In this document: piece after piece, positions 1 through 64,000 of the stretch | How the letters are laid out: every line of letters starts with the position of its first letter | Position numbering within the stretch: the first letter of the stretch is position 1 | From: Clostridiales bacterium | Lineage (GTDB): Bacteria; Bacillota; Clostridia; Christensenellales; Aristaeellaceae | Assembly: GCA_015056245.1 (NCBI GenBank) | Contig: SVGQ01000003.1 | Span: 2,689-66,688 of the forward strand | Direction of reading: 5' to 3' | DNA length: 64,000 bases | The notes under the pieces: generated by a model | Database searches by the model: none | The model's input: only the letters and a program-made list of their open reading frames with translations | Told to the model about the DNA's origin: nothing | Program-made: the position numbers and the translations under genes

Positions 1-2
1 GC

Positions 3-1256
3 TGCCCGGTGTGCGTCCTGTCCAGAGAGGATGGCGTGCTCCATGGCAGCCTGCGCAGCGTGCCGGGGGTACATATCCACAACTGCCTCAAGGAATGCGA
101 TGATCTGCTGACCCGCTACGGCGGTCATGAACAGGCCGCAGGCGTAACCCTGCCTGCGGAGAATGAAGAGGCCTTCCGGCAGCGTTTGCAGGCGGCTGTC
201 GCCCGGTATGACGAAGCGCTGTTCCTGCCTGCTCAGCTTTACGATGAGACCGTCTCCCTGCAGGAATGCACCCGGGAGCTGTACCAACAGCTGTGCATGC
301 TGGCGCCCTTTGGCTGTGAGAATCCTTCGCCTCTTTTGCTGACAGAGGATGTCTGGCCCATCGAGCACCGGGCTGTTGGTTCCGAGGGCTCGCACCTGAA
401 GCTGTCCCTGCGGCAAAACGAGCGCATCCTGCCGGGTATCGCCTTTTCCATGGGCGCGCTTGCCGCCCGCATGCCCGACCGGGTGGATGCGGTGTTTGCG
501 CTGGATATCAACGAATTTCGGGGTGAGACCAGCCTGCAGGCACAGGTGAAAGCCCTGCGCCCTGTCCGGGAAAGTCTCATGGAGCAGTTGGCCCAGCCTG
601 ACGGCATCCGTCAGCAGGAAGCCCTGCTGGACCACCTGACCGGCGGTTTTGCTCTGTGTGTTGAATGCGAGCCAGCCGTTGCGGATGCCACCATGGCAAT
701 GCTGACTGCCGCCGCTCAGGAAGGCTCCCGGGGCCTGTTGATCCTGACCCATAGCAACAGCACGGCCCATGCCCTGTTGCAGCTGAATCCGGATCTGACC
801 CTGTGTGACCGGGGACTGCCGGATCCCCGCTGCTTTGCCACCCTGATGCATCAGCCCCGCTGGGAGACGCTGCAAGGCCACTGGCGGCAGGTGTATCTGG
901 CGGATGGCGAAGCCTTTCCGGGGCAGGCCGCTCTGCTGCGCCGGCAACTGCCGGACGCGGTGGTTCATGTGTTGCCCTGCTCAGCCGGTCTGACGGCTCT
1001 GCGTACCTCGCTGGATGCCGGCGACGATCTGTGCCGCCGCCTGTATAAAGCCCTGCGGGGCATGGTGTTCCACTCTGCTGCGGAAGCTGCTGCTTATACC
1101 GGCATAACTGCCGTGCAGGCGGAAACAGCCCTGCATGCCTTCCAGCAGCTTCGCCTGATCGACTATCAGTCCAAGCCTTTCGGTTATACCCTTCTGCCCC
1201 CGGTTAAGTGCAATCTCAGCGACAGCCGGATTCTGGGAGCCATCCGTCAGGGGTGA
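3..1256 (+). CDS. recJ: Single-stranded-DNA-specific exonuclease RecJ, C-terminal ~415 aa (5' end outside the window)
   Basis: The frame is open to the window edge. A DHHA1-type motif YGGHEQAAGVTL sits near the start of the visible part and is followed by a RecJ-like C-terminal extension. Composition is ordinary compared with antisense ORFs 239..607 and 981..1292. Confidence 0.7.
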   Translation, partial: CPVCVLSREDGVLHGSLRSVPGVHIHNCLKECDDLLTRYGGHEQAAGVTLPAENEEAFRQRLQAAVARYDEALFLPAQLYDETVSLQECTRELYQQLCMLAPFGCENPSPLLLTEDVWPIEHRAVGSEGSHLKLSLRQNERILPGIAFSMGALAARMPDRVDAVFALDINEFRGETSLQAQVKALRPVRESLMEQLAQPDGIRQQEALLDHLTGGFALCVECEPAVADATMAMLTAAAQEGSRGLLILTHSNSTAHALLQLNPDLTLCDRGLPDPRCFATLMHQPRWETLQGHWRQVYLADGEAFPGQAALLRRQLPDAVVHVLPCSAGLTALRTSLDAGDDLCRRLYKALRGMVFHSAAEAAAYTGITAVQAETALHAFQQLRLIDYQSKPFGYTLLPPVKCNLSDSRILGAIRQG

Positions 1257-1421
1257 TGGCTTTGGAGAAGGAAGGGCGCGGGGTGTGGGCATGGCTGTAT
1301 CACATGCGGCAACGCGGAACAGCCGCCCTGTAGTGGGAAACCTAAGCCCTGCCGGGCTTCAGACGGCTGCTTTGCCCGCCGAATCCCCGTTGATTCGCTC
1401 ATGATATCAGGAGGTCTCCCC

Positions 1422-2759
1422 ATGAAAAAAGGAAATCCGGCTGCGCTGCTGCCCATCGGCGTGTTTTTGCTGTTGTATCTGGGATTGGGCTTGTTGTTTG
1501 AGTATGGAATGAAGATCCCCATGGGCTTTTACAATGTGCCCATCGTTGCGGCGTTTCTGGTGGCGATTCTGGTGGCCTGCCTGCAAAACCGTCGCCTCTG
1601 CTTTGAGGATAAACTGGAGATCATGGGCCGGGGCGTGGGAGATAAAAACATCATCACCATGCTGCTGATCTTTCTGCTGGCAGGCGCGTTCGTGGGCGTG
1701 GTGGGCCGGTCCAGCGCCCAAAGCGTGGCCTATTTCATGCTGAACCTTATTCCCGCCCGGTTCGCGGTGGCGGTGCTGTTTGTGGTCAGCTGCTTTATTT
1801 CCACTGCCATGGGTACCTCTGTGGGCACCATTTCCCTGCTGACGCCCATTGCGGTGGAGGTAGCCACTGCATCCGGGTGCAATGCGGCCTTGTGCATCAG
1901 TACGGTGATTGGCGGGGCGATGTTCGGCGATAACCTGTCCGTGATCTCCGATACCACCATCGCGGCCTGCAACGGTCAGGGTTGCGCCATGAAGGACAAA
2001 TTCCGGGGAAATTTCCTGATCGCGCTGCCTGCGGCCCTGCTGACGCTGGTGGTGGTGCTGGCGGCAACCGCCGGGATGGATCCTGCGCCCATTCACCATG
2101 AATATGACCTGCTGCTGATGCTTCCCTATCTTCTGGTGCTGATTGGCGGCGTAGCCGGTCTGAATGTGTTTGTGGTACTGCTGACCGGCGTGGTATCCGG
2201 CACGGTGATTGTGCTGGCTACCGGCAGCGTGGTGCCGCAGCAGGGCCAGACCATGTTCAGCCAGCTGCTCAGCAATATGGGCGGCAATATGGCGGGCATG
2301 TTTGAAACTTGTATGGTGGCGGTGCTGGTGGCGGCGCTGTGCGCCCTGATCCGCGAAAACGGCGGCTTTGATGCGCTGCTGTCCTTCATCAAGCGGGTAT
2401 TCCGGGGCAAGCGGGGCGGTCAGCTGGGTATGGGCCTGATGGTGGCTGCCATGGATGTGGCGACTGCCAACAACACTGTAGCCATCGTAATGGCAAACCC
2501 CATCGCCAAGGAAATGAGCCGGGACTATGGCATCACCCCCAAGCGGGCGGCCAGTCTGCTGGATACCTTCAGCTGCATCACGCAGGGCGTGATCCCCTAC
2601 GGCGCCCAGATCCTTGTGGCGGTATCCACTGCGGCTGAGATGAGCTGCCTTGTTTCCGCATTCGATCTGATCCCCAAGCTGTACTATCCCTTGCTTTTGC
2701 TGATCACCTCGCTGGCAGCCATTGTGCTGCCGGGGAGGAAAGCGGCAAAGGATGCGTAA
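1422..2759 (+). CDS. Polytopic membrane transporter, NhaC-type Na+/H+ antiporter family (445 aa)
   Basis: AGGAGG at 1409-1414 lies 7 nt upstream of ATG 1422 (MKKGNPAALLPIGVFLLL...). The protein has many hydrophobic helices throughout and a general resemblance to the NhaC family. The family call is from memory, not a search. Confidence 0.65.
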   Translation: MKKGNPAALLPIGVFLLLYLGLGLLFEYGMKIPMGFYNVPIVAAFLVAILVACLQNRRLCFEDKLEIMGRGVGDKNIITMLLIFLLAGAFVGVVGRSSAQSVAYFMLNLIPARFAVAVLFVVSCFISTAMGTSVGTISLLTPIAVEVATASGCNAALCISTVIGGAMFGDNLSVISDTTIAACNGQGCAMKDKFRGNFLIALPAALLTLVVVLAATAGMDPAPIHHEYDLLLMLPYLLVLIGGVAGLNVFVVLLTGVVSGTVIVLATGSVVPQQGQTMFSQLLSNMGGNMAGMFETCMVAVLVAALCALIRENGGFDALLSFIKRVFRGKRGGQLGMGLMVAAMDVATANNTVAIVMANPIAKEMSRDYGITPKRAASLLDTFSCITQGVIPYGAQILVAVSTAAEMSCLVSAFDLIPKLYYPLLLLITSLAAIVLPGRKAAKDA

Positions 2760-2896
2760 GCTGCTGTTCTGCGGCTGAGACCGGTGCGCTGCCAGCGTTT
2801 CTGCATGGGTGTTCCCACGATAGGCAAGGGCGCAGCCGGCAGCGTGGGCAACGCCCCGCGGTGTGTATTGGCAAGGAATGACGACAAACCAATTTG

Positions 2897-2934
2897 ACCG
2901 GCTTCTGTTTCGTGCGGAAGCCGGTTTTTGTTTT
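2897..2934 (+). terminator. Rho-independent terminator after the antiporter gene
   Basis: Stem ACCGGCTTC (2897-2905) pairs with GAAGCCGGT (2917-2925) and is followed by TTTTTGTTTT. Confidence 0.7.
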
Positions 2935-3026
2935 GCCTGTTTGAAAAGCGGGAAGCCTCAAAGGCTGCCGTTGCCTGCTGTGTCAGCAGCAATGGTCAGA
3001 CTATGTCTGCCTCCGAACATAAAAAG

Positions 3027-3055
3027 TTGACAATGCAACTTCTCTGTGCTATGAT
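3027..3055 (+). promoter_or_regulatory. Sigma-70-type promoter of the MarR-DegV operon
   Basis: TTGACA (3027-3032), a 17-nt spacer and TATGAT (3050-3055), about 80 nt upstream of the MarR start. Confidence 0.6.
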
Positions 3056-3058
3056 GGC

Positions 3059-3078
3059 AAAGTTGAATTATCAACTTT
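3059..3078. promoter_or_regulatory. Perfect 8-4-8 palindrome, likely MarR operator
   Basis: AAAGTTGA-ATTA-TCAACTTT lies immediately downstream of the -10 box, the typical position for MarR autorepression. Confidence 0.5.
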
Positions 3079-3134
3079 CGTCGTGCGGGCCTTTTTTCCC
3101 TGTGAAACCCGCACCACTGTGAAAGGAGAACCCC

Positions 3135-3590
3135 ATGCTGGATCGTTTTGAACGGTTTTCCCTTGCCATATCGGAGATCAACCGGCACTGGCATAAGCTG
3201 GCTGCCGAAGAACTGGCCCCCTACGGCCTGAAATCCGCCCATGCCACCTACCTGACCGCCATGGCCCGCCATCCGGAGGGGATCGCTGTGCCAGAGCTGT
3301 GCGAAGAGTGCGGCAAAGACAAATCCGATGCGTCCCGCATGCTGGCCATTTTGGAAGAAAAGGGGCTGATCACTAAGCAGGCCACCGGTGGCAGCCGGTA
3401 CAGGGGCTTGCTTCTGCTGACGGCTCAGGGCCAGCAGGCAGCCGCCCATGTCTGCCGCCGGGCAGGGGCTGCCGTGGAGGCTGCGGGCAGAGACCTTCGT
3501 CCCGAAGAACGGGATCTTTTTTACCGCGCGCTGGACTCCATCACTGCCAATCTGCGCAGACTGAGCAAAGAGGGCATCCCTCAGGAATGA
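3135..3590 (+). CDS. MarR-family transcriptional regulator (151 aa)
   Basis: GGAG precedes ATG 3135. A winged-helix region is visible (GIAVPELCEECGKDKSDASRMLAILEEKGLITK), and the size and layout are typical of MarR. Confidence 0.85.
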   Translation: MLDRFERFSLAISEINRHWHKLAAEELAPYGLKSAHATYLTAMARHPEGIAVPELCEECGKDKSDASRMLAILEEKGLITKQATGGSRYRGLLLLTAQGQQAAAHVCRRAGAAVEAAGRDLRPEERDLFYRALDSITANLRRLSKEGIPQE

Positions 3591-3772
3591 CCGAAGGTGT
3601 TCCCGGAACAGCAGCCTTGCCGGTAGCTGTCGCCTGCGCTGCGCCCCTGACGCGAAATTTGCTTTGTGAAAACGCTTTGGCGAAAGATACTGCCTTCCCT
3701 GCGTTTTCCCATGCCTGTCCAACTCCATTATCAACCGATGCGCCGCCGCATCCCCAAAAGGAGAGATCGATC

Positions 3773-4612
3773 ATGCAGACCCGTATTATTATTGATTCCA
3801 CTGTTGACCTGATGCCTGAAGTGAAGGCCCGTACCACGGTTGTGCCGCTGACGGTCCATTTTGGCGAGGAAGAGTATATCGATGGCGTGACCATCTCCCA
3901 CCAGCAGTTTTATGAAAAGCTGGTGGAAACCGATGTGCTGCCCCGCACCAGTCAGGCCAGCCCCGCCGCCTTTGCCAAGGCTTACGAAGCCGCCAAAGCA
4001 GCCGGGCAGCAGGCCGTTGTGCTGACGGTATCCGAAAAGCTCAGCGGTACTTATCAGAGCGCCATGATCGCCGCACAGGATTATGACCATGTGATCGTGG
4101 TGGATACCGGTTCCGTGGCGATCGGCGGCGGTATTCTGGCAGAGTATGCCCTACAGCTGGCGGATCAGGATCTGGATGCCCGTACCATTGCCCTCCGGCT
4201 GGAGGAAGCCAAGGGCAAGATCTGTGTTGTGGCATTGCTGGACACGCTGGAATACCTGAAAAAGGGCGGTCGCATTTCCAGCGCGGCTGCTTTTGCCGGC
4301 GGCTTGCTGAACCTGAAGCCGGTGCTGGCGGTAGAGGGCGGCGAGATCAAAGTGCTGGGCAAAGCCCGGGGATCGAAGCAGGGCAACAACCTGCTGGTAA
4401 GCGAGATCGACAAGGCCGGCGGCGTCAACTTTGATATGCCGGTACTGCTGGGGTATACGGGCCTGTCCGATACGCTTCTGCAAAAGTACATCCATGACAG
4501 TGAAGCCCTCTGGGCCCACAGCAAAACGGCCCTCAACGCAACCATCATCGGCAGCGTGATCGGTACCCATGCGGGTCCCGGTGCGATCGCTGTGGCGTTT
4601 TTCGCGCGGTAA
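3773..4612 (+). CDS. DegV-family (fatty-acid-binding) protein (279 aa)
   Basis: AAAGGAGAG lies upstream of ATG 3773. The protein starts MQTRIIIDSTVDL and is DegV-like throughout (SQASPAAF..., LEYLKKGGRIS). The 62-aa Pro/Ala-rich extension from ATG 3587 was rejected. Confidence 0.85.
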   Translation: MQTRIIIDSTVDLMPEVKARTTVVPLTVHFGEEEYIDGVTISHQQFYEKLVETDVLPRTSQASPAAFAKAYEAAKAAGQQAVVLTVSEKLSGTYQSAMIAAQDYDHVIVVDTGSVAIGGGILAEYALQLADQDLDARTIALRLEEAKGKICVVALLDTLEYLKKGGRISSAAAFAGGLLNLKPVLAVEGGEIKVLGKARGSKQGNNLLVSEIDKAGGVNFDMPVLLGYTGLSDTLLQKYIHDSEALWAHSKTALNATIIGSVIGTHAGPGAIAVAFFAR

Positions 4613-4620
4613 GGGCAACA

Positions 4621-4676
4621 AAAGAACCTCCGAAGAGGCGTGCTTGACGCACTGCCCATTCGGAGGTTCTTTTCTG
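4621..4676. terminator. Bidirectional terminator between the convergent DegV gene and the 603-aa gene
   Basis: A 14-bp stem AAAGAACCTCCGAA (4621-4634) pairs with TTCGGAGGTTCTTT (4659-4672), with A/T tracts on both sides. Confidence 0.7.
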
Positions 4677-4719
4677 TAAGGATCATATGGCTGCGGGCAG
4701 GGATTTGCCCCCAGACCCA

Positions 4720-6531
4720 TTATCCCTCATACGGATTGGTATGCAGATAGCTGTCCTCGATCGCTCCGGAGGCATCCGCGCCGATGACCTCGAAGAACAT
4801 CAGGCTGCCGCCCGCCATGGGCACGGGGAAGGAAAACTCCGGCGGCTCGGGGATCACGGTGGTGGCGTCCGCCATATGGGAGGGCAGGGACAGGGCGATG
4901 CGCTCCGTGTACTCTGCGCCGGTCTCCAGATTACGCAGACCCTTGCATTCGCCGCGGACGATGATGTTGACCGTATCCTGCATGGGGTTGTAGGACTGGA
5001 TGGCGTAGGTGTTGTTATCGTAGGCCAGGAAGGAGTGACGGCCTTCGCCTGCCATATAGACCCGCTGGCCCATGCTGATGTGCTTGGCAATGCCCTGCCA
5101 GACCTCCCGGGGCAGTTTGTAGAGATCGGCAAAATTTTCGGGCACATTGAGGATGAACAGGCGGCCCTTGCCGTAGCTGTCCTCGGTCATCAGGGGGAAG
5201 GTATGCTCCCCGGCGATGAGGCCCACATCGGGGCAGGTGGCGTTGGTCTTGTAGGAGAGGATCTCGAAGAGCAGCTTCTCATGACCCTTGCAGAAGGCGT
5301 TCTCCCGGTAGTTGTAGTGGGAGATCATGTATTCGTCGCAGAGCACATGACGGTGGGTCAGGCGCACGGAGGTGAGATCCTTCATGCCGTTATCGTAGTT
5401 CTGGCGGAAGAAACCGGTGGTGACCACCGCGTTGCCGCCCCGGCGCAGGTAGGCTTCCAGCTTGTTCATGGCGGTGGGGTCGCAGGCAGTGCTTTCGGTA
5501 AAGAGCACCACGGGAGCGGTTTCGTCAAAGTAGGGGGAAGGTTCCACGGCGATGCCGCCCATGCCCAGATAGTTGTACAGCTGATCCTCGCCGTCGCCGT
5601 CAAAGGGTTCCCAGGCCGCCACGCCAATGGGGTTGCCCAGCTTGCCCAGCACCTGATCCATGCGGATCAGCTCGTGGCCCAGAGCGGGCAGCAGGGCGGT
5701 GTTCTCCATCACGGAGAAGTTGAAGAGCATCAGTTCTTTGGCCTTGGCCAGCATGGTCATATCCGCTTGCTGGAGATAGAAATTCATGTTGGCAGTGGAG
5801 CCGAAGGGGTCGATCCAGCCGCCGCCATTGCGTCCGGGGGCGGTGTTTTCCATCAGGCGGATGATGGAATAGGACAGGTACCGCTGCAGGTGCTGGGCCG
5901 AGTACTGAGGATCGCGGGTCTCGGTGCCGGTGTAGACCATATCGAAGATATCCTTCTGCTTGCCGGGGTTGTAGCCGCATTCCTGATAGCTTTCGTACCA
6001 GTTGGGGTATTTGATGATGAAATTCACCTTGGGGTTGACACGCTTGGCTTCGTCCACGATCACATGGGCAAAGTCCTCCATCATATGGAGCCGGTAGTCC
6101 TTCCAGCTGTGCTTGCCCTTGGCCTGGATGCACATCTCACAGGTGCAGCTGGTGAAGAAGAAGTCGTCCAGAATGATCTCGTCAAACACGGAGGCGATAT
6201 CCCGCACGATCTGCACGTAGCGCTCCCGGTGGGCGGGATCGGTGTAGCAGAAGGTGTCGTAGTAGGAGGGCTTGCGCTCACCGTTGACCAGCACGGTGGA
6301 GGTGATGCCGCCGGAAGTTTCGATGCCGTTGCGTTCAAACAGTTCCTTTACCTGACGCAGACGCTCCACGGAAATATCCACCAGACCCCGGTGGTTTTCG
6401 ATATAGACCTTGTCCAGATGCACATAGTGCTTGTAGTAGTCGATGGCTTTCTGAATGTCCGCGTCGGTGGCGGTGTGGATGTAGTAGGCATAGACGTATG
6501 CCGCCAGCTTGAAATGCTTGTAGGATTCCAT
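4720..6531 (-). CDS. Conserved hypothetical protein (603 aa); possible TIM-barrel glycosidase-like fold, speculative
   Basis: ATG 6531 has GGAGG 7 nt upstream, while the upstream ATG at 6597 lacks an RBS. Composition is ordinary, in contrast to the Gly/Val/His-rich antisense ORF 4687..6642. No family was recognised with confidence. Confidence 0.8.
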   Translation of the reverse strand: MESYKHFKLAAYVYAYYIHTATDADIQKAIDYYKHYVHLDKVYIENHRGLVDISVERLRQVKELFERNGIETSGGITSTVLVNGERKPSYYDTFCYTDPAHRERYVQIVRDIASVFDEIILDDFFFTSCTCEMCIQAKGKHSWKDYRLHMMEDFAHVIVDEAKRVNPKVNFIIKYPNWYESYQECGYNPGKQKDIFDMVYTGTETRDPQYSAQHLQRYLSYSIIRLMENTAPGRNGGGWIDPFGSTANMNFYLQQADMTMLAKAKELMLFNFSVMENTALLPALGHELIRMDQVLGKLGNPIGVAAWEPFDGDGEDQLYNYLGMGGIAVEPSPYFDETAPVVLFTESTACDPTAMNKLEAYLRRGGNAVVTTGFFRQNYDNGMKDLTSVRLTHRHVLCDEYMISHYNYRENAFCKGHEKLLFEILSYKTNATCPDVGLIAGEHTFPLMTEDSYGKGRLFILNVPENFADLYKLPREVWQGIAKHISMGQRVYMAGEGRHSFLAYDNNTYAIQSYNPMQDTVNIIVRGECKGLRNLETGAEYTERIALSLPSHMADATTVIPEPPEFSFPVPMAGGSLMFFEVIGADASGAIEDSYLHTNPYEG

Positions 6532-6734
6532 GATACAGCCTCCTTGGGCGTTGTTGATTGTTGGCAACATGGTATCACGAAAACGTTGGAAATTCAAGCG
6601 GGCGCAGAAGGGAGAAGAAAGGTAATGACAGTTATTTTTTGATGCGCCTCTACAGCTTGATGGCTTTGATCTGCTTGTGCATTGCTGCTGCGGGTGCTAT
6701 ACTGGCCCTGTATGACGCGAAGGGAGGGATGCGC

Positions 6735-7529
6735 ATGCATCGCCTGTATCTGGTGGAAGGGCTGCCCTGCTCGGGCAAGAGCACCACATCGGCGTATGTG
6801 GCCTCTTTATGGAAAGAACCAGTCTGTTTTGTGGATGAGGGCACCGGTGACCATCCTGCGGATTACGAGTTCCATGCGCTGGCTCCTGCCGGGATGGTGG
6901 GGGAGGAAAGCCGCATCGTGCCCCTGAGCAGCTACAGCGGAGAGATGTTCGACCGTCTTTTGCAATACAAGATCTACGATTTTCTGCCGTGGGATGTGGA
7001 AAAGCCCCTGATGCTGGACAGATGGCGGCAGTTTGTGGCATCTGCGCAGGCAGACACCCGGTATGTGTTCAACTGTGTGCTTTTGCAGAACCCTATGTGC
7101 GAAACCATGATGCGCTTTGGCTTTGCCCCGGAGGTTTCGGAAGGCTATATCGGTGAGATCGCCCGGATCACAGAACCCATGGAGCCGGTGGTGATCTACC
7201 TGCGGAATGAGGATATCGCCGCCTCGGTGGAGAAAGCCTCGGCAGAGCGTCCGGGCTGGCTGGAGGGCGTGATCGATTATCATGTGAATGGCGCGTATGG
7301 CAAAAGCATTGGTGCGCAAGGTTTTGATGGATATATCCAGTGCCTTGAGGAACGCCAGCGCAGGGAGCTGGATATCCTGAGCAGGCTGCCGGTGCGCAGT
7401 CTGGTAGTGAACAATCCCCAACGGGATTGGGCTGGGGCCAGGGAGAGCATCCGCGAGTTTGTGGGCTCTGTTCACACCCGGGCTGTAGTATGTAAAGGGG
7501 AGTTTATGACGCTCCCCAATACATCCTGA
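6735..7529 (+). CDS. P-loop NTPase/kinase-like protein (264 aa)
   Basis: GGGAGGG at 6722-6728 is followed by ATG 6735 (MHRLYLVEGLPCSGKSTTSAYV). GLPCSGKST matches Walker A (GxxxxGKS/T). ATG 6729 is too close to the RBS. The upstream part of ORF 6558.. overlaps the divergent gene's start region. Confidence 0.7.
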   Translation: MHRLYLVEGLPCSGKSTTSAYVASLWKEPVCFVDEGTGDHPADYEFHALAPAGMVGEESRIVPLSSYSGEMFDRLLQYKIYDFLPWDVEKPLMLDRWRQFVASAQADTRYVFNCVLLQNPMCETMMRFGFAPEVSEGYIGEIARITEPMEPVVIYLRNEDIAASVEKASAERPGWLEGVIDYHVNGAYGKSIGAQGFDGYIQCLEERQRRELDILSRLPVRSLVVNNPQRDWAGARESIREFVGSVHTRAVVCKGEFMTLPNTS

Positions 7530-7591
7530 CTGCGGCTCATTTGTGGTGAATGAAAGCGGTTATGAAGAAAGGGGTAGCATTTTAGCCATAA

Positions 7592-8629
7592 CCGATTTTT
7601 CACAAACTACGAAAGGATCATACCAAGGTAATCCATCCAAGGGACGAATGGTTGATTTTTGAAAACACCCATGAGGCAATCGTCGATAAAGAAACATGGG
7701 AACTTGCTCAGAAACTGCGTCAGACGCCAAGACGGCACGATTCTTTTGAACATGCAAACCCATTGACCGGCCTTTTATTCTGTGCAGATTGCGGAGCGAA
7801 GATGTACAATCGTCGTTCACGGGCCAATCCTGAAAAGGGACATAGATCCCGCGACTGCTATGAATGTTCAACGCACAAGCTGACCGGTCGCTACAAAGAA
7901 GATAAATGCTGCACGCACAATATTTCAACCAAAGCGGTTCGCGAATTGGTGCTGGAAGCAATTCGCCAAGTCAGCAAATACGCTTTGGAAAATGAAGAAG
8001 CGTTCGTTCAGCAAATCCGCAAGGAAGCGGAGATTCAGTATGAAGCTGCCGCCAAAGACCTACGCAAGAAAATCCGAAAAGATCAACGTCGCCGGGATGA
8101 ACTGGATGTGCTGTTGAAACGATTGTACGAATCCTATGCCTTGGGTAAGCTGCCGGAGAAGCGATACGAAGCATTGTCTGCTGAGTATGAACAGGAGCAG
8201 GCGGCGTTAGAGATTTCGCTGGCAGAAGATCAGCACAGGTTGGAAATCTTTCTTGAGGATACCACCCGGATTGATCAGTTTATGGAACTGGCAAAAAAGT
8301 ATACTGATCTTTCCGAACTGACCACCCCCATGCTCAATGAATTCGTTGACAAGATTCTCGTACACGCACCGGTAAAAGATCCGAAATACGGGCGAATGCA
8401 ACAGGTGGATGTGTATCTGAACTTTGTCGGCTGTGTGCAAATTCCTTCGCCAGAGCCAACAGCAGAAGAACTTGAAGAACTGGAGCGCCTGGCACGGCGC
8501 AGAGAGATCAACAAACGAACGTATGCCAGGCGGAAGGAACGGGAAAGGCAGAAAAAACTCTTGGCTTTGGAGCAGGCTGGTCAGGAAGGGAAAACGTTTT
8601 TATCAGCCATGAATCAGGCAGATGGATAA
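7592..8629 (+). pseudogene. Large serine recombinase, 5'-truncated (catalytic resolvase domain missing)
   Basis: The frame is closed by TAA at 7589-7591. The visible product begins inside the recombinase domain (...HPRDEWLIFENTHEAIVDKETWELAQ). It continues through the Zn-ribbon (CADCGAKM...CYECSTHK), a long coiled coil and a DUF4368-like tail (LNEFVDKILVHAP...VDVYLNFVG). The only possible start is a TTG at 7652. Confidence 0.8.
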
Positions 8630-8667
8630 TCCACCTATCCGGAGTACCGATGTTCAGACTATCTGAC

Positions 8668-8813
8668 CCCTCACTTTGTGAGGGCGCAATTATACGCACG
8701 GTGCCCGTGCATTGCGCTCCCTGAGAGGCATTACATGCAGCTCGCTGGCAGAGGGGATTTCCCCCTTTGCCAGCACCAGGGAGGCAAGCCCTCCCTGCGC
8801 CGATTCCATCGGC
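8668..8813 (+). other. Cluster of five consecutive GC-rich stem-loops (candidate structured RNA or recombination site)
   Basis: Hairpins: 8668-8684 (CCCTCAC/GTGAGGG); 8684-8717 (GCGCAAT/ATTGCGC with inner CACGG/CCGTG); 8745-8773 (CTGGCAGAGGGG/CCCCTTTGCCAG); 8777-8797 (CAGGGAGG/CCTCCCTG); 8799-8813 (GCCGAT/ATCGGC). Confidence 0.4.
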
Positions 8814-8950
8814 TACCCATCAGACAGTGCTGATGTGATGAATAAAAGGAGATGATATCATAGTATTCATCTCATACTCAGCATTCTTTGAATGTGTAGC
8901 CGTATGATTCATCATGCTCAAATGGGGATTGGGGATTTTTCCCCAACAAG

Positions 8951-8992
8951 AAAAACCGACAGAGAAGCAGCTGGCTCTCTCTGTCGGTTTTT
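8951..8992. terminator. Bidirectional terminator-like hairpin
   Basis: A perfect 15-bp stem, AAAAACCGACAGAGA (8951-8965) with TCTCTGTCGGTTTTT (8978-8992). Confidence 0.5.
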
Positions 8993-9205
8993 CTCATGTG
9001 TGGCCACACATGCATTGCTTGCTGCTATAAATTGTTTCTCGCTTTTTGATCTATCGAACTACGTGAAAAAAATGGATGGGCTTGTTGTGTATGTGGCAGA
9101 CTATATCATGGAACATGAGATTACTGTATACATAACATCGGAAAAAACATCTAGGGCTTAATATGAAATATCAAAAAACTCCTTATCCCCCCTATCAAAC
9201 AGCAC

Positions 9206-9247
9206 CGCCATCCGCTAGTTTATTCACATCGCGGATGGCGTTTTTTT
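9206..9247 (+). terminator. Rho-independent terminator (upstream transcript unknown)
   Basis: CGCCATCCGC (9206-9215) pairs with GCGGATGGCG (9231-9240) and is followed by TTTTTTT. Confidence 0.55.
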
Positions 9248-9381
9248 CTCGTTTCAATCAAACAATCTGCAATTGAAATGGTTATGATAATCAAAAAACA
9301 GAATGCTTCCTGCTGAAAACATGAAATACAAACGAGTGATACAACCGTCAGCTCCAGACAGATCGGGCTTGATTGACAAGC

Positions 9382-9945
9382 TCAAATGTTTACGGAAGCC
9401 ATTCGGTACAAATCCACTTCCGAAAACATAAGGACAGCAACATCATTATCTTGAAGCTGATTAACAATTTTGACAATAATATTATGATTTCTGAACTCAT
9501 CCATTTCGGTATTTTCGTCAAATTGAGTGTAATACAGTCCGAATGTTATGTAGTTGTTTGGCGCACAATTTGACGAAAGGAAGCGAGGCTCCACATTTTC
9601 AGTTGCATGACCATCATATCCATACTCTGTATAGCCTTTTGGTCTTGAATGAATGTTCTGGATGATTTTTTGGTATATCTTAATCGACTGATCCTTGTTC
9701 CGATTTTGCTCGGCATCCGTCTCGTTAGTAAAATATATCGAGATGTATTCTCTATCGGACAAGGATAGTTGAGTATAATCAATGTGATTCATCAATCGAA
9801 AGTATTTGGAGATTGTCGAACAATACACTTGCGTTTTCAGAAGTGGTTTGATCCTTTTGCTATGTAACACTTCTTCAAATCCTTCTAACTTATAATGCGA
9901 GTACAGGTATTGAAGCAGGGACATTTCAAAATATGGGTTATTCAT
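9382..9945 (-). CDS. Hypothetical protein (187 aa), no recognisable motif
   Basis: An AT-rich ORF with ordinary composition lying 104 nt downstream of the XRE gene on the same strand. The overlapping ORFs 9373..9573 and 9546..9782 are shorter and low-complexity. Confidence 0.65.
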   Translation of the reverse strand: MNNPYFEMSLLQYLYSHYKLEGFEEVLHSKRIKPLLKTQVYCSTISKYFRLMNHIDYTQLSLSDREYISIYFTNETDAEQNRNKDQSIKIYQKIIQNIHSRPKGYTEYGYDGHATENVEPRFLSSNCAPNNYITFGLYYTQFDENTEMDEFRNHNIIVKIVNQLQDNDVAVLMFSEVDLYRMASVNI

Positions 9946-10049
9946 CGCTCAGCTCTCCATGCTTTTATTGTAATCCGTTTTTTGACAATCCAGTATGGAT
10001 GATCTGATGTAATTATTACATGAACCTCGCTTAAAACCAATAGGAACAT

Positions 10050-10352
10050 TTATTTCATTGAGCTAACAAGTTCCATCAGCATTTCCTTTTGTTTGGGTTC
10101 CAAGGCAGCCCAATGGATAAAGAACTGCTGCTGTTCGGGCGTCAACTCAACCATATTCCCCTCAGCAAAGAATTGGGATAGCGTTATTCCGAAGCCATTG
10201 CAAAGAGCGCGCAAGGAAGGAATCGTAGGTTCTGTATTTCGACGCCACATATTCGATATGGTGGTTTGGGCAAGTCCGGAACGCTTGGCAAGCTCATAAA
10301 CCGTCCAACCACGTTCATCCATCAGTTCTTTGATACGCTTCTTTGTATCCAT
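10050..10352 (-). CDS. XRE-family helix-turn-helix regulator (100 aa)
   Basis: GGAGG lies upstream of ATG 10352. The HTH_3 pattern is ERGWTVYELAKRSGLAQTTISNMWRRNTEPTIPSLRALCNGFGITLSQFF. Confidence 0.85.
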   Translation of the reverse strand: MDTKKRIKELMDERGWTVYELAKRSGLAQTTISNMWRRNTEPTIPSLRALCNGFGITLSQFFAEGNMVELTPEQQQFFIHWAALEPKQKEMLMELVSSMK

Positions 10353-10424
10353 TCCAATGCCTCCACACGTTTCGATAGTCATATTTTACGGAACATTTGA
10401 GTAGCACAAAAGAAGTCATAAGGG

Positions 10425-10454
10425 TTGTAATATACATACCATATGGTATATAAT
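10425..10454 (+). promoter_or_regulatory. Candidate promoter with an overlapping 14-nt palindrome in the XRE/resolvase divergent region
   Basis: TTGTAA (10425-10430), an 18-nt spacer and TATAAT (10449-10454). The perfect palindrome ATACCATATGGTAT (10436-10449) overlaps the spacer and -10, and is a plausible XRE operator. Confidence 0.4.
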
Positions 10455-10582
10455 GGGTGAATCATATGAACGGTAACAAAAGGGGACGATTCGATGAAGT
10501 AACATTTGTTGGTGTATCATATGACGATCTGGGCGCTTTCTGTAGAATATAGCGGAAATGATTATTCACAGGAGGCAAAGCG

Positions 10583-11089
10583 ATGACACACACAATGTAT
10601 GGATATGTTCGTGTATCCAGCAAGGAGCAGAATGAAACAAGGCAATTACTTGCAATGGACGAGTTTGGGGTCGATAGGAAAAATGTCTTTCTTGAAAAAC
10701 AGTCAGGTAAGGATTTCAACAGACCAGTCTATAAAGCCCTTTTACATTGCCTGAAAACAAACGATGTGTTGGTTGTGAAAAGCATTGATCGTCTTGGCAG
10801 AAACTATGACGAGATTCTTGAGCAATGGAGATTTATCACCAATATTGTTTTGCAGTTGTTATCATATGTTGCTCAAACAGAAAGAGAGTTAATTAGGCAA
10901 AGACAAGCTGAAGGGATTGCCGCAGCAAAAGCCCGTGGAGTTCACTTTGGTCCAAAGCCAATGACCCCACCTTCGCAATTTCAACAGTATCACATTCTGT
11001 GGCAAGACGGTAAAGTTTCAGCAAGGGAAGCTGCCCGACAACTTCATGTTTCGCATAAGACATTTCTGAAGTGGGTAAAAACAAAATAG
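10583..11089 (+). CDS. Small serine recombinase (resolvase/invertase family), apparently with an internal in-frame deletion (168 aa)
   Basis: GGAGG lies 7 nt upstream of ATG 10583. The catalytic N-terminus is YGYVRVSSKEQ, with SIDRLGRN, the E-helix VAQTERELIRQRQAEGIAAAKARG and a C-terminal HTH. The segment between DRLGR and AQTER is only 23 aa, versus 43 aa in my recalled Tn3 resolvase sequence. Confidence 0.8.
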   Translation: MTHTMYGYVRVSSKEQNETRQLLAMDEFGVDRKNVFLEKQSGKDFNRPVYKALLHCLKTNDVLVVKSIDRLGRNYDEILEQWRFITNIVLQLLSYVAQTERELIRQRQAEGIAAAKARGVHFGPKPMTPPSQFQQYHILWQDGKVSAREAARQLHVSHKTFLKWVKTK

Positions 11090-11322
11090 TGCTGCCTAGT
11101 CTTCTAAACACAGAAACTATTTTGGGAAAAATTGTGGACAATCGCCAACGTCGTGTGGTATTATTAAATTGATGCAAAATATGACAATATTGGACGTTTT
11201 CAGATGCTTTTTTCCGAAATGAAAAGCGGTGGTGGTTTCCTACAATCGGCACCATTTTCATTTGGGACGCTTAGCATCTGTAATACCAGACATTGTTATT
11301 GATGTTTGAAAGGGGTATTCCT

Positions 11323-12045
11323 ATGAGATCATCGGTGCTTGCTTATCGGCTTTTGTCGCTTCTCTTAGTTATGCTGCTGTTGCCAATGAGTGCATTCGCG
11401 TATGTGTACGATGAGAATGTCAGTTACTATGAATCGTTGCCTGCGGTAGAACAATATATGAAAACAATGAAATCACCGACACAAACAATCATTGAGAGCG
11501 ATAATGTGAAAGGTGAAGATCATCGAATCAGTATCTATAAGGGGTGTCACGAAAGACTGCAGGCACTTGGATATTGTTTGTCAGACTATAACAGAAACCG
11601 GTACTATTCTGACGATTATGTAACAGCAGTCTCCATATTTGCTCAACAGATGGGACTTGGTGATTGTTTTGATGGGCAAAAAACGACACCATTCCTTCGG
11701 GCAGTGATTATGGCAGACGGGGTTGCTCAACCCGTCATTGTTGCTCCGATCAACCATCGTCTCTACTATACCAAGAATGAGAAAGTATATTCCTTGAAAG
11801 AACTTGTTCAAGCCAAACCGGCTGAGATGGTCTGCTGGAAAGGAACAGTAGCAGATGTGAAACTGCTTTCTGGAACGAAGGTGCGATATACAGTAAGCTG
11901 TGAGGATGAAACCTTCGTCGTAGAATTTGTTCATCCGACCAGAAGTTCTACTTTCCTGAAAGATGATAATGTCATTGTTTATGGCAGAGTCGTTGCTAAT
12001 GAGGATGTACAGATTTTGGCAGATATGATTGCCTATTCGAAATAA
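11323..12045 (+). CDS. Secreted protein with a possible peptidoglycan-binding-like segment (240 aa)
   Basis: The signal peptide is MRSSVLAYRLLSLLLVMLLLPMSAFA. HERLQALGYCLSDY...AVSIFAQQMGLG resembles a PG_binding_1-type repeat. The C-terminus is beta-rich. It is the first gene of the co-directional cassette. Confidence 0.7.
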   Translation: MRSSVLAYRLLSLLLVMLLLPMSAFAYVYDENVSYYESLPAVEQYMKTMKSPTQTIIESDNVKGEDHRISIYKGCHERLQALGYCLSDYNRNRYYSDDYVTAVSIFAQQMGLGDCFDGQKTTPFLRAVIMADGVAQPVIVAPINHRLYYTKNEKVYSLKELVQAKPAEMVCWKGTVADVKLLSGTKVRYTVSCEDETFVVEFVHPTRSSTFLKDDNVIVYGRVVANEDVQILADMIAYSK

Positions 12046-12081
12046 ACAAGATCAACTAATATATACCGAAAAGAGGGACTG

Positions 12082-13749
12082 ATGATGAAAAAAAGAGCAT
12101 GGTTCAGCGTAATGCTGGTTTGCTTAATCATGTTGATGTGCTCTTGTACGGCTGTACCACCAGATCAGAATCCGAGTGGTAACATCGGAGGCTTGGAAAC
12201 ACCACCCCCTACTGACATTCTTACGGATGAAGCGGAAGAAAACTCTGATTCATCTGCGTTGGTTGATAGCGTCACTCCGGCTCCTTTGGTGCCATTCACA
12301 GGCATTCATCAGGTACAGGTGTTTGTTGACGCAACGATGCCGATGATGGGTTTTGTTGATATGGAGGAGCGTTCCGATTATATCACGCTTATGGAATCCT
12401 GTCGTACTGCAGCTGCACAATGTTTTCCAAATGGGCGAGAATATGCTTATCGCATCGACATTGACCAACCAATAGAAAACGCGGGTCTTGTCAATGGACT
12501 CTCGTTGCAGGAAGCATCTTCTCCCAGCTTCTATCTCTCCTCGGATTTGACACATTATCCAGCAAAGGTATATTCCGCTCCTTCTGACTCGCACCGTTCT
12601 TCTGAACGTTTTAATGAATTCCATTTGAGTTATTACCATGCGTATGGTAAAGCGGAACCGGCAACTGACATTCAAACGCAGAATCCTGTCGCGTGGGCAA
12701 TCAATCAGATGGATCCATCTCTCGATAATATCGCCATTATTTTCAGCGATTTGTCGGAACTTCAGTTTGATTCCTCCAAACTTACCACAGCGATTCAGAC
12801 GCAAGTATTTGGACAGGGAAAGACAATCGGTATTTTGGCTATGCAAAGCAACTTTGCAGGTTTGGTACCCATGAGCAATGGCTGGTTTGTCTGGGGGTCT
12901 GAACCAACGGGTACACTTTGGAAGATGCTCGATTATACGCATTATGAGCTTGGCATCTCCATTGATCCTGAGCTTCGCCAAACAGCGCAGCGCCCGCTTT
13001 ATGTTATCTGTGTGGGCGAATCAGATGCAGTTAATCGCTTTGTAAATACACTGAACAGCCAGATGAATATCCGCTTTACCGATGAAGCAACTCAATTGAA
13101 TTTGCGGGCTTTCGATGTGGATTTCGGCACCAAGAACGTGAATATCGCAGACTCCGTCTCGTTGGCATCCAACACCCAAGAGGGCATGAATTTGGTGGAT
13201 GAGGGAGACCGATTGACAACTGTTACGCTTCAGCGTATGCGTGGTGAATACGATGAAAACGCAAATCCTCGCTACGCTATCTATGAAGTGACTTATCCAG
13301 CTAAACTCACAGATCCCCGCACGAGTTTTGGTTTTAGCCCCAGCGATTTCAACGTACAGGCTGCGATGGTCAAGTATGATAAAGGCAACATTGTTACGCC
13401 TATGGGTACTCCCACAGAAGACCAGTTGAAATGCACTGTAGTCGGTACGGAGCTGATGGGAACGGATGTAAAAGTGAGTATTCGTGTCGATTTCCCGTTC
13501 CAGAAGTTTGATCGTGGTAATTATGATGTAACGATTTCCATGATGCTGAATCCCCCCGGAGATGTTGGCGAACCATTGTGGGTATCGGATTATCATACGG
13601 ATTTCAACAGCCCCGATAGCTTTGACGGCAGTAAAACAGTAGGACTCAATGCTCTTTTCAGTCATATATCTGCTTGCCAGAAGGCTGTCATTTCTAAACA
13701 ATTCACAGCCCTGGGCGAATTCACGTTTAAGCTGAGAGTAAACGACTAA
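12082..13749 (+). CDS. Probable lipoprotein/secreted protein (555 aa); possible degenerate vWA-like core
   Basis: N-terminus MMKKRAWFSVMLVCLIMLMCSCTAVPP, a signal peptide with Cys. The strands VQVFVDATMPMMGF and NIAIIFSDLSEL recall the vWA beta1/beta4 pattern but lack a canonical DxSxS. That call is weak. Confidence 0.7.
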   Translation: MMKKRAWFSVMLVCLIMLMCSCTAVPPDQNPSGNIGGLETPPPTDILTDEAEENSDSSALVDSVTPAPLVPFTGIHQVQVFVDATMPMMGFVDMEERSDYITLMESCRTAAAQCFPNGREYAYRIDIDQPIENAGLVNGLSLQEASSPSFYLSSDLTHYPAKVYSAPSDSHRSSERFNEFHLSYYHAYGKAEPATDIQTQNPVAWAINQMDPSLDNIAIIFSDLSELQFDSSKLTTAIQTQVFGQGKTIGILAMQSNFAGLVPMSNGWFVWGSEPTGTLWKMLDYTHYELGISIDPELRQTAQRPLYVICVGESDAVNRFVNTLNSQMNIRFTDEATQLNLRAFDVDFGTKNVNIADSVSLASNTQEGMNLVDEGDRLTTVTLQRMRGEYDENANPRYAIYEVTYPAKLTDPRTSFGFSPSDFNVQAAMVKYDKGNIVTPMGTPTEDQLKCTVVGTELMGTDVKVSIRVDFPFQKFDRGNYDVTISMMLNPPGDVGEPLWVSDYHTDFNSPDSFDGSKTVGLNALFSHISACQKAVISKQFTALGEFTFKLRVND

Positions 13750-13765
13750 TGCAGGAGGAAACAAC

Positions 13766-14323
13766 ATGAATAAGGCATCTGTTATTCGTTGGGTATGGAT
13801 TGCTGCAATCTACGCAATTCTTGGAGGTATCATTTTTGCTGTAATGGGACTGTGGTTTGAGGCTATCTACATCACGCCTCCCGGTTACAGCACTGATGCT
13901 TGGCAGACCAATTTGAATATTACGTTCATGAATACATTGCTGTGCTCCTTGGGGTTGCTGCTTCTCTGGAACATCCTCTACAGCATGCCCCTTTTGGGCG
14001 GCCGCTATAAAGGTGCAAGTGTTTATGTGCTTCTGATTCTCTGGCTCCTGCTGCATATTGTTGCCAGCCTTGGTATGCTTCTGCTGACGGTACTCCCGAT
14101 TCTTGTTGCCAATCGTGCTCCCTTCTGGCTGTTCTTCCGTCTGTTGAAAGAGTGGGCCATCGCATATGGCGGCGACTTCCTGTTCCTGCATCTGTTGCCC
14201 TCTTTGTTAATCATTCCTTATTTCCTCAGCCTGACGTTGTTTAGCCCGGAAATCATCGCACCAAAATTTGCTATGTTTAATAAGTTGCGTCAGCACATTG
14301 GTTTGAAATACAGCAAGAATTGA
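13766..14323 (+). CDS. Polytopic integral membrane protein (185 aa)
   Basis: AGGAGG lies upstream of ATG 13766. There are about five hydrophobic helices and no recognised family. Confidence 0.75.
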   Translation: MNKASVIRWVWIAAIYAILGGIIFAVMGLWFEAIYITPPGYSTDAWQTNLNITFMNTLLCSLGLLLLWNILYSMPLLGGRYKGASVYVLLILWLLLHIVASLGMLLLTVLPILVANRAPFWLFFRLLKEWAIAYGGDFLFLHLLPSLLIIPYFLSLTLFSPEIIAPKFAMFNKLRQHIGLKYSKN

Positions 14324-14347
14324 TTGAATTTGTAGGGGGTTAACAAC

Positions 14348-15910
14348 ATGGCACATTTGTTTGCTTTTTTCTGTGGTGGCAGTGGCGCACGCGTTGCGGA
14401 AACATATGCCTTCTGCGCAGCAATGGGTTTGATGAGACATGATATTCCCACCCACATTTGTCTTTGTGATGCAGATCATCAGAATGGTAATGAGGCTACC
14501 GCCTTTGGCACAATTAAGAATTATGCAACTGTGCGTAATGAGATGTATCGAGATGGTCATACTCCTGCAGGAGCGGGGGATTTCTTTGGCACACCTCTCA
14601 CTGTTGGCCAATGGGCTTTGGATGGTCGTAAGGGCACATATGCTGGTCAGGCACAGTATACGCTGGATCAGTTGGGCAGCGCTGGCGATGCCGGCGTTGT
14701 AGCCAGTGCGCTTTTTACTGAAAAAGAAAGAACTCGGGACATCAAAAACTTGGGTTTCTTTGCCCACCCCAATGTGGGTAATGCCATTGTTCAGGCAGCC
14801 ATTTTATATGAGCAGGATGTGGCATCGAATCAAAACATCACCACAGAATATAAAAGAACAAAGCAATTAATTATTCAGCAACTGAATGCTGGTGACAGAG
14901 TTTACGTAGTGTTTGTTGGTTCTTTATTCGGCGGAACAGGAGCCGCTTGTATGCCGACAATTGCACAGGATTTGCGTACATCCATTCAGGACTATTGCGC
15001 ACAAAAGGGTATGCTGCAATTTGATCAAATTTTCCATATGAGTGCAGTTATGTTGCTCCCTTATTTTACTATTCCGCCCAAAGAAGATGGTGAAGAATTG
15101 GTTGATGGTGGTGTGTTTGATTCCAGCACAAAGATTGCGATGGATCACTATTTCCGCAAACACCCAAATCTTTTTGAGACGATCTACCCTATCGGCCTTC
15201 CAACGAGCTACGTCCAGCCTGGTAAAGCTGAGTATGGTGGTGAAAAGCAAAAGAATCCGTCCTCGCTGGTTGAATGGGTAGCGGCTATGGCTATCCGCGA
15301 CTTTATTATGACGCATGATGTGAGTGCTGCCATGCCCGTCCACAGTGAGCTTTGCTGTGCTTCCTTGGATGTGGATGGTGAAAACAACTATGTGCTTCGC
15401 AACAGTAGTTTTATGAGCCCTTCATTTGGTGATGCTTTCAATCGTTGGAATGAATTTGCAGCATTCTATGCGCTTTACCTGTATCCAAATATTAAGCTGG
15501 GTAATGCAAGAAAAAAGGCACCCACCAATTGGTATCGTAACTATATTATCATGGCAGCAGACAATCCAGCGATTGATCAGATGTTTACATTTGTCAAAAC
15601 ATACTATACCAGCATTGAAAATCTCCTTGGTTTAAGATTGAACGACGGTGCACAGCCCGTAAATGAGTTTGTGAATTCCGATTGTCTGGTAAAAATCAGC
15701 AGCATTCTGGAGCATCTTGGGACTGTTGAGCGTATGAGTGATCGTGATGTTCGAAATGCCTATAACGCATTAAAGCATGGGTTTGATATTCCAATAGATC
15801 GAGTGCAGCGAAATACCGTGCCTCGTGATCTGGAAAAGGCGGCTACTACGGAAAACCAAACGGCAGGTGGTCTTGGTCAGCTGCTTCAGTTCGTTGCCAA
15901 AGCGCTTTGA
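14348..15910 (+). CDS. Tubulin/FtsZ-like GTPase-fold protein (520 aa), divergent
   Basis: FFCGGSGARV (aa 7-16) is T1-like, LGFFAHPNVGNA (aa 135-146) is T3-like, and VYVVFVGSLFGGTGAAC (aa 185-201) matches the tubulin signature pattern GGGTGxG. There is no P-loop and no signal peptide. Confidence 0.75.
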   Translation: MAHLFAFFCGGSGARVAETYAFCAAMGLMRHDIPTHICLCDADHQNGNEATAFGTIKNYATVRNEMYRDGHTPAGAGDFFGTPLTVGQWALDGRKGTYAGQAQYTLDQLGSAGDAGVVASALFTEKERTRDIKNLGFFAHPNVGNAIVQAAILYEQDVASNQNITTEYKRTKQLIIQQLNAGDRVYVVFVGSLFGGTGAACMPTIAQDLRTSIQDYCAQKGMLQFDQIFHMSAVMLLPYFTIPPKEDGEELVDGGVFDSSTKIAMDHYFRKHPNLFETIYPIGLPTSYVQPGKAEYGGEKQKNPSSLVEWVAAMAIRDFIMTHDVSAAMPVHSELCCASLDVDGENNYVLRNSSFMSPSFGDAFNRWNEFAAFYALYLYPNIKLGNARKKAPTNWYRNYIIMAADNPAIDQMFTFVKTYYTSIENLLGLRLNDGAQPVNEFVNSDCLVKISSILEHLGTVERMSDRDVRNAYNALKHGFDIPIDRVQRNTVPRDLEKAATTENQTAGGLGQLLQFVAKAL

Positions 15911-15934
15911 CCTATGAACAAGGAGTGAAATCAG

Positions 15935-18900
15935 ATGGCTAAGAAAAAAGATACACAGTCTCAGTATATAACAAAATCTATGCTTCCCGAGACGAATGGT
16001 TTTATCACCTGGCCTGCAAACGTCACGAACAATACGTTCAATCATTTGGGAAATACCCATACGTTGGATACCTTGCGCAAAACTCTGCCCGGCAAGATCA
16101 CCAACGAAGCAATTATTCCCAATATGTTGATGCCTGCATATCGCTTGGAAAGCCGCATGCGCTGTAACGATCAGGCAGAAGCCCAGAGCGCTCTGCAGGA
16201 TGAACGTGTCAAAGAATGGTTGCGTGTGCTTTGCGCTGTGCTTTTCAATGATGATGATCACATGCAATGCCATGAGTTGAATCTGAAAAATGTGTTGCAT
16301 GATTCGGCTTATCCAATGATTATTCGTGTGCTTGCAAAGACGCTGATTGAAACTGGCAACAGTAATCCCACATTCAAACTTTTCAAGCAGCGTACGGGTC
16401 CCGGCCCCGATGACTTTAAGCCTGTTGCCTTTACCTATTCAGGGCTGAGAATCGGTGTGTGTCCAGTGGTGGAACTGAATCCAGACGACTTCAGCGGCGT
16501 TCAGAACGATCCGCAGGGCTGGTTAAGCTGCGACGATCCGATTGAATACTTGAAAAGACCTCAAAACGCTGCTTGTCGTGCAAGAATTGATGACTATCTG
16601 ACATATACGAATATTGGTAATGGCACACACTCCTATGAGGTATTCGAGGAAGAATACCGTATCATCTGTGATGAAATCCGTAGTCAGCTTGCGCCAGCAG
16701 ATGGTACAAAGGCAGCTTTCTTTCCGCTGCGTATCAAAGACTCTGTCAAAGGGAAGCCTCCAATCAGCTATATTCATTGGTTCACAGATTCTATTCTTTG
16801 CGTAAGCTGTGATCAAACCGGTGAAGGCGTTTTGTCCGTGCCGGACAAAGACTTCAAATGTGTACTGCCTATCAAGAGTCTTTGTATAGGCGAAGGTGGC
16901 AATATCAATGAGGTTTGTAATTCCGCATCGGTCAATGTAATGGGCGACGACCTCATTGTCAGCTTTACATATAATAATTCGTTCAATCAGCGTCGCTACA
17001 CTCCGGACAAGCAGATTTCTTGCATTGGCGATGAAAACCCGCTGGGCAGCGTTATGCTGTGGCCAAATAAGACCTGTTCGGAATGGGACCGCTATTTCTC
17101 TTATTTGAGCAACAACTGTCTTGGACGTCCTGAAATGGACTTGGATCCGTTTTCGATGGAAGTCTATGACGGAACGATCTGGCATACTCAAACGACAGGT
17201 TTCCGCAGAATGCAGCGAGAAGAAAACAACATTACACAAAACTTCGTTTTTGACTATGTCATTGAGACGAATGTTTTTCCTTCTGCTATCAGCTTGAAGA
17301 GGAGGAATGAAGAACTTGGTATGTTGGTACCCACTGTGTCTGCATTACCTCCCGTTCCCGATGGCGCAAAAGGCCAATTGGGCGTGGACTTTGGTACAAC
17401 AAACACGATTGCTTATTTCCACTCTGATAAAGTTGATCCCGAAGTTGTTGCAATAAGTGACAGCCGTAAAGTGCTTCTGCAAGATCGCTCGAAAGTCAGC
17501 GATAGCAACACGTTGCTCTCCTTCTTGTTTGCCCCTGATACGCATACTGGAAGCAATATCCCATTTAAAACCGCCGTACAGGTTTTCCCCGCTCCGCAAG
17601 CTAAGGCTTTCTTGAATGCTATTGCGCCGTTGCAGTATCGTGTGGACTTAAACGAGAATATGCGGGAGCTCTTGAGTCTGGATGACGATCTAAAGTGGCC
17701 GGATGACATGGCTGCTGCAACTAATCCGACCAATTCCGTTGCATTTTTGGAGTATGTAATGCTTCTTTGGCTGTGGGAAGTCAGAAAGAAGTATAATGTG
17801 TTGCCTAATCGGTATGTATATACTTATCCGGGCGCTATGGATGTTGGGTTTATTCAGAATCTGACAAACAGCGTACTGCAGCGCATGCCTGCGCGTTATG
17901 CTGCTGGCGGTTATTCGGTAGATTATGCTACTGAGGCTTCTGTTGTCATCAATTTCCTTGAAGATAATAGCGTGCTGGGGAAATACGCCAGTAAAGGATT
18001 GTCTTGGGTTGATAGCGAAGTTGGCTACCTGCTTATGGACATTGGTGGCGGTTCTGTCGATGTTTCCCTTTGGCAGGGATCAAAGCATAATGTAGCCCTG
18101 TGTACAGAACTATCACTTAGCGCTTTTGCTGGTAACCGAATTCAATTGGAACAGGTATACCCCGCCGGTGCCAATAGGCCACAATTGAATCTGCTGGCAG
18201 AAATAATGGGTTATTCCAAGGATCAACTTGAAAACAGCAAGAACATCAGTGACGCTGTTGCATTCTATCAATTTGCCAAGGGCGATGCCGTTCATTTGAA
18301 TGCTTTCCGCCAGCAGTGGACGGCTCACATTGATACCGTACGGCAGGGAATGGAAAATCGGGCTTACGATAGTAAGGCACCTATGCGCGGCAAGTATCGT
18401 AAGACGCTGGAGATGTACTTCCACTTTATGTTCTTCTTGAATGGGTATGTATATGGACAGGCCCTGCAAGATGGACGTTTGAAGTTGGTACCTGGTACAT
18501 TTGCCATCATGATGGGTGGTAATGGCTCCAGAATGTATGATCTGTGCGGCAGTAATTCAGCGGATTCCGAGCTGTTTGACAAGGCCAACATCCAAATGTT
18601 TGCACATGGTATGAGATATGCGGGTTATGAAGGAACACTTGCAGGAGTAGAGGTGGCTGTTGTTCCCTCTATTATGCACAAGCATGAGGTAGCTTATGGT
18701 GCCTCGAAATTTGTGCAGCCGCCGGTAAAGGCACTCCCGGTTGGGAAAGCATTTTCGCTTACTTCATTCAGCGATGAACCAGTTGCAACAAGCGCAACTC
18801 CTGCTTGGCTGAATGTCGAAGAAGCGGCAATAATCCGGCCGAAGGCAAAAGAGTTTTTCCTTCATTACCTGGACGGATTGAACAAAGTGAGAGAAAACGG

Positions 18901-19057
18901 CAGAAATTTCATGATGACGAACTTTGGTTATCAGCTTGATGAGAATTTCTTCAACAAGGCACAAGCTGTCATCCATGAAGGCTCTCTTCCTCAAGCTGCG
19001 GCTGCGATCTTCCGCACACTGCTGACCACGATTGGAAGCAGACATTTCCAAGATTGA
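15935..19057 (+). CDS. Large Hsp70/actin-fold ATPase-domain protein (1,040 aa) with a novel ~470-aa N-terminal region
   Basis: AAGGAG lies upstream of ATG 15935. VDFGTTNT (aa 484-491) is the phosphate-1 motif, LLMDIGGGSVDVS (aa 699-711) is phosphate-2, and IMMGGNGSR (aa 858-866) is the adenosine motif. They occur in the canonical order and spacing. Confidence 0.8.
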   Translation: MAKKKDTQSQYITKSMLPETNGFITWPANVTNNTFNHLGNTHTLDTLRKTLPGKITNEAIIPNMLMPAYRLESRMRCNDQAEAQSALQDERVKEWLRVLCAVLFNDDDHMQCHELNLKNVLHDSAYPMIIRVLAKTLIETGNSNPTFKLFKQRTGPGPDDFKPVAFTYSGLRIGVCPVVELNPDDFSGVQNDPQGWLSCDDPIEYLKRPQNAACRARIDDYLTYTNIGNGTHSYEVFEEEYRIICDEIRSQLAPADGTKAAFFPLRIKDSVKGKPPISYIHWFTDSILCVSCDQTGEGVLSVPDKDFKCVLPIKSLCIGEGGNINEVCNSASVNVMGDDLIVSFTYNNSFNQRRYTPDKQISCIGDENPLGSVMLWPNKTCSEWDRYFSYLSNNCLGRPEMDLDPFSMEVYDGTIWHTQTTGFRRMQREENNITQNFVFDYVIETNVFPSAISLKRRNEELGMLVPTVSALPPVPDGAKGQLGVDFGTTNTIAYFHSDKVDPEVVAISDSRKVLLQDRSKVSDSNTLLSFLFAPDTHTGSNIPFKTAVQVFPAPQAKAFLNAIAPLQYRVDLNENMRELLSLDDDLKWPDDMAAATNPTNSVAFLEYVMLLWLWEVRKKYNVLPNRYVYTYPGAMDVGFIQNLTNSVLQRMPARYAAGGYSVDYATEASVVINFLEDNSVLGKYASKGLSWVDSEVGYLLMDIGGGSVDVSLWQGSKHNVALCTELSLSAFAGNRIQLEQVYPAGANRPQLNLLAEIMGYSKDQLENSKNISDAVAFYQFAKGDAVHLNAFRQQWTAHIDTVRQGMENRAYDSKAPMRGKYRKTLEMYFHFMFFLNGYVYGQALQDGRLKLVPGTFAIMMGGNGSRMYDLCGSNSADSELFDKANIQMFAHGMRYAGYEGTLAGVEVAVVPSIMHKHEVAYGASKFVQPPVKALPVGKAFSLTSFSDEPVATSATPAWLNVEEAAIIRPKAKEFFLHYLDGLNKVRENGRNFMMTNFGYQLDENFFNKAQAVIHEGSLPQAAAAIFRTLLTTIGSRHFQD

Positions 19058-19126
19058 CGATAAGCCCTTACCATTCACAATGCAGACCCGGTTATTTCCG
19101 GGTCTGCACATATTGGAGGTGAAACC

Positions 19127-20068
19127 GTGGTGGATTTGCATTATGATGTGCCAATGGTTCTTCTGCCCGAGCAGATGATCGCAAATGGAGAAGTTTGGGA
19201 TGCCTTTCAGGAAGTCCAGATCAAGCTTGCACAACAGGGTTCATTGATTGAAACAGAGTTTTTAGATCAACAAAACGCTATTCAGACAGCCCATACGCAA
19301 GTGATGCAGGGTCTGGAGCTGCAAAATCAGCAGCTGGAGAAACAACACCTGTTCAATAAGGTCAATGTTGGCCTGTTGGGTGCTGTTTTGCTGTTTGCCA
19401 TCATTCAGGTTATCATAACTGCCATTCAGAACAGCAAGATCCGCAAGATGCGGGAAACAATCGACCGACTGGATGAAGTGAATCGTTGGTATGCCAGTTG
19501 TCAGGAACAGCAGGAGAAAGCACAGAATGCGATTTGGAATAAGCTCTGTGCTGTTGGCGACCAGACTGTCTCTACATCAAGAGCAATACATGAAGTAAAA
19601 TTGATGCTGCAAGAGCGGCCCAACCCCATTTCAGAAAAAACCGATGACCCGCCACCGACTATTCCCCAGCCTCCCAAGCCTCCGCTTCATACAGCGTTAT
19701 CTCAAATGCTGATACAGGTTGCAGCAAGTCAAAGCGAAGGCTGGGGAGCGAAGGTTGAAGCATATTTGGCAAATGAATATCACCTGAATATCGGTTACTA
19801 TCGTCGGCGTGATCCATCAGGTAACCTGTATCGGGGAGTTGTTGAATTGGTTGACGATGATAAAGCACCATTCTTTGGTGTGGCTACCGATGGTCGTTTA
19901 CTATTATTGCCAAACAAAGCCTACTTGAATGCATTGGCTATTTGTGCTGGAGAATTCTTCAATGGTTATGAAACCGCTAGTGGTGGCATTTCCAGTATGA
20001 ATTGTGCAGTATTAAACAAAGATGGGGACTTTTGGCGACTTGTCAGTCCTGGCAGTATCAATCAATAA
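19127..20068 (+). CDS. Bitopic coiled-coil membrane protein with a Pro-rich linker and a C-terminal globular domain (313 aa)
   Basis: GTG start at 19127 with GGAGG about 8 nt upstream. Gln/Glu-rich heptad-like segments flank one TM helix (VNVGLLGAVLLFAIIQVIITAI). A DDPPPTIPQPPKPP linker is followed by a ~120-aa domain of unknown family. Confidence 0.7.
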   Translation: MVDLHYDVPMVLLPEQMIANGEVWDAFQEVQIKLAQQGSLIETEFLDQQNAIQTAHTQVMQGLELQNQQLEKQHLFNKVNVGLLGAVLLFAIIQVIITAIQNSKIRKMRETIDRLDEVNRWYASCQEQQEKAQNAIWNKLCAVGDQTVSTSRAIHEVKLMLQERPNPISEKTDDPPPTIPQPPKPPLHTALSQMLIQVAASQSEGWGAKVEAYLANEYHLNIGYYRRRDPSGNLYRGVVELVDDDKAPFFGVATDGRLLLLPNKAYLNALAICAGEFFNGYETASGGISSMNCAVLNKDGDFWRLVSPGSINQ

Positions 20069-20129
20069 TACGATGGCTGGTTTGGTATGTTGTTAACTGC
20101 CATACCAGCCATTTTGTTAAGGAGTTATT

Positions 20130-21611
20130 ATGAAACGAGCAATACTGAAGTTGCTGATAGCCCTGCTACTGATTTCCTTGCTGACTTCTTGCACAATGGC
20201 TCAGCCAACAGGTATAGTGGATGACAACCTTTTAGGATTAAGGAATCAAACGCAAGAACCATATACTGGTATGTTCTCCAATCCATACGCTCCGGTTACA
20301 TCAACTCCACTTCCACAGGGGAGTCTGATGTTTGTTGATGTGGATGAAGCAAATGCGCTCAGAGCGGAACGTGAAGAAAGAAAGCATGACCCATTCCTGT
20401 TCGTTGAGATGCCTGAGCCTATTGTCATTGACAAACCGACAGATACACCTCCGCCGGTCTATGAAACGACACCCCCACCAGAAAAACCATCTACACCTAC
20501 GCCTGTGCCCAATAAAACAGAACCGTCAACGTACATTTTTGAACTTTGTGGTTCTGTCGGAACACGTTATGCCTATCAGCAATTAACGCAAAAACAAAAG
20601 GAATTATTCTCTGAGCTCTACGATGGGATTGTTGAGAATCAGGCATCCATCCAGATAAAGGGAACTTATCCTTATTCGGATTATATTCGTGTTTACCGAG
20701 CGATTAACTTCGATTGTCCAGAGCTATTCAATATCAAATGGCCCATGAAATGCTATGTATCTGCAAATTCAGTTGACGAATTTGTTTCTCGTGTTGAACC
20801 CCAATATTACATGAGCAATTCTGAGTACAAACAGCGTCTGGAAATAGTAATAGGAAAGATTAAGGGAATGTCTTCTGCGGCCAGTTTTGGTTCTACAGAT
20901 GTGGATCATGAGATCTATATACAGCGCTATCTGATTGAGAATGTTACATATGTACTTCAGGAAGACGCCCGAAGAGCAGATCGAGCGTATTTGGATGGCT
21001 ATGCCAAATGTGATGGATACTCTAATGCGACGATGTTAGCGCTTCGTTATTATGGAATCCCTTGCCTGAATATTACTGGTTGGACATATGAACAAGATGG
21101 AAAACGAGCTGATAATGCACATCAATGGAACATGGTTCAGCTCGGCGGTAATTGGTATCATCTCGATACAACTTGGAATGATCGTAATGGCAACTTCCCA
21201 TTTGTTCTTCAAACCTCTCAGAGCAAGCATGTGTATTTCTTGCCATATATGAATACTTCTGATGCACGGATGCTTCATAGAAGAACGGTTGATATGGAAA
21301 GCAATACATGGGATTTGCCAAAGGCCAACACAGAAACGTTATCATACTATAGGATGAATGGTTTGTCTGTTAGAAACACCGAGGACGCACGCAATAATTT
21401 GTCTTCACAGATTTCCAATATAGCTCAAAACGGTGGGGAATATGCGATTGCATATTTTGATAAACCCTCCGATGTCGATGCTTTTGTTTCTTCCGTTCAG
21501 TCCTTCATCAATGGTTGGAAAGGATGGAATAATGAAAGAATCAACAGATACTATTATAACTATTGGTCTGATATAGGTGTGATATATCTGTTTGATATGT
21601 CTTTCCGTTGA
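20130..21611 (+). CDS. Lipoprotein with a transglutaminase-like (Cys-His-Asp) core domain (493 aa)
   Basis: Lipobox LLTSC (Cys21) and a Pro/Thr-rich linker. The core YAKCDGYSNATMLALRYYGIPC...NAHQWNMVQLGGNWYHLDTTWND fits the transglutaminase-core triad (Cys294, His331, Asp346). Confidence 0.8.
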   Translation: MKRAILKLLIALLLISLLTSCTMAQPTGIVDDNLLGLRNQTQEPYTGMFSNPYAPVTSTPLPQGSLMFVDVDEANALRAEREERKHDPFLFVEMPEPIVIDKPTDTPPPVYETTPPPEKPSTPTPVPNKTEPSTYIFELCGSVGTRYAYQQLTQKQKELFSELYDGIVENQASIQIKGTYPYSDYIRVYRAINFDCPELFNIKWPMKCYVSANSVDEFVSRVEPQYYMSNSEYKQRLEIVIGKIKGMSSAASFGSTDVDHEIYIQRYLIENVTYVLQEDARRADRAYLDGYAKCDGYSNATMLALRYYGIPCLNITGWTYEQDGKRADNAHQWNMVQLGGNWYHLDTTWNDRNGNFPFVLQTSQSKHVYFLPYMNTSDARMLHRRTVDMESNTWDLPKANTETLSYYRMNGLSVRNTEDARNNLSSQISNIAQNGGEYAIAYFDKPSDVDAFVSSVQSFINGWKGWNNERINRYYYNYWSDIGVIYLFDMSFR

Positions 21612-21712
21612 GTATGTGGCATAGGCAAACAATGACGATTTTTGTTTGCCTATTCATAGCCATAAAAGACTCGATTGTAATTTGTGTATGGCCATTACTA
21701 GGAGGATATTTG

Positions 21713-22177
21713 ATGAAAAAGTTTCTGACGATAATCCTGATAAGTATTCTTCTCTTCTGCTTGACATCCTGTACTCCGGTTAAGCCAGGTTATGATCTGC
21801 GCCATGAACCAGCTGGTCTTGTTGGAAAATGGAAATGCAACGATATGAATCAATTGGCAGGTGTAATGTTTGATTTCGCCGATGGCTTGTCAGGACTAGA
21901 TGTGTTTGGTACTTTGGGCGATGCAGTAGATATTTCTGTAGAGTTGACATTTTTTCAAAATGGGACATACCAATTAGATATGGCAGTAATGATGCTGATT
22001 GTTGGTACAGAAACCGAAACGATGACAGGTACTTACTCTTGGCAGAATAATCAGCTTATTCTCGATGGAGAGATAGTGGACGCAACGCTGAATGGCAATA
22101 AGCTGACTCTTACCTCACACACGCCAGATAGGTATGTCGTACGACTTGAATTTGAGCGTGAGGACAGGTATATATAA
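21713..22177 (+). CDS. Small lipoprotein, lipocalin-like (154 aa)
   Basis: AGGAGG lies upstream of ATG 21713. The signal is MKKFLTIILISILLFCLTSC (lipobox LTSC). The fold is beta-rich, ending ...LILDGEIVDATLNGNKLTLTSHTPDRYVVRLEFERED. Confidence 0.75.
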   Translation: MKKFLTIILISILLFCLTSCTPVKPGYDLRHEPAGLVGKWKCNDMNQLAGVMFDFADGLSGLDVFGTLGDAVDISVELTFFQNGTYQLDMAVMMLIVGTETETMTGTYSWQNNQLILDGEIVDATLNGNKLTLTSHTPDRYVVRLEFEREDRYI

Positions 22178-22287
22178 TCGGCTTTTTTGATGGGAAGGTA
22201 GTGAATGCAGCGCTGAATGGCAATAAGTTGACTCTTACCTCCCATACGTTAGAGGGTATGTCGTATGACTTAAGTTTGACCGAGTGG
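22064..22287 (+). repeat. Direct ~100-nt duplication spanning a gene junction
   Basis: 22064-22163 and 22189-22287 align at about 80% identity in frame (DGEIVDATLNGNKLTLTSHTPDRYVVRLEF versus DGKVVNAALNGNKLTLTSHTLEGMSYDLSL). Confidence 0.8.
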
Positions 22288-23139
22288 AATATTGGGGAGG
22301 ATGCATTCGTGAAAAATAAGAATAGAATCAATCATCCTAATCAGCATCAATTATGGGATATACAATCAGGTGTGCTCTATAATTGTTATGCCTCAGCAAG
22401 TCAGTTGATATTACCCGTCGAGATTCATACCATCGCCCGAAAAGCGTTTGAAAATGCTGATGCAGAATACATCTGTGTTCCAAGGCATGTGGCGCTTAGA
22501 CCTGGTGCTTTTGAAAGTAGCAAGTTCAAAGAAATCACATTGCCAGAAGGAATCACACGAATAGAGGATCAAACCTTTTTGGGCTGTGAAAACCTATACA
22601 AAGTGAATGGCATAGACTCCTTAACCTATATAGGTCGTTTTGCATTTGCAGGCTGCAAAAAAATCACACAGTGGAAAACAAATCAAGTAATGGATATGAT
22701 AGATGAAAACGCCTTTGCTGAGAGTGGTTTGATCAATCTGCAATTAAAATGCAGATTGATCGGGAGAAAAGCATTTGCAAATTGTGTATCTTTGGAGGAA
22801 GCTGTGCTTGAAGATACAATTGTGATTGATGATGCTGCTTTTGTGAAGTGTACATCATTGAATAAACTTCAGCTTAAAGAGCCGTTGTTAAGAATTGGTG
22901 ATCACGCCTTCAGAGAATGCAAGAACTTGATCAGTGTTGTACTGCCACAGAGTTTACAGGAGTGCGGATATAAAAGCTTCGCTGATATTCAGAATTTTCA
23001 TGTAAAAGCTCCTGAATATTTGAGGATTCTCTTAGAAGATGAACATATGGTTGGTAGACCAGAAAATGATTTCAAAGATCAATATTATGAAGGTTTCCAC
23101 AGGGTTTTTGATCATTCCGCCAATATTCAGTATACATAA
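22201..23139 (+). CDS. BspA-type leucine-rich-repeat (LRR_5-like) protein; start uncertain (GTG 22201 or ATG 22258)
   Basis: Repeats are of the type IARKAFENA...ITLPEGITRIEDQTFLGCENL...LTYIGRFAFAGCKKI. There is no signal peptide. The first ~25 codons duplicate the 3' end of the preceding gene. Confidence 0.7.
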   Translation: MNAALNGNKLTLTSHTLEGMSYDLSLTEWNIGEDAFVKNKNRINHPNQHQLWDIQSGVLYNCYASASQLILPVEIHTIARKAFENADAEYICVPRHVALRPGAFESSKFKEITLPEGITRIEDQTFLGCENLYKVNGIDSLTYIGRFAFAGCKKITQWKTNQVMDMIDENAFAESGLINLQLKCRLIGRKAFANCVSLEEAVLEDTIVIDDAAFVKCTSLNKLQLKEPLLRIGDHAFRECKNLISVVLPQSLQECGYKSFADIQNFHVKAPEYLRILLEDEHMVGRPENDFKDQYYEGFHRVFDHSANIQYT

Positions 23140-23154
23140 TAAGGAGTATGAACG

Positions 23155-24231
23155 ATGAGTGAAACATATCAAATAAAGGATAATACTCTTGTTGGTTATC
23201 CTGATCATGAAAATGTCATCGTGATTCCTGATGGTATACATGCTATTGAATCCTATCTTTTCGACGATTCCTGTATCTCATATCTTGCTATGCCAGAATC
23301 AGTGAAAACGTTGGGAGTACAAACATTTTGTTGGTGCGATCGTTTGTGCATTATCGATTTTTCAAAACATATCAAGCGTCTGGAACGTGATGTATTCAAT
23401 TCGATTGCTGCGTATAGACTTAATCCTACCGAAAGCCTGGTCTATATTGGAAATGCAGCATTTCAAGGCAGTTTGTCACTCCTGTTTTTTCAATTTCCTG
23501 ATAATGTCATATTCATAGCTGATAGAGCATTCCATCATTGTGTTTCTATGCGTTATGTTACATTTGGTAATCAACTGAAATACATTGGAGAAAATGCATT
23601 TTCCAGCACTGCACTAGAGTATCTTTATCTTCCTGAAAGTCTAATTAGCATAGGGCGATATGCATTTGCGGATTGTGAAAATCTTTGTTGGGTTACACTA
23701 AAAGAAGGATTGCTGAGTATAGACGAAGCTGCTTTTCGTGGCTGTGTTTCCTTGAAATGTATAGAGATCCCCGATAGTGTGGTATCAATTTCGAAAAGAG
23801 CTTTTACTGATTGTGATTCGCTTGAAATTGTAGAGCTTCCTGAAAAGTTTAAGAATGTGAGCATGAAAGATGTTTTTCCCTTTCATACCAAAATCGTCTT
23901 TCGAAATAAAACAGGTGAAAGTAGAGTGCAAAAAGGGCGGCATACAAATGACATCAAATTGATCGAAAGCCAATTGCATGAAAACGAAAACGAGATGGTG
24001 TTTGGAACTGCCGAGTCATCTTATGCAATGGGATGCTATTATCTTTTTGTAAAACAAGATGAAAAAAAGGCAAAAGCACATATGGAGCAGGCGGCTGCAC
24101 AAGGATTTGCGAAAGCACATTATCAATTGTATTTTCTTGATAAATCTCAAAACAAAAGAGTTCATTTACTACGTGCGGCTACATTGGGATGCGAAAAAGC
24201 AGTGTATGAACTAATCAAGTTGCTTGGTTAG
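23155..24231 (+). CDS. BspA-type LRR protein with C-terminal Sel1/TPR-like repeats (358 aa)
   Basis: AAGGAG lies upstream of ATG 23155. LRR_5-like repeats are present (IGNAAFQGSLSL..., IGENAFSSTALEYLYLPESLISIGRYAFADCENL...). The tail AMGCYYLFVKQDEKKAKAHMEQAAAQGFAKAHYQLYFL is Sel1-like. Confidence 0.8.
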   Translation: MSETYQIKDNTLVGYPDHENVIVIPDGIHAIESYLFDDSCISYLAMPESVKTLGVQTFCWCDRLCIIDFSKHIKRLERDVFNSIAAYRLNPTESLVYIGNAAFQGSLSLLFFQFPDNVIFIADRAFHHCVSMRYVTFGNQLKYIGENAFSSTALEYLYLPESLISIGRYAFADCENLCWVTLKEGLLSIDEAAFRGCVSLKCIEIPDSVVSISKRAFTDCDSLEIVELPEKFKNVSMKDVFPFHTKIVFRNKTGESRVQKGRHTNDIKLIESQLHENENEMVFGTAESSYAMGCYYLFVKQDEKKAKAHMEQAAAQGFAKAHYQLYFLDKSQNKRVHLLRAATLGCEKAVYELIKLLG

Positions 24232-24299
24232 TAGTAGTTATTGAATAAGCAGCTCGTTCTTCCGATGCAGAAAGATTCGATTATCAGACACATAAAAAT

Positions 24300-24332
24300 C
24301 CCTTTAACCTGATGGGTTTAGAGGGCTTTTTA
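24300..24332 (+). terminator. Rho-independent terminator at the end of the 10-gene cassette
   Basis: CCCTTTAA (24300-24307) pairs with TTAGAGGG (24318-24325), including one G-U pair, and is followed by CTTTTTA. Confidence 0.6.
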
Positions 24333-24496
24333 TGTATCATAGGTTTATTAGGTTTTCTTTTTTGATGATGCGCATGTGGTGTATTGTCAGTTTAGCAGAT
24401 TATTCTTAGTATTCGCAACAAAGTCTTAATTTACCTTGACAAACATTCACCCGGCAGGCGCCTGAGGCCCCTGCACCCCACTCGTTATGAAGATGA

Positions 24497-24540
24497 AAAG
24501 CGCAGGACTGCTTCCTCTGGAAGCGGTGCCTGCGCTTTTT
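24497..24540 (-). terminator. Terminator of the small minus-strand gene (bidirectional shape)
   Basis: AAAAGCGCAGG (24497-24507) pairs with CCTGCGCTTTT (24529-24539). Confidence 0.65.
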
Positions 24541-24545
24541 GCTTA

Positions 24546-24839
24546 TTATAGCTTTTGCAGCCGGAGGAAAGCGTCGTAGGTGGCTTCTTCCACCTGAGAA
24601 AGCCATGTAGCGGGGGCGCTGTCCTTGCGGTGATAGATCAGGTGCATGGCTTCCACCAGCACATAGTAGGCATTGGCAGTGCAGTAGCCCTCCTGCGTAC
24701 GCGGGCAGGCGTAAATCAGGCTGCGCAGGGCGAACTGGTAGCGTTCCAGCTCGATGCAGGGGGTCAGGTCGCTGCGCTGGGAGAGCACGTCCCGCAAAAG
24801 CGTCAGTACCTGACGCTGAGCGGTTGTGGGCTGTTGCAT
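24546..24839 (-). CDS. Small hypothetical protein (97 aa)
   Basis: GGGAGGGGG RBS lies upstream of ATG 24839. Composition is ordinary compared with the Arg/Pro/Ala-rich overlapping ORFs 24406..25014 and 24555..24878. Confidence 0.6.
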   Translation of the reverse strand: MQQPTTAQRQVLTLLRDVLSQRSDLTPCIELERYQFALRSLIYACPRTQEGYCTANAYYVLVEAMHLIYHRKDSAPATWLSQVEEATYDAFLRLQKL

Positions 24840-25377
24840 GGTTCCCCCTCCCTTCCTGAGGATCTGCGGAAAGGGTAGTCGGCAGGGATGCCATCCTTGC
24901 GGCTGCGCTTACTCCGCCTTTGCATTTTAGCACGTTGCCGGGATAAAGTGCAAGAGAAGAGCGCGCAGGAAGGGATGGTTTCCGTGCAAAAAGCATTTTT
25001 TGTACAAAGCGCACCCTTATCGAAAACCATTTCGATAAGGAATCACCTGACAGAAAATAACAGACGCTGCAATAGTCGTTTGGGAAGCTTCACAGCAATA
25101 CTATATAATGAAGAAACTCGTTTGGAGTATACACGTTCCTTTGCGAAAAAGCGAAAATATACAACGCTGTATGACTGGTGAATGGCGTTGCGGATATGAT
25201 GGTTTCTGTCTGCAAACGATAACAGCTAAATAGCAAGCGTTTTTCTTTTCGAAGAAGGGTTCCCAGTGCGGCAACAGTAGCATATTCCGAAAATGCAACC
25301 ATCCATAACATGAATGTTGCTTTTGGTTGGTTGACCTTCCATTTTCCATGTTGCATACTATAGGAGAGGTGAGAAAC

Positions 25378-25806
25378 ATGATCCGGATGGTGAATCAACT
25401 CAAACTGATGCGGTCCCGCAAGGGAATGACGCAGGAGGAAGTGGCGGAACAAGTGGGGGTCTCCCGTCAGGCGGTTGCCAAATGGGAAAAGGGCGATACC
25501 CTGCCCGATGTGGAAAGCTGCGTGAAACTGGCAGATCTGTACGGCGTGCCGCTGGATATGCTGGTGCGTGGTTTAAAGGAAGAGGACCAGAGCGCAGAGG
25601 GGCAGAAGATGTTCGGCTGCGTGAAAATGAATGATAAGGGCCAGATCACCCTGCCGGTGCAGGTTCGGGAGACTTTCGGACTGAAACCGGGCTGCATGGT
25701 GCTGGTGCTGGCGGATACGGAACGGGGCATCGCGCTGGTGAATATGGGCGCAATGGAAGGCGATATGCCTATGGGCGGCGGAGCCCCCACGAAAGCTGAG
25801 GAGTAA
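25378..25806 (+). CDS. XRE-HTH regulator fused to an AbrB/SpoVT-like domain (142 aa)
   Basis: GGAGAGG lies upstream of ATG 25378. The HTH is KGMTQEEVAEQVGVSRQAVAKWEKGDTLPDVESCVKLADLYGVPLDMLV. The C-terminal KMNDKGQITLPVQVRETFGLKPGCMVLVLAD is AbrB-like. Confidence 0.8.
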   Translation: MIRMVNQLKLMRSRKGMTQEEVAEQVGVSRQAVAKWEKGDTLPDVESCVKLADLYGVPLDMLVRGLKEEDQSAEGQKMFGCVKMNDKGQITLPVQVRETFGLKPGCMVLVLADTERGIALVNMGAMEGDMPMGGGAPTKAEE

Positions 25807-25808
25807 AC

Positions 25809-26543
25809 ATGAACGCGATTGAAACCAAGGGACTGACCAAGCGGTTTGGTCAAAAGACAGCAGTGGATCATATCGACCTGACGGTGGGGGAGGGTGAGTT
25901 GTTCGCCCTGCTGGGCGTGAACGGCGCGGGCAAAACCACCACCATCCGCATGCTCAGCGGGCTGAGCGCACCCACGGAAGGGCAATGCAGCGTTTGCGGG
26001 AAAGATTGCGTCGCTGAGAAAGCACAGGTGAAAGGCATGATCGGGCTGTCGCCTCAGGATACGGCGGTGGCAGAAAACCTGACGGTGCTGGAGAATCTGC
26101 ATTTTATGGCGCAGGTGCACGGCTTGAAGGGCGATAGCAAGCAGCAGCGTGTCCAGGAGATGATCCGTCAATTCCGAATGGAGGAAGTACTGAGCAGCAG
26201 AGCCAAGACCCTGTCCGGCGGCTGGAAGCGCAAGCTGTCCATCGCCATGGCGCTGATCAGCCAGCCCCGTGTATTGTTTCTGGACGAGCCCACCCTGGGC
26301 CTTGATGTGCTGGCCCGGCGGGAATTGTGGCGGGTGATCGAAAGCCTGAAGGGCAAGGTGACTGTGCTGCTGACCACCCATTACATGGAGGAAGCGGAGC
26401 AGCTGGCAGACCGGATCGCAGTGATGATCGGGGGCCGTATCGCTGCCATGGGCACATTGACGGAGCTGGAGCAGCTCACCGGCAAAACCGGTCTGGAAGA
26501 GTGCTTCGTCACCATAGCGGAAGGAGGGATGGAGAATGCATAA
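25809..26543 (+). CDS. ABC transporter ATP-binding protein (244 aa)
   Basis: Walker A is GVNGAGKTT, the signature is LSGGWKRKLS and Walker B is VLFLDEPTLGLD. Confidence 0.95.
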   Translation: MNAIETKGLTKRFGQKTAVDHIDLTVGEGELFALLGVNGAGKTTTIRMLSGLSAPTEGQCSVCGKDCVAEKAQVKGMIGLSPQDTAVAENLTVLENLHFMAQVHGLKGDSKQQRVQEMIRQFRMEEVLSSRAKTLSGGWKRKLSIAMALISQPRVLFLDEPTLGLDVLARRELWRVIESLKGKVTVLLTTHYMEEAEQLADRIAVMIGGRIAAMGTLTELEQLTGKTGLEECFVTIAEGGMENA

Positions 26544-27306
26544 GATTCGTGCGTTTGCGCTGCGCAACTGGAAGGAGATCCTGCGGGATCCCCTGAGCTA
26601 CATTTTCTGTCTGGGCTTCCCGATGGTGATGCTGGTGATCATGACGCTGGTGGACCGAAGCATTCCGGCGCAGGTGGGCATGACCATCTTCCACATCGAA
26701 AACCTTTCCGGCGGCATTATGGTGTTCGGCCTCACCTTTGTGATGCTTTTCACCGCCATTACCGTTGCCAAGGACCGCAGCGGCGCGTTCCTTCTGCGCA
26801 TGTACGCCAGCCCCATGACCGCCATGGATTTTGTGTTGGGGTATCTGCTGCCCATGCTGTGCATCGCGCTTTTGCAGGCGCTGTTGATCGGTATCTGCTC
26901 CATGGTGGTATCCCTGCTGGTAGGGAATGCGTTATCCATCAGCGGCGTGCTGCTGGCGGTGGTGACGGCCATCCCTTCGGCGGTGTTTTTCATCGGGCTG
27001 GGGCTGCTCTTTGGCACCCTTTGCAATGACAAAGCAGCACCGGGCTTGTGCTCCATCGTCATTTCCCTGGGATCCTTTCTGGGTTCCATTTGGTTTGATG
27101 CGGAGGCAACGGGCGGCGTGCTTCTGAAGATCAGCCGGTGCCTGCCTTTCCATTACTGCACTAAGAGCCTGCGGGCGGCTGTTCAGCTGAACCTGACCGG
27201 GGAAGCCTACTGGGCTGCGCTGGGGATCACGGCGGCGTGCGCGCTGGTGATGACCCTGCTGGCGGCTGCGGTGTTCCGTGGAAAGATGCGGGCGGAGATG
27301 GCGTGA
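26536..27306 (+). CDS. ABC-2-type transporter permease (256 aa)
   Basis: It overlaps the ATPase gene by 8 nt, has about six TM helices and has the typical ABC-2 exporter arrangement. Confidence 0.85.
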   Translation: MHKIRAFALRNWKEILRDPLSYIFCLGFPMVMLVIMTLVDRSIPAQVGMTIFHIENLSGGIMVFGLTFVMLFTAITVAKDRSGAFLLRMYASPMTAMDFVLGYLLPMLCIALLQALLIGICSMVVSLLVGNALSISGVLLAVVTAIPSAVFFIGLGLLFGTLCNDKAAPGLCSIVISLGSFLGSIWFDAEATGGVLLKISRCLPFHYCTKSLRAAVQLNLTGEAYWAALGITAACALVMTLLAAAVFRGKMRAEMA

Positions 27307-27354
27307 GTGTGATTAGCCCTGAAACAATAATGCAAATAGATGACCATCCAACCG

Positions 27355-27388
27355 GACTGCGGGCAAATTGCCCGCAGTCTGTTTTGTT
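27355..27388 (+). terminator. Rho-independent terminator after the ABC operon
   Basis: GACTGCGGG pairs with CCCGCAGTC around a short loop and is followed by TGTTTTGTT. Confidence 0.7.
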
Positions 27389-27577
27389 ACTCCAAAACGG
27401 CAAGGTTGGTTTTTGCTTGCTCGTCTATCACAGTAATGATTCAATAAAATGATATATGTTACATAACAACAAAAAATAATTCATAGAATTTACCAATTAT
27501 GGTGTTGATTTCATCTGCAGATTGTAATACTATCAGTGTATAGTGCAGAAGAATGCACAAAGAAAGGATGATAAAGC

Positions 27578-29281
27578 ATGAAGAATCGAAAGCTGATTCT
27601 GTGTGTTAGCACCATTCTGGCGCTGGCAATCAGCCTGACCGGAACGCTGGCCTACTTGACAGATACCGATGCGGACGTTAACGTCATGACACTTGGTAAT
27701 GTTGATATCCTTCAGAATGAGCAGGAGCGTGTGAAGGATGCAGAGGGCAACTACACCACTGATCTGAAGCAATACTCCAATAATCAAATGCTCCTCCCTG
27801 CCGTGTATGATGGAACCATTGGCGAGCCCGAGCGCATGAAGGATCTGGTTGTGGGCGATTATGCCATCACCCTGAGCAGCGGCGTTCGTACCTTCCCCAA
27901 TTACATGGACAAGATTGTAACCGTGACCAACAGAGGTAACTCTGATGCTTACGTACGTACCATCATTGCAAAACCCGCCGGCGTCAACGACCTTGATGAC
28001 AGCAATGGTGTATCTGATGTATGGCTGCATACCAATGTACTCAGTGATACCGATACTACGCCTCCAAGCGGTTGGTATTGGGGCAAGAGCATGGAAGACG
28101 GCGAGTGGCCTCAGACCTATACGCTCAAGAACGTTGAGATCAACGGCGCCCTGTATGACATTTCTGTAGCGACCAATGTGAATCCGATCAAGCCTAAGCA
28201 GACTACCGGCCCCAACCTTGTTGGTTTGTATCTGGACAATGATGTGGATTTCAATGGAACGGAATATACCGCTAAAAATGAAGCGGGCGAGATTGTCACT
28301 GTTTGGAGCAAGCCTGAAATAAAGGTTTTGGTTCTCTCTCAGGCTGTACAGACTGCTGGCTTTACTGATGCATTTGTTGCCCTTAAAGAAGCTTTTGGCG
28401 ATGTGACGGCTGAAACCGCCAAAGCTTGGTTTGAGTCCATTGGTACCGATATTCCCGTCAGCTCTCCTGGCGACGAAAACGATACCAACGATCCGCCGTT
28501 GTTCCCCACGGAAGTCTCTACCTTTGAGGAACTGGTTGCAGCTTTTGCACAGGGCGGCGCTGTAAAGCTGAAGAACGACATCGAATTGAAGGGTGTCGTG
28601 AATCTGCCGGAGGGTGTCAGTGTGAATCTGGATATGAACGGAAAAACCCTGACTGCCGCGGATGCCTCTGTGGATCCCATGATTTGGACAGATCCCGGTT
28701 CTTCTCTGGTCATCACCGGCGATGGTACAGTTGATCTGGGTGATTACAAGCTGATGTCTTTCATTGTTCCTTGTGGTGATTTGACCATCAAGAATGGTAC
28801 TTATCTGAAGAATAACGCTGGCGGAACTGAAGATAAATACGGCGCTTTCATTGTCGGTACCAAGAACGGTGGCACAGTGATCATTGAAGACGGCTACTTC
28901 GACGGCGGTTTCTATGACAGCAACGCGGACAAGCCCTTTACAGAGACGGAAGCGGATAAAGCCAATCGGGGCAAACCCGCCGATAAGAACGCTTACAGAA
29001 TGGCTGTAAAGTACAATGTGGCAAAACTGCTGAATACCTCTTCCAACACGATGATCGTATATGGCGGTACTTTTGTTGGCGCTAACCCCGCCTATGGTGA
29101 TGAAGGCTGTGCGCTGCCCATCACACCGGATTATCTCCGGCCGTGGTCTTACTACCAGGGCACATTCCTGGAGGGGCAGCAGGTGTACGATGATAAGCTC
29201 GATATTCCTGCTGGATATACCATCACCGAAGGCACCGCCAGTGATGGCAGACCCACCTATACCGTTACCTATACCAAGTAA
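27578..29281 (+). CDS. Secreted protein with a SipW-dependent (TasA/camelysin-type) signal peptide and a C-terminal beta-helix-like region (567 aa)
   Basis: The N-terminus MKNRKLILCVSTILALAISLTGTLAYLTDTDA matches the SipW-cognate pattern (..GT.AY.TD). The C-terminal half has short repeats such as GVSVNLDMNGKTLTA and LVITGDGTVDLGD, suggestive of a parallel beta-helix (speculative). Confidence 0.8.
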   Translation: MKNRKLILCVSTILALAISLTGTLAYLTDTDADVNVMTLGNVDILQNEQERVKDAEGNYTTDLKQYSNNQMLLPAVYDGTIGEPERMKDLVVGDYAITLSSGVRTFPNYMDKIVTVTNRGNSDAYVRTIIAKPAGVNDLDDSNGVSDVWLHTNVLSDTDTTPPSGWYWGKSMEDGEWPQTYTLKNVEINGALYDISVATNVNPIKPKQTTGPNLVGLYLDNDVDFNGTEYTAKNEAGEIVTVWSKPEIKVLVLSQAVQTAGFTDAFVALKEAFGDVTAETAKAWFESIGTDIPVSSPGDENDTNDPPLFPTEVSTFEELVAAFAQGGAVKLKNDIELKGVVNLPEGVSVNLDMNGKTLTAADASVDPMIWTDPGSSLVITGDGTVDLGDYKLMSFIVPCGDLTIKNGTYLKNNAGGTEDKYGAFIVGTKNGGTVIIEDGYFDGGFYDSNADKPFTETEADKANRGKPADKNAYRMAVKYNVAKLLNTSSNTMIVYGGTFVGANPAYGDEGCALPITPDYLRPWSYYQGTFLEGQQVYDDKLDIPAGYTITEGTASDGRPTYTVTYTK

Positions 29282-29735
29282 TCGCCTTTATGAACTTCCG
29301 GCATAATACCTAAAGTCAGGCCGCCCATTCCGATCCGGGATGGGCGGCTTAGGTCGTCAAAAAATTGCCATCGGCAACTTTTTTGGCGAGTCTTGCACCG
29401 TTTGCCTAGGAGCCTACGGCTCCCCGGGCGGCAAACGGCGATAGGAGCCCCTTGCTGCGCAAGGGTTCCGAAACCACCGGAAGGGTGAGCGAAGCGAATC
29501 GAGGCGCGAGGACAGCGCGAAGCGCTCCCGCAGTGCCGAAGCCCAAAACAAACCGAAGGTTGGGTTTGGGCCGCAACACATGTCGCTGGTTTCGGTTTGG
29601 CAATTGGAGGGCTGCAGCCCTCCAATACCTCCATGGGTTGTTTGACAGTCTGAGCCCCTTCCAAGTGGGAGGGGCTGTTGCTTTGCATACTGACAAAGAA
29701 AAGAAAAACGCCTTTGCTTTCGCAAAGACGTTTGC

Positions 29736-29811
<76 letters not shown>

Positions 29812-29832
29812 ATTGCTTAACGCAACATTGAT

Positions 29833-29861
29833 ATATTAGCATAACTTTGATGATTTGACAA
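29833..29861 (-). promoter_or_regulatory. Promoter of tRNA-Thr
   Basis: On the minus strand: TTGTCA (29856-29861), a 17-nt spacer and TAATAT (29833-29838), about 20 nt upstream of the mature tRNA 5' end. Confidence 0.55.
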
Positions 29862-30110
29862 GGGGGTAAATGAAAAAAATCGAAAAAATTTTTCACCGAT
29901 CTATAGCAGGAGTTTTTTATGGACGTGGAGAAGTTATATTGTTAGCAATCAAAACGCAGATCGATAGGATCAACAAAAAACTGCACAAAATACAGATGTA
30001 ATTTTTGGCTATTTTTCATGAAATTTTAGCCAAGCCAAGCACAAGATGTTGTGTTCGGCTAAAACCGTTGATTTATAAGGCTTTGCGATGGTTACAAGAA
30101 GGTTACAAAT

Positions 30111-30139
30111 TTGACACAAGTCTTGTATCGCCTTAAAAT
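30111..30139 (+). promoter_or_regulatory. Candidate promoter of the giant adhesin gene
   Basis: TTGACA (30111-30116), a 17-nt spacer and TAAAAT (30134-30139). An alternative extended -10, TGCTAATAT, follows immediately. Two GGTTACAA direct repeats lie just upstream. Confidence 0.5.
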
Positions 30140-30229
30140 GCTAATATACAATGATTGGCATTGTATACACTAGTTGAAGAATGTACCAATACTGCCCCTG
30201 AAATATGGGGCGCAAAGGAGTATTGTCGT

Positions 30230-33200
30230 ATGAAGAAAATGGAGAACTTCTTCCGGAGAGCCCTGTCCATGCTGATGTGTATCTGCATGCTGACGGGCAA
30301 CATGGGCGGAGCGTTCGCGGTTGAATCCAACGACGCTTCTGTTCTTGTTGCTTCTGAAGAGCAGTCCATCGTGCGGGCCACGATGGGTTATCAGGGCATC
30401 AGAGCTGCGAATTACGGAACAAATCTGTCGGATAGCCCCAATGCCAGTGATCCGTATTACGCACATTACCTGGTTGATATTAGTATCACCGGTATTATGC
30501 AAGAGGCAAAGGTCGCGCTCAACCACGGCTTTGATGCCGCCGGAGCGCCTACCGTAAAGCTGCAATCCGGAAGCAATGTCACTGTTGATTGGTCTGCAGC
30601 CGACAGCAGCATCGTTCTGAGTGGTGAGAATCTGGCGGGTACCACGTGCCAGGTTCTTGTTAGCGTTCCGCTGAAAGATTCTGCGGTTGCCAGCCTGCTC
30701 AACGGCGGTGTTGTCAACTCCAAGCTGACCGACAGCGAAGGCACTGATACTGAGCAGATCAAGCTCAATCCTCAGGTGTCTTTGGTGCGGGCTGAGCAAG
30801 GTGCCTACCACAAGTGGACCCTCACCTATCAGTGTGAAGGCATCCAGATGAGCAATACCAGCTTTACCGCACAGGTAAACAATGGCACCATTCTGGATTA
30901 TGACACGGCTCCTTACGGTGTGAAGCTCTCTACGAAAGCATGTGGTGCAACGATCCAAGGGCATGAACGTAAGCTGGATGCTCAGACCCTGTATTTTGAG
31001 CATGTAACTGACTATAATGCTCACAAATCGGGCGATGCCAACTGCTTCAATACCGATTTTGAAGCTGTCTTCTATTCCTCCAAGGAAGGAACCACTCCCA
31101 CCATCTGCTCCGTGTCCCTGCTGCCCGAGCAGGTCGGCGTTGAATGGGATATCGCCACTTCTTCCGCTGGTGCTGCCCGCCTCTACAAGAGCGGCAAGGC
31201 TGTCGTGATCAATGGCGAGAAGTTCATTGAGTGGACGCTGAAGGTCGGCAACGTTACCCCCGGCGTTGAAATGACCATTTCTGATACCATCACCGGCAGC
31301 AAGCTGAAGGTGGATGCTCAGCATGTTCTGAAGATCACCGGTGAAACTGCCAATGCGCAGTTCGCGAAAGATTCGAATGAACTGAACAACGCTGGTGTTT
31401 CTGCAACTGAAAACGGCTTTACTGTTAAGCTCAAGCAGGAAGAAGCCTGCAACGGTCAGGATATCGTCATTACTTACTACTCTGATGTAGAAAAGACGAA
31501 CGCTGCCCATAACAATACCTATTTTGAGCAGAATACGTCCGATATCAAGAATACCGCCAGTCTGTCTGCAAGTGATGGCTATAATGAGGAGCAGACCCTC
31601 GCCAACGTTACCGCCAAGGTGACCGACACCGTCAAGACCCTTGAGGTAACGGTGAACACCAACTCCGAAGTGAAGGCTGAAGGCGACAAGCTGACCCTTT
31701 ATGCCTGCGCTGTGGATGCCAACGGCAACCTGGCCACTGTTCCGGTCAAGCTCCAGAAGTACTCCAATACCGAGTTCAAGTCCGGCCTGATGTATGATGC
31801 GCAGAACGGCACCGAGCCCTGCCTGCTGGTGCCCGCTGCGGCTGATACCGATACCGAGGAAGACAAGCAGAACTACGTCAACTATAACGGCACCAACTAC
31901 AAGGTTCATAAGCTTGGCGACATCCTCTATCTGGATGTGGATAACGACGGCTATGACAAGGTCTGGCCCAAGGACTTCTTCAGCATTGACGAGATGACCG
32001 AATCCGGCAACAAGCTGAACATCAAGCTGTCCAACAACGAAGAGATCGGTCTGGAAGGCCTTGCTGAAGCCTTCAAGGGCAATCTGTACATCAACACGGT
32101 TTACAACGAGTTTGTGAATCAGCAGCTGGGCACCGGCATCGACTATTTCGATGAGGACCAGTATCTGGGCATTGCCGGCAACTTCCATATTGTTGCTTTC
32201 GGCAAGGCCGAGTTGAAGACCCACTGTAACGGTAACATCCTGGCTCACGAGCTGGTTGCGGGCTCCAACTTCGGTACCAACGGTTATCCCTTCGAAGTTA
32301 CCTATGTGCAGAAGTACACGGGCGTGCATTCCACCAGCGCCAGCTCCAATAACCATCTGCTGGTTCTGGGCAGCTACAATGATTTCGCCCTGACCGAAAA
32401 GAACGGCAAGCTGTATGTTACCAACGAGGTAAACGGCAGCAAGATCGATACTCCCCAGAACCTGATGATCGATCTGAATACCGATACGGCTCCTTTCATC
32501 GATCTGAACTACGTTGAGAACGAGATCGAAAACAAATCCGCTGCTCTGGTAGGCCGTGAGGGCGGCGTCAGCGTGGTTGCTGCCAATCCCAGCCAGCAGC
32601 ACAACAAGTTTATCCTCAATACTCCCGACGGCACCGGCTACCTGAACCTGACCGCCGCCGAGCTGAACTCCATGAGCAATCTGCCCGTGCAGCTGGAAGG
32701 CTTCAAGGGCGGTCACATGGGCACCATGGTCATCAACGTGGACTGCTCCGGCGTCGGCGAAGTGAAGATGCCCTCCGAAGCCCGCATCTTTGTGGACGGC
32801 GTTGCTCAGGGCACCGGCGAAGTGACCGAGTTTACCAACGGCCGCGTCATCTGGAACTTCTATAATGAAGGAAGCACGAAGATCACCACCTCCGGCGCCA
32901 TGACCGGTATGATCATCGCTCCTCAGGCTACCATCGATGTGGCTGGTAACGTGAACGGTACCGTTGTGGGCCACAACATCGAGGTTACCCGCGAATCTCA
33001 CCGTACCGACTTCAAGGGCAAGGTGTCTGCCGCTCTGGCTGACTTCTCTGCCACTAAGCTGGTTGACGGTCAGACCCCCAACATGGCGTTCACCTTTGTG
33101 CTGGAAGAGCTGGTGGACGGTAACTGGAAGGTAGTCGAGGAAACCACCAACAACGGCAAAAACGTTAAGTTCAGCAAGATCAAGTACGAAGAAGAAGGCG

Positions 33201-36200
33201 AACACAAGTACAGAATCAGCGAAATTACGCCGGATGGCTATACTTGTGATACGGAAGCCTACTATGTCTGCGTTAACGTGACCCGTTCTCAGTCCGGCAG
33301 CGATACCCGCTACTGGCCCGAGTACAGATACTACGCTGACGCTAACTATTCCCAGAAGCTGGACGGCCCCGAGTCCTTCCGGTTTAATAACCGTACCACG
33401 ACTGTCGGCAATGATAAGACGTCCATCTATGGTAAGAAGGAATGGAACGACAACAACAACTCTGACGGCACTCGTCCGGCTCAGGTTGACATCGTTCTGC
33501 TGCGTAATGGCAGTGAAGTTACCACCAGCACCGGCAAGGTGATGGCGTTTGCCAGCGCGCAAACCAACTGGGAGTGGGGATTCTCCGGCTTGGATAAGTA
33601 CGACTCCAATCATGTAGAATACAATTATACCGTTAAGGAAATCCCCGTTGCCAAGTATGAGACGGTGATCACCCAGAACGGCAATCAGTTCACCATTACC
33701 AATACCCATCAGCCTGCCAAGGTGCAGATCTCTGCCACCAAGGAATGGGCTGGCACGCTTCCCGATGGCATCAGCCATCCCACCGAAGTAACCATCAAGC
33801 TGTACAAGCAGGATAATTCCGGCCTCCGCGAAGCCAATCCTCTGCAGACGGTCCAGCTGAACAGCGACAATCAGTGGACTCACACCTTTACCGATCTGCC
33901 CAAGATGGCAAACGGCAAGGAGATCGTGTATGAGATCGTTGAAGATCCGATCGATAAGTACACCGTTGAAGTGATCCAGACTGAAAAGACCACCGATAGC
34001 GATGGCAACACTTCCTATAAATATACCGTTAAGAATACCTACAATGGCAAAGAGATTGAGAAGTGCAACGTTGACTTCTTGAAGCGCTGGAAGAACGATA
34101 CTGAATCCATGCGTCCTGCGTCCATTGAAATCGTTCTGAAGCGTTGGATCGGCGGCGTGTGGGGAACCACGGATCCCACCTACAGCGAAAAGTACACCGT
34201 CACGGCGGAAAATGGTTGGACCATGCGTTGGGAAGGCCTGCCCAAGTATAATGACGAGGGCAAGCAATACTACTACTATGTAGAAGAAATTCCTCTGGAC
34301 AACTATACGGTCAGCTGCATCTACGAAGATAACGCTGGCTTGAATGTAAAAGAACACATTGTCATGACCAACACCTACGTTAAGCCCACTGGCGCTCAGC
34401 TTAAGAAGGTGTGGGAAGGCATTAATCCTGTCAGTGTCAACAACAATGTTGTAACCTTTAAGTTTAACCGTCATGAAGCTGATGGCTCAAAGACCTATCT
34501 CTTTGATGTAGAACTGAAGTATAACTACTATCATCAGGGATGGGAGCTCATTAGCCCCAGGAATGCCACGCTTCAGCAGAGCAATCCGTTTACGGCGAGC
34601 GCTGACTTTACCGTTACGGTCGATAAGGATTCGCTCGGTAAACCCCTGCCTTCCGCTGATGCAAACGGAAATCCCTATACCTATGCCTTCGAAGAAGTTT
34701 CCATCACGCGTGATGGCGTGGATGTCACGGATGAGTACCTCTCTACTGCGGTTACGGAGAACAACGTGACTACTGTTACCAATGCGGATAATTCGCTTGG
34801 TATTACTGTGACGAAGGTATGGGAAGGTACTGACAATCCTCCCACTGATAACATCTGGGTTACTGTTGGCTATAAGCTCCAGAATGGTGGAACTCAAAAC
34901 TATCAGAATGTTCAGTTGTCTAATTCGAATGATTGGACGGTAACGTTGACCAATTTGCCCATGGTCGATAAGAATGGCCAGCAAGTTGAATACTATTATG
35001 TCCAAGAAGACATCTACGTTGGCAATGATTATATTGTTACCTATTCCGGAGATGGTTCGGATATCGGCAACAAACAGTTCAAGGTAGTGTTTGGCGACAG
35101 TAATCGTGCATCGGTTACCATTACCAATACGAAGAAGCAGTATGTAACACTCAAACTTACCAAGATTTGGGATGATGCTGGTTTTGCCGATCATCGTCCG
35201 ACGGTTCTGAAATTCAATCTTTATCGTTCTACCGAGGAAGATGTTATTCCTGAGTCTCCGTTTATTAGCGGAGTGGAATTCCGTTGGTATAATGATGCCT
35301 GGCATATCGATGGCAATGCAGCTACAAGCGTTTTGGAAAATGGTAGTTTCGAGTATGAATTCAACTATCTTCATGGTAATCCGTTCCCGAGCCATGATGA
35401 TGCTGGAAATGCGTATTACTACTATTTCAGAGAGGTCGAGGCTTATACCGAGCAGGGTGATCAAAAGAACGATTTCCTGCCTCTGTATGAAGTCATTACC
35501 GAACAGAACGGCAACTACGAAACCATCATCACCAACCAGCGCGGCGACCAGACCGTCGAACTCCCCGTAATCAAGGAGTGGGTCGGCGGCGACGAGACCG
35601 AGCAGGCCAATCGTCCCAGCGTGACGCTGCAGCTGCTGGCTGATGGCGAACCTGTGGAAGACCAGACTGTTGAGCTGCCCAAGACCGGCGACAACAACGA
35701 AAAGATCTGGAACCATACCTTCACCGAACTGCCCAAGACCACGGATGAAGGCGCTGAGATCGTCTACACCGTGGAAGAACTCGACGTTCCCGCTGAGTAT
35801 GATGTATCCTACGTATACAATACCGACGAGAACGGCACCGCCAAGGTCATCAACACCTATGTTGATGCGGTTAGCGCACAGCTTGAGGCCACCAAGACTC
35901 TGGTTGGCAAGGATCTGGCTGCCGGTGATTTCACCTTCACGCTGCGCAGTGATTACGATTACAATGAACCCAAGATCCCCATGCCTGCGGATGACTATCA
36001 CATCACCAAGAAGGATGAGCCCGATACCATCGTCGCTTATGCCATCGACGTGACCAATGGTCAGAACGTCTCCAATGAAGGCGAGCAGACGGAAGGCTGG
36101 GAGCAGAAGGTTATCTTCCCCGCCATCAGCTATAAGCTGTCCGACCTGAAGGATGCCAATGGCAATATCAGCGCCAGCAAGGTCTTTGAGTACGAAATCT

Positions 36201-39200
36201 ACGAGGCCGAAGGCACTGATCAGGATATCATCTACGATACCATGGTCATCCCCGTGAAGGTGACTGTGAACTATAACAGCGAGACCAAGGAGCTGTCCAT
36301 TGGTTCCATCACCTATAATGACGCTACCGATATCCCCGAAATCATCAATACCTATGTTGCACCCGCCGCCGAGAACCTGGAAGCCACCAAGACCCTGAAT
36401 GGTCGCGATCTGGCTGCCGGTGAGTTCGCGTTTACTGTGGAGGCGGTTACCGCTGGCGCGCCCATGCCCGCCAATGCTACTGCGACAAACGCCGCTGATG
36501 GCAGCATCGTCTTTGGCGAGATGACCTTCAAGCTGTCTCATCTGATGAATGCCAACCTGCAGGTTGTTTCTCCGCAGACCTTCACCTACAAGATCACTGA
36601 AACTGCCGGTTCCCTGCCCGGCGTGGACTACGATGAGTCCGTTTTCTATGCGGATATCACCGTGACTCTGCTGGATGACGGCACCCTGCAGATCAGTGAA
36701 CCTTCCTACTATCAGCTGAATGGTAATGAGCAGGTGAGCAAGGCTGCTGCTGCATTCGTCAACACTTACGAAGCGGCTGAAACCGAGATCGTCCTGCCCT
36801 TCACCAAGACGCTGAACAACGGCAACCACGAGAAGAACACCGTTCCCCGCAACTTCTCCTTCAAGTTGGAAGGCGCAGACATCACCCGTGAGGCACAGGT
36901 GACTGTACCTGCCAATTCTAATGCGGCTGTGACCGGTCAGTTCGCTAAGATCGATTACACCAAGGCAGGCGTTTACACCTACACCGTGACCGAAACCAGC
37001 GGTTCGGATGGCGACATCGTTTACGATGGCACCAGCTACACGGTCACCGTGACTGTTACCGACAATCTCAACGGTCAGCTGGTTGCTACCAAGGAAATCA
37101 AGAAGAACAACGAAATTGTGAACGATATCGCGTTCGTGAACAACTACGTTGCTCCCATTGATGTGGTTCTGGAAGCCACCAAGACCCTGAACAACAAGAC
37201 CCTGAACGCCAACCAGTTCACCTTCGAGCTGACCGGCGATGGACTGACCTCTGCCATCACTGCCACCAACGGCGTTGGAGACGATGTGAACAAGGTTCAG
37301 TTCCCCTATATCACCTACACGCTGGATGATGTGTACGGTGAGGTCAACAACAGCAAGACCTTTACCTACAGCATCAAGGAAATCGCTGGCGAAGCCAATA
37401 AGGGCTACACCTACGATTCTGCTATCTACACCGCAGAAGTGACGGTCAGCTACAACAGCGCTACCAATGCGCTGTCTGCCACCACCGTTTACAAGGATGC
37501 CAACGGCACTGTGCTGAATGCAGCTCCCGCGTTCGAGAACACCTACGATGCGGCTGATACCGAACTGGTTATCGAGTTCACCAAGACCCTGAATCAGGGC
37601 GGTTTCAATGCGAAGGAGCGCACCTTCACCTTCACCCTGACCGGTGTTGGCGTGAATCAGACTGCTGTGGTCAAGGTTCCCGCTGGTGTGGCGACCGCTG
37701 TAGAAGGCACGTTTGAAGCCATTTCCTACAGTGCCCCCGGTAACTACACCTACACCGTGACCGAAACCACCGGTCAGGAAAGCGACATCGTCTACGATGG
37801 CAGCTCCTACACCGTGAACGTGAAGGTCGTGGACAATGAGGGCCATCTGGCTGCCAGCATTGAGTCCATTACCAAGAACGATGCAGCCGTTGATGCCATC
37901 GCGTTTGTCAACGACTACATTGCTCCCACCGAAAAGGTTCTGGAAGCCACCAAGACCCTGAACGATGTGGATCAGCTGGGCAAGAAGCTGGCTGCTGGTC
38001 AGTTCACCTTCGAGCTGAGCCCCACCGGCAACGCACCCATGCCCAAGGATGCCGATGGAAAGATCATCAGCACTGCTACCAACGCAGCGGATGGTTCCAT
38101 CTCCTTCGGCGCTATCGAATACACCGCTGATCATGTGGGTATTCATACCTACACCATCAAGGAAAATAAGGATAACAAGCAGAACGGCTATCTGTACGAC
38201 GACAGCGTATTCACCGCTACGGTGACCGTTGACAAGAGTGCCGATGGCAAGACGTTGACTGCCTCTGTTTCCTATACCAAGAATGGCGCAACTGTTGAAA
38301 AGCCTGAGTTCATCAACTCCTACGATGAAACCAGCCTGGACGGCTTCAAGACCTGGGTTGACGAGAACAACGACTACGGCCTCCGTCCTGAGAACCTGGA
38401 GCTGAAGCTGTACCGTTCTGTTAATGGCGGAGAGGCTCAGCCGGTTGTTGGCGCTGTGGCTCAGATCACCAGCAAGAGTGTTGACGGCGACCACAACAAA
38501 TGGAGCTATTCCTTCACCGATCTGCCCCAGTATGTGGATGGCAAGCTTGCCACCTACACGGTTGAGGAAGTTGCGCCCGCCGGCTATATCATGAGCCAGG
38601 ATGGCAACAACTTCACCAACACGCTTGATACTACCAATCTGAGCGGTACCAAGACCTGGGTTGATAACGAGACCCTGAAGGATATCACCCGTCCCGATGC
38701 GATCACCATTACTGCCAAGAGTGGTTCCATCAGCAAATCCACCACCACTGATGCATCCAAGAATTGGGCCTGGACCATTGAAGGCCTGCCCGAGAAGGAT
38801 GACAATGGCAACGTGATCACCTATACCATCGAAGAATCTCCTGTGATTGGTTATAACACCACCTACGACAAGAATTCTGATGGTTCTGATAACATCATCA
38901 ACACTGCTGTTACCACCAGCGTTACCGTTAAGAAGGTCTGGGAGAACAACAGCAATGCTGACAATCAGCCTGACAGCATCAAGGTGCAGCTGAAGGCTGG
39001 TGAAACCCCCATCGGCGAACCTGTTGAGCTGAATGACGAGTCCTGGAGCTACACCTGGAACAACCTGCCCAAGCTCGATAAGGCTAACGCCGAGATCGCT
39101 TACACTGTGGATGAAGTCGAAGTACCGGCTGGCTACGTGAAGGTGATCACCGGCGACAAGACCACCGGCTACCAAATCAAGAACATCTTTGTGGATGGCG

Positions 39201-42200
39201 AATCCGTTGTTCTGACCGCCAAGAAGGTATTGACCGGCCCCGCGTCCAATGCTCTTGCAGAGGGTCAGTTCACCTTCAAGCTGTATGCCGAGAACGGCGC
39301 TGTGCTGCAGACAAAGACCAACGGTGCTAATGGTACCGTCACCTTTGATGCCATCACCTACGATAAGGCTGGCACCTACAAGTACACCATCTCTGAAGTG
39401 AATGCCGGTGAGAACGGCTACACTTACGATACCAATGTTTACAGCGCTGTGGTCGTTGTTTCTCAGGACGAGACGACCAAGCAGCTGAGCACTGCTGTGA
39501 CCTATTCTCTCGAGAATAATCCCGTAACCGAGGCTGTGTTCACCAACACCTACGAGGTGGAGCCCGTCAGCGTGACCATTCCTGTGAAGAAGACGGTCAA
39601 CGCCAACGGCAACACCAATGTGCCTGACATTGCCGACCAGTTCACTTTCGTGCTGAAGGATAAGGAAGGCAACGTTGTTGAGAGCATCAAGAGCAATGGC
39701 GCTGGTAACACCGTAACCTTCACGCCCATTGAGTTCACTGCCGCAGGTACCTATGAGTACACGGTTGTTGAAACCGGTCATGTGGCTGGCTTCGTCAATG
39801 ACCAGACTGTCAAGACTGTGACCATCAAGGTTGATGACAACAAGGCCGGCGAGCTGGTTACCGAGCTGGTTGATAACAAGACTGCTGAGGTTGTCTTCGC
39901 CAACAGCTATGAAACGGTTGATGTGAATGGCAACAAGGATTGGCAGGGCGATGGCGCTTACGTGGCGGTCAGCCGTCCCGAAAGCATCACGGTTCGCCTG
40001 CTGGCTGACACCGTGGCTGCCAAGGATGCCAGTGGCAACGAGATCACCGCAACGGTTACCGAAGCGGGCAGCTGGGAGTGGGCCTTCAACGACCTGCCCA
40101 AGTACAGCGATGCGGAAGGCAAGAACCTGATCACCTACACGGTTGTGGAAGATGTGCCCGCCGGCTATACCATGAGCCAGAATGGCACCACCATCATCAA
40201 CACCCTGAAGACCGTTAACAAGAACGGTACCAAGGTTTGGGCTGACGATTCCAACAAGTACGGAACCCGTCCTGCTCAGGTCACCATCAAGGCCATGCAT
40301 GGCAATGTGGTGGTTGCTACCACTACTGCCAGCAGCCCGGATTGGACCTGGAGCTTCACTGGTCTGCCCCAGTACGACAATACTGGCACTGAGATCGACT
40401 ACACCTTCGCCGAAGAACCGGTGAACGGTTATACTGCTACTGTTGTTGGCAACACCGTTACCAACACTCTCAAGACCACCGAGCTGCGCGGCACCAAGGT
40501 CTGGGTTGACGACAGCAACGCGGAAGGCTTCCGTCCCGCCACTGTTGAGGTGAACCTGTACAAGACCATTGGCAATGCGGGTTCCGAGTTCGTGGAAACC
40601 AAGGAAGTGAAAGGTACCGGCGATACCTGGATCTGGGCATTCACCGGTCTGCCCAAGTATGCTTATGATGAAGAGGGCAATGAAATCGAGATCGTCTACA
40701 CCGTGGACGAAGTGAAGGTGCCCGCTGGCTATACCAAGAATGTCAACGGCACCACCATCACCAACACCCGTACGGTTGAGTACATCGACATTCCTGTTAC
40801 CAAGGTCTGGGATGATAACGACGGCGAGGAAGGCTTCCGTCCTGAAAAGATCACCGTGCATCTCTACGAAGTCGGTAAGAACGAAGACGGTTCTGAGAAG
40901 CTTGATAAGGTTGAGGAAGTAGACATCACTCCGGATGCCGATGGCAACTGGAAGTATACCTTCACTCACCTGCTCAAGTACAAGAACGGTCAGCTGGTTC
41001 AGTACCGTGTTGTAGAGGATCAGGTTGATAAGTACAACGTGCCCGGCGTGGAAATGGATGCGAATTACAACGTAACCATCACCAACAGCCGCAATCAGGA
41101 GTTCACCAGCCTGTCCGGCAAGAAGATTTGGGATGACAATGACAACGCGCTGAATATGCGTCCAGCAAGCATCACCATCGTGCTGTATGCCGACGACGAG
41201 GCCACCGATAAGTCCGTCACTCTGAATACTGCTGATTATCCCGGCAATGAGTGGACCTGGGAGTTCACCGGTCTGCAAAAGTATAAGGATGGCGAAGAGA
41301 TCGTCTATAAAGTGGTTGAGAATGCAGTTCCTTACTACACCACCACCTACAGTGACGATACCACCATCATCACCAACAAGTACAAAGATGAAAAGACCAC
41401 CGTCAGCGGCAAGAAGGTCTGGAACGACGGCAACAACGTGGAAGGCTTCCGTCCTGCCACCATCACCGTTGAGCTGTACGAGAAGGTCGGCGACAGCGAA
41501 CGGAAGAAGGTTGACGAACAGGTACTCAGCGGAGATACCAATGAGTGGAACTTCACCTTCAAAGACCTGCCCAAGTACAAGAGCGGCGTGGAAGTTATTT
41601 ACTCCGTGGCTGAAGTGCTGGCGGATGAAGCTGGTCGGCTGTCTTGGGTGCAGTGGTATGGCGAGCCCGATGTGAGCGGCACCACCATCACCAATGACCG
41701 CGAAGTTGAGTATGTTAACATTCCTGTCACCAAGGAATGGGATGACAACAATAACGCGGAAGGCTTCCGTCCCTCTTATGTGACCGTGACCCTGAATAAG
41801 GTGACCGGTACCAATGAGGATGGTTCCGAGGAACTCGAGGAGCTGAACTACACCCATAATCTGGTAGCCGGCGAAAATTGGACTTATACCTTCACCAATC
41901 TGCTCAAGTATGAAGACGGCGAGCTGATCCAGTACCGCGTCACGGAAGAGCAGGTAGCCAACTACGATGTTCCCGAAGTGGAGTGGACTGAGTATACCTT
42001 CACCGTGACCAACAGCCGCGAGAAGGAAAATACCAAGCTCAGCGGCAAGAAGGTTTGGGATGACAACAGCAACGCTCTGGGCATGCGTCCCAGCAGCATT
42101 GTGGTTGAGCTGTACAAGGGCGACACTCCCACCGGCCAGACCCAGACCGTCACCGGCACTGGCAATGAGTGGACTTGGGAGTTCACCGAGCTGCCCAAGT

Positions 42201-45200
42201 ATGAAAACGGCACTGAGATCATCTACACTGCCCGTGAGCATGCGGTCGAGCACTACGCCGTTTCCTACAATGACACCACCAATACCATTACCAATACGTA
42301 CAACAATGAAAAGGTCGAAATCAGCGGCGAGAAGGTCTGGACTGACGGCAACAACGTGGAAGGCTTCCGTCCTGCGACTCTGATCATCGAACTGTACGCC
42401 AAGGTTGGCGAGATGACCGAGCTGTACGACAGCAAGGAAATCTCCGCCACCGATAACTGGAAGTTCACCTTCAAAGACCTGCCCAAGTACAAGAACCACA
42501 AGGAAGTTGAATACTCCGTGGCTGAAAAGCTGACGGATGGCAACAATGTGGAACTGGATTGGGTGAAGTGGTATGATGTGCGTACTGTGGAAGGCACCAC
42601 CATCACCAACAAGCGTGATGTCGAAGACATCGACATTACCGTTACCAAGAAATGGGAAGACAACAATAACGCGGAGGGCTTCCGCCCCGCCAGCGTCAAT
42701 GTCCAGTTGGTCAAGGTAACTGCACCTGCCACCGAGACCACCGCTGAGGTGACCGAGAATGTCGGCGCCAAGGTTGAACTGCCCCAGAACAACAGCTGGA
42801 CCTATACCTGGAATGACCTGCCCAAGTATGAGAACGGCAAGGAGATCGTCTACAATGTTGTTGAGGATGAGGTAGCCAACTACACTACCACTTACTCCGG
42901 CAATGTTGAGGAAGGTTTCACCGTTACCAACACGCATACCGACACCTTTGTGGAAGTGAAGGGTGTGAAGGTCTGGGATGACGCAAATGATGCTGCGGGC
43001 TTCCGTCCTAAGACCATCACGATCCAGCTGAAGGCCAACAACGAGGTCAAGGCTACCGCGACCATCTCTGCTAAGAATATCGATGCGAATGGTCATTGGG
43101 CCTTTACCTTCGGCCGGCTGCCCAAGTTTGCCAACGGTCAGGAAATCACCTACACCGTTGTGGAAATCCGCAACAATGTGGAAACCACGCTGACTTGGGA
43201 AGACATGTACACCACTGCCATCACCGGCAATGTTGCGGATGGCTTCACCGTTACCAATACCTACGAGCCCGAGTACTTCGATATCAACGGCTCCAAGGTT
43301 TGGGAGGACGATTCCAACCGTGACGGCATCCGTCCCGGCAGCATCACCATCACTCTGTCTGCTAACGGCACGGTAAAGGAGACCACTACTGCTATCTCCG
43401 AAAACAACTGGGCTTGGAAGTTTGAGCATCTGCCCAAGTATGTTGAAGGTGCGGAAGTTGTCTACACTGTGACCGAAGCCGAAGTGCCTGGTTATACCAC
43501 CACGATCGACGGCTTCAAGATCACCAATACCCATGAGCCTGAAGAGGTCCAGATCACCGTTGTCAAGGATTGGGACGACAACGACGATCAGGATGGCATC
43601 CGTCCGGAAAGCGTCACTGTGCAGCTGACTGCGAACAGCAGTAATGAAGGCGAAGCCGTAACGCTGGACGAGGAGAATCGTTGGACCTACACCTGGACCG
43701 GCCTGAAGAAGAACGCCAACGGCGCTGCCATCACTTACAACGTGGTGGAAAGCGAAGTGGATGGTTATGAGTCCGACGTCACCTTCACCAAGGTTAATGA
43801 CGGCAACTATTCCTTCACTGTTAAGAACACTCACGCTCCCGAAACCATCGATATTCCCGTCACCAAGCACTGGAACGATGCTGCGAACGTGGACGGCGTA
43901 CGCCCCACCAGCATCACCTATAAGCTGTGGAAGACCGTGGAATCCGATGAAACCGAGGGCGAAAAGGTTGTGACCGAGGGCGAGCAGGAAGAAGAGACCG
44001 CAGAGGAACCCTTCCGTACCGCTGTGGTTGAGTCTCCCTGGACTTACACCTTCGAAGATCTGCCCGTTTTCGAAGACGGCAAGCCGATCACCTACACCGT
44101 GACCGAAGATGCGGTGCCCGGCTATACCACCCAGGTGGAAGGTTTCACCGTTACCAACACCCATGCGCCCGAAGAGACCACCATTACCGCCACCAAGGTC
44201 TGGGAGGATGCTGATAATCAGGACGGCAAGCGTCCCACCGCCATCACCCTGCACCTGTATGCCGATAATGTGAAGCTCGAAGGCAAGTCTGTTACGCTGT
44301 CCGGCGATGGTAACAGCTGGTCCCACACCTGGAACAACCTGCCCAAGCACAAGTTGGGCGCCGTGAAGACCCCGATCCAGTACACCGTTGAGGAAGAACT
44401 GGGCAAGACCGCCAAGGATTATGGCTACGAGTCCGAGGTGACCGGCAACATGGCCGATGGTTACACCATCACCAACAGCCTGACACCCGAAAAGACCGAG
44501 ATCTCTGTGGAGAAGGTCTGGGACGACAATTATAATCAGGATGATATCCGTCCTGCTTCTGTCACCGTTCGCCTGCTGGCTGGCGGCAAGGAAGTTGCCA
44601 GTGTTGAGCTGAATGCTGACAATGTCTGGAAGCATACCTGGACCGATCTTGACAAGTATGCGGGTGGTCAGCTGATCAACTACACTGTCTCCGAGGATCC
44701 CATCACCGTTACCGGCGCTGATACCGGCTACGAAGTGAAGATCACCGGCAGCGCTGAAAACGGCTATGTGGTTACCAACAAGCACGTACCCGATACGGTT
44801 ACCGTAAACGGCAGCAAGACTTGGAACGACAGCAACGACCACGACGGCTTCCGTCCCGAGAGCATCACCATCACGCTGATGGCTGACAGCAATGTTGCCA
44901 AGGATGCAGAGGGCAACGAACTGGTCAAGACCGTTACCGCCGATGATGGCTGGGCTTGGGAATTCAAAAACCTGCCCAAGAAGGCCAATGGTCAGGTTAT
45001 CGTTTACACTGTCACCGAAACGCCCATCAATGTGCCCGGCTACACCGCTCAGCACAACGGTATGAACGTGACCAACTCCTACACGCCCGGCAAGGTGAGC
45101 GTATCCGGTTCCAAGAACTGGGACGACAACAATAATCAGGACGGTCTCCGTCCCGAGAGCATCACCATCAACCTGCTGGCTGACGGTAAGCTGGCTGCAA

Positions 45201-48200
45201 CCAAGACCGTTACCGCCGAGAATGGCTGGATGTGGGATTTCACCGATCTGGACGAGTTCGCAGATGGTAAGAAGATCGTTTACACGATTGAGGAAATCAC
45301 GGTTGAAGGCTATACCAGCGAGGTAGACGGCTACAACATCAAGAATACCCATACCCCCGCAACCACCGAAGTGACGGTGAACAAGGTCTGGGTTGACAAC
45401 GACGATCAGGACGGTCTGCGCAAACCCGTATCCGTTCAGCTGTACGCCAATGGCGTTGCCACCGGCGCTGCGGTCGAACTGAACGAAAGCAACAGCTGGA
45501 CCCATACCTGGACCGGACTTGCCAAGAAGGCTGGCGGTCAGGATATCCTCTACACCGTGGATGAACTGACCGTGCCCACTGGCTACACCAAGTCCATTAG
45601 CGGTACCACCATCACCAATACCCATGAGCCCGCTACCATCAATATCGAGGGTTCCAAGACCTGGGATGATGACAGCGACCGCGACGGCATCCGTCCCAAG
45701 AGCATCACCATCAACCTGCTGGCTGACGGCACTGTTGTCGGCACGCAGACGGTCACTCCCGATGACGACGGCAACTGGAGCTGGAAGTTCGAGAACCGGC
45801 CCAAGTACAAGGCCAAGGGCGTTGAGATCAAGTACACCATCACCGAAGATGCGGTGGATGGCTACGAGACCGCTGTTACCGGCTTCAATGTCAAGAACAC
45901 CCATGCCCCCGAAACCATCACCATCAATGGTTTGAAGGTTTGGGATGACAACCATAACCAGGACGGCAAGCGCACCACCAGCGTGACCATCAACCTGCTG
46001 GCTGACGGCACCAAGGTTGCCACCACCACAGCCAATGCTGATAGTAATTGGAAGTGGAGCTTCCCTGATATGCCCAAGCATCGTGATCATGGCGTTGAGA
46101 TCGTTTACACCGTGACCGAAGAAAAGGTGAACGATTTCTACACTCCCACGATCACCGGCTCCGCCGCTGCTGGTTTCACCGTTACCAATAAGCATGAGCC
46201 TCTCACCACTGATGTTTCCGGTCAGAAGACCTGGGATGACAAGGGCAACCAGGACGGCAAGCGTCCCACCAGCATCACCATTACGCTGTACGCCAATGGC
46301 GAGAAGGTGGCTCTGCCCGAGCTGGAAGGCTTTGTGAATCCGAAGATCGTCACCGAAGCGGATCAGTGGAAGTGGAGCTGGACCGGCCTGCCGCAGTTCG
46401 TGGCTGGCGAGGCTCAGACCTACACCGTAACCGAGGATCCGGTGACCGATTACACCACCATTCCCAATGGTTACAACTTCACCAACAGCACCGATACCGA
46501 GCAGACCTTCGTTACCGTCCATAAGGATTGGAACGATAATAGCAACCAGGACGGTCTGCAGCCCGCCAGCATTCAGGTACAGCTGTACGCCAACGGTACC
46601 GCCAACGGTGATCCTGTTACCCTGAGCAGCAGCAACCACTGGAGCCACACCTGGACCGGCCTGGACAAGAAGGCCAACGGCTCCAATATCGTCTACACTG
46701 TGGACGAAGTGGAGGTGCCTGCTGGCTACGAAAAGGCGTTCACCGTCAACGAAGATGGTTCCTTCACCATCACCAACACCCATGTGCCCGCTACCACCAA
46801 GGTGGAAGGCATCAAGGCTTGGGATGACGCTGGCAACCAGGATGGCAAGCGTCCTTCCAGCGTGACTGTGACCTTGTACGCCAACGGTTCTTTGAAGGCG
46901 ACCACCGAGGCCACCGCAGCCAACAACTGGGCCTGGGAGTTCACCAACCTGCCCTTGAAGGCCAATGGTGAGACCATCATCTATACCGTGGACGAAGTGA
47001 ACGTGCCTGCCGGTTACTCCAAGGAAGGTATCACTGTCAACGAAGATGGTTCCTACACCATCACCAACAAGCACCAGCCCGAGACCATTGAAATCAATGG
47101 TACCAAGGCTTGGGAAGACGCTGGCAACCAGGATGGTATCCGTCCTGACACTGTGACCGTGACCCTGTACGCCGGCGGTTCTGTGAAGGAGACCACCGAG
47201 GCTAAGGCTTCTGAAAACTGGGCCTGGAGCTTCACCAACCTGCCCAAGTATGCCAATGGTACTGAGATCGTCTACACCGTGGATGAAGTGAATGTGCCTG
47301 AGGGCTACACCAAGACTGTTGACGGCACGACCATCACCAATACCCATAATCCTGTGACCATCGAGATCAATGGTACCAAGGAATGGGAAGACGAGGACGA
47401 TCAGGACGGCATTCGTCCCACCAGCGTGACCATCAACCTGAAGGTTGGCGATGAGGTCATCAAGACCACCACTGCTACCGCTGCTGATGGCTGGGAGTGG
47501 AAGTTCGAAGACCTGCCCAAGTTCGAGAATGGCGCAGAAATCGTCTACGAGATTGAGGAAGCGCCCGTAGCCAATTACGAGATTGACATTACCGGCAGCA
47601 TCGCGGAGGGCTACACCGTCACCAACACCCACGAGCCTGCGACCATCGATATCGAAGGCATCAAGGATTGGGACGATGGCAACAACGTGGATGGCAAGCG
47701 TCCCACCAGCGTGACCATTAAGCTGCTGGCTGATAGCAAGGAGACCGGTAAGACCACCACCGCTACCGATGCTGGCAATTGGGCCTGGAGCTTCTCCGAT
47801 CTGCCCAAGTTCCGCGACCAGGGCGAAGAGATCCTCTATACTGTGGAAGAAGACCTCAGCAACAATGTGGAAGACACCACTACTTGGGAAGACCTGTACA
47901 CGCCCACCGTTACCGGTAGCGCTGAGGCTGGCTTCACCATCACCAACACCCACGTGCCTGAGACCATCACCATCGAAGGTTCCAAGACCTGGACCGATAA
48001 CGATGATCAGGATGGCAAGCGTCCCACCAGCATCACCATCAACCTGCTGGCTGATGGCGAGATCGAGAAAACCATCACCGTAACGGCTGCTGACAACTGG
48101 AGCTGGAAGTTCGAAGACCTGCCCAAGTATCGCACCGGTGCGGAAGGTGTGCCGGTCGTCTACGCCATCACTGAGGAAGCGGTGGCGGAGTACACCACCA

Positions 48201-51200
48201 CCTACGATGGCTACAATGTCATCAATACCCATACTCCTGAAAAGATCACCCTGAGCGGTTCCAAGATCTGGGACGATGCTGATAATCAGGACGGCAAGCG
48301 TCCCACCAGCATCACCGTCCGCCTGCTGGCCAATGGCGCGGAAGTTGCTTCCCAGACCATCGAGCCCAATGAAGACGGCACTTGGCCCAGCTGGACGTTC
48401 GCAGACCAGCCCAAGTACGCTGGCGGCTCTGAGATCATCTACACCGTGAGCGAGGATACCGTGGAGGGTTACACCACCACCTATCCCGAAGGCACGCTGA
48501 ACGTGAAGAACTCCTTCACGCCCGGCAAGACCAACGTCTCCGGCAACAAGGTCTGGAACGACAACAACGATCAGGATGGCTGCCGTCCCGATAGCATCAC
48601 CATCACTCTGATGAAGAAGGTCGGCACCGATGCTCCCGTGACCACCGGTCAGACCAGAATTCTGACTGAGGAAACCGGCTGGAGCTGGAACTTCACTGAT
48701 CTGCCGCAGTTCGAAAGCGGTAACGCGATCACCTACTCTGTGGTTGAAACCATGGATGCCGAAGCGATTAAGGCTGGCTACACCACCGAGTACAGCGGCA
48801 ACAATGTGATCAATAACTACACTCCCGAAACCATTACCCTGAGCGGCGCCAAGACCTGGGTCGACGGCGACAATCAGGATAATACCCGCCCCGCCACCAT
48901 TACCATCCGCCTGCTGGCTGATGGTCAGTCCGCAAAGGATGCCGACGGCAACGCCATCGTTGCGACGGTATCTGCTGCTGACGGCTGGGATTGGGAGTTC
49001 ACCAACCTGCCCAAGTACCGCGACCACGGCATTGAGATCGTCTACACCATCACTGAGGATGCTGTAGCGACCTACACCACCGCCATCAGCGGTATGAACG
49101 TGACCAACACCAACGAGCCCGATGTGGTCTCCGTCAGTGTTGAAAAGGTCTGGGAAGACAACAACAACCAGGATGGCAAGCGTTCCGAGTCCATCACTGT
49201 GCAGCTCATCGAAAGCTACAAGCTGGGCGATGAAACCGTGACCAACAACCGCGGTGCTGCCGTTACCCTGAACGAGGGCAACAACTGGAGCCACCAGTGG
49301 ACCAACCTGCCCAAGAATCAGGTTGGCGGCGTGGGCAACCCCGTTACCTACACCGTTTCCGAAGTGGTCGTGCCTAAGGATTACACCTCTTCCACCAACC
49401 GCACGGTAAGCGCTGAGGGTAATGTGAGCTATGTCATCACCAATACCGATACGCCCGATGTGACCAGCATCTCCGGCAGCAAGGTCTGGGACGATAACGA
49501 CGATCAGGACGGCATCCGTCCCGAACAGATCGAGATCAACCTGCTGGCCAATGGCGAAGAGGTTGACAGCATCACTGTCACCACCGACACCAACGGCGAC
49601 TGGAAGTGGTCCTTCACCGGCCTGACCAAGTATGAGGCTGGCGAGGAAATCGAGTATACCTTCACCGAAGACGCTGTGGGCGGCTACACCACCACCTACA
49701 GCGAAGATACCACCGTTGTGACCAACACCCATGCTCCCGCCACCACCAAGGTGGAAGGCAGCAAGACCTGGGACGACGCGAACGATCAGGATGGTCTCCG
49801 TCCCGACAGCATCACCATCCGCCTGCTGGCTGATGGTCAGCCCGCAAAGGATGCCGACGGCAACGCCATCGTTGCGACGGTATCTGCTGCTGACGGCTGG
49901 GATTGGGAGTTCACCAACCTGCCCAAGTTCCGCGACCAGGGCACCGAGATCGTCTACACCATCACGGAAGATGCAGTCGCGAACTACACCACCAATGTGA
50001 GCGGCTACAACGTAACCAACACCCATACGCCCGAAGTGGTCAGCGTCAACGGTTCCAAGATCTGGAACGACGCGAACGATCAGGATGGTCTCCGTCCCGA
50101 CAGCATCACCATCAACCTGCTGGCTGATGGCGAGGTGATCGACAGCGAGATCGTGACCGCCGGCACCAACAACTGGAGCTGGAGCTTCACGAACCTGCCC
50201 AAGTATAAGGATCACGGCACCGAGATCGTGTACGCCATCGAAGAGATTGAAGTGGATGATTACCAGAGCGTCGTGAGTGACTACGACGTAACCAACACCT
50301 ACACGCCCGAAACTCTGGATATCGAAGGCAGCAAGACCTGGATCGACGCTGACAATCAGGACGGCTTCCGTCCCACCAGCATCACCATCCGACTCTTCGC
50401 TGACGGTACCGAGATCGACAGCGCATTGATCGAGCCCGACGACGATGGCAACTGGCCCGGCTGGAAGTTCGAGGATCTGCCCAAGTATCGCGATCATGGT
50501 AAGGAGATCCGTTACAGCATCACGGAAGATGCAGTTGCGAATTACACCACCGAGATCACCGTCAGCGAAGATGGTTTCTACACCGTCACCAACACGCATA
50601 CCCCCGAAGTGGTCACCGTGTCCGGCAGCAAGACCTGGACCGACGCTGATAACCAGGACGGCTTCCGTCCCGAAAAGATCGTCATCCGCCTGCACAAGAC
50701 GGTGAACGGTGCCACCACTGAAGTGGATCACGTGGAAGTGACAGAGACCAACGGCTGGAAGTGGTCCTTCACCAACCTGCCCAAGCGCGAGAAAGGCGTA
50801 GTGATCGTCTACAGCATCACTGAGGATGCGGTTGACAAGTACACCACTCAGGTCAGCGGTTACTCCGTGGTCAATACCCACATCACCGAAAAGGTGGATG
50901 TGGAAGGTACCAAGACCTGGACCGACGCCAATAACCAGGATGGTATCCGTCCCGCCTACATCACCATCAACCTGCTGGCTGATGGCACCTGGATCGACAG
51001 CAAGAACGTAACCGCCGAGAACGACTGGACATGGAGCTGGACCGGCCTTGACAAGTACAAGGAAGGCAAGGAGATCAAGTACACCATCACCGAGGATCCG
51101 GTGAACGGTTACAAGACCGCCATTACCGGCTACAATGTGGAGAACATCCACGTGCCCGAAGTGGTTAAGGTGGCTGGTACCAAGACCTGGAACGACGCCA

Positions 51201-54200
51201 ACAACCAGGATGGCAAGCGTCCCACCAGCATCACCATCAACCTGCTGGCTGATGGCACCTGGCTCGACAGCGCAGTGATCGAGCCCGATACCGACGGCAA
51301 CTGGCCCGGCTGGAAGTTCGAGAACCTGCCCAAGTTCAAGGTTGGCGCTCAGGGACAGGAAGTTGCCTACACCATCACCGAAGACACGGTTTCTGAGTAC
51401 AAGACCGATGTTACCGGCTACGATGTGCTCAACTCCTACACGCCCGGCAAGACCAGCGTGAGCGTGAGCAAGACCTGGGAAGACGATGGCGACCGCGACG
51501 GCCTCCGTCCCGACAGCATCATCTTCATCCTGCTGGCTGACAATGTGGAAGTCGATAGGGTTGAACTGGAGCCCGACGCCAATGGCGTATGGCCCACTCA
51601 CACCTTCAAGGATCTGCCCATTTACAAAGTCGGCGAGGTTGGCCACAAGCTGACCTACACCGTCACGGAAGAACCGGTGGCTGAGTACGTACCCACCTTC
51701 ACCGGCGATGCCAAGACCGGTTACTACTTCACCAATACTCATAAGATCGAGACCGTTGAAGTGTCCGGTACCAAGACCTGGACCGACGCTAACAACCAGG
51801 ACGGCTACCGGCCCACTGAGATCACCATCAACCTGCTGGCTGATACGAAGGTCATTGAGACCATCACCGTCACCGAGGCTGATGGCTGGAGCTGGAGCTT
51901 CACCGACCTGCCCAAGTATCGTGATCATGGCGTGGAGATCGTCTACAGCATCACCGAGAACGAAGTGGCTGAATACACCACCAAGATCGACGGCTACAAC
52001 GTGGAGAACATCCACGAGCCCGAGCTGGTAGATGTTGTTGGTACCAAGACCTGGACCGACGCTGACAACCAGGACGGCTTCCGTCCCGAAAGCATCATCA
52101 TCAACCTGATCGCCAACGAGACGGTTATCGACACTGCAGTCGTTACCGAGGCTGATGACTGGAGCTGGAGCTTCACCAACCTGCCCAAGAAGGCTGCCGG
52201 CGTGGACATCGTCTACACCATCGCTGAAGAAGCAGTGGCAGAATACACCACCGTGATCGACGGCTACGATGTAGAGAACATCCACGTGCCCGAAGTGGTC
52301 GAAGTGTCCGGTACCAAGACCTGGACCGACGCTGACAACCAGGACGGCAAGCGTCCCAGCGTGATCGTCATCAATCTGCTGGCTGACGGCGAGGTCATCA
52401 AGACCATCAACGTCACCGAGGCCGATGGTTGGAGCTGGAAGTTCGACAACCTGCCCAAGTACAAGGTTGGCGCTGAGGGACAGCTGGTCACCTACACCAT
52501 CACCGAGAACGAAGTGGCTGAATACACCACCAAGATCGACGGCTACAACGTGGAGAACATCCACGAGCCCGAGCTGGTAGATGTTGTTGGTGCCAAGACC
52601 TGGACCGATGCTGACAACCAGGACGGCAAGCGTCCTGCCTCCATCACCATCAACCTGCTGGCTGACGGCGAGGTCATCAAGACCGTTACCGTCACCGCGG
52701 CTGAAGACTGGAGCTGGAAGTTCACCGACCTGCCCAAGTACAAGGTTGGCGCTGAAGGACAGCTGGTCACCTACACCATCACCGAGAACGAAGTGGCTGA
52801 ATACACCACCGAGATCGACGGCTACAATGTGGAGAACATCCACGTGCCCGAAGTGGTCGAAGTGTCCGGTACCAAGACCTGGATCGACGCTGACAACCAG
52901 GACGGCAAGCGTCCCAGCGTGATCGTCATCAACCTGCTGGCTGACGGCGAGGTCATCAAGACCGTCAATGTCACCGCGGCTGAAGACTGGAGCTGGAAGT
53001 TCACCGATCTGCCCAAGTACAAGGTCGGCGCGCAGGGACAGCTGGTTACCTACACCATCACCGAGAACGAAGTGGCTGAATACACCACTGAGATCACCGG
53101 CTACGATGTGGAGAACATCCACGTGCCCGAACTGATCGACATCGCTGGCAGCAAGACCTGGAACGATGCCGACAACCAGGACGGCGTACGTCCCGCCAGC
53201 ATTGTGATCAAGCTGATGGAAGGCAGCACGGTCGTGAAGACTGTGACTGTGACCGAGGCTGACGGCTGGAAGTGGAGCTTCGAAGACCTGCCCAAGTACC
53301 GTCCCGGCGCTGTTGGCGACGAGATCGAGTACTACGTGGTCGAGGAACTGGATAAGGCCGCTGCCGCTGAATACACCGTAACGGTGGATGGCTACAACGT
53401 AACCAATACCCATACTCCCAACCGCGTTGAGATCACCGGTTCCAAGACCTGGGTTGACCTGAACAACATCTACCTCAAGCGGCCCGACAGCGTTACCATC
53501 CGCCTGCTGGCTGATGGCGTCGAGATCGACAGCCGCAAGGTGACGGAGGCTGACAACTGGAGCTGGACCTTCACCAACCTGCCCAAGTACAAGGCTGGCG
53601 AAATCGGCAAGGAAATCACCTACACCATCACCGAAGATGTGGTCACCGGTTACATCACCACCGTGGACGATTTCAACGTGACCAATACCATGAACTTGGT
53701 CGAGTTTATCAAGCTGGACGAACAGACCGGCAAGCGTCTCCCCGGCGCCAAGTTCGCTCTGTACGAGGGCACTGTGGCATCCTACGATCCCGCCAAGCCC
53801 ATCGAGACCTGGGTATCCGATAAGAATACCAAGATCCTCGCCGGCCTGAAGGTTGGCCAGACCTACACCATCGTGGAAACCGAAGCACCCTCCGGCTACG
53901 CGATGATGGTTCCCTTCCAGTTCACCGTACAGCTGACCGACATCCCCGGCACCTACCGTGCCTTCTCCGTCAGCAACTGCCACGTGTACCGCTTCCGCAA
54001 GCTGGATAGCTCCAACAACGGTCTGGTACATGGCGCGCATCTGGCGATTATGGACAGCTACAACAACATCATCGAATCCTGGTGGACCAATGGCGACAAC
54101 AATGGATGGCATGAGGTTGTTGACAGCAAGCTGGTAGCCGGTAAGGACTACAAGCTGGTCGAGCTGGAAGCTCCGTGGGGCTATGAAGTGGCTGATCCGA

Positions 54201-54928
54201 TCACCTTCTCCATCGATGAAAACGATGGTAAGCTGGTCATTGGCAACAGCAAGTCCATGTCTGCTGACCTGGTCATGTACGATCAGCCCTGGCCCGAAGT
54301 AACGCCTACTCCCGAACCCACCGAAACCTCCTACACCGTTACCAAGCGTTGGGAGGATAAGGATAACGTGTTGGGTCTGCGGCCCAGCAACATCACGGTG
54401 CATCTGTTCCGCAAGCTGCGGACGGAAGCTGAGTATCCCACCACGCCGTTCATGACCGTGCAGATGGCCAGCAACGGCACCGATACCTGGCGCTTCACCT
54501 TCGATGATCTGCCGCGGCGCAGCGCAGACGGTGTGCTCTATGACTACACGGTCCGCGAAGAGTCTGTGGATGGCTACGTGACGAGCTACCAGAACAATGG
54601 TAGAACCATCGTCAACAGCATTCCCGAAGAGGACTTCCCGCCCACGCCCACTCCCACCCTGCCTTACGTGACCCCCACTCCGTCCCCGATGCCTCGCGTA
54701 CCTGCCGGCGTGCAGTTCGTTGATGGCGAGTGGATGTACATCGACGAATACGGCATCCCGCTCGGCGGTATCCCGCTGACCGGTGATAACACCAACTTCG
54801 TCCTGTGGGGCATGGCAATCGGCCTGCCGCTGCTGGTAGCTGCTCTGGCTGCTGTGGAAATCCGCCGCCGCAAGAAGCTCCTGCTCGCCGCTGAGGACGA
54901 GGAAGAAGTGGAAGAGACGGAAGCGTAA
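30230..54928 (+). CDS. Giant cell-wall-anchored adhesin (8,232 aa)
   Basis: AAAGGAG lies 9 nt upstream of ATG 30230 and the signal peptide is MKKMENFFRRALSMLMCICMLTGNMGGAFA. The N-terminal Ig-like/collagen-binding-like region contains I.W.LKVGN.......ISDTITG. FHIVAFGKAELKTHCNGNILAHELVAGSNFG is choice-of-anchor-A-like. The (Q/R)DGxRPxxIxIxL...W.W.F..LPKY motif recurs about 55-60 times by manual count (Cna-B type). There are about 8 LEATKTL.G..L..G.FTF modules (FctA-like) and two SpaA-like domains. The C-terminus is IPLTG + TM + RRRKK. Confidence 0.95.
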   Translation: MKKMENFFRRALSMLMCICMLTGNMGGAFAVESNDASVLVASEEQSIVRATMGYQGIRAANYGTNLSDSPNASDPYYAHYLVDISITGIMQEAKVALNHGFDAAGAPTVKLQSGSNVTVDWSAADSSIVLSGENLAGTTCQVLVSVPLKDSAVASLLNGGVVNSKLTDSEGTDTEQIKLNPQVSLVRAEQGAYHKWTLTYQCEGIQMSNTSFTAQVNNGTILDYDTAPYGVKLSTKACGATIQGHERKLDAQTLYFEHVTDYNAHKSGDANCFNTDFEAVFYSSKEGTTPTICSVSLLPEQVGVEWDIATSSAGAARLYKSGKAVVINGEKFIEWTLKVGNVTPGVEMTISDTITGSKLKVDAQHVLKITGETANAQFAKDSNELNNAGVSATENGFTVKLKQEEACNGQDIVITYYSDVEKTNAAHNNTYFEQNTSDIKNTASLSASDGYNEEQTLANVTAKVTDTVKTLEVTVNTNSEVKAEGDKLTLYACAVDANGNLATVPVKLQKYSNTEFKSGLMYDAQNGTEPCLLVPAAADTDTEEDKQNYVNYNGTNYKVHKLGDILYLDVDNDGYDKVWPKDFFSIDEMTESGNKLNIKLSNNEEIGLEGLAEAFKGNLYINTVYNEFVNQQLGTGIDYFDEDQYLGIAGNFHIVAFGKAELKTHCNGNILAHELVAGSNFGTNGYPFEVTYVQKYTGVHSTSASSNNHLLVLGSYNDFALTEKNGKLYVTNEVNGSKIDTPQNLMIDLNTDTAPFIDLNYVENEIENKSAALVGREGGVSVVAANPSQQHNKFILNTPDGTGYLNLTAAELNSMSNLPVQLEGFKGGHMGTMVINVDCSGVGEVKMPSEARIFVDGVAQGTGEVTEFTNGRVIWNFYNEGSTKITTSGAMTGMIIAPQATIDVAGNVNGTVVGHNIEVTRESHRTDFKGKVSAALADFSATKLVDGQTPNMAFTFVLEELVDGNWKVVEETTNNGKNVKFSKIKYEEEGEHKYRISEITPDGYTCDTEAYYVCVNVTRSQSGSDTRYWPEYRYYADANYSQKLDGPESFRFNNRTTTVGNDKTSIYGKKEWNDNNNSDGTRPAQVDIVLLRNGSEVTTSTGKVMAFASAQTNWEWGFSGLDKYDSNHVEYNYTVKEIPVAKYETVITQNGNQFTITNTHQPAKVQISATKEWAGTLPDGISHPTEVTIKLYKQDNSGLREANPLQTVQLNSDNQWTHTFTDLPKMANGKEIVYEIVEDPIDKYTVEVIQTEKTTDSDGNTSYKYTVKNTYNGKEIEKCNVDFLKRWKNDTESMRPASIEIVLKRWIGGVWGTTDPTYSEKYTVTAENGWTMRWEGLPKYNDEGKQYYYYVEEIPLDNYTVSCIYEDNAGLNVKEHIVMTNTYVKPTGAQLKKVWEGINPVSVNNNVVTFKFNRHEADGSKTYLFDVELKYNYYHQGWELISPRNATLQQSNPFTASADFTVTVDKDSLGKPLPSADANGNPYTYAFEEVSITRDGVDVTDEYLSTAVTENNVTTVTNADNSLGITVTKVWEGTDNPPTDNIWVTVGYKLQNGGTQNYQNVQLSNSNDWTVTLTNLPMVDKNGQQVEYYYVQEDIYVGNDYIVTYSGDGSDIGNKQFKVVFGDSNRASVTITNTKKQYVTLKLTKIWDDAGFADHRPTVLKFNLYRSTEEDVIPESPFISGVEFRWYNDAWHIDGNAATSVLENGSFEYEFNYLHGNPFPSHDDAGNAYYYYFREVEAYTEQGDQKNDFLPLYEVITEQNGNYETIITNQRGDQTVELPVIKEWVGGDETEQANRPSVTLQLLADGEPVEDQTVELPKTGDNNEKIWNHTFTELPKTTDEGAEIVYTVEELDVPAEYDVSYVYNTDENGTAKVINTYVDAVSAQLEATKTLVGKDLAAGDFTFTLRSDYDYNEPKIPMPADDYHITKKDEPDTIVAYAIDVTNGQNVSNEGEQTEGWEQKVIFPAISYKLSDLKDANGNISASKVFEYEIYEAEGTDQDIIYDTMVIPVKVTVNYNSETKELSIGSITYNDATDIPEIINTYVAPAAENLEATKTLNGRDLAAGEFAFTVEAVTAGAPMPANATATNAADGSIVFGEMTFKLSHLMNANLQVVSPQTFTYKITETAGSLPGVDYDESVFYADITVTLLDDGTLQISEPSYYQLNGNEQVSKAAAAFVNTYEAAETEIVLPFTKTLNNGNHEKNTVPRNFSFKLEGADITREAQVTVPANSNAAVTGQFAKIDYTKAGVYTYTVTETSGSDGDIVYDGTSYTVTVTVTDNLNGQLVATKEIKKNNEIVNDIAFVNNYVAPIDVVLEATKTLNNKTLNANQFTFELTGDGLTSAITATNGVGDDVNKVQFPYITYTLDDVYGEVNNSKTFTYSIKEIAGEANKGYTYDSAIYTAEVTVSYNSATNALSATTVYKDANGTVLNAAPAFENTYDAADTELVIEFTKTLNQGGFNAKERTFTFTLTGVGVNQTAVVKVPAGVATAVEGTFEAISYSAPGNYTYTVTETTGQESDIVYDGSSYTVNVKVVDNEGHLAASIESITKNDAAVDAIAFVNDYIAPTEKVLEATKTLNDVDQLGKKLAAGQFTFELSPTGNAPMPKDADGKIISTATNAADGSISFGAIEYTADHVGIHTYTIKENKDNKQNGYLYDDSVFTATVTVDKSADGKTLTASVSYTKNGATVEKPEFINSYDETSLDGFKTWVDENNDYGLRPENLELKLYRSVNGGEAQPVVGAVAQITSKSVDGDHNKWSYSFTDLPQYVDGKLATYTVEEVAPAGYIMSQDGNNFTNTLDTTNLSGTKTWVDNETLKDITRPDAITITAKSGSISKSTTTDASKNWAWTIEGLPEKDDNGNVITYTIEESPVIGYNTTYDKNSDGSDNIINTAVTTSVTVKKVWENNSNADNQPDSIKVQLKAGETPIGEPVELNDESWSYTWNNLPKLDKANAEIAYTVDEVEVPAGYVKVITGDKTTGYQIKNIFVDGESVVLTAKKVLTGPASNALAEGQFTFKLYAENGAVLQTKTNGANGTVTFDAITYDKAGTYKYTISEVNAGENGYTYDTNVYSAVVVVSQDETTKQLSTAVTYSLENNPVTEAVFTNTYEVEPVSVTIPVKKTVNANGNTNVPDIADQFTFVLKDKEGNVVESIKSNGAGNTVTFTPIEFTAAGTYEYTVVETGHVAGFVNDQTVKTVTIKVDDNKAGELVTELVDNKTAEVVFANSYETVDVNGNKDWQGDGAYVAVSRPESITVRLLADTVAAKDASGNEITATVTEAGSWEWAFNDLPKYSDAEGKNLITYTVVEDVPAGYTMSQNGTTIINTLKTVNKNGTKVWADDSNKYGTRPAQVTIKAMHGNVVVATTTASSPDWTWSFTGLPQYDNTGTEIDYTFAEEPVNGYTATVVGNTVTNTLKTTELRGTKVWVDDSNAEGFRPATVEVNLYKTIGNAGSEFVETKEVKGTGDTWIWAFTGLPKYAYDEEGNEIEIVYTVDEVKVPAGYTKNVNGTTITNTRTVEYIDIPVTKVWDDNDGEEGFRPEKITVHLYEVGKNEDGSEKLDKVEEVDITPDADGNWKYTFTHLLKYKNGQLVQYRVVEDQVDKYNVPGVEMDANYNVTITNSRNQEFTSLSGKKIWDDNDNALNMRPASITIVLYADDEATDKSVTLNTADYPGNEWTWEFTGLQKYKDGEEIVYKVVENAVPYYTTTYSDDTTIITNKYKDEKTTVSGKKVWNDGNNVEGFRPATITVELYEKVGDSERKKVDEQVLSGDTNEWNFTFKDLPKYKSGVEVIYSVAEVLADEAGRLSWVQWYGEPDVSGTTITNDREVEYVNIPVTKEWDDNNNAEGFRPSYVTVTLNKVTGTNEDGSEELEELNYTHNLVAGENWTYTFTNLLKYEDGELIQYRVTEEQVANYDVPEVEWTEYTFTVTNSREKENTKLSGKKVWDDNSNALGMRPSSIVVELYKGDTPTGQTQTVTGTGNEWTWEFTELPKYENGTEIIYTAREHAVEHYAVSYNDTTNTITNTYNNEKVEISGEKVWTDGNNVEGFRPATLIIELYAKVGEMTELYDSKEISATDNWKFTFKDLPKYKNHKEVEYSVAEKLTDGNNVELDWVKWYDVRTVEGTTITNKRDVEDIDITVTKKWEDNNNAEGFRPASVNVQLVKVTAPATETTAEVTENVGAKVELPQNNSWTYTWNDLPKYENGKEIVYNVVEDEVANYTTTYSGNVEEGFTVTNTHTDTFVEVKGVKVWDDANDAAGFRPKTITIQLKANNEVKATATISAKNIDANGHWAFTFGRLPKFANGQEITYTVVEIRNNVETTLTWEDMYTTAITGNVADGFTVTNTYEPEYFDINGSKVWEDDSNRDGIRPGSITITLSANGTVKETTTAISENNWAWKFEHLPKYVEGAEVVYTVTEAEVPGYTTTIDGFKITNTHEPEEVQITVVKDWDDNDDQDGIRPESVTVQLTANSSNEGEAVTLDEENRWTYTWTGLKKNANGAAITYNVVESEVDGYESDVTFTKVNDGNYSFTVKNTHAPETIDIPVTKHWNDAANVDGVRPTSITYKLWKTVESDETEGEKVVTEGEQEEETAEEPFRTAVVESPWTYTFEDLPVFEDGKPITYTVTEDAVPGYTTQVEGFTVTNTHAPEETTITATKVWEDADNQDGKRPTAITLHLYADNVKLEGKSVTLSGDGNSWSHTWNNLPKHKLGAVKTPIQYTVEEELGKTAKDYGYESEVTGNMADGYTITNSLTPEKTEISVEKVWDDNYNQDDIRPASVTVRLLAGGKEVASVELNADNVWKHTWTDLDKYAGGQLINYTVSEDPITVTGADTGYEVKITGSAENGYVVTNKHVPDTVTVNGSKTWNDSNDHDGFRPESITITLMADSNVAKDAEGNELVKTVTADDGWAWEFKNLPKKANGQVIVYTVTETPINVPGYTAQHNGMNVTNSYTPGKVSVSGSKNWDDNNNQDGLRPESITINLLADGKLAATKTVTAENGWMWDFTDLDEFADGKKIVYTIEEITVEGYTSEVDGYNIKNTHTPATTEVTVNKVWVDNDDQDGLRKPVSVQLYANGVATGAAVELNESNSWTHTWTGLAKKAGGQDILYTVDELTVPTGYTKSISGTTITNTHEPATINIEGSKTWDDDSDRDGIRPKSITINLLADGTVVGTQTVTPDDDGNWSWKFENRPKYKAKGVEIKYTITEDAVDGYETAVTGFNVKNTHAPETITINGLKVWDDNHNQDGKRTTSVTINLLADGTKVATTTANADSNWKWSFPDMPKHRDHGVEIVYTVTEEKVNDFYTPTITGSAAAGFTVTNKHEPLTTDVSGQKTWDDKGNQDGKRPTSITITLYANGEKVALPELEGFVNPKIVTEADQWKWSWTGLPQFVAGEAQTYTVTEDPVTDYTTIPNGYNFTNSTDTEQTFVTVHKDWNDNSNQDGLQPASIQVQLYANGTANGDPVTLSSSNHWSHTWTGLDKKANGSNIVYTVDEVEVPAGYEKAFTVNEDGSFTITNTHVPATTKVEGIKAWDDAGNQDGKRPSSVTVTLYANGSLKATTEATAANNWAWEFTNLPLKANGETIIYTVDEVNVPAGYSKEGITVNEDGSYTITNKHQPETIEINGTKAWEDAGNQDGIRPDTVTVTLYAGGSVKETTEAKASENWAWSFTNLPKYANGTEIVYTVDEVNVPEGYTKTVDGTTITNTHNPVTIEINGTKEWEDEDDQDGIRPTSVTINLKVGDEVIKTTTATAADGWEWKFEDLPKFENGAEIVYEIEEAPVANYEIDITGSIAEGYTVTNTHEPATIDIEGIKDWDDGNNVDGKRPTSVTIKLLADSKETGKTTTATDAGNWAWSFSDLPKFRDQGEEILYTVEEDLSNNVEDTTTWEDLYTPTVTGSAEAGFTITNTHVPETITIEGSKTWTDNDDQDGKRPTSITINLLADGEIEKTITVTAADNWSWKFEDLPKYRTGAEGVPVVYAITEEAVAEYTTTYDGYNVINTHTPEKITLSGSKIWDDADNQDGKRPTSITVRLLANGAEVASQTIEPNEDGTWPSWTFADQPKYAGGSEIIYTVSEDTVEGYTTTYPEGTLNVKNSFTPGKTNVSGNKVWNDNNDQDGCRPDSITITLMKKVGTDAPVTTGQTRILTEETGWSWNFTDLPQFESGNAITYSVVETMDAEAIKAGYTTEYSGNNVINNYTPETITLSGAKTWVDGDNQDNTRPATITIRLLADGQSAKDADGNAIVATVSAADGWDWEFTNLPKYRDHGIEIVYTITEDAVATYTTAISGMNVTNTNEPDVVSVSVEKVWEDNNNQDGKRSESITVQLIESYKLGDETVTNNRGAAVTLNEGNNWSHQWTNLPKNQVGGVGNPVTYTVSEVVVPKDYTSSTNRTVSAEGNVSYVITNTDTPDVTSISGSKVWDDNDDQDGIRPEQIEINLLANGEEVDSITVTTDTNGDWKWSFTGLTKYEAGEEIEYTFTEDAVGGYTTTYSEDTTVVTNTHAPATTKVEGSKTWDDANDQDGLRPDSITIRLLADGQPAKDADGNAIVATVSAADGWDWEFTNLPKFRDQGTEIVYTITEDAVANYTTNVSGYNVTNTHTPEVVSVNGSKIWNDANDQDGLRPDSITINLLADGEVIDSEIVTAGTNNWSWSFTNLPKYKDHGTEIVYAIEEIEVDDYQSVVSDYDVTNTYTPETLDIEGSKTWIDADNQDGFRPTSITIRLFADGTEIDSALIEPDDDGNWPGWKFEDLPKYRDHGKEIRYSITEDAVANYTTEITVSEDGFYTVTNTHTPEVVTVSGSKTWTDADNQDGFRPEKIVIRLHKTVNGATTEVDHVEVTETNGWKWSFTNLPKREKGVVIVYSITEDAVDKYTTQVSGYSVVNTHITEKVDVEGTKTWTDANNQDGIRPAYITINLLADGTWIDSKNVTAENDWTWSWTGLDKYKEGKEIKYTITEDPVNGYKTAITGYNVENIHVPEVVKVAGTKTWNDANNQDGKRPTSITINLLADGTWLDSAVIEPDTDGNWPGWKFENLPKFKVGAQGQEVAYTITEDTVSEYKTDVTGYDVLNSYTPGKTSVSVSKTWEDDGDRDGLRPDSIIFILLADNVEVDRVELEPDANGVWPTHTFKDLPIYKVGEVGHKLTYTVTEEPVAEYVPTFTGDAKTGYYFTNTHKIETVEVSGTKTWTDANNQDGYRPTEITINLLADTKVIETITVTEADGWSWSFTDLPKYRDHGVEIVYSITENEVAEYTTKIDGYNVENIHEPELVDVVGTKTWTDADNQDGFRPESIIINLIANETVIDTAVVTEADDWSWSFTNLPKKAAGVDIVYTIAEEAVAEYTTVIDGYDVENIHVPEVVEVSGTKTWTDADNQDGKRPSVIVINLLADGEVIKTINVTEADGWSWKFDNLPKYKVGAEGQLVTYTITENEVAEYTTKIDGYNVENIHEPELVDVVGAKTWTDADNQDGKRPASITINLLADGEVIKTVTVTAAEDWSWKFTDLPKYKVGAEGQLVTYTITENEVAEYTTEIDGYNVENIHVPEVVEVSGTKTWIDADNQDGKRPSVIVINLLADGEVIKTVNVTAAEDWSWKFTDLPKYKVGAQGQLVTYTITENEVAEYTTEITGYDVENIHVPELIDIAGSKTWNDADNQDGVRPASIVIKLMEGSTVVKTVTVTEADGWKWSFEDLPKYRPGAVGDEIEYYVVEELDKAAAAEYTVTVDGYNVTNTHTPNRVEITGSKTWVDLNNIYLKRPDSVTIRLLADGVEIDSRKVTEADNWSWTFTNLPKYKAGEIGKEITYTITEDVVTGYITTVDDFNVTNTMNLVEFIKLDEQTGKRLPGAKFALYEGTVASYDPAKPIETWVSDKNTKILAGLKVGQTYTIVETEAPSGYAMMVPFQFTVQLTDIPGTYRAFSVSNCHVYRFRKLDSSNNGLVHGAHLAIMDSYNNIIESWWTNGDNNGWHEVVDSKLVAGKDYKLVELEAPWGYEVADPITFSIDENDGKLVIGNSKSMSADLVMYDQPWPEVTPTPEPTETSYTVTKRWEDKDNVLGLRPSNITVHLFRKLRTEAEYPTTPFMTVQMASNGTDTWRFTFDDLPRRSADGVLYDYTVREESVDGYVTSYQNNGRTIVNSIPEEDFPPTPTPTLPYVTPTPSPMPRVPAGVQFVDGEWMYIDEYGIPLGGIPLTGDNTNFVLWGMAIGLPLLVAALAAVEIRRRKKLLLAAEDEEEVEETEA
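51750..53150 (+). repeat. Near-identical in-frame 279-nt (93-aa) tandem modules inside the giant adhesin gene
   Basis: The anchor TCACCGAGAA recurs at 51951, 52500, 52779 and 53058 (offsets 549, 279 and 279 nt). 51951-52042 is identical to 52500-52591 (92 nt). Confidence 0.9.
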
Positions 54929-54972
54929 CTTCTCCCCGGTAAAAAAACACTTATGGTTCCCGTGAACCAATC

Positions 54973-54998
54973 AGGGAGCTGCCGAAAGGCAGCTCCCT
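54973..54998 (+). terminator. Stem-loop after the giant adhesin gene (GAAA tetraloop; weak T-tract)
   Basis: AGGGAGCTGCC-GAAA-GGCAGCTCCCT. Confidence 0.5.
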
Positions 54999-55161
54999 TC
55001 TGACTGTCGAAAAACCCATACTTCTGTTCAAAAGTCGCACATCTTGCACCTGCGGTGCTCGCTGTGCTTGCGCGAAAACGCTGCGGCGTAAGGTTTGTGG
55101 GCTCCGCCCACACCCGGCAGGAAACTGAGTTTCCTGCACCTTCCCCTTTTTTGACAACCTG

Positions 55162-55191
55162 AGGGAGCTGCTAAAAGGCAGCTCCCTTTTC
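55162..55191 (+). terminator. Second copy of the same hairpin, with a T-tract
   Basis: AGGGAGCTGC-TAAAAG-GCAGCTCCCT followed by TTTC. A third hairpin, GCAGGAAAC/GTTTCCTGC with a T-run, lies at 55118-55152. Confidence 0.55.
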
Positions 55192-55425
55192 TATGCAGAT
55201 GTTTCATAAAGAAAGATCCGGAGCCGTGTTTTTCATGGTATCTGTCAAGTGGTAGAGGCACATGGAAGGAAAGATAGAGTACAGTACAACTTGGATAATT
55301 TTAGTTGGAATATGGTTGTGATCGATTGCGTTTGTTATGAATTGTATGTTATAATTCAAAATGGTTTGTTCTATATGTTCCCATCACAGATGATGTAACA
55401 ATACAACAGAAGGTTGGTTGATGAT

Positions 55426-58400
55426 ATGAAAAAAGAGCTGCATCAAAACCATTTAAAACAAGCGATGTTTATTTTGATGACAACGCTTCTGCTGTGTTGT
55501 CTGTTCAGTGCTGCGTTGGCTGAGCCAACCTATACGATCCCGGTGGTGTTTACCTGGGGGCCGGAGGATCTGTATACATTGGGATACGATGTGTATCTTG
55601 ATCTGTATCGGGATGGTGAACTGTATAAAACCCTTCAGATCAATCAAAATACCGCCCCCGAAAAGCGGACGTTTTCCACTGCATTGCGAAATGGCAAAAC
55701 AGGAGAGAACTATGAGTTTGATCTGAAGATCCGCACAGATCCGAAACTGAAAGCTACAGCTGTTCTTGACAAGGATAATCTGCAATGGAATGTACACTTT
55801 GAACGCATCAAGAGCGGCCCGGTTACCCTCAGGGTACGACTGGAGGACAATAACGATGCTTTTGGCCTGCGTCCGGAAACCATTGCCCCCAGGCTTGCAG
55901 CGAAACGCGGGTACTATGATGAGGAGGCACTGTATGTTTCCGAACCTGCGGATCATGTTGTCCGGAATGAAGACGGTACTTTTACCGTTACATGGAACAA
56001 TGTGCAGTTCTATTACCCGGATTTGGATGACGACGTGGATGTTGACACCTATAAGGATTGGCAGGCCAAATGGTTTATTCAGTTGGGCGACGAGAATTAC
56101 GTTGCTGAATGTAATACGTACAATTATCATTTGTCAGATTATTCACCAACGACTGTTCAGATGCTGCTTGACGGCCCCAATTACTGGGCTGATATCCAAC
56201 TGTACAATTACTTGGCCTATAACGATTTGCTTTCGGACGAATACAAGGAAACGCCGACGGAAATCAACGTTGAATTGGTGGACAAGGACGGGAACGCTGT
56301 AGAGGGTACCAGACGAACGGTAACGCTGGAGCATACGGTCAAAACGGGCACGGATTATGCTGATTACATGTACGCATCCGGCAGTGTTCTGTGGCAACTG
56401 GAGGAAGGAGAAAAGGATTACAGGCTCCATGTGATCGATCAGCTTCCGCCGTACTGGCGCCTTTCTGTGTCCAGAGGCAGCACGCAATATGGTGTGCGGA
56501 AGTTTACAGCCGACGCCTACACAAACAGATTGAATCCCTATGTAGTGTTCTATCATTACGACAACGACAATGTCCTTGGCCTGCGCCCCAAAAATGTGAC
56601 GCTGAAGGTAGATATTGGTCAAGATATCCACTTTCAGCAAAAGGTTACGATCAATGGCGGCACAGTGTTCTATTATCTGTCGAATAATAATAAACGGCAG
56701 TATTTCCCGATGGTGGCCGCTGACGGCTCGCCGATGACGATCAATCTGGAAGTGGAGGGCTATCCCGGACATTATTCAGTCGTTACATCGCATACCCCAA
56801 CGGCTGAGAGTTCATACATCGGAAAAGTTGAGGCCACTTTGACTACCCGTACCCTTACAGCTGAGGTAAAATGGGACAAAGAACGGAATGACGGCAGAAA
56901 CCGTCCGAATGATGTTATCCTTACGGTAAAAGATCAAAATGGAAAGATCGTTGGATCGAAGTTTGCCAGCCCCAACACTGGTTGGAAGGCTTCCTTTGAT
57001 GTGCCTGTTTATGATGAGAACGGCGACATTGCCAGCTATACGATCGAACAGAACGATCTGCAGCTCTATACGACCAAGATTACGCGGACGTTGATAGACG
57101 GCGGCAATCCTCCCACGGAGGAGGGCGCTCCCGAGACCGCATTGGATGATGTGGAGCATTTTGTCATAACCAATACCGAGCAGGAAGACTGGAACTATGC
57201 CATTGATCTGGTGTGGGATACCGAGATTATTGACGAACGCTACGATCGTTACGAGGTTTCCCAGAGTAGCAACTACGAGCGTGCCCTTACCTACAAACTG
57301 ACGATCTATGTCAACGCTGCCATGTATAAGAAGGGCGATCTGGAGGTTCGTCTGCCGTATTATCTGGATGGCTATGGCAACCGCAACGGTACCATCACGG
57401 CTGTATCTGCGCCACGGGCACAGGAAATTGCTGTGCCCATGTATCCGGATTATAACCCGGATAATGCGTTCCACTATTATGTGGATGATCACGGCACCGA
57501 CGACAAGCGGGACGACGAGCTGGTTTTTGTTAACTGGCGCGATATTGAAGACAGTATCAACCAGACCATTGAGGTAAAGCACAGGGTTTATCCCAGCAAT
57601 ATGCTGGATACCATACCGCAAACCTGGCAGGCTGTTGGCTACGGTACCAAGTTTGAGGTCATCAATGGTGAAGTGGTTAAAAAAGAGGTGGAAGTACAGA
57701 AATCTCCCGTTATCAGCTACGGTGTTGACACAGGCTGTTATTTGCCAAAGGCAAATATTCATGCTTTTCCGATCTATCGAAAGGTGGATGGATTCAGCAC
57801 TCCTTATGATCCGGAAAAATATGTGTACTTGGAGATTTGGAATGGTCAAAGGCAGGGTCAATATGAAAGATTGACGCTTAACCAGTATCTTACCTATACT
57901 GCTGAGCTGGAAGCTTCCGAAGGAATCGAAATCAGCAAAAACTATTTCTATTGGACTGGTTCGACAGAATCAGGCTTGTTGACTGTCAATCCGGATGATC
58001 CGTCAAAGGCTGTTTATCAGGCAAGCCGTACGCCTTCAACGAGCAGTTCTCATTATTCAATTGAGAATCGCGGCTTCATCATTCGAATTCCGCGTGACAA
58101 AATCGGTCAGGAGGATGAAAGCTATACTGGTACGATAAAGTTTACCCATTCTGCCAGAGTGGACCAGCAGCATGAAAATGACAAGGTTTCCGGTCTGGAC
58201 TACAATGATTACTGGACCTCAAGCTCTGAGATTACCTTTACATGGGAACCGCAGGAAAGCTGGTCTTTTGATGGTGATATTTATACATGGTCAAAATATG
58301 GCGGCAGCCTGCCCAGCGCGCCGGTGACCCGCCTTCAGTTGGGCTTGGATCTGAAGGTAAGTAATTATTATGTCACGGGCAAGGTATACGGCTACGATAT

Positions 58401-61400
58401 GAATCCTTTTCAGCTGGATATCCGGGATGATGCCCTCTATGTGGTAGGATCCATTGATGGAACCAAAACGGAGCCCGTTCGTCTTGAGGCCGGGGATTAC
58501 GAGATGAACATGGACAGGGTCGTTGTGTACTGGCATGATAAGGATGATCGCGGAAATACAACCTATACCAATGTGCCTAAGGGTGACTTCATCATCATGG
58601 GTCAAAAGACGGTTGATGGCCCTTGGGAGGAGATTGAACGGTTCAAGATTCCCAGCGATAAATACAGCTATTATGAATACCGTGCAAGATCAGCAAAGTA
58701 CTCAGGCAAAGGCTATACCAGCCTGCGCATCATCAGCCCTCAGGAAGAAGAAGATAATATGGGATATTTGTCTGTCCAAATGGACTTGTATCCCAAGCTG
58801 TTTGCCAACCGGCCTGTGTTCCAGTCATTGGTTGAGCAGGGAATTGACATGATCTATCTGCACAACTGGGCTGCCTTCAAACTCTATGAGGATGACGGTA
58901 CAGGCAATTATCAGTGGATCAACAGCTATGATTACCTCTATACACCTTCCAGCAATCGGGCAAATCTGGCTGACTGGACTGATCTGATACCCAAGGACTT
59001 CAGCCGCGAGGGCGCGTATATGGCCCGTGCTCATACGTATAGCTATGGTGGCGAAGTGACCCATGGCAGTGGTGTCAGTAAAACGCTCAAGTCTGCTGTC
59101 AACAATACCATTGACGGCACGGTGGATGCCGTGTTTAACCTTTCGGCAACCGAAAACATGACCGGTGTCAGCAGTGATGTTCTGGCGACAGATGTCTATA
59201 AGGCATATGTAGCAGACATGTCATGGCAGCATGGTATGTTCTACGATCTTTTGCCGCTGGGGTACTACTATGATTCCAAAGTAACGCCAACAGTCAGCGG
59301 CTACAATAAAGATTTTCCTGCCAGCGTTGTCAAAGTGGAGACCGTTGACAATTACAAGAACTCCAACCGACAGATGGTTAAGTTCCATCTGGAATTTGAC
59401 GGCGAACCCGGTAAGAATATCTACACATACGCAAGCAGTACCTATACTGGTTTCAACCTGACTTTCCAGGCCAAAGCCAGTTGGGATGATCTGTCCCTGT
59501 TCCCCTATGGCTACAATGTGATGGGCTTCCAGAAGGGTTCTGAGAACGCGGAAGGCACGATCGTTTTCGGCGGTGAGGCGAATCAGATCCCCGGTTCCCG
59601 GGAGGATAACGGCGGTTTGTTCACCTCCACGCACGGCACGGATGTGAGAGAGACCATGACCGACCTCAATGGGGATGGCATCTCAAGCGGTATCAAAGAT
59701 ACGCTTATGGCTTCAGCGTATATCAATCCGGATTTCGTCAGCGCCTATCAGATCGGTCTGGCCAAGTTTGTCAAAGCCAACAGCGGTATCTGGCAGACCC
59801 ATGACTTTGCGGATCTGGGCGGTGAGTATTACTACAAGATCCGGCTGACCATGGGCAGCGGCGGTACCACCCGGAATCTGGTTCTGTTTGACGTGTTGGA
59901 GGATGCTGTCAATACGCAGGCGGCAACGCAGGAGGCTCATTGGAAGGGTACCTTCAAGAGCTTTAATGTCCGGGTGCCGGAACTGCAGGGAATTGCTCCC
60001 AAGGTATATTATTCAACGGTGAAAAACCTGGACTCCAACAAGTTCACCGGTATCAATGACCTGCAGAATGAGGAGGTCTGGTCCCTGACCCCGCCGGAGG
60101 ATCTTTCCACTGTTACTGCGCTGGCCTTTGACCTGTCCAAAAAGCCCTCTGGCAGCGACTACGTATTCGATCGGGCCATGACCACCGAAGTGGAGATCAC
60201 CATGATGGCGCCGGAAGAACTGCCTCCGGCTGAGCTGGCGTATAACCGTTCGTCCTATGCGGCTTTGTTCAAAGCAAACGGCTCGGCTGAGAGTACGGAA
60301 GAACATAACATCGGTCACCGTGTTACGGTTGCCCTGCGGGATGAAAAAGACCTGTTCTTCACCAAGCTGGGCATTCAGGAAGGGGCTGACCCGGCGGGTC
60401 TGCCGGGCGCTGAGTTCACGCTGTACAAGTGTGAACATGAACATACGTTGATCTGTTCGGATGACTGCCACACCCATACCGGCAAGCCCGGGGAAGAGGG
60501 CAGCTGCTGGATCAGCACGCCTTTCCAGACGGCTGAGTCGGATGCCAGTGGTCTGGTCAGCTTCACAGACCTGCCCACTGGCTATTTCGCCTTTGTGGAA
60601 AGCAGGACGGTCAATGGCTATGAACCTTTGACGGATATGTGGTGGACCTTTGAAGTACAGGCCACTTCCGATGGATTCATCACCGAACCGGTGAATGCTG
60701 GTACGGCCGACAATCATGTATCCGTGAACAAGGATACAGACGGTAGCCTTTCTCTGCTCAATACCAGGATCAAAACCTCGATCCCGATGGAAAAACGGTG
60801 GGCAGGCGAAGGTGCCGACCTTTCCATCCGTCCCGTGTCCATTGTGCTGGATTTGTACCGCAACGAACAGCCGTATATCGAGGGTGTTACGCTAACGCCT
60901 GACGCTTCGGGCAACTGGCAGTATACCTTTACGGATCTGTACGTTGCAGATTTCCTGGGCGTGAACTATCAATATGAGGTACGGGAACGTCCTGTGCCCG
61001 GGTACAGCTGTAACGGCACAGAGGAAAACGGTGTTGCCATTCTTACCAACACCTGTCTGGGTCAGCTGGAGATCAGCAAAAAAGTGGTTCACGGCGATCA
61101 AAACAAACCGTTCACGTTTGTTGTTGCCTTCAGCGGCACCGGTACGCCCCTGGAAGGCGATTATCAGGTGTTCAAAACGGCTGCGGATGGCAGCGTAAGC
61201 ATGCAGACGGTCACCGCTGCGGACAGCAGTCTGACTGTGACCGCAGCTCACGGCGAAAGTGTCCGGCTGGTCGGTCTGCCCATTGGCAGTTCCTACACCG
61301 TTACGGAGCAGCCCGCAGCGGGCTATACGCCGGCTGTTACCGCTGGAGTCGCAACCGGTATTGTGGAAGCTGCAACGGTGCACACCGTTACCATCACCAA

Positions 61401-63528
61401 TACCTATGATGCCAGCGGGGAATGGAACCCGGCCGCTGCCAAATGGGTCAACGGGAAGCCCGCGGAAGCGGATGAGATCTTCACCTTCCAGCTGACCAGC
61501 GGTGCGAACGTGCCCAAAGTCAGCCAGAAGAAAGAAAACGCAGGCAGCCTGATCACCTTTGATGCGGTGGAATACGGGCTTTCGGATATCGGCAAGACCT
61601 ATTCCTACACCGTGAAGGAATGCGCCACAGACAAACCCGGCTATTCCATTGACCAGCGCGTGTATGATGTGAGCGTTACGATCACGGACAATGGCGACGG
61701 TACCTTGACAGCAACGCCCACGTACAGCCTGAACGGCGCGGCGGTGGATCAGATCGTGTTCGATAACACCTATGAGGCCAAGGGACAGCTGATATTGGAA
61801 GGCATCAAGACCGTTAACGGTCATAAGCCCCGCGAGAATCAGGTGTTCCGCTTCGAGCTGACCGGTCAGGGCAATGGTGTGCCGCAGACGGCGGTTAACG
61901 AGGGCAGCAGCATTCTGTTCGATGCGATCACCTATGATCTGAGCGATCTGGCGAATTCGCCCTTTACGTACAATGTGAAGGAAGTGTCCGTCTCTGAAAA
62001 CGGCTATACGGTGGATGATCATGTGTATACCGTCTGCGTATGGCTGGCAGATAACGGAGATGGCACCCTGAAGGTGACAAAGCAGATCCTGACCGGCGGA
62101 CAGACGGCTGACAGCGTTCAGTTCAATAATACCTATCACGCCAGCGGAGAGCTGATCCTGACGGCTGCTAAAACCGTGAACGGCCTCACGCCCCGCGCTG
62201 ATCAGGTGTACTCCTTCCAGCTGACCAGTGAAGAGGGAACGCCTGCGGTCTCTCAGCAGAAGAGCAATACGCTGGGCGCGGTGATATTCGATCCGCTGAC
62301 ATATACGTATGAGGATGTAGACAAAACCTACACCTACACGGTCAGCGAAACCACGGCCTCTCAGGGCGACCTGGTGGCGGATCCCACGGTTTATACGGTT
62401 CGTGTGAAGATCACGGACAACGGTGACGGCACGATGCTGGCAACGCCTGCCTTCTTCAAGGGTGAGGAAGCAGCACAAGCCTTCGCCTTCGACAATACCC
62501 TCTACGCCCCCCTGACGATCCAAAAGACGGTTGATGGCCCGGCAACGGAGGAAACTTTCCCCATCAAGATCTGGCTGTATGATGAGAATCAGGTGGAAGT
62601 GAAGGATACATTCCACTATACCGGCGATCTGACCGGTCAGCTTGTCAGCGGCGATACGATTCTGCTGGGTCATGGTCAGAGCATCACCATTGTGGATCTG
62701 ATTCCCGGTATGCGCTACACAGTGGAGGAGAAACCCGGCGTCCGCTATACTGCCACTGTGAATGGTCAGGGACAGGAAACGGTTTCCGGACAGTGCACCG
62801 AGGGCGGAAACACCGTCAGCTTTGTGAATGTGATCAAGACCACGGGCTTGTCCGTTACCAAGCAATGGGACGGCGCTCATGGCGGTACCATCCAGCTGAC
62901 CCTGTATGCCAATGGTATCAAGCTGGAAAACCAGCCTGTACCGCATCAGAACGGTGACACATACTCCTACACCAACCTGCCCAAATACGATCTGAACGGC
63001 GACGAAATCCGTTACACCGTCAAAGAAAAGTATATGGAGGGTTATCTGGCGATTTATGACAATATCGCGCCGCATGAAAGCGAATCGGATTGCGTCTATA
63101 ACGGCGGCAAGATCATCAACCGGGAAGTGGTCGTGTTCCGGATCCGTAAAGTGTGGAGCGGCATCAAACCGCAGGATGCCCCGCCCATTCGTCTGACGCT
63201 GTACTGCAATGGTACTGTGTACAAGAAGGAGCAGCCTGAACCGGATGCCAACGGCCTGTATGTTTACACCAATCTGCCCAAGTATGTGGGCGGCGTGCCT
63301 GCTGTTTATACAGTGAAGGAAGCGCCCATGGGCGGCTATGATACCCATTACTATGCCAGCGATGGACAGGAGACGGAAATGGGTGTCAACGGCGGACAGA
63401 TCCTGAACATCAAGATCCCGGATACCCGCGACAAGCAGCCTGTGCAACTGTGGTTTGCCTTGATGGCGATGGCTGGTATCGTCCTTGCTGTTATGGTGAT
63501 TCGCATGAACAGGCGGTGCAAAGATTGA
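55426..63528 (+). CDS. Second large surface adhesin (2,700 aa): signal peptide, novel N-terminal ~1,800 aa, SpaA-like, Cna-B and pilin-isopeptide modules, atypical C-terminal sorting signal
   Basis: The start is ATG 55426 (MKKELHQNHLKQAMFILMTTLLLCCLFSAALA). The TTG at 55414 is the alternative. Cna-B-like motifs include GLRPETIAPRL, GLRPKNVTLKV, RNRPNDVILTV and SIRPVSIVLDLY. FctA-like modules include FTFQLTSG...TYSYTVKE. The C-terminus is IPDTR + TM + RMNRRCKD. Confidence 0.9.
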   Translation: MKKELHQNHLKQAMFILMTTLLLCCLFSAALAEPTYTIPVVFTWGPEDLYTLGYDVYLDLYRDGELYKTLQINQNTAPEKRTFSTALRNGKTGENYEFDLKIRTDPKLKATAVLDKDNLQWNVHFERIKSGPVTLRVRLEDNNDAFGLRPETIAPRLAAKRGYYDEEALYVSEPADHVVRNEDGTFTVTWNNVQFYYPDLDDDVDVDTYKDWQAKWFIQLGDENYVAECNTYNYHLSDYSPTTVQMLLDGPNYWADIQLYNYLAYNDLLSDEYKETPTEINVELVDKDGNAVEGTRRTVTLEHTVKTGTDYADYMYASGSVLWQLEEGEKDYRLHVIDQLPPYWRLSVSRGSTQYGVRKFTADAYTNRLNPYVVFYHYDNDNVLGLRPKNVTLKVDIGQDIHFQQKVTINGGTVFYYLSNNNKRQYFPMVAADGSPMTINLEVEGYPGHYSVVTSHTPTAESSYIGKVEATLTTRTLTAEVKWDKERNDGRNRPNDVILTVKDQNGKIVGSKFASPNTGWKASFDVPVYDENGDIASYTIEQNDLQLYTTKITRTLIDGGNPPTEEGAPETALDDVEHFVITNTEQEDWNYAIDLVWDTEIIDERYDRYEVSQSSNYERALTYKLTIYVNAAMYKKGDLEVRLPYYLDGYGNRNGTITAVSAPRAQEIAVPMYPDYNPDNAFHYYVDDHGTDDKRDDELVFVNWRDIEDSINQTIEVKHRVYPSNMLDTIPQTWQAVGYGTKFEVINGEVVKKEVEVQKSPVISYGVDTGCYLPKANIHAFPIYRKVDGFSTPYDPEKYVYLEIWNGQRQGQYERLTLNQYLTYTAELEASEGIEISKNYFYWTGSTESGLLTVNPDDPSKAVYQASRTPSTSSSHYSIENRGFIIRIPRDKIGQEDESYTGTIKFTHSARVDQQHENDKVSGLDYNDYWTSSSEITFTWEPQESWSFDGDIYTWSKYGGSLPSAPVTRLQLGLDLKVSNYYVTGKVYGYDMNPFQLDIRDDALYVVGSIDGTKTEPVRLEAGDYEMNMDRVVVYWHDKDDRGNTTYTNVPKGDFIIMGQKTVDGPWEEIERFKIPSDKYSYYEYRARSAKYSGKGYTSLRIISPQEEEDNMGYLSVQMDLYPKLFANRPVFQSLVEQGIDMIYLHNWAAFKLYEDDGTGNYQWINSYDYLYTPSSNRANLADWTDLIPKDFSREGAYMARAHTYSYGGEVTHGSGVSKTLKSAVNNTIDGTVDAVFNLSATENMTGVSSDVLATDVYKAYVADMSWQHGMFYDLLPLGYYYDSKVTPTVSGYNKDFPASVVKVETVDNYKNSNRQMVKFHLEFDGEPGKNIYTYASSTYTGFNLTFQAKASWDDLSLFPYGYNVMGFQKGSENAEGTIVFGGEANQIPGSREDNGGLFTSTHGTDVRETMTDLNGDGISSGIKDTLMASAYINPDFVSAYQIGLAKFVKANSGIWQTHDFADLGGEYYYKIRLTMGSGGTTRNLVLFDVLEDAVNTQAATQEAHWKGTFKSFNVRVPELQGIAPKVYYSTVKNLDSNKFTGINDLQNEEVWSLTPPEDLSTVTALAFDLSKKPSGSDYVFDRAMTTEVEITMMAPEELPPAELAYNRSSYAALFKANGSAESTEEHNIGHRVTVALRDEKDLFFTKLGIQEGADPAGLPGAEFTLYKCEHEHTLICSDDCHTHTGKPGEEGSCWISTPFQTAESDASGLVSFTDLPTGYFAFVESRTVNGYEPLTDMWWTFEVQATSDGFITEPVNAGTADNHVSVNKDTDGSLSLLNTRIKTSIPMEKRWAGEGADLSIRPVSIVLDLYRNEQPYIEGVTLTPDASGNWQYTFTDLYVADFLGVNYQYEVRERPVPGYSCNGTEENGVAILTNTCLGQLEISKKVVHGDQNKPFTFVVAFSGTGTPLEGDYQVFKTAADGSVSMQTVTAADSSLTVTAAHGESVRLVGLPIGSSYTVTEQPAAGYTPAVTAGVATGIVEAATVHTVTITNTYDASGEWNPAAAKWVNGKPAEADEIFTFQLTSGANVPKVSQKKENAGSLITFDAVEYGLSDIGKTYSYTVKECATDKPGYSIDQRVYDVSVTITDNGDGTLTATPTYSLNGAAVDQIVFDNTYEAKGQLILEGIKTVNGHKPRENQVFRFELTGQGNGVPQTAVNEGSSILFDAITYDLSDLANSPFTYNVKEVSVSENGYTVDDHVYTVCVWLADNGDGTLKVTKQILTGGQTADSVQFNNTYHASGELILTAAKTVNGLTPRADQVYSFQLTSEEGTPAVSQQKSNTLGAVIFDPLTYTYEDVDKTYTYTVSETTASQGDLVADPTVYTVRVKITDNGDGTMLATPAFFKGEEAAQAFAFDNTLYAPLTIQKTVDGPATEETFPIKIWLYDENQVEVKDTFHYTGDLTGQLVSGDTILLGHGQSITIVDLIPGMRYTVEEKPGVRYTATVNGQGQETVSGQCTEGGNTVSFVNVIKTTGLSVTKQWDGAHGGTIQLTLYANGIKLENQPVPHQNGDTYSYTNLPKYDLNGDEIRYTVKEKYMEGYLAIYDNIAPHESESDCVYNGGKIINREVVVFRIRKVWSGIKPQDAPPIRLTLYCNGTVYKKEQPEPDANGLYVYTNLPKYVGGVPAVYTVKEAPMGGYDTHYYASDGQETEMGVNGGQILNIKIPDTRDKQPVQLWFALMAMAGIVLAVMVIRMNRRCKD

Positions 63529-63573
63529 TCGCCATGCTGAGAAGCATGGACAACTGGTAAGAGTATCCCAAAG

Positions 63574-63620
63574 AAACCCAGAGCATGGTTCCTGACCTGA
63601 GGACATGCTCTGGGTTTTGT
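63574..63620 (+). terminator. Rho-independent terminator after the second adhesin gene
   Basis: A 14-bp stem AAACCCAGAGCATG (63574-63587) pairs with CATGCTCTGGGTTT (63604-63617) and is followed by T-rich sequence. Confidence 0.8.
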
Positions 63621-63731
63621 ATTGCAGGCGGGTCTGATTCATGTTTACAGAACGTTGACAGATATCTGCTTTCTTTTTACAGTGACGAATGTTATAATAT
63701 GGTCAAGCAGAAACCTGAGGAGGGTTTGTTG

Positions 63732-64000
63732 ATGAAGAAAAAGAAAAAGGCCGGCGGTCTTGGCGGGCTGTATGTGATGATCGCTGTTTGTGTGGTATGC
63801 AGCTGCGTGGCCGTTTTTGGTTTGATGGGCAAGCTGGAAACCTATCAGGAAAGCGAGGATAGCTATGCCCAGCTGCAACAGGCTGCATTGACCATTGTGG
63901 AAAACGAACCCGATGCCGAACAAACGCAGGAGAGCGCGGGATCGCCCATGCGGACCATCTCCCCGGAGGAATTGCTGGCTGCCAAGGAAAACGGTCAGGA
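63732..64000 (+). CDS. N-terminal fragment of a membrane-anchored protein, possibly a sortase (runs off the window)
   Basis: GGAGGG lies about 9 nt upstream of ATG 63732 and an extended -10 (TGTTATAAT) sits at 63690-63698. My own translation is MKKKKKAGGLGGLYVMIAVCVVCSCVAVFGLMGKLETYQESEDSYAQLQQ..., i.e. a basic N-terminus plus one TM helix. The frame is open to position 64000. The sortase idea rests only on context and N-terminal style. Confidence 0.5.
   Translation, partial: MKKKKKAGGLGGLYVMIAVCVVCSCVAVFGLMGKLETYQESEDSYAQLQQAALTIVENEPDAEQTQESAGSPMRTISPEELLAAKENGQ

Follow-up and report, generated by a model that had tools for sequence, protein, structure and literature searches.

A candidate envelope-spanning cassette pairing a tubulin-like GTPase with a predicted giant actin-fold ATPase on a clostridial genomic island

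In the genome of a gut Clostridiales bacterium, ten tightly packed plus-strand ORFs (11323-24231 of the 64,000-nt stretch analysed, hereafter the window) lie on a low-GC mobile island beside recombinase genes. A preliminary description had presented them as a candidate undescribed system combining a tubulin/FtsZ-like protein, an Hsp70-like protein and envelope proteins, which raises the question of whether the ten genes belong together and what they might do. The ORFs and the packing with 15-101-nt gaps were reproduced (36, 16, 24, 24, 69, 61, 101, 23 and 15 nt), but GGAG/AGGGG-type ribosome-binding sites were counted at nine of the ten starts rather than at eight, the weak one belonging to the GTG start at 22201. 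At about 24300, where a single terminator had been placed, a strong hairpin with a U-tract was found (Table 1), and 0 of 200 shuffles folded as well. The GC content is 0.385-0.47 over ~8-25 kb compared to 0.53-0.61 on the left and 0.50-0.58 on the right, which together with the recombinase neighbours agrees with the foreign composition claimed for the island. It falls from the recombinase ORF 7652..8629, the left edge of the island, in which a catalytic resolvase domain was not found with Pfam. In the related locus L003 the 187-aa, HTH and resolvase genes precede the cassette in the order of the window. The flanks of the cassette differ among the window, L001 and L003.

Table 1. Features of the cassette and its upstream neighbourhood in the window.
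Feature	Position	Strand	Basis or detail
Large serine recombinase, C-terminal part	7652..8629	+	Recombinase, Zn_ribbon_recom and DUF4368 matches
Syntenic upstream block of three genes	9382..11089	.	Order kept in L003
187-aa gene, part of the upstream block		-	
Xre-type HTH gene	10050-10382	-	HTH_26/HTH_3 Pfam matches
Small serine recombinase/resolvase	10583-11089	+	Resolvase Pfam match
P1, 240-aa secreted protein, lineage-specific accessory	11323..12045	+	Signal peptide ...SAFA/Y
P2, 555-aa predicted lipoprotein, putative core component	12082..13749	+	N-terminal hydrophobic segment and Cys
P3, 185-aa small polytopic membrane protein, putative positional core component	13766..14323	+	4-5 hydrophobic segments
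P4, 520-aa cytoplasmic tubulin/FtsZ-superfamily GTPase, helical C-terminal domain	14348..15910	+	AF2 fold, PF13809 of relatives
P5, 1040-aa cytoplasmic protein, predicted actin/Hsp70-superfamily (ASKHA) ATPase domain ~480-925	15935..19057	+	Family profile
P6, 313-aa bitopic membrane protein, Pro-rich linker, C-terminal globular domain	19127..20068	+	TM 82-100
P7, 493-aa transglutaminase-like lipoprotein, clade-specific	20130..21611	+	Transglut_core E 7e-12, LTSC lipobox
P8, 154-aa small lipoprotein, clade-specific	21713..22177	+	LTSC lipobox
P9, BspA-type LRR protein without signal peptide	22201..23139	+	LRR_5 E 3e-39
P10, BspA-type LRR protein, weak C-terminal Sel1-like repeat	23155..24231	+	LRR_5 E 9e-68; Sel1 E 0.006, sub-threshold
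Intrinsic terminator closing the cassette	24290..24336	+	Hairpin and U-tract, dG -20.1 kcal/mol, z -5.07, then CUUUUUAU

P4 has no hydrophobic segments. When its AF2 model (pLDDT 87.2, pTM 0.92) was compared with the PDB by Foldseek, the best 50 matches were all tubulin/FtsZ (best E 6e-5, probability 1.0) at low TM-scores of 0.19-0.33, and the best matches in BFVD were phage tubulins/PhuZ. Pfam Tubulin_2 (PF13809) scored P4 itself below threshold (E 0.059); among the 125 P4 homologues it was carried by many at 23-33% identity. Residues G10 G11 G13 and S192-x-F-G-G-T-G-A199 were invariant. The structural matches and the Tubulin_2 relatives upheld the tubulin/FtsZ fold, and P4 belongs to the Tubulin_2 (FtsZl1-type) group as a short form. 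A conserved T7-type acidic residue was not seen in the P4 family alignment, so filament formation by P4 is uncertain, and the same caveat was noted for FtsZl1 by Makarova and Koonin (PMC2875224).

The relation to FtsZl1 bears on how new the cassette is. FtsZl1/Tubulin_2 operons with MotA/OmpA were predicted to be a membrane remodelling system (Makarova and Koonin 2010, PMC2875224). Like the cassette, they encode a GTPase domain of divergent tubulin/FtsZ type in which the T4 GGTG loop is conserved, many membrane or secreted proteins and an upstream lipoprotein that is possibly vWA-like (PMC2875224). MotA/ExbB-like and OmpA-like genes are shared with many of the cassette relatives. A Deinococcus operon given in that paper (478 aa, 109 aa, FtsZl1, MotA, OmpA, LRR) mirrors the order of the cassette down to the terminal LRR gene. 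However, most FtsZl1 proteins have ~730-1,400 aa (typically 900-1,200), with a GTPase domain, a long coiled coil and a helical domain (PMC2875224), whereas P4 and its 120 listed relatives have 319-575 aa (all but two 453-575) and no coiled coil. The ~1,100-aa actin-fold partner is absent from the neighbourhoods in parts 1-3 of their table (PMC2875224), the window P4 falls below the Pfam threshold, and the cassette has neither a P-loop GTPase nor a protein kinase. Searches with PADLOC, NCBIfam and PHROGs found no named system among the ten window proteins, PADLOC models did not match the tubulin-like and actin-fold proteins of another locus, L084, the cassette proteins are annotated only as 'hypothetical' in RefSeq/GenBank, and literature searches returned no named system with this combination. 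Thus, the system is unnamed, as had been proposed, but it is best classified with the predicted FtsZl1/Tubulin_2 operons, as an undescribed variant and not as a wholly new class.

P5 also lacks hydrophobic segments, and as a single sequence it had no Pfam or PDB match. A profile search collected 362 cluster representatives, mostly of 950-1200 aa. P5 itself comprises an unassigned N-terminal region of ~470 aa, the predicted ATPase domain and a helical tail. Over 60 sequences with ~18% mean identity, the phosphate-1 motif DFGTTNT485, TEAS666, the phosphate-2 motif DIGGGSVD702 and GGNGS861 were invariant or nearly so, a set that includes an adenosine motif. The family profile matched MreB (3e-8), FtsA (1.2e-5) and actin (1e-3) in the PDB but BiP/Hsc70 at only 0.3-0.4, and no Hsp70 substrate-binding domain was seen in that comparison. 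The AF2 model was poor (pLDDT 41.6), so the fold is assigned from profile matches that cover the two phosphate motifs. As judged by these profiles, P5 is a predicted actin/Hsp70-superfamily ATPase of MreB/FtsA-like type; the earlier label 'Hsp70-like' was right for the superfamily but too specific.

Of 80 related genome loci, 59 have a P5 homologue as the next downstream gene, in the same orientation, after a P4 homologue, and they span at least six phyla (Bacteroidota, Bacillota, Cyanobacteriota, Acidobacteriota, Planctomycetota and Pseudomonadota). This arrangement also occurs in 18 of 22 IMG/VR loci and on a Picosynechococcus plasmid. Two metagenomic proteins, P0142 and P0148, are full-length P4-P5 fusions (P4 HMM E 2e-63 and 4e-74; P5 HMM E 1e-77 and 3e-82, respectively). 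A lack of co-occurrence had been named in advance as grounds for dropping the proposal, and the co-occurrence proved to be strong. The divergent pair in L004 (P4 29% and P5 23% identity) is surrounded by a weak TIR_2 protein, an FHA-ABC protein, vWA proteins and PP2C. A Selenomonadaceae/Quinella group encodes the tubulin-like protein but not P5. Chance packing of unrelated genes, or spurious folds, could be suspected from the negative or sub-threshold single-sequence searches with P4 and P5 and from the low-confidence P5 model, but this explanation is refuted by the order and adjacency kept over hundreds of loci in several phyla, the fusions, the invariant active-site motifs and the significant profile and structure matches.

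A pattern scan of 185,579 species genomes matched at least 600 stretches, and 588 of those listed were confirmed; most copies are chromosomal and some are on plasmids and viral-classified contigs. As far as sequence and topology indicate, the core across phyla is the lipoprotein P2, the polytopic P3 (by position and topology), the tubulin-like P4 and the actin-fold P5. All four core genes were present in 48 of 79 loci and a full seven-gene diderm form in 28 of 79. In L001 and L002 the seven genes 12082-22177 are retained and the LRR genes are missing, and all ten genes with the upstream HTH and resolvase genes recur in L003 only. The ten genes are thus real and packed but not one conserved unit, which comprises four genes, or seven in the close clade, with P1, P9 and P10 lineage-specific. 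The sole P1 homologue is in L003, while the L001 and L002 contigs end before its position, and P9 and P10 were found in the window and L003 only. Over its first ~105 nt, ORF 22201 is a duplicate of the 3' end of 21713 (81-82% identity), so the annotated start of P9 is doubtful.

The topology proposed earlier largely held, with a signal peptide at 11323, lipoproteins at 12082, 20130 and 21713, a polytopic protein at 13766, a bitopic one at 19127 and cytoplasmic products at 14348, 15935, 22201 and 23155. Among the domain labels, transglutaminase and LRR were confirmed; lipocalin-like had no significant match and Sel1 was sub-threshold. When the window-clade alignment of P2 was compared by hhalign with the family at position -2 (~456-aa proteins from 51 other loci), the probability was 98.1% (E 1.4e-13, residues 73-330). 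The consensus of that family is VYLExSGSMxGY and the window P2 has VFVDATMPMMGF, and the N-terminal domain of P2 may be vWA-like with a degenerate MIDAS motif. Most genome loci have a 128-194-aa protein directly upstream of the tubulin-like gene (clusters 4 and 8); proteins at this position have 2-6 hydrophobic segments, mostly 3-5, and are weakly related to P3 in sequence (hhalign 29%). P6 has homologues in L001-L003 only. It is this clade's counterpart, by position, of the non-homologous bitopic protein (cluster 3) that other loci encode at +2. By hhalign, P3, P6, P7 and P8 showed no detectable homology to their counterparts in other phyla, so the term 'same system' rests on four genes and topology.

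Gene order and topology are conserved over the loci in that the bitopic protein always comes next and is followed by a lineage-variable envelope module. In L001-L003 this module includes P7, whose Cys-His-Asp triad is intact in the window (C294, H331 and D346 motifs), and then P8, for which all family matches were weak and sub-threshold. Many diderm relatives instead have a stator pair resembling the ZorAB/MotAB proton channels (ZorA/MotA-like E 1.7e-11 and ZorB/OmpA-like E 2.8e-13 with the PADLOC models), a further clade encodes a vWA protein at this place, and in L109 the pair is accompanied by a Transglut_core gene unrelated to P7. The L109 arrangement, with DUF58 and Transglut_core directly upstream of the core, resembles MoxR-DUF58-transglutaminase (Bat-like) loci, whose Transglut_core protein, extracytoplasmic or membrane-located, is linked to proteins of the vWA-like (DUF58) kind. 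However, no MoxR AAA+ ATPase was seen beside the cassette, and P7 is a lipoprotein and not a polytopic transglutaminase.

Tubulin and actin superfamilies both supply plasmid-partition NTPases. A segregation or maintenance system of a mobile element, comparable to TubZRC or ParMRC with a filament that partitions DNA, would fit this background, the homologues on cyanobacterial plasmids and the mobile island of the window copy. It is close to refuted, since a DNA-binding adaptor gene and centromere-like repeats are both missing from the cassette, most of the conserved products (five of seven) are secreted or lie in the membrane, P4 groups with Tubulin_2 and not TubZ, most copies are chromosomal, and an integrated island needs no partition system.

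Another parallel is FtsZ-FtsA, where a tubulin-superfamily GTPase gene also adjoins an actin-superfamily ATPase gene. P5 resembles FtsA/PilM-type adaptors in its profile matches to FtsA and MreB, and the divisome likewise has bitopic partners and, as in diderm relatives, a TolQR/Pal-like stator/OmpA pair. In contrast, P5 is ~3 times the size of FtsA with the additional unassigned 470-aa N-terminal region, P4 has no recognisable FtsZ C-terminal domain or T7 loop, and the locus is accessory and mobile. One could picture a non-conflict 'mini-divisome', in which the pair would act together with wall enzymes or a Tol-Pal-like stator in local membrane/wall remodelling, vesicle formation or surface-structure assembly, the island copy being horizontally acquired. 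The parallel to the divisome and TolQR-Pal, the remodelling prediction for FtsZl1 operons with MotA/OmpA (PMC2875224) and the stable, syntenic occurrence in Hymenobacter and Flavobacteriaceae argue for it, but given the patchy distribution in the genome scan, the copies on plasmids, viral-classified contigs and a recombinase-bearing island, and the swapping of the envelope module between lineages, we consider it improbable.

A dedicated immune system against phages or other invaders, working outside-in like Zorya, deserves somewhat more weight and is still doubtful. P2, P7 and P8, or the ZorAB-like stator in diderms, would sense envelope perturbation, and the signal would trigger tubulin-like/actin-fold polymerisation as an effector or threshold switch, for example to block division or sequester the invader (abortive infection or exclusion). 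Suggestive of this are the ZorA- and ZorB-like proteins in the operons of many relatives, the small recombinase island with differing flanks in close relatives, the neighbours of the L004 pair, the plasmid and viral-classified copies, and a constant core with a variable module, a pattern typical of conflict systems. Zorya (ZorAB with ZorC-G) has the same combination as the relatives, namely a MotA-like protein that carries a long coiled-coil tail, together with a MotB/OmpA-like protein. However, ZorA/ZorB homologues are missing from the window cassette, partners of the ZorC/D/E/F/G type were not seen, and the stator likeness, with modest E-values, may be generic to 5:2 stator families of the MotAB/ExbBD/TolQR type. 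Tubulin and HSP70 homologues also occur in predicted conflict systems (Kaur, Burroughs, Iyer and Aravind 2020, PMC7159879). These DO-GTPase/GAP1-N2 systems share tubulin-superfamily, HSP70-superfamily, vWA and membrane components, occur in firmicutes and were proposed to form NTP-dependent multimeric assemblies (PMC7159879). However, they are defined by DO-GTPase/GAP1, their tubulin and HSP70 appear in different themes that do not overlap, and their HSP70 comes with GrpE/DnaJ (PMC7159879), whereas the cassette has no P-loop protein and pairs the two superfamilies obligately. The negative PADLOC results, the absence of a nuclease, NADase or other classical effector from the window cassette by Pfam, and the apparently vertical, stable inheritance in more than 30 Hymenobacter species also speak against immunity; the last is more readily expected of a housekeeping function in the envelope than of a conflict function with fast turnover.

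We favour, with a probability of about one half, that the locus is a clostridial island-borne copy of a widespread envelope-spanning cassette in which a P4-P5 assembly has an output at the envelope. P4 and P5 would form a nucleotide-driven assembly or switch at the inner face of the membrane, comparable to FtsZ with FtsA. The tethers would be P3 and the cytoplasmic end of P6, much as bitopic partners are bound by FtsA and PilM. Coupled through the membrane to P2 and the variable envelope module, the assembly would position or gate an activity at the wall or cell surface, in the window the P7 cysteine enzyme. The output is placed at the envelope because the constant parts cross the membrane and all variable parts are envelope-located. 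The island context suggests that the role would be accessory, serving in conflict or under envelope stress and not in core growth, and a defensive role may be entertained as a hypothesis only. The window copy is one variant of a widespread and never-studied pairing of a tubulin-like GTPase with a predicted giant actin-fold ATPase and with membrane and surface proteins.

The ten plus-strand reading frames of the cassette (P1–P10, table) were all found where the preliminary description had placed them. They are separated by gaps of 15–101 nt, as described, and a Shine-Dalgarno-like sequence precedes nine of the ten starts, one more than had been counted. A hairpin followed by a U-tract (-20.1 kcal/mol, z = -5.07) confirmed the terminator that closes the cassette. 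The deviating base composition of the island was also reproduced, with a GC content of 0.39–0.47 across ~8–25 kb compared to 0.53–0.61 in the left flank, which encodes RecJ, a Na+/H+ antiporter and DegV, and 0.50–0.58 in the right flank. The exact cassette proteins are annotated in GenBank as "hypothetical protein" (MBE5793254.1 and its neighbours), and the host was taken to be a monoderm Firmicute because the metagenome-assembled genome (MAG) carries the label Clostridiales bacterium.

Positions of the cassette genes and of other features in the window
Feature	Position	Strand	Description
Large serine recombinase region	6558-8629		island edge
ORF preceding the recombinase ORF	6558-7529
Large serine recombinase, C-terminal part	7652-8629		on low-GC island
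Small resolvase	10583-11089		on low-GC island
P1	from 11323	+
P2	from 12082	+	lipoprotein
P3	from 13766	+
P4	14348-15910	+	tubulin-like GTPase
P5	15935-19057	+	giant actin-fold ATPase
P6	from 19127	+	bitopic protein
P7	from 20130	+	transglutaminase-like lipoprotein
P8	21713-22177	+	small lipoprotein
P9	from 22201	+	LRR protein
P10	from 23155	+	LRR protein
Clade-level system	12082-22177	+	P2-P8
Direct duplication	22059-22164 and 22184-22288
Terminator	24290-24336		hairpin and U-tract
tRNA-Thr (GGT)	29736-29811	-
Giant surface adhesin	30155-54928	+	8,257 aa
Antisense ORF	30170-34474	-
Antisense ORF	34487-54970	-

The island also carries a small resolvase gene, an Xre-type HTH gene and, at its edge, a large serine recombinase that appears incomplete. 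The C-terminal ORF holds the Recombinase, Zn-ribbon and DUF4368 parts only, and no resolvase catalytic domain was found in the ORF that precedes it, so this region may be a decayed integrase. No convincing direct repeats that could serve as att sites were found flanking the 7–26 kb region. The tRNA-Thr gene, located between an ABC-transporter region and the giant adhesin gene, offers no obvious att site for the island since it lies ~5 kb from the right edge. Inverted repeats that could form an invertible promoter were sought near the resolvase and in the 11090–11320 intergenic region, and none was convincing; the longest arms near the resolvase were 25 nt with 72% identity and fell inside the resolvase gene itself. 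The adhesin, encoded by a single ORF, combines a signal peptide with a pAdhesive_15 domain and dozens of Cna_B/SpaA repeats, and at its C-terminus lies a sortase-type signal composed of IPLTGD, a transmembrane segment and RRRKK. The very long ORFs on the opposite strand are probably by-products of the composition of the adhesin repeats.

Searches with the single sequences of P4 and P5 gave nothing useful from the PDB or NCBIfam, and P4 scored only 13 bits against Pfam Tubulin_2 (PF13809), below the cut-off of 27. A database search returned 125 homologues of P4 of similar length, seven of them close (47–81% identity) and the rest at 23–33% identity. Many of these distant homologues carry PF13809, and the kinship of P4 with Tubulin_2 is thus transitive. 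In an alignment of 72 sequences, two loops were invariant, a T1-like GGSG at residues 10–13 and a T4-like SxFGGTGA at residues 192–199. The AlphaFold2 model of P4 (520 aa; pLDDT 87.2, pTM 0.92) consists of a GTPase domain and a helical bundle, without a long coiled coil. When the model was compared to the PDB with Foldseek, all 50 best matches were tubulin or FtsZ (best E 6e-5, probability 1.0), and in a viral structure library the top matches were phage tubulins/PhuZ. The TM-scores in the Foldseek search were low (0.19–0.33), indicating that only the GTPase core of P4 resembles tubulin/FtsZ. Together, the model, the structural matches and the invariant loops supported the tubulin/FtsZ fold that had been proposed for this protein.

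As a single sequence, P5 matched nothing in Pfam or the PDB, and this included its ~470-aa N-terminal region. A profile search across 1.84 billion representatives brought up 362 relatives; most of them are 950–1,200 aa long, and they can be aligned over residues ~350–930. Four motifs were invariant or nearly so among 60 sequences with a mean identity of ~18%: DFGTTNT485, TEAS666, DIGGGSVD702 and GGNGS861. The phosphate-1 (DxGxT), phosphate-2 (DxGGG[ST]xD) and adenosine (GGxxS) motifs of the ASKHA superfamily come in the correct order in P5, and both phosphate motifs were kept in 134 of 152 homologues, with a spacing of ~200–235 aa in those listed. An AlphaFold2 model built from a six-sequence alignment (pLDDT 41.6) was too poor to judge the fold. 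Against the PDB, the family profile matched MreB (3e-8), FtsA (1.2e-5) and an actin (1e-3), whereas BiP/Hsc70 reached only E values of 0.3–0.8. The HSP70 nucleotide-binding domain (PF00012 and Hsp70 domains in the PDB) was neither detected by Pfam nor matched significantly by the family profile, and Pfam and PDB profile searches gave no sequence match to an Hsp70 substrate-binding domain. The earlier assignment of an Hsp70 fold thus holds at the level of the superfamily but not as a specific kinship with Hsp70. Judged by profile similarity, the nearest relatives of P5 are the filament-forming and membrane-adaptor actins.

The co-occurrence of the two genes was scanned in one genome per species; at least 600 stretches matched, and 588 of those listed were confirmed. 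In 59 of the 80 best loci (56 with default filters and three more with filters off), the gene directly after the P4 homologue, on the same strand, encodes a P5 homologue. The remaining loci were mostly contig ends, or belonged to a Selenomonadaceae/Quinella group with the tubulin-like gene alone. Carriers include Hymenobacter, Flavobacteriaceae, Saprospiraceae, Selenomonadaceae and Clostridia, and also Arthrospira, Acidobacteriota, Planctomycetota and Proteobacteria. The pair was present in 18 of 22 IMG/VR loci and on Picosynechococcus plasmids, where RefSeq names every gene hypothetical, and it was retained in L004, a locus in which the identities have fallen to 29% (P4) and 23% (P5). P0142 and P0148, both from metagenomes, join P4 and P5 at full length in a single protein. 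P4 and P5 are thus obligate neighbours, or fused, and the preliminary description's own test, conserved co-occurrence, came out clearly in its favour. The system is far more widespread than the window suggests.

Several loci and one metagenomic protein deserve separate mention. In a Selenomonadaceae/Quinella subgroup (L013, L014, L018, L022, L024, L032, L045, L047, L050, L051, L065, L068, L069 and L079), a clear P4 homologue is preceded by genes for small membrane proteins, and the ~20-kb loci contain no P5 homologue. The subgroup may have a form of the system in which the actin-fold partner is missing or has been replaced. A Rhodospirillales MAG (L085) has two tandem tubulin-like/actin-fold pairs, at 2387–8013 and 10001–15107 of that locus, which points to a paralogous duplication of the core. 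The 422-aa metagenomic protein P0129 is 84% identical to P2 over the N-terminal 56% of P2, and its residues 293–420 match positions 85–212 of the P5 profile; either a deletion has fused P2 to P5 with loss of P3 and P4, or the sequence is an assembly chimera. In L071, on a contig that was binned as Janthinobacterium lividum, gene order and gene sizes are those of Hymenobacter loci (L070 and others), a likeness that extends to the upstream 410-aa and 999-aa genes and points to either misbinning or very recent transfer.

The gene order around the pair was constant: a lipoprotein or secreted protein of ~450 aa, a protein of ~136–190 aa with three to five transmembrane segments, the tubulin-like gene, the actin-fold gene and a bitopic protein (gene lengths in these comparisons are approximate, as they come from a crude longest-ORF caller). 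Predicted topologies agreed across families at equivalent positions. P2 shares homology with the lipoprotein family that occupies the upstream position in these loci (hhalign 98.1%, E 1.4e-13). When P3, P6, P7 and P8 were aligned with their positional counterparts in other loci, hhalign was negative except for a weak 29% for P3, and in terms of sequence these four are positional analogues only. Diderm lineages add two proteins, one of ~500 aa that is MotA/ExbB-like and carries a coiled-coil tail, and one of ~220 aa that is OmpA/MotB-like; the two match Pfam MotA_ExbB and OmpA as well as PADLOC ZorA (1.7e-11) and ZorB (2.8e-13). Among close relatives, L003 (P4 56% identical) has all ten genes together with upstream 187-aa, HTH and resolvase genes, and L001 and L002 (P4 81% identical) retain only P2–P8 in a different flank. 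Because of the P2 homology and the gene content of L001–L003, we define the core as the four genes P2–P5 and the clade-level system as the seven genes P2–P8. The proposed ten-gene unit was therefore reduced: P2–P5 are universal and P2–P8 are common to the close clade, but P1 and the two BspA-type LRR genes, judged by gene content, are additions particular to the lineage. A direct duplication of ~105 nt (81–82% identity), in which the 3′ end of the P8 gene recurs as the first ~30 codons of the P9 ORF, suggests that recombination left a scar at the point where the LRR genes joined the cassette, and it makes the GTG start of P9 doubtful. The envelope module varies by lineage, as the core is accompanied by a Transglut_core gene and DUF58 in L109, an unrelated locus, and by a vWA protein in L004. 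In P7, the Cys294-His331-Asp346 triad is intact. The P2 family has an ExSGSM motif that is DxSGSM-like, and one of 37 members matched VWA_CoxE weakly. Aligned with three genuine vWA proteins by hhalign, P2 gave 14 columns at a probability of 32%, covering the MIDAS-like motif only. The P2 family profile had no vWA match in the PDB, and none of the sequences that a large homology search with the P2 alignment returned, all of them close relatives, had a Pfam domain.

Among the kinds already described, the FtsZl1/Tubulin_2 operons of Makarova and Koonin (2010; PMC2875224) come closest. These operons were predicted to act in membrane remodelling, with partners of the vWA, OmpA, MotA, GTPase and kinase types. 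The Deinococcus operon given there (478 aa, 109 aa, FtsZl1, MotA, OmpA, LRR) parallels the gene order found here. However, the FtsZl1 proteins described there are mostly ~730–1,400 aa, typically 900–1,200 aa, with an N-terminal GTPase domain, an extended coiled coil and a helical C-terminal domain; P4 is shorter and lacks the coiled coil, and all except two of 120 listed P4 relatives (319–575 aa) are within 453–575 aa. An actin-fold partner is absent from the neighbourhoods in parts 1–3 of the table in that paper, and the MotA/ExbB and OmpA partners are missing from the window (Pfam) but present in many distant relatives. Likewise, PADLOC found no ZorA or ZorB of Zorya among all window proteins, whereas the related loci L084, L023 and L029 have ZorA/ZorB-like genes. 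In the DO-GTPase/GAP1-N2 systems, tubulin and HSP70 homologues are separate themes (Kaur et al. 2020, PMC7159879), and the TRAFAC P-loop GTPase of those systems has no counterpart here, as no Walker A motif or GTPase Pfam match occurs in any of the ten proteins. PADLOC and PHROGs searches of the cassette proteins were negative, and literature searches revealed no named tubulin-plus-actin, Zorya-tubulin or tubulin defence system, in agreement with the view that the combination is unnamed. The system, which combines a short Tubulin_2 protein with a giant MreB/FtsA-like one, is an undescribed variant of a kind that has been predicted computationally.

The cassette products span the envelope, and the nucleotide-site residues are invariant in both NTPases. 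By analogy with FtsZ–FtsA, P4 and P5 would build a nucleotide-dependent assembly on the cytoplasmic side of the membrane. P3 and P6 might anchor the assembly there, much as FtsA and PilM hold bitopic partners by their cytoplasmic ends. The assembly would be coupled to P2 and a variable envelope module, which in this clade would be a wall- or surface-active cysteine enzyme (P7) with a small lipoprotein, and in diderms a proton-driven stator. Since all variable parts are envelope-located, the output of the system is expected at the envelope. A partition system of the TubZRC/ParMRC type was also considered; there was no DNA-binding domain in the cassette and no repeat array in 7–26 kb, and with neither adaptor nor centromere and with most products being envelope proteins, a partition function is unlikely. 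The role may be immune, with Zorya-like outside-in signalling, as suggested by the copies on the island, on plasmids and on viral-classified contigs and by the neighbourhood of L004. Alternatively, the role may be cell-biological, in envelope remodelling, which would fit the stable inheritance in Hymenobacter and the finding of no classical effector in the window cassette. The boldest reading would be that the pair defines an unrecognised, phylum-spanning prokaryotic machine in which homologues of both eukaryotic cytoskeletal superfamilies form one obligate, sometimes fused, membrane unit. Diderms would couple this unit to a ZorAB-like proton-driven stator and monoderms to wall-active lipoproteins, and it would act as a new class of envelope-triggered immunity or membrane repair. 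This reading is tentative, and we give it a probability of roughly 0.3.

The observation holds, and the central intuition of the preliminary description proved correct. To our knowledge, outside FtsZ–FtsA no bacterial tubulin and actin homologues are known as fixed partners, and the adjacency of the pair in hundreds of genomes, with occasional fusion, predicts a direct physical partnership. The seven-gene cassette is a compact, transferable version through which the function of FtsZl1/Tubulin_2 could be approached, and related cassettes are found in cultured organisms, namely Hymenobacter, Flavobacterium and, on plasmids, Picosynechococcus strains akin to PCC 7002. The ZorAB-like stators in relatives link the system to how proton-driven stators signal to cytoplasmic partners. 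A defensive function would give bacterial immunity a mechanism based on the cytoskeleton; otherwise the system would be a new machine for envelope remodelling.

What the first reader, a model, noticed from the sequence alone, without database searches (positions are those of the whole stretch)
14348..15910. Divergent tubulin/FtsZ-superfamily member
Three G-rich loops lie in the order and spacing of the FtsZ/tubulin GTPase domain. FFCGGSGARV (aa 7-16, nt 14366-14395) follows an N-terminal strand. LGFFAHPNVGNA lies at aa 135-146. A hydrophobic strand plus GGTGAA lies at aa 185-200 (GGTGAA at nt 14930-14947), resembling the tubulin signature GGGTG(S/T)G. There is no Walker A motif. The C-terminal ~300 aa do not resemble the FtsZ C-domain or the TubZ tail. 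The gene lies outside any division or partition context.
Basis: partly seen in the sequence, partly recalled or inferred. Interest (0 to 1): 0.7.

Follow-up and report, generated by a model that had tools for sequence, protein, structure and literature searches.

The report
Divergent tubulin-like GTPase in membrane cassette
The gene really does encode a very divergent relative of tubulin/FtsZ, and it always travels with a giant Hsp70/actin-like ATPase and membrane proteins in an uncharacterised, horizontally mobile cassette that many other bacteria wire to Zorya-like proton motors.

Summary
The protein's own Pfam hit is sub-threshold (Tubulin_2, 13 bits against a 27-bit cutoff). But 36 of 60 aligned homologues hit PF13809 and 16 of 60 hit PF00091. 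A confident AlphaFold model (pLDDT 86.7) retrieves only tubulin, FtsZ, CetZ, TubZ and PhuZ structures. Loops T1-T6 and helix H7 are conserved. No invariant T7 catalytic acid is present, and the C-terminal ~200 aa form a family-specific helical domain.

The family has about 1,600 clusters at 50% identity, nearly all ~500 aa. It sits in a conserved cassette: lipoprotein, small multi-TM protein, tubulin-like protein, ~1,100-aa Hsp70-NBD/actin-fold ATPase, TM protein. In 37 of 64 related loci, ZorA/ZorB-like stator genes and variable nuclease or protease genes follow; the window lacks these. Here the cassette lies on a ~17-kb low-GC island next to recombinase genes in a Clostridiales MAG, annotated as hypothetical.

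Best reading: a nucleotide-gated assembly module of an envelope-associated, probably conflict or defence, system. This function is inferred and has not been shown. It lacks the P-loop GTPase and GAP1 that define the published tubulin/HSP70 conflict systems.

The parts
14348..15910 (+). Tubulin/FtsZ-superfamily (Tubulin_2-like) protein, 520 aa ('TUB')
   Evidence: ORF. Family alignment A1. Pfam on family members. AlphaFold model and Foldseek searches. dN/dS = 0.094.
14366..14395 (+). T1-type loop FFCGGSGARV after strand S1 (G10, G11 and G13 invariant)
   Evidence: In the model, strand E2-9 is followed by helix H10-25.
14468..14485 (+). T2-type motif DADHQN (D41 invariant; D43 and N46 at 97%) after strand S2
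14750..14785 (+). T3-type loop LGFFAHPNVGNA (G136 and G144 invariant, P141 at 97%); aligns with FtsZ GLGAGANPEVG
14921..14947 (+). Strand S4 plus T4 signature-like loop SLFGGTGAA (S192, F194 and G195-A199 invariant)
   Evidence: The only direct Pfam Tubulin_2 match covers aa 162-215.
15059..15067 (+). PYF motif at the end of S5 (Y239 and F240 invariant, P238 at 98%); aligns with FtsZ 'KPF' (T5)
15236..15313 (+). GGxxQxN (G297, Q301, N303) plus helix aa 307-322 with universally acidic E309; putative T6 and H7
15314..15907 (+). Family-specific all-helical C-terminal domain (aa 323-520); no FtsZ_C or Tubulin_C equivalent and no invariant T7 acid
   Evidence: DSSP on the model. Conservation scan. 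Full-length (1-495) profile matches across the family.
15935..19057 (+). Conserved partner, 1040 aa: unknown N-terminal ~470 aa plus Hsp70-NBD/actin-fold (ASKHA) ATPase domain (~aa 478-925)
   Evidence: Homologous across distant loci. Profile matches MreB at 2.1e-6. Foldseek matches Hsp70/DnaK NBD at about 7e-9. Pfam FtsA, Ppx-GppA and MreB hits in members. Adjacent to TUB in 56 to 68 of 88 loci.
17387..17407 (+). ASKHA phosphate-1 motif DFGTTNT (D485 and G487 invariant in all three partner alignments; F486, T488, T489, N490 invariant in the 15-sequence alignment)
18038..18067 (+). ASKHA phosphate-2 motif DIGGGSVDVS (D702, G704, D709 invariant in all three partner alignments)
12082..13749 (+). 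Protein A, a 555-aa lipoprotein conserved two genes upstream of TUB; possible degenerate vWA/MIDAS-like motif (DATMPM)
   Evidence: jackhmmer finds it in 30 loci. Alignment A5. vWA tests were negative or weak.
13766..14323 (+). Protein B, 185 aa with about 4 TM helices; conserved in position across loci (2-5 TM, 130-190 aa)
   Evidence: Sequence homology was detected only to close relatives.
19127..20068 (+). Protein E, 313 aa with 1 TM helix; conserved in position (+2, 1-2 TM)
20130..21611 (+). Transglutaminase-core lipoprotein, 493 aa; part of the cassette in close relatives
   Evidence: Pfam PF01841 at 7e-12. Synteny in L001 and L002. A transglutaminase-core gene also follows the ZorAB-like genes in L063.
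21608..22177 (+). 189-aa membrane or lipoprotein; last gene shared with the cassette of close relatives
7500..24300 (.). Low-GC island (37-49% GC against 55-61% in the flanks) that carries the cassette, recombinase genes and BspA-type LRR genes
   Evidence: Composition profiles. Pfam recombinase and resolvase hits.

Best explanation
The ORF encodes a highly divergent member of the tubulin/FtsZ GTPase superfamily. It belongs to a coherent family of ~500-aa proteins allied to Pfam Tubulin_2 (the FtsZ-like 1 lineage). The family keeps the nucleotide-binding loops T1-T6 and helix H7. It has replaced the canonical C-terminal domain with a helical domain and has no recognisable T7 catalytic loop.

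The protein is not a division or partition protein. It is one subunit of a conserved, co-inherited, envelope-associated cassette: lipoprotein A, small multi-TM protein B, the tubulin-like protein, a ~1,100-aa Hsp70-NBD/actin-fold ATPase, and TM protein E.

Most likely mechanism (inferred). The membrane and extracytoplasmic subunits report an envelope event. The tubulin-like protein binds GTP and assembles, or changes oligomeric state, at the membrane. The Hsp70-like ATPase loads, remodels or resets that assembly. The assembly then acts as a threshold or scaffold for lineage-specific effectors. In many diderm relatives the same module is coupled to a ZorAB-like proton-driven stator and followed by nuclease or protease genes. 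That points to a conflict (anti-phage or anti-invader) role.

Shown: homology, fold, motif conservation, cassette conservation, island location. Inferred: GTP binding, assembly, interaction with the ATPase, defence function.
For: Superfamily membership:
- Homologues reach E = 6e-31 and many carry PF13809.
- 36 of 60 family members hit PF13809 and 16 of 60 hit PF00091.
- Model pLDDT is 86.7. Foldseek PDB and viral top hits are exclusively tubulin, FtsZ, CetZ, TubZ or PhuZ.
- Invariant motifs sit in the T1, T2, T3, T4, T5 and T6 positions and in H7.

Real, constrained gene:
- dN/dS = 0.094.
- 2,792 library representatives at E <= 1e-3 and 1,621 at <= 1e-30, nearly all 480-530 aa and matching end to end.

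Cassette:
- A ~1,100-aa partner is present in 68 of 88 loci. Six of the remainder are truncated contigs.
- The partner is homologous across phyla.
- Its profile matches MreB at 2e-6 and its model matches Hsp70 NBDs at about 7e-9 with TM up to 0.58.
- Its candidate catalytic residues K587, E667 and D702 are invariant.
- TUB and partner divergences correlate (Pearson 0.99, n = 55).
- Protein A is conserved in 30 loci.
- The layout of lipoprotein at -2, multi-TM protein at -1 and TM protein at +2 holds in 63 loci.
- Intergenic gaps are 16-69 nt.

Conflict or mobile flavour:
- ZorA-like genes occur in 37 of 64 related loci and ZorB-like genes in 32 (PADLOC E = 1.7e-11 and 1.1e-19).
- These are followed by SNase, aspartyl protease or transglutaminase-core genes.
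- In the window the cassette lies on a low-GC island with recombinase genes.
- The same cassette occurs on cyanobacterial plasmids.
- A published precedent has tubulin and HSP70 proteins as assembly components of GTPase-centred conflict systems (PMC7159879).
Against: - The window protein itself fails Pfam thresholds. Sequence-only PDB searches find nothing, either with the single protein or with the family profile.
- Foldseek TM-scores are low (0.25-0.38 normalised to the target) and E-values modest (about 1e-4).
- The strict tubulin signature [SAG]GGTG[SA]G is not matched: the sequence reads F-GGTG-A-A.
- No invariant acidic residue follows H7. The semi-conserved WxD motif is NSS in this protein. 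GTP hydrolysis activated by polymerisation in the FtsZ manner is therefore doubtful.
- No PADLOC model hits any of the five window cassette proteins scanned (A, B, TUB, ASKHA, E).
- The window's own cassette has no ZorAB-like genes, no nuclease, and no experimentally characterised relative. The defence role therefore rests on context in distant relatives.
- A Selenomonadaceae subclade has the tubulin-like gene without the ATPase partner.
Confidence: 0.55

Rival explanations
1. This is a housekeeping membrane-remodelling or envelope-biogenesis cytoskeleton. The tubulin-like protein polymerises on the membrane and the actin-fold ATPase tethers or organises it, by analogy with FtsZ-FtsA. The purpose would be vesicle formation, envelope maintenance or surface-protein deployment, not conflict. 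This is the 'membrane remodelling' idea proposed for FtsZl1 by Makarova and Koonin.
For: - Tubulin-fold and actin-fold genes are adjacent and co-diverge.
- Pfam FtsA hits occur in 7 of 22 partner proteins.
- All other cassette proteins are membrane proteins or lipoproteins.
- MotA/ExbB-OmpA stators also power non-defence envelope machines.
- The window cassette is followed by surface LRR proteins, and giant Cna_B adhesins lie further downstream.
- PMC2875224 proposes membrane remodelling for the related family.
Against: - The distribution across phyla is patchy, and the best identity to the window protein among species-representative genomes is only 30%.
- The cassette occurs on a low-GC island with recombinases and on plasmids.
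- Variable nuclease or protease genes lie at the cassette's end in relatives.
- The stators carry a ZorA-type long tail and score better against ZorA/ZorB models than against generic MotA.
Confidence: 0.25
2. This is a pseudo-GTPase scaffold. The protein keeps the tubulin fold and may bind nucleotide, but it neither hydrolyses GTP nor polymerises. It serves as a static adaptor between the membrane proteins and the Hsp70-like ATPase, which is the only active NTPase.
For: - No invariant T7 acid, and the window clade has lost even the semi-conserved WxD motif.
- The canonical C-terminal domain that builds the longitudinal interface is replaced.
- The T4 loop deviates from the strict signature.
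- The partner's candidate ATPase catalytic residues are invariant.
Against: The nucleotide-contacting loops T1-T6 and the acidic H7 residue are all invariant or nearly so, in an alignment with only 23% mean column identity. That is hard to explain without nucleotide binding. Divergent tubulins such as TubZ and PhuZ still polymerise despite atypical C-termini (established knowledge).
Confidence: 0.15
3. This is a TubZ/PhuZ-like DNA-segregation protein that partitions the mobile island or a plasmid.
For: TubZ and PhuZ are among the structural matches. The gene sits on an island with recombinases, and relatives occur on plasmids.
Against: - No TubR-like DNA-binding gene lies in the cassette.
- The conserved neighbours are lipoproteins, TM proteins and an Hsp70-like ATPase.
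- Most copies are chromosomal.
- There is no match in 50,697 phage records.
- The protein has no TubZ-type flexible C-terminal tail.
Confidence: 0.04

Closest known systems
Pfam Tubulin_2 (PF13809) / FtsZ-like 1 (FtsZl1) family (Makarova and Koonin 2010, PMC2875224)
   Same: - The closest sequence family. 36 of 60 homologues hit PF13809, and the window protein's only Pfam hit is to it.
- Like FtsZl1, it conserves T1-T4/H5, lacks an identifiable T7 and FtsZ C-domain, coexists with membrane proteins, and has OmpA-family (MotB-like) neighbours in relatives.
   Different: - FtsZl1 proteins are ~1,000 aa with an extended coiled coil. This family is ~500 aa with a compact helical C-domain.
- FtsZl1 operons feature vWA proteins, protein kinases and P-loop GTPases. 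Here there is no kinase or P-loop GTPase, and vWA is unproven.
- The Hsp70-fold partner and the MotA/ZorA-like gene were not reported for FtsZl1.
DO-GTPase / GAP1-N2 'GTPase-centric' conflict systems with tubulin or HSP70 components (Kaur, Burroughs, Iyer and Aravind 2020, PMC7159879)
   Same: - Both are mobile, membrane-proximal neighbourhoods that use tubulin-domain and HSP70-domain proteins as predicted NTP-dependent assembly components.
- Some of those tubulins have an uncharacterised helical C-domain, and some HSP70s lack the peptide-binding domain.
   Different: - The defining DO-GTPase, GAP1 and FNIII components are absent.
- In the published systems the tubulin and HSP70 themes are non-overlapping. 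Here the two are obligately adjacent.
- Those systems are nearly absent from cyanobacteria, whereas this cassette occurs there.
Zorya anti-phage systems (ZorAB plus ZorC/D, ZorE or ZorF/G; PMC11946911, PMC11890865)
   Same: In 37 of 64 related loci the cassette includes a ZorA-like channel with a long helical tail. In 32 of 64 it also includes a ZorB-like OmpA-domain protein. Variable effector-like genes follow.
   Different: - The window's cassette has no ZorAB-like genes.
- None of the known Zorya effectors is present.
- No published Zorya subtype contains tubulin-, FtsZ- or Hsp70-like proteins.
FtsZ / CetZ / TubZ / PhuZ / tubulin (canonical PF00091 proteins)
   Same: They share the Rossmann-like GTPase fold and the loop order T1-T6/H7. 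They are the best and only structural matches.
   Different: - About 10% sequence identity and low TM-scores.
- Large insertions between S2-S3 and S3-H3.
- No T7 loop, no FtsZ_C or Tubulin_C domain, and no division or partition context.

Membership tests
Tubulin/FtsZ GTPase superfamily | Rossmann-like GTPase fold that retrieves tubulin/FtsZ structures | tested here: met
   AlphaFold model pLDDT 86.7, pTM 0.92. The top 50 PDB matches are all tubulin, FtsZ, CetZ or TubZ (probability 1.00, E about 1e-4). The top viral matches are tubulin, PhuZ and FtsZ. TM-scores are low (0.25-0.38).
Tubulin/FtsZ GTPase superfamily | Glycine-rich T1 loop after S1 and a GGTG-core T4 loop after S4, in order, with T3 between them | tested here: met
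   GGSGAR (aa 10-15), GFFAHPNVG (aa 136-144) and FGGTGAA (aa 194-200). All are invariant family columns. The register against E. coli FtsZ T3, T4 and T5 was reproduced by hhalign (weak, E = 0.037).
Tubulin/FtsZ GTPase superfamily | Strict tubulin signature [SAG]-G-G-T-G-[SA]-G | tested here: not met
   A regular-expression search finds no match. The sequence is F-G-G-T-G-A-A.
Tubulin/FtsZ GTPase superfamily | Significant match to profile PF00091 | tested here: inconclusive
   The window protein has no hit. 16 of 60 aligned homologues hit PF00091 (best E = 2.5e-5). The family profile finds no PDB sequence.
Tubulin/FtsZ GTPase superfamily | T7 'synergy' loop with a catalytic acidic residue after helix H7 | tested here: not met
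   No column after aa 309 is more than 60% acidic. The 60% Asp column (WxD) is Ser354 in this protein.
Tubulin/FtsZ GTPase superfamily | Canonical C-terminal (FtsZ_C / Tubulin_C) alpha/beta domain | tested here: not met
   Residues 323-520 are predicted to be almost entirely helical. There is no Pfam FtsZ_C or Tubulin_C hit.
Tubulin/FtsZ GTPase superfamily | GTP binding, GTP hydrolysis and nucleotide-dependent polymerisation | not testable with these tools
   Requires purified protein.
Pfam Tubulin_2 (PF13809) / FtsZl1 | Score at or above the Pfam gathering threshold (27 bits) | tested here: not met
   13 bits, E = 0.059, aa 162-215 only. 36 of 60 homologues match at E <= 0.01, best 1.4e-11.
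Pfam Tubulin_2 (PF13809) / FtsZl1 | FtsZl1 architecture: N-terminal FtsZ-like domain, extended coiled coil and helical C-domain, about 1,000 aa (PMC2875224) | tested here: not met
   The protein is 520 aa with no long coiled coil in the model. The family is uniformly 480-530 aa.
Pfam Tubulin_2 (PF13809) / FtsZl1 | Operon partner with a vWA domain | tested here: inconclusive
   Protein A's consensus VYxDxTxSM...IIxTDL resembles a MIDAS motif plus strand beta4. Pfam and PDB profile searches are negative. hhalign against genuine vWA proteins gives only E = 0.008 and probability 5%. A true vWA protein sits in the L003 cassette.
DO-GTPase/GAP1 conflict systems (PMC7159879) | TRAFAC-clade DO-GTPase (Walker A/B) encoded in the neighbourhood | tested here: not met
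   No Walker A motif in any window cassette protein. Only 5 of 63 loci have any Walker-A-like string near the core. No Pfam hits.
DO-GTPase/GAP1 conflict systems (PMC7159879) | GAP1 (N/M/C domains) and an FNIII-repeat or GASH protein | tested here: not met
   No such Pfam domains in the window cassette proteins or in 22 partner proteins.
Zorya | ZorA (MotA-like channel with a long tail) and ZorB (MotB/OmpA-like) genes | tested here: not met
   Absent from the window. A ZorA-like gene is present in 37 of 64 related loci and a ZorB-like gene in 32 of 64.
Zorya | Known effectors ZorC/D, ZorE or ZorF/G | tested here: not met
   PADLOC returns no hit for the five window cassette proteins scanned, A, B, TUB, ASKHA and E. 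The downstream proteins of related loci hit only ZorA and ZorB models.
TubZ-type (type III) partition systems | Adjacent TubR-like DNA-binding adaptor and centromere; plasmid or phage location | tested here: not met
   The conserved neighbours are membrane proteins, lipoproteins and the ATPase. No phage match. Only 6 plasmid matches. Centromere repeats were not searched for.
Hsp70/actin (ASKHA) ATPases (partner protein) | Phosphate-1 and phosphate-2 motifs and an NBD fold | tested here: met
   DFGTTNT and DIGGGSVDVS align to MreB (E = 2.1e-6). Foldseek matches Hsp70 NBDs at about 7e-9 with TMt up to 0.58. No Hsp70 substrate-binding domain was found.

The most novel reading that the evidence does not exclude
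The tubulin-like protein and its giant Hsp70/actin-fold partner form the cytoplasmic core of a previously undescribed, widespread envelope-spanning immune system. In diderm bacteria it would amount to a new Zorya-like type, in which a ZorAB-like proton motor signals to a tubulin-fold polymer instead of directly to a nuclease. Nucleotide-gated assembly of a cytoskeleton-like structure would provide the threshold or containment step. The Clostridiales version in this window would be a stator-less monoderm variant on a mobile island.
Probability: 0.35. Interest if true: 0.85.

Novelty: new variant of a known kind. Interest (0 to 1): 0.62.

Why it matters
At the gene level, this turns a 'hypothetical protein' (MBE5793254.1) into a recognisable, if extreme, tubulin/FtsZ relative. 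It also defines a ~500-aa subfamily with about 1,600 clusters at 50% identity that current profile thresholds largely miss.

At the system level, it exposes an obligate pairing of a tubulin-fold GTPase with an actin/Hsp70-fold ATPase inside a membrane cassette. That cassette is frequently wired to Zorya-like stators. I found no description of this combination in the literature library available here.

If the conflict reading holds, it would give a tractable case of cytoskeleton-type polymers used as immune signalling or containment devices in bacteria. It would also extend Zorya-type envelope sensing beyond nuclease effectors. If the housekeeping reading holds, it would be a new FtsZ/FtsA-like membrane-remodelling pair. 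Either way it tests how far the tubulin fold can diverge (no T7 loop, new C-domain) and still function.

Tried and rejected
- Direct profile searches of the single protein gave only a sub-threshold Tubulin_2 hit in Pfam, and nothing useful in NCBIfam or PADLOC.
- Sequence-only PDB searches with the protein and with the 60-sequence profile found nothing relevant.
- The protein comparison profile comparison against FtsZ failed internally. I used it only for loop register.
- The word-indexed homologue search for the 1040-aa partner found only 6 proteins, then 17 with a diverse alignment. Partner distribution was therefore measured with my own HMMs on fetched loci.
- The idea that protein A is a vWA domain was not supported by Pfam or PDB profiles and only weakly by hhalign. 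It is reported as unproven.
- The idea that the cassette is a published DO-GTPase/GAP1 system was rejected for lack of the defining GTPase and GAP1.
- The idea that the window itself encodes ZorAB-like proteins was rejected.
- The TubZ-like partition role was rejected on context.
- Promoter and terminator scans were uninformative: counts were near the shuffle expectation.
- Structural superposition onto FtsZ-GDP, to check that the loops surround the nucleotide, could not be done because model coordinates are not exposed.
Full report
**1. The observation**

ORF 14348-15910 on the + strand encodes 520 aa. An AGGGGG ribosome-binding site precedes it.

- FFCGGSGARV: aa 7-16, nt 14366-14395.
- LGFFAHPNVGNA: aa 135-146, nt 14750-14785.
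- GGTGAA: aa 195-200, nt 14930-14947.

No Walker A motif is present. GGTG[AS] occurs in no other ORF of at least 80 aa in the window.

The gene is real and constrained. Against an 81%-identical relative from a human-gut metagenome, dN/dS is 0.094. The exact protein is MBE5793254.1, 'hypothetical protein', from an uncultured Clostridiales bacterium MAG.

**2. Is it a tubulin/FtsZ relative?**

The protein on its own is borderline:
- Its only Pfam hit is Tubulin_2 (PF13809) at E = 0.059 and 13 bits, against a 27-bit cutoff. The hit covers aa 162-215, the GGTGAA region.
- NCBIfam and PADLOC give nothing useful.
- Sequence searches of the PDB find nothing, with the single protein or with the family profile.

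Homologues settle the question:
- 125 relatives were found. Seven are close (47-81% identity, all from metagenomes). The rest are ~500-aa proteins at 23-33% identity with E down to 6e-31, many carrying precomputed PF13809.
- Of 60 aligned members, 36 hit PF13809 (best 1.4e-11) and 16 hit the canonical Tubulin/FtsZ GTPase model PF00091 (best 2.5e-5).

Structure agrees:
- An AlphaFold model built on that alignment is confident (pLDDT 86.7, pTM 0.92).
- Its top 50 PDB matches are exclusively tubulins, FtsZ, CetZ and TubZ: probability 1.00, E about 1e-4, about 290 aligned columns, TM 0.25-0.38 normalised to the target.
- The viral structure library independently returns phage tubulin, PhuZ and FtsZ first.
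- The low TM-scores fit a conserved core with large insertions and a different C-terminal half.

**3. Anatomy**

The family alignment has only 23% mean column identity. Its invariant or near-invariant columns are these:

| Residues | Motif | Assigned element |
|---|---|---|
| G10, G11, G13, A14, R15 | GGSGAR after S1 | T1 |
| D41, D43, N46 | DxDxxN after S2 | T2 |
| G136, P141, G144 | GFxxxPNxG | T3 |
| S192, F194, G195-A200, P203 | SxFGGTGAAxxP after S4 | T4 |
| P238, Y239, F240 | PYF | end of S5, T5 |
| Y268, Y280, G283 | | |
| G297, Q301, N303 | GGxxQxN | putative T6 |
| E309 | always D or E, in helix aa 307-322 | putative H7 |

An hhalign run against E. coli FtsZ is weak statistically (E = 0.037) but reproduces the register:
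- GFxxxPNxG aligns with GLGAGANPEVG.
- SLFGGTGAAxxP aligns with GMGGGTGTGAAP.
- LLPYF aligns with VTKPF.

Three defining features are not met:
- The strict tubulin signature [SAG]GGTG[SA]G is absent. The sequence reads F-GGTG-A-A.
- No invariant acidic residue follows H7. The only semi-conserved one (WxD, 60% Asp) is Ser in this protein, so a T7 catalytic loop is not evident.
- Residues 323-520 form an all-helical domain instead of FtsZ_C or Tubulin_C.

That helical domain is a family feature. In an exhaustive HMMER scan, 2,792 representatives match at E <= 1e-3 and 1,621 at <= 1e-30. Nearly all are 480-530 aa and match the profile end to end.

**4. Context: a conserved cassette**

That is true, but the context is not uninformative.

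*The partner gene.* The next gene (15935-19057, 1040 aa) starts 24 nt downstream.
- It has homologues in the same position in loci whose tubulin-like proteins are only about 25% identical to this one (BLASTP E = 4e-14, 7e-11 and 2e-31).
- A profile of this partner matches MreB (E = 2.1e-6) at the phosphate-1 motif (DFGTTNT, aa 485-491) and the phosphate-2 motif (DIGGGSVDVS, aa 702-711).
- Individual members hit Pfam FtsA, Ppx-GppA and MreB_Mbl.
- Its AlphaFold model (pLDDT 72) matches Hsp70/DnaK nucleotide-binding domains at E about 7e-9, TM up to 0.58 normalised to the target.
- Candidate catalytic residues K587, E667 and D702 are invariant.
- The N-terminal ~470 aa has no assignable fold.

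*How general the pairing is.* I examined 88 loci: 80 from species-representative genomes, 7 from metagenome contigs, and the window.
- 56 have this partner immediately downstream on the same strand with a first-pass HMM. 68 have it after one iteration.
- Of the remaining 20, 6 are truncated contigs. The other 14 are a Selenomonadaceae subclade with ~462-aa tubulin-like proteins.
- Divergence of the two proteins is tightly correlated across 55 loci (Pearson 0.99, Spearman 0.91).

*The other cassette genes.*
- The 555-aa lipoprotein two genes upstream (protein A) is homologous in 30 loci.
- The positional pattern holds across 63 loci in Bacteroidota, Cyanobacteria, Proteobacteria, Planctomycetota, Acidobacteriota and Firmicutes: a lipoprotein at -2, a 130-190-aa protein with 2-5 TM helices at -1, and a 1-2-TM protein at +2.
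- Protein A's consensus (VYxDxTxSMxGY ... IIxTDL) looks like a vWA MIDAS motif plus strand beta4. Pfam and PDB profile searches are negative, and hhalign against genuine vWA proteins gives only E = 0.008. This remains unproven.

**5. A link to Zorya-like stators in relatives**

In many diderm loci the cassette continues downstream:
- A ~500-600-aa, 3-TM protein hits Pfam MotA_ExbB above its cutoff and PADLOC ZorA models (best 1.7e-11). It has a long helical tail.
- A ~220-250-aa, 1-TM protein hits OmpA and PADLOC ZorB models (best 1.1e-19).
- Such ZorA-like genes accompany the pair in 37 of 64 loci, and ZorB-like genes in 32.
- Variable genes follow them: SNase plus Ada zinc-binding domain, aspartyl protease, or transglutaminase core.

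The window's cassette, like other Firmicutes-type, cyanobacterial and Acetobacteraceae versions, lacks these genes. It ends instead with a transglutaminase-core lipoprotein.

**6. Mobility**
- The cassette lies in a block of 37-49% GC (about 7,500-24,300) within a 55-61% GC genome.
- The left edge of that block carries a fragment of a large serine recombinase. A resolvase and an HTH gene lie just upstream of the cassette.
- The close relatives L001 and L002 carry the same seven genes with different flanks.
- The same cassette occurs on cyanobacterial plasmids. RefSeq annotates it there as hypothetical proteins, with an occasional 'tubulin-like domain-containing protein'.
- There is no match in phage genomes.

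**7. Comparison with what is known**

*FtsZl1 and FtsZl2 (Makarova and Koonin 2010).* FtsZl1 proteins are ~1,000 aa with a coiled coil, and their operons carry vWA, kinase, P-loop GTPase and OmpA-family genes. FtsZl2 is proteobacterial and has no conserved context. PF13809 is equated with the FtsZ-like sequences of that paper by a later study. The present family shares the truncated set of conserved elements and the membrane and OmpA flavour. It differs in size, C-domain and partners.

*GTPase-centric conflict systems (Kaur et al. 2020).* These systems include tubulin or HSP70 components. They are defined by DO-GTPase, GAP1 and FNIII or GASH proteins, and the tubulin and HSP70 themes are non-overlapping. 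Here no P-loop GTPase or GAP1 is present, and the two folds are adjacent.

*Zorya.* The Zorya literature recognises three subtypes and never mentions tubulin, FtsZ or Hsp70.

Further literature searches found no description of this cassette. The library covers open-access papers and bioRxiv only.

**8. Most likely mechanism**

*Shown:* superfamily homology, fold, conservation of the nucleotide-binding loops, an obligate operon partnership with an ASKHA ATPase and membrane or lipoproteins, and location on an island.

*Inferred:*
- The protein binds GTP, because all loops that contact nucleotide in FtsZ and tubulin are invariant.
- It assembles or switches oligomeric state at the membrane complex formed by proteins A, B and E.
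- The Hsp70-like ATPase loads, remodels or resets it.
- The assembly gates lineage-specific effectors, with ZorAB-like motors supplying the envelope signal in many diderm lineages.

Without a T7 loop and the canonical C-domain, any polymerisation and GTPase activation must use a non-canonical interface. It is also possible that the protein is a nucleotide-binding scaffold.

Probabilities:

| Claim | Probability |
|---|---|
| Tubulin-superfamily homology | about 0.9 |
| Functional two-NTPase membrane module | about 0.7 |
| Conflict or defence role | about 0.4 |

**9. Verdict**

At the gene level it is a new, very divergent member of a known superfamily. The cassette around it appears to be an undescribed variant of the tubulin/HSP70-containing and Zorya-like envelope systems. 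That is where the interest lies.

Noticed in passing
window 30155-54928 (+) and 34487-54970 (-): A giant 8,257-aa ORF has an almost equally long (6,827 aa) ORF open on the opposite strand. The + strand protein carries a pAdhesive_15 domain near its N-terminus and many Cna_B repeats, including 279-291-nt tandem repeats at 46666-47314 and 51767-53185. It is therefore a giant surface adhesin. The antisense ORF is probably a by-product of the strongly biased composition (AT skew about 0.2, GC about 55%).
   Followed up: partly
window 55414-63528 (+): A second very large ORF (2,704 aa) has a Cna_B domain, so it is another surface adhesin. A 916-aa ORF is open on the opposite strand (60892-63642).
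   Followed up: partly
window ~7500-24300: A low-GC island (37-49% GC against 55-61% in the flanks). It contains an N-terminally truncated large serine recombinase (7652-8629; Recombinase, Zn_ribbon_recom and DUF4368 domains), a short resolvase (10583-11089), an XRE-type HTH gene (10050-10382, - strand), the tubulin-like cassette, and two BspA-type LRR proteins (22201-23139 and 23155-24231). Attachment sites were not searched for.
   Followed up: partly
L013, L017, L019, L021, L028, L038, L040, L043, L044, L052, L054, L055, L066, L083 (mostly Selenomonadaceae): A subclade of mostly shorter (~462 aa) tubulin-like proteins lacks the Hsp70-like partner downstream and has different neighbours. This is either a stand-alone or a differently partnered branch of the family.
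   Followed up: no
L071:18188-19009; L051:10862-11515; L063:18553-19248: The genes directly after the ZorAB-like pair vary by lineage: SNase nuclease plus Ada zinc-binding domain, retropepsin-like aspartyl protease, and transglutaminase-core protein. This effector-like variability is typical of conflict systems. The window's cassette also ends with a transglutaminase-core lipoprotein (20130-21611).
   Followed up: partly
L003:5028-8854 and 130-4127: In one Firmicutes-type locus the cassette is preceded by an FHA-ABC transporter fusion and a protein with a weak TIR_2 hit. Three small vWA proteins and a PP2C phosphatase lie nearby, and a 724-aa vWA protein sits at position +3. These are signalling or conflict-type neighbours.
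   Followed up: no
window 4687-6642 (+) and 4720-6597 (-): In the high-GC flank, a 651-aa ORF with no Pfam hit is mirrored by a 625-aa ORF on the opposite strand. Which strand is coding was not resolved.
   Followed up: no
window 15935-17340 (aa 1-470 of the partner protein): The N-terminal half of the Hsp70-like partner has conserved Trp, Pro and Tyr positions (W95, P312, Y355, P377, Y387) and a confidently predicted beta-rich region (aa ~287-470, pLDDT about 90). No detectable relative was found in Pfam or the PDB.
   Followed up: partly

Follow-up and report, generated by a model that had tools for sequence, protein, structure and literature searches.

What kind of protein is encoded by the large open reading frame that follows a tubulin-like gene in this genome, and with which partners might it work? 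In the window, by which we mean the whole 64,000-nt stretch of DNA that was analysed, our ORF calls agreed with the original prediction of a 1,040-aa ORF, and the tubulin-like gene was indeed found directly upstream, leaving a gap of 24 nt. A Shine-Dalgarno sequence could be read from the sequence 9 nt 5′ of the ATG.

14348-15910, + strand: 520-aa tubulin/FtsZ-superfamily GTPase of the Tubulin_2/FtsZl1 type, with invariant GGSG and GSLFGGTGA signatures
15920-15925, + strand: Shine-Dalgarno sequence AAGGAG
15935-19057, + strand: gene of the giant ASKHA (Hsp70-like) ATPase, an ATG-to-stop ORF of 1,040 aa

The ATPase as a whole matched no family in Pfam (E≤0.1), NCBIfam, PHROG or PADLOC, and it is annotated as ‘hypothetical protein’ in RefSeq. 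In total, we found 362 cluster representatives of the family at E≤1e-3, most of which are 950-1,250 aa long. A canonical Hsp70, MreB or FtsA identity was considered and rejected, as the query did not match PF00012, PF06723 or PF14450.

Three motifs of the Hsp70/actin superfamily (phosphate 1, phosphate 2 and adenosine) were present where they had been predicted and in the correct order. Together with connect 1 and connect 2, all five ordered ASKHA motifs are found in the ATPase.

17357-18724, + strand: predicted ASKHA nucleotide-binding domain (NBD), residues ~475-930, from DSSP order, PDB profile, hhalign and Foldseek
17384-17407, + strand: phosphate-1 motif VDFGTTNT, residues 484-491, in a beta1-beta2 hairpin and aligned to GIDLGTANT of MreB
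17693-17698, + strand: invariant K587-W588 (DLKW) in an IB-like insertion, from the 72-sequence alignment
17816-17947, + strand: connect-1 region, residues 629-669, with the YTYPG strand and E667 (ATEAS), from hhalign
18035-18064, + strand: phosphate-2 motif MDIGGGSVDV, residues 701-710, from the alignment, PDB profile and hhalign
18509-18532, + strand: adenosine motif MMGGNGSR, residues 859-866, at the end of strand 854-861
18680-18700, + strand: connect-2 motif K916-H-E918-V-A-Y-G922, in which K916 and G922 are invariant

In an alignment of 72 sequences with a mean column identity of 16%, the residues D485, G487, D702, G704, D709 and G862 were invariant, as were K587, E667, K916 and G922, and W588, E918 and A920 were at least 90% conserved. 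Because this invariance holds across relatives of such low identity, the motifs are not chance occurrences. Moreover, both phosphate motifs were found in order in 114 of the 135 long database relatives, where the median distance between them is 215 aa. In the ATPase itself phosphate 1 and phosphate 2 are 217 aa apart, compared to about 186 aa in DnaK by chain numbering, and a further ~158-160 aa separate phosphate 2 from the adenosine motif. The connect-1 region aligns to VTVPASF...EEPQAA of Hsp70 (hhalign), and the connect-2 motif has its Hsp70 counterpart in DEAVAxGAA. The conserved residues form an acidic/basic constellation that resembles the active site of Hsp70 and may be equivalent to it, with K587 as a candidate for the catalytic lysine (K70/K71 in Hsp70). 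Since D485, K587, E667, D702, D709 and the GGNGS adenosine loop are invariant in the family, the protein very probably binds and hydrolyses ATP.

The fold of the core was assessed with an AlphaFold (AF2) model built from a deep alignment (pLDDT 84.2, pTM 0.78). The DSSP order of the model fits a duplicated beta-beta-beta-alpha-beta-alpha-beta-alpha lobe, into which IB-like and IIB-like segments are inserted, and the top 50 Foldseek matches were all Hsp70 NBDs (E ~1e-8, probability 1.00), aligned over ~500 columns with a target-normalised TM score of up to 0.58. When the model was searched against BFVD, viral Hsp70s ranked first. In addition, hhalign aligned the family with one database Hsp70 at 96.6% probability (E 6e-10) over 75 NBD columns comprising connect 1 and phosphate 2. 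The structure prediction thus bore out the actin-fold core that had been proposed from the three motifs: as modelled, residues ~475-930 form an Hsp70-like ASKHA NBD, which shares the two-lobed actin fold and the five motifs with the NBD of Hsp70/DnaK, its best structural match. The boundaries had to be corrected. The core had been placed at residues 470-880 with ~170 aa following it, but connect 2 (K916-G922) falls after the adenosine motif and still belongs to the core, which therefore extends to ~930 and leaves a C-terminal extension of only ~110 aa. In contrast to Hsp70, the ATPase has no C-terminal substrate-binding domain, and ~470 unrelated residues precede its NBD.

Three flanking domains could be delimited, with a low-confidence linker at residues 932-953 of the AF2 model.

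16115-16774, + strand: N-terminal alpha/beta domain, residues ~61-280, family-specific, with confident secondary structure in the AF2 model
16775-17344, + strand: beta-rich domain, residues ~281-470, with strands at 287-464 and pLDDT mostly >90
18797-19054, + strand: C-terminal helical region, residues ~955-1040, with helices at 964-1037 and pLDDT ~90

These domains matched nothing in Pfam, NCBIfam, PHROGs, PADLOC or the PDB sequences, in agreement with their earlier description as uncharacterised. They are nevertheless features of the family, as core and flanking domains are conserved together in relatives of ~1,000-1,200 aa from many phyla. An HMM of the N-terminal part retrieved distant relatives (for instance P0008 at 7e-14 and P0011 at 9e-16), the beta-rich domain has the invariant residues P312, W376-P377 and G462, and the close family shares a conserved tail, L1018...G1034. 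The first 470 residues had been called cysteine-rich, which holds only in part: 15 of the 17 cysteines of the protein lie there and seven are invariant in the close family, but no cysteine is conserved in the wider family of the 72-sequence alignment.

The upstream partner is a Tubulin_2 protein. PF13809 was matched by all nine orthologues (best 4.7e-8) and PF00091 by five of the nine, and the Novosphingobium copy scored 33.1 bits against a PF13809 gathering score of 27; the protein of the window itself reached only E 0.059. An ORF with the GS.FGGTGA signature lies directly upstream of the ATPase gene on the same strand in 23 of 24 loci, and no tubulin-signature ORF was seen in the locus retrieved from Selenomonadales (L016). 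This synteny suggests that the two proteins may interact physically. The tubulin-like protein ends in a short conserved tail, which, by analogy, could act like the C-terminal docking peptide of FtsZ.

The pairing of two NTPases that had been predicted is thus conserved, but it is part of a larger, membrane-associated unit of five genes. The co-directional order of a lipoprotein, a protein with three to five TM segments, the ~520-aa Tubulin_2 GTPase, the ATPase and a membrane protein with mostly one TM segment is common to loci L001-L008, L013 and L018-L028, and pairwise homology between the components was detected across loci. In the window, the cassette lies in an operon of ten co-directional genes with gaps of at most 70 nt, which ends at a terminator-like hairpin (24210-24232).

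11293-12045, + strand: 250-aa exported protein, an accessory with a signal/TM segment at residues 20-38 and a homologue in locus L005 (7e-18) at a different position
12082-13749, + strand: 555-aa lipoprotein with an invariant Cys after the signal peptide
13766-14323, + strand: 185-aa polytopic membrane protein with ~4 TM segments by hydropathy, its position kept in all cassettes examined
19127-20068, + strand: 313-aa single-pass membrane protein, TM segment at residues 82-100
20130-21611, + strand: 493-aa transglutaminase-like (papain-fold) lipoprotein, a lineage-specific accessory (Transglut_core 7e-12, lipobox LLTSC)
21608-24231, + strand: small lipoprotein and two BspA-type LRR_5 proteins (3e-39 and 9e-68) at the operon end, in the same order in locus L004

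In several orthologues of the 555-aa lipoprotein, a DxSxSM motif precedes an SDL/TDG-like one, and in the copy of the window the MIDAS-like motif is degenerate (DATMPM). Neither Pfam nor PDB profiles gave a vWA match for this family, so that it is at most a candidate vWA protein. For the membrane protein 3′ of the ATPase gene, one or two TM segments were predicted in 10 of 11 cassettes and none in L024, and weak homology links the L001 protein to those of L005 and L019. In the transglutaminase-like lipoprotein, candidate Cys/His/Asp catalytic residues were chosen by eye from the sequence. The small lipoprotein probably starts at nt 21713. No fn3 match was found by Pfam in the cassette of the window.

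The cassette appears to be mobile. At the left edge of the island we found the remains of a mobile element, and the same arrangement is present in L004.

7652-11089, strand not assigned: mobile-element remnant with a truncated large serine recombinase, a 187-aa ORF, an HTH regulator and a small resolvase (Pfam)

The GC content falls to 0.39-0.47 over positions ~8000-24000 of the window, and recombinases and HTH genes flank the cassette. Frequent neighbours of the tubulin-ATPase pair are recombinases and variable peptidases. The pair spans Firmicutes-like gut or metagenome contigs, Novosphingobium (Alphaproteobacteria), Poribacteria, Acidobacteria, Gemmatimonadota and cyanobacterial plasmids, with a patchy distribution across phyla and low sequence identity.

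On balance, we favour the reading that the protein is the ATPase subunit of a conserved cassette that is associated with the membrane and spreads horizontally. In this reading it would be an ATP-driven switch or anchor that acts at the membrane with the tubulin-like polymer, much as FtsA does with FtsZ. As in the FtsA-FtsZ system, an actin-fold ATPase gene adjoins a tubulin-fold GTPase gene, here accompanied by genes for membrane proteins. Unlike FtsA-FtsZ, the cassette is not a core division system, because it is carried on mobile DNA and patchily distributed. The cytoplasmic pair would work at the membrane, where nucleotide-driven opening and closing of the Hsp70-like cleft would move the flanking domains, and these in turn might tether, nucleate or remodel a tubulin-like polymer. 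Both membrane proteins could then relay the state of the polymer to the extracytoplasmic lipoprotein and to secreted enzymes that differ between lineages; in the window, the transglutaminase-like lipoprotein and the BspA-type LRR proteins would be the secreted outputs. A coupling role of the N-terminal 470 residues is speculative, since their fold is unassigned. Two candidates for the biological output stand out, a regulated device for conflict or defence and the remodelling of envelope or vesicles. A bolder and less likely reading is that the cassette represents a widely dispersed machine that had not been recognised before, in which a tubulin-fold GTPase and a giant Hsp70/actin-fold ATPase form an obligate pair, similar to FtsZ-FtsA and located on mobile DNA. 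Via two membrane proteins the pair would drive an extracytoplasmic lipoprotein/peptidase module, which might, for example, remodel the envelope in a regulated way, release vesicles or mount an abortive response of the conflict type.

Related operons have been described around FtsZl1. In the portion of Makarova and Koonin 2010 (PMC2875224) used here, FtsZl1 proteins are mostly ~900-1,190 aa long and paired with COG2304 vWA proteins, P-loop GTPases and kinases, and one FtsZl1 neighbourhood includes an Hsp70-like protein (M. magneticum amb2961, 1,626 aa, COG0443 DnaK). The Tubulin_2 gene and the membrane-associated or exported proteins are common to those operons and our cassettes, one of which has an OmpA-domain gene, and the vWA-like DxSxS motif occurs in the first gene of some cassettes. 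However, the tubulin-like protein described here is ~500 aa long, the cassette has no vWA domain detectable by Pfam or PDB profile and no P-loop GTPase, and a giant ASKHA partner is absent from the named families A1-A2 and B1-B9 of that study (PMC2875224).

Could the cassette instead be an anti-phage or inter-genomic conflict system, in which the ATPase and the tubulin-like GTPase are NTP-dependent threshold or assembly parts that control peptidase effectors? Its occurrence on mobile islands and plasmids, beside recombinases and genes for an MqsA-like antitoxin, ArdC and an SNase-family nuclease, fits such a role, as do the patchy distribution at low identity and the accessories that vary between cassettes (a transglutaminase-like peptidase, Trypsin_2 in two lineages, Peptidase_C39_2 and a MotA/ExbB-OmpA pair). 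Kaur, Burroughs, Iyer and Aravind (2020, PMC7159879) described conflict systems that recruit tubulin, HSP70, TM components and peptidases, all of which have counterparts here, and proposed them to be NTP-dependent assemblies. The hallmark of these systems is GAP1 together with one or two DO-GTPases of the TRAFAC clade, and tubulin and HSP70(+GrpE) are separate neighbourhood themes in them, not an obligate adjacent pair (PMC7159879). A search of eight cassette proteins for the Walker A motif ([AG]xxxxGK[ST]) found it in none, so that the defining DO-GTPase is absent here. Furthermore, nine cassette and neighbouring proteins gave no match in PADLOC-DB v2 at E≤0.1, and no cassette homologue was found in IMG/VR or phage records, so that a defence role is without direct support. 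The accessory enzymes of the window are not intracellular toxins but extracytoplasmic lipoproteins and LRR surface proteins, and typical effectors (for instance a nuclease, NADase or pore-former) are missing from the core cassette. We consider this explanation somewhat unlikely. It is a statement on biological function and can hold alongside the biochemical picture given above.

A filament-forming actin-like protein (ParM, Alp7A or MreB-like), which would segregate or position its mobile element together with the tubulin-like protein, has the sequence-profile matches in its favour. In the PDB, the family profile matched MreB (E 3.3e-9, in an alignment that takes in the two phosphate motifs) and FtsA (2.7e-7) more strongly than Hsp70, and the Pfam families nearest to 46 relatives were MreB_Mbl (29/46), FtsA (14/46) and Alp7A_like_C (4/46). 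The MreB_Mbl and FtsA matches of the relatives are confined to the surroundings of phosphate 2, and no relative reached the Pfam thresholds of MreB_Mbl (PF06723) or FtsA (PF14450), the best scoring 26.3 bits against a cut-off of 27. The best structural matches are Hsp70 NBDs and not filament formers, and the ATPase is three times larger than FtsA, MreB or ParM. Some cassettes are plasmid-borne, but many copies are chromosomal; the partners that are conserved alongside the ATPase are a lipoprotein and several membrane-spanning proteins, and a conserved DNA-binding adaptor of the ParR/TubR type is missing. Such a role thus seems improbable.

We give equally little credence to a true Hsp70-type chaperone for unfolded clients, with the beta-rich domain as a permuted substrate-binding domain. 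The NBD is structurally nearest to Hsp70, and beta-rich and helical domains are both present, though in a different order. However, the query gave no PF00012 match at E≤0.1 and only one of 46 relatives did (E 0.006), neither DnaJ nor GrpE was seen in the cassettes examined, and the beta-rich domain precedes the NBD, with a fold for which no match to the Hsp70 substrate-binding domain was obtained. Least probable of all is membership in the family of the SrfB virulence factor (PF07520) of the SrfABC tripartite toxin, to which a resemblance had been suggested and which is likewise a protein of ~1,000 aa and poorly understood function from a small operon. PF07520 was not matched by the query (E≤0.1), by nine further relatives or by the Novosphingobium orthologue (at stricter cut-offs), and the one match among 46 relatives (E 0.093) was not significant. 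In addition, no Srf family was detected by Pfam among the neighbouring proteins, whereas SrfABC as described consists of SrfB, of SrfA, which combines a TM helix with a kinase-like domain, and of SrfC as third component, without a tubulin-like one.

Cytoskeletons are built on NTPases of two folds, actin and tubulin, for which FtsA-FtsZ is the textbook pairing in bacteria. The favoured reading, an ATPase subunit acting with a tubulin-like GTPase at the membrane, would add a second, independent pairing of these folds that is conserved across distant phyla. It would also give some of the FtsZl1/Tubulin_2 proteins, a subgroup of a family that has been enigmatic since 2010, the enzymatic partner that was missing, in the form of a large ATPase subunit for which neither Pfam nor NCBIfam has a family name. 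The five genes form a compact and testable unit, and if a role in defence or vesicle formation holds true, they would represent a new mechanistic class built of cytoskeletal folds.

The ATPase gene is an ORF of 1,040 codons from ATG to stop (15935-19057, + strand). Its ribosome-binding site, AAGGAG, lies 9 nt 5′ of the start, and the tubulin-like gene stops at 15910. The ORF and three nucleotide-binding motifs of the original prediction were found exactly at the coordinates it gave; a connect-2 motif lies further 3′.

Motifs of the ATPase
17384-17407, + strand: VDFGTTNT, phosphate 1, residues 484-491
18035-18064, + strand: MDIGGGSVDV, phosphate 2, residues 701-710
18509-18532, + strand: MMGGNGSR, adenosine, residues 859-866
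3′ of the adenosine motif: KHEVAYG, connect 2, residues 916-922

Searched as a single sequence, the 1,040-aa protein gave no match in Pfam, PHROGs, PADLOC or all PDB chain sequences, and in NCBIfam only MPN313, far below threshold (E 0.0084; 16.5 bits vs a cut-off of 100). A word-indexed search of 5.8 billion proteins returned only six close homologues (46-100% identity), and a rerun with a deep alignment added few matches and no names. We then built an HMM from the six-homologue alignment; an exhaustive search of 1.84 billion cluster representatives gave 362 proteins at E<=1e-3, 78 of these at <=1e-10. Nearly all relatives are 950-1,250 aa long and match the profile from ~345 to 920, several in the N-terminal domain too. 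Source annotation names them only 'hypothetical protein'. The copy on a cyanobacterial plasmid, WP_013325770.1, is also a 'hypothetical protein' in RefSeq, next to a 'tubulin-like domain-containing protein'.

The family profile matched MreB (E 3.3e-9, both phosphate motifs aligned), FtsA (2.7e-7) and an actin-family protein (5e-4) in the PDB, with exopolyphosphatase and Hsp70 weaker. Using hhalign, the family aligned to a database Hsp70 with a probability of 96.6% (E 6e-10), pairing YTYPG with VTVPASF, TEAS with EEPQAA and DIGGGSVDVS with DIGGGTTDFS. Sub-threshold Pfam matches among 46 relatives were to MreB_Mbl (29), FtsA (14), Ppx-GppA (11), EutA (6), Alp7A_like_C (4), HSP70 (1) and SrfB (1, E 0.093). 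Both phosphate motifs occur in order in 114 of the 135 long database matches, a median of 215 aa apart. Scored on a 72-sequence alignment with a mean column identity of 16%, the invariant residues include D485 and G487 (phosphate 1), K587, E667, D702, G704 and D709 (phosphate 2), G862 (adenosine), K916 and G922. The Hsp70-like ATP cleft is thus conserved in sequence and probably catalytically competent.

AlphaFold2 gave a confident model on the 72-sequence alignment (pLDDT 84.2, pTM 0.78), on which the structural results rest; the six-sequence alignment reached a pLDDT of 41.6. In residues 479-686 and again in 698-924, the secondary structure runs beta-beta-beta-alpha-beta-alpha-beta-alpha as in an ASKHA lobe, and insertions occupy the positions of Hsp70 subdomains IB and IIB. 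When the model was compared to the PDB by Foldseek, the best 50 matches were all Hsp70 nucleotide-binding domains (E ~1e-8, probability 1.00; target-normalised TM <=0.58 over ~500 columns), and BFVD gave viral Hsp70 homologues. The earlier fold interpretation was right: the lobe pattern of the model fits an actin-fold cleft, and model, Foldseek and profiles agree. On this model, the protein very likely has an actin/Hsp70 fold with ATPase activity. The core had been proposed to end at ~880, whereas the model and KHEVAYG put its end at ~930, because this connect-2 motif follows the adenosine motif.

Domains of the ATPase in the AlphaFold2 model
residues 1-60: probably disordered, modelled at low confidence
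residues 61-280: alpha/beta domain
residues 281-470: beta-rich domain; P312, W376-P377 and G462 are invariant
residues 475-930: nucleotide-binding domain
residues 932-953: linker, low confidence
residues 955-1040: helical region

No relatives of the N-terminal domains were detectable in Pfam or PDB sequences. The N-terminus had been described as Cys-rich, which holds for the sequence (15 of the 17 cysteines lie within residues 1-470, and 7 of these are invariant in the close family). It is no pointer to a conserved metal site, since no Cys is conserved in the wider family of the 72-sequence alignment.

In the window, the ATPase gene belongs to a run of ten co-directional genes (11293-24231) with gaps of <=70 nt, closed by a terminator-like hairpin.

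Genes of the run
11293-12045, + strand: exported protein, 250 aa
12082-13749, + strand: lipoprotein, first core-cassette gene, 555 aa
13766-14323, + strand: protein with ~4 TM segments, 185 aa
14348-15910, + strand: tubulin-like protein, 520 aa
15935-19057, + strand: ATPase, 1,040 aa
19127-20068, + strand: single-pass membrane protein, 313 aa
20130-21611, + strand: transglutaminase-like lipoprotein, 493 aa, candidate Cys/His/Asp catalytic residues chosen by eye
21608-22177, + strand: small lipoprotein, 189 aa, ORF as called
22201-23139, + strand: BspA-type LRR protein, 312 aa
23155-24231, + strand: BspA-type LRR protein, 358 aa

The small lipoprotein ORF as called has a TTG start and overlaps the preceding gene. 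Its true start is probably the internal Met at residue 36 (nt 21713), which is favoured because a textbook lipoprotein signal (MKKFLTIILISILLFCLTSC) results.

The core order recurs in other cassettes: a lipoprotein, a small polytopic membrane protein, a ~500-aa tubulin-like protein, a ~1,000-1,200-aa ASKHA protein and a membrane protein with mostly 1 TM segment. We found it in the close relatives L001-L004, in metagenome contigs (L005-L008, L018-L022, L025, L026, L028), in Novosphingobium sp. 18050 (L013) and on plasmids of Gloeothece PCC 7822 and Synechococcus NIES-970. The components are homologous between cassettes, and their topology is conserved. In 23 of the 24 fetched loci, the ORF directly upstream on the same strand bears the tubulin signature GS.FGGTGA. 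Further relatives were found by genome scan in Poribacteria, Terriglobus, Longimicrobium and Selenomonadales. Together, these data point with good confidence to a conserved tubulin-linked cassette of which the ATPase is one subunit. The sole fetched locus lacking a tubulin-signature ORF, L016 from a Selenomonadales MAG (relative at 1294-5004, 1,236 aa), begins at a contig end with little upstream sequence and may have a variant architecture or derive from a cassette that was rearranged.

Each of nine tubulin-like orthologues tested matched Tubulin_2 in Pfam, the best (4.7e-8) above the gathering score, and five of the nine matched PF00091; the window copy alone reached an E of 0.059 for Tubulin_2. 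Against the PDB, a profile of the tubulin-like family matched FtsZ and CetZ at the signature motif non-significantly, and TPR-repeat matches were spurious; the tubulin assignment therefore rests on Pfam. In most cassettes the tubulin-like proteins share a short conserved C-terminal tail, G..G.LL....A, which in the window reads GGLGQLLQFVAKAL (~nt 15860-15907). This tail is similar to the C-terminal peptide with which FtsZ binds FtsA or ZipA; an amphipathic membrane anchor is an equally good reading.

In the cassette lipoproteins, the lipobox Cys is invariant. Several distant orthologues have a MIDAS-like DxSxSM (VDRSGSM in Novosphingobium) with an SDL/TDG-like motif further on; the window protein has DATMPM at this site, the second Ser being lost. 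As sequence motifs, these suggest a diverged vWA domain in the family, for which neither Pfam nor PDB profiles gave a vWA match.

Across the window cassette, GC dips to 0.39-0.47 (~8-24 kb), compared with 0.53-0.61 to the left and ~0.50-0.54 to the right. Upstream are a truncated large serine recombinase, an HTH gene and a small resolvase, and L004 is arranged alike. This mobile-element remnant (7652-11089) forms the left edge of the low-GC island (~8000-24300). It retains only the C-terminal half of the recombinase (Recombinase, Zn_ribbon, DUF4368), without the resolvase domain, together with a 187-aa ORF, the Cro/C1 HTH gene and a 168-aa resolvase; in L004 this gene set is intact. Other cassette copies adjoin an MqsA-like antitoxin, resolvase, ArdC or nuclease, or sit on plasmids. 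With the window ATPase as query, tblastn against phage and plasmid collections gave no match, and phage records and IMG/VR yielded no relatives. Accessory genes vary by lineage, and secreted or exported peptidases recur in independent lineages: transglutaminase-like in the window, Trypsin_2 in L021 and L025, and Peptidase_C39_2 with fn3 in L028. In L018 their place is taken by a MotA/ExbB and OmpA pair, reminiscent of the Zorya ZorAB motor.

Just beyond the island, a 323-aa ORF (6558-7529, +) that matches nothing in Pfam carries the P-loop-like motif GLPCSGKST. On the other side, a tRNA-Thr (anticodon GGT, 29736-29811, -) separates the island region from two giant ORFs of 8,257 aa (30155-54928, +) and 2,704 aa (55414-63528, +). 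Dozens of Cna_B repeats, FctA/SpaA isopeptide domains and a pAdhesive_15 domain identify these as surface adhesins or pilin-like fibres of the Gram-positive type and so point to a Gram-positive host. Equally long antisense ORFs (e.g. 34487-54970, -) probably arise as artefacts of composition or repeats.

A 2010 study (Makarova and Koonin, PMC2875224) defined FtsZl1/Tubulin_2 and the operons in which it occurs together with vWA proteins, P-loop GTPases, kinases and OmpA-like proteins; the associated families it names include no actin-fold protein. In its supplement, one FtsZl1 neighbourhood has a DnaK-like neighbour (M. magneticum amb2961, 1,626 aa, COG0443), and the FtsZl1 proteins covered here are mostly ~900-1,190 aa, whereas those of the cassette are ~500 aa. 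FtsZl1 operons contain a vWA protein and a P-loop GTPase, but neither was detected in the cassette by Pfam, PDB profile or Walker A motif. The cassette is a variant of these FtsZl1-centred systems. No description of a tubulin and giant-ASKHA cassette was found in the literature searched, a partial coverage with few subscription journals.

We tentatively propose that the ATPase and the tubulin-like GTPase, both cytoplasmic, act jointly at the membrane, as FtsA with FtsZ; such coupling is possible, if somewhat doubtful. ATP-driven closure of the ASKHA cleft would move the family-specific N- and C-terminal domains, which would then tether the tubulin-like polymer or remodel it, its conserved C-terminal GxxGxLL tail being a candidate docking peptide. 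The two membrane proteins could relay the polymer state to the lipoprotein as well as to the secreted enzymes specific to each lineage.

As to its role, two candidates are compatible with the evidence: remodelling of the envelope or of vesicles, which has been proposed for FtsZl1 operons, and a conflict or defence device, which is possible though less likely than not. Conflict systems of the DO-GTPase/GAP1 type take in tubulin or HSP70 modules (Kaur et al. 2020, PMC7159879), but their defining DO-GTPase is absent from the cassette; no cassette protein matched PADLOC. Segregation of the mobile element is unlikely. A classical chaperone role is also unlikely; the ATPase lacks both a PF00012 match and a substrate-binding domain, and neither DnaJ nor GrpE was seen as a partner. 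The SrfB likeness proposed earlier was not supported, and a SrfB-type toxin function is unlikely: PF07520 matched neither the ATPase nor ten other relatives, the single match among 46 relatives is non-significant, and SrfA-like and SrfC-like partners are absent from the cassette. MreB and FtsA were rejected as family assignments, every Pfam match being below threshold and limited to phosphate 2.

The ATPase is best described as belonging to a family of giant Hsp70-like ATPases that is new and has no name. Its members are paired, in a conserved way, with a short Tubulin_2 GTPase, and both are encoded in a mobile, membrane-associated cassette of five genes. This cassette gives a concrete, testable partner and unit for this class of prokaryotic tubulin homologues.
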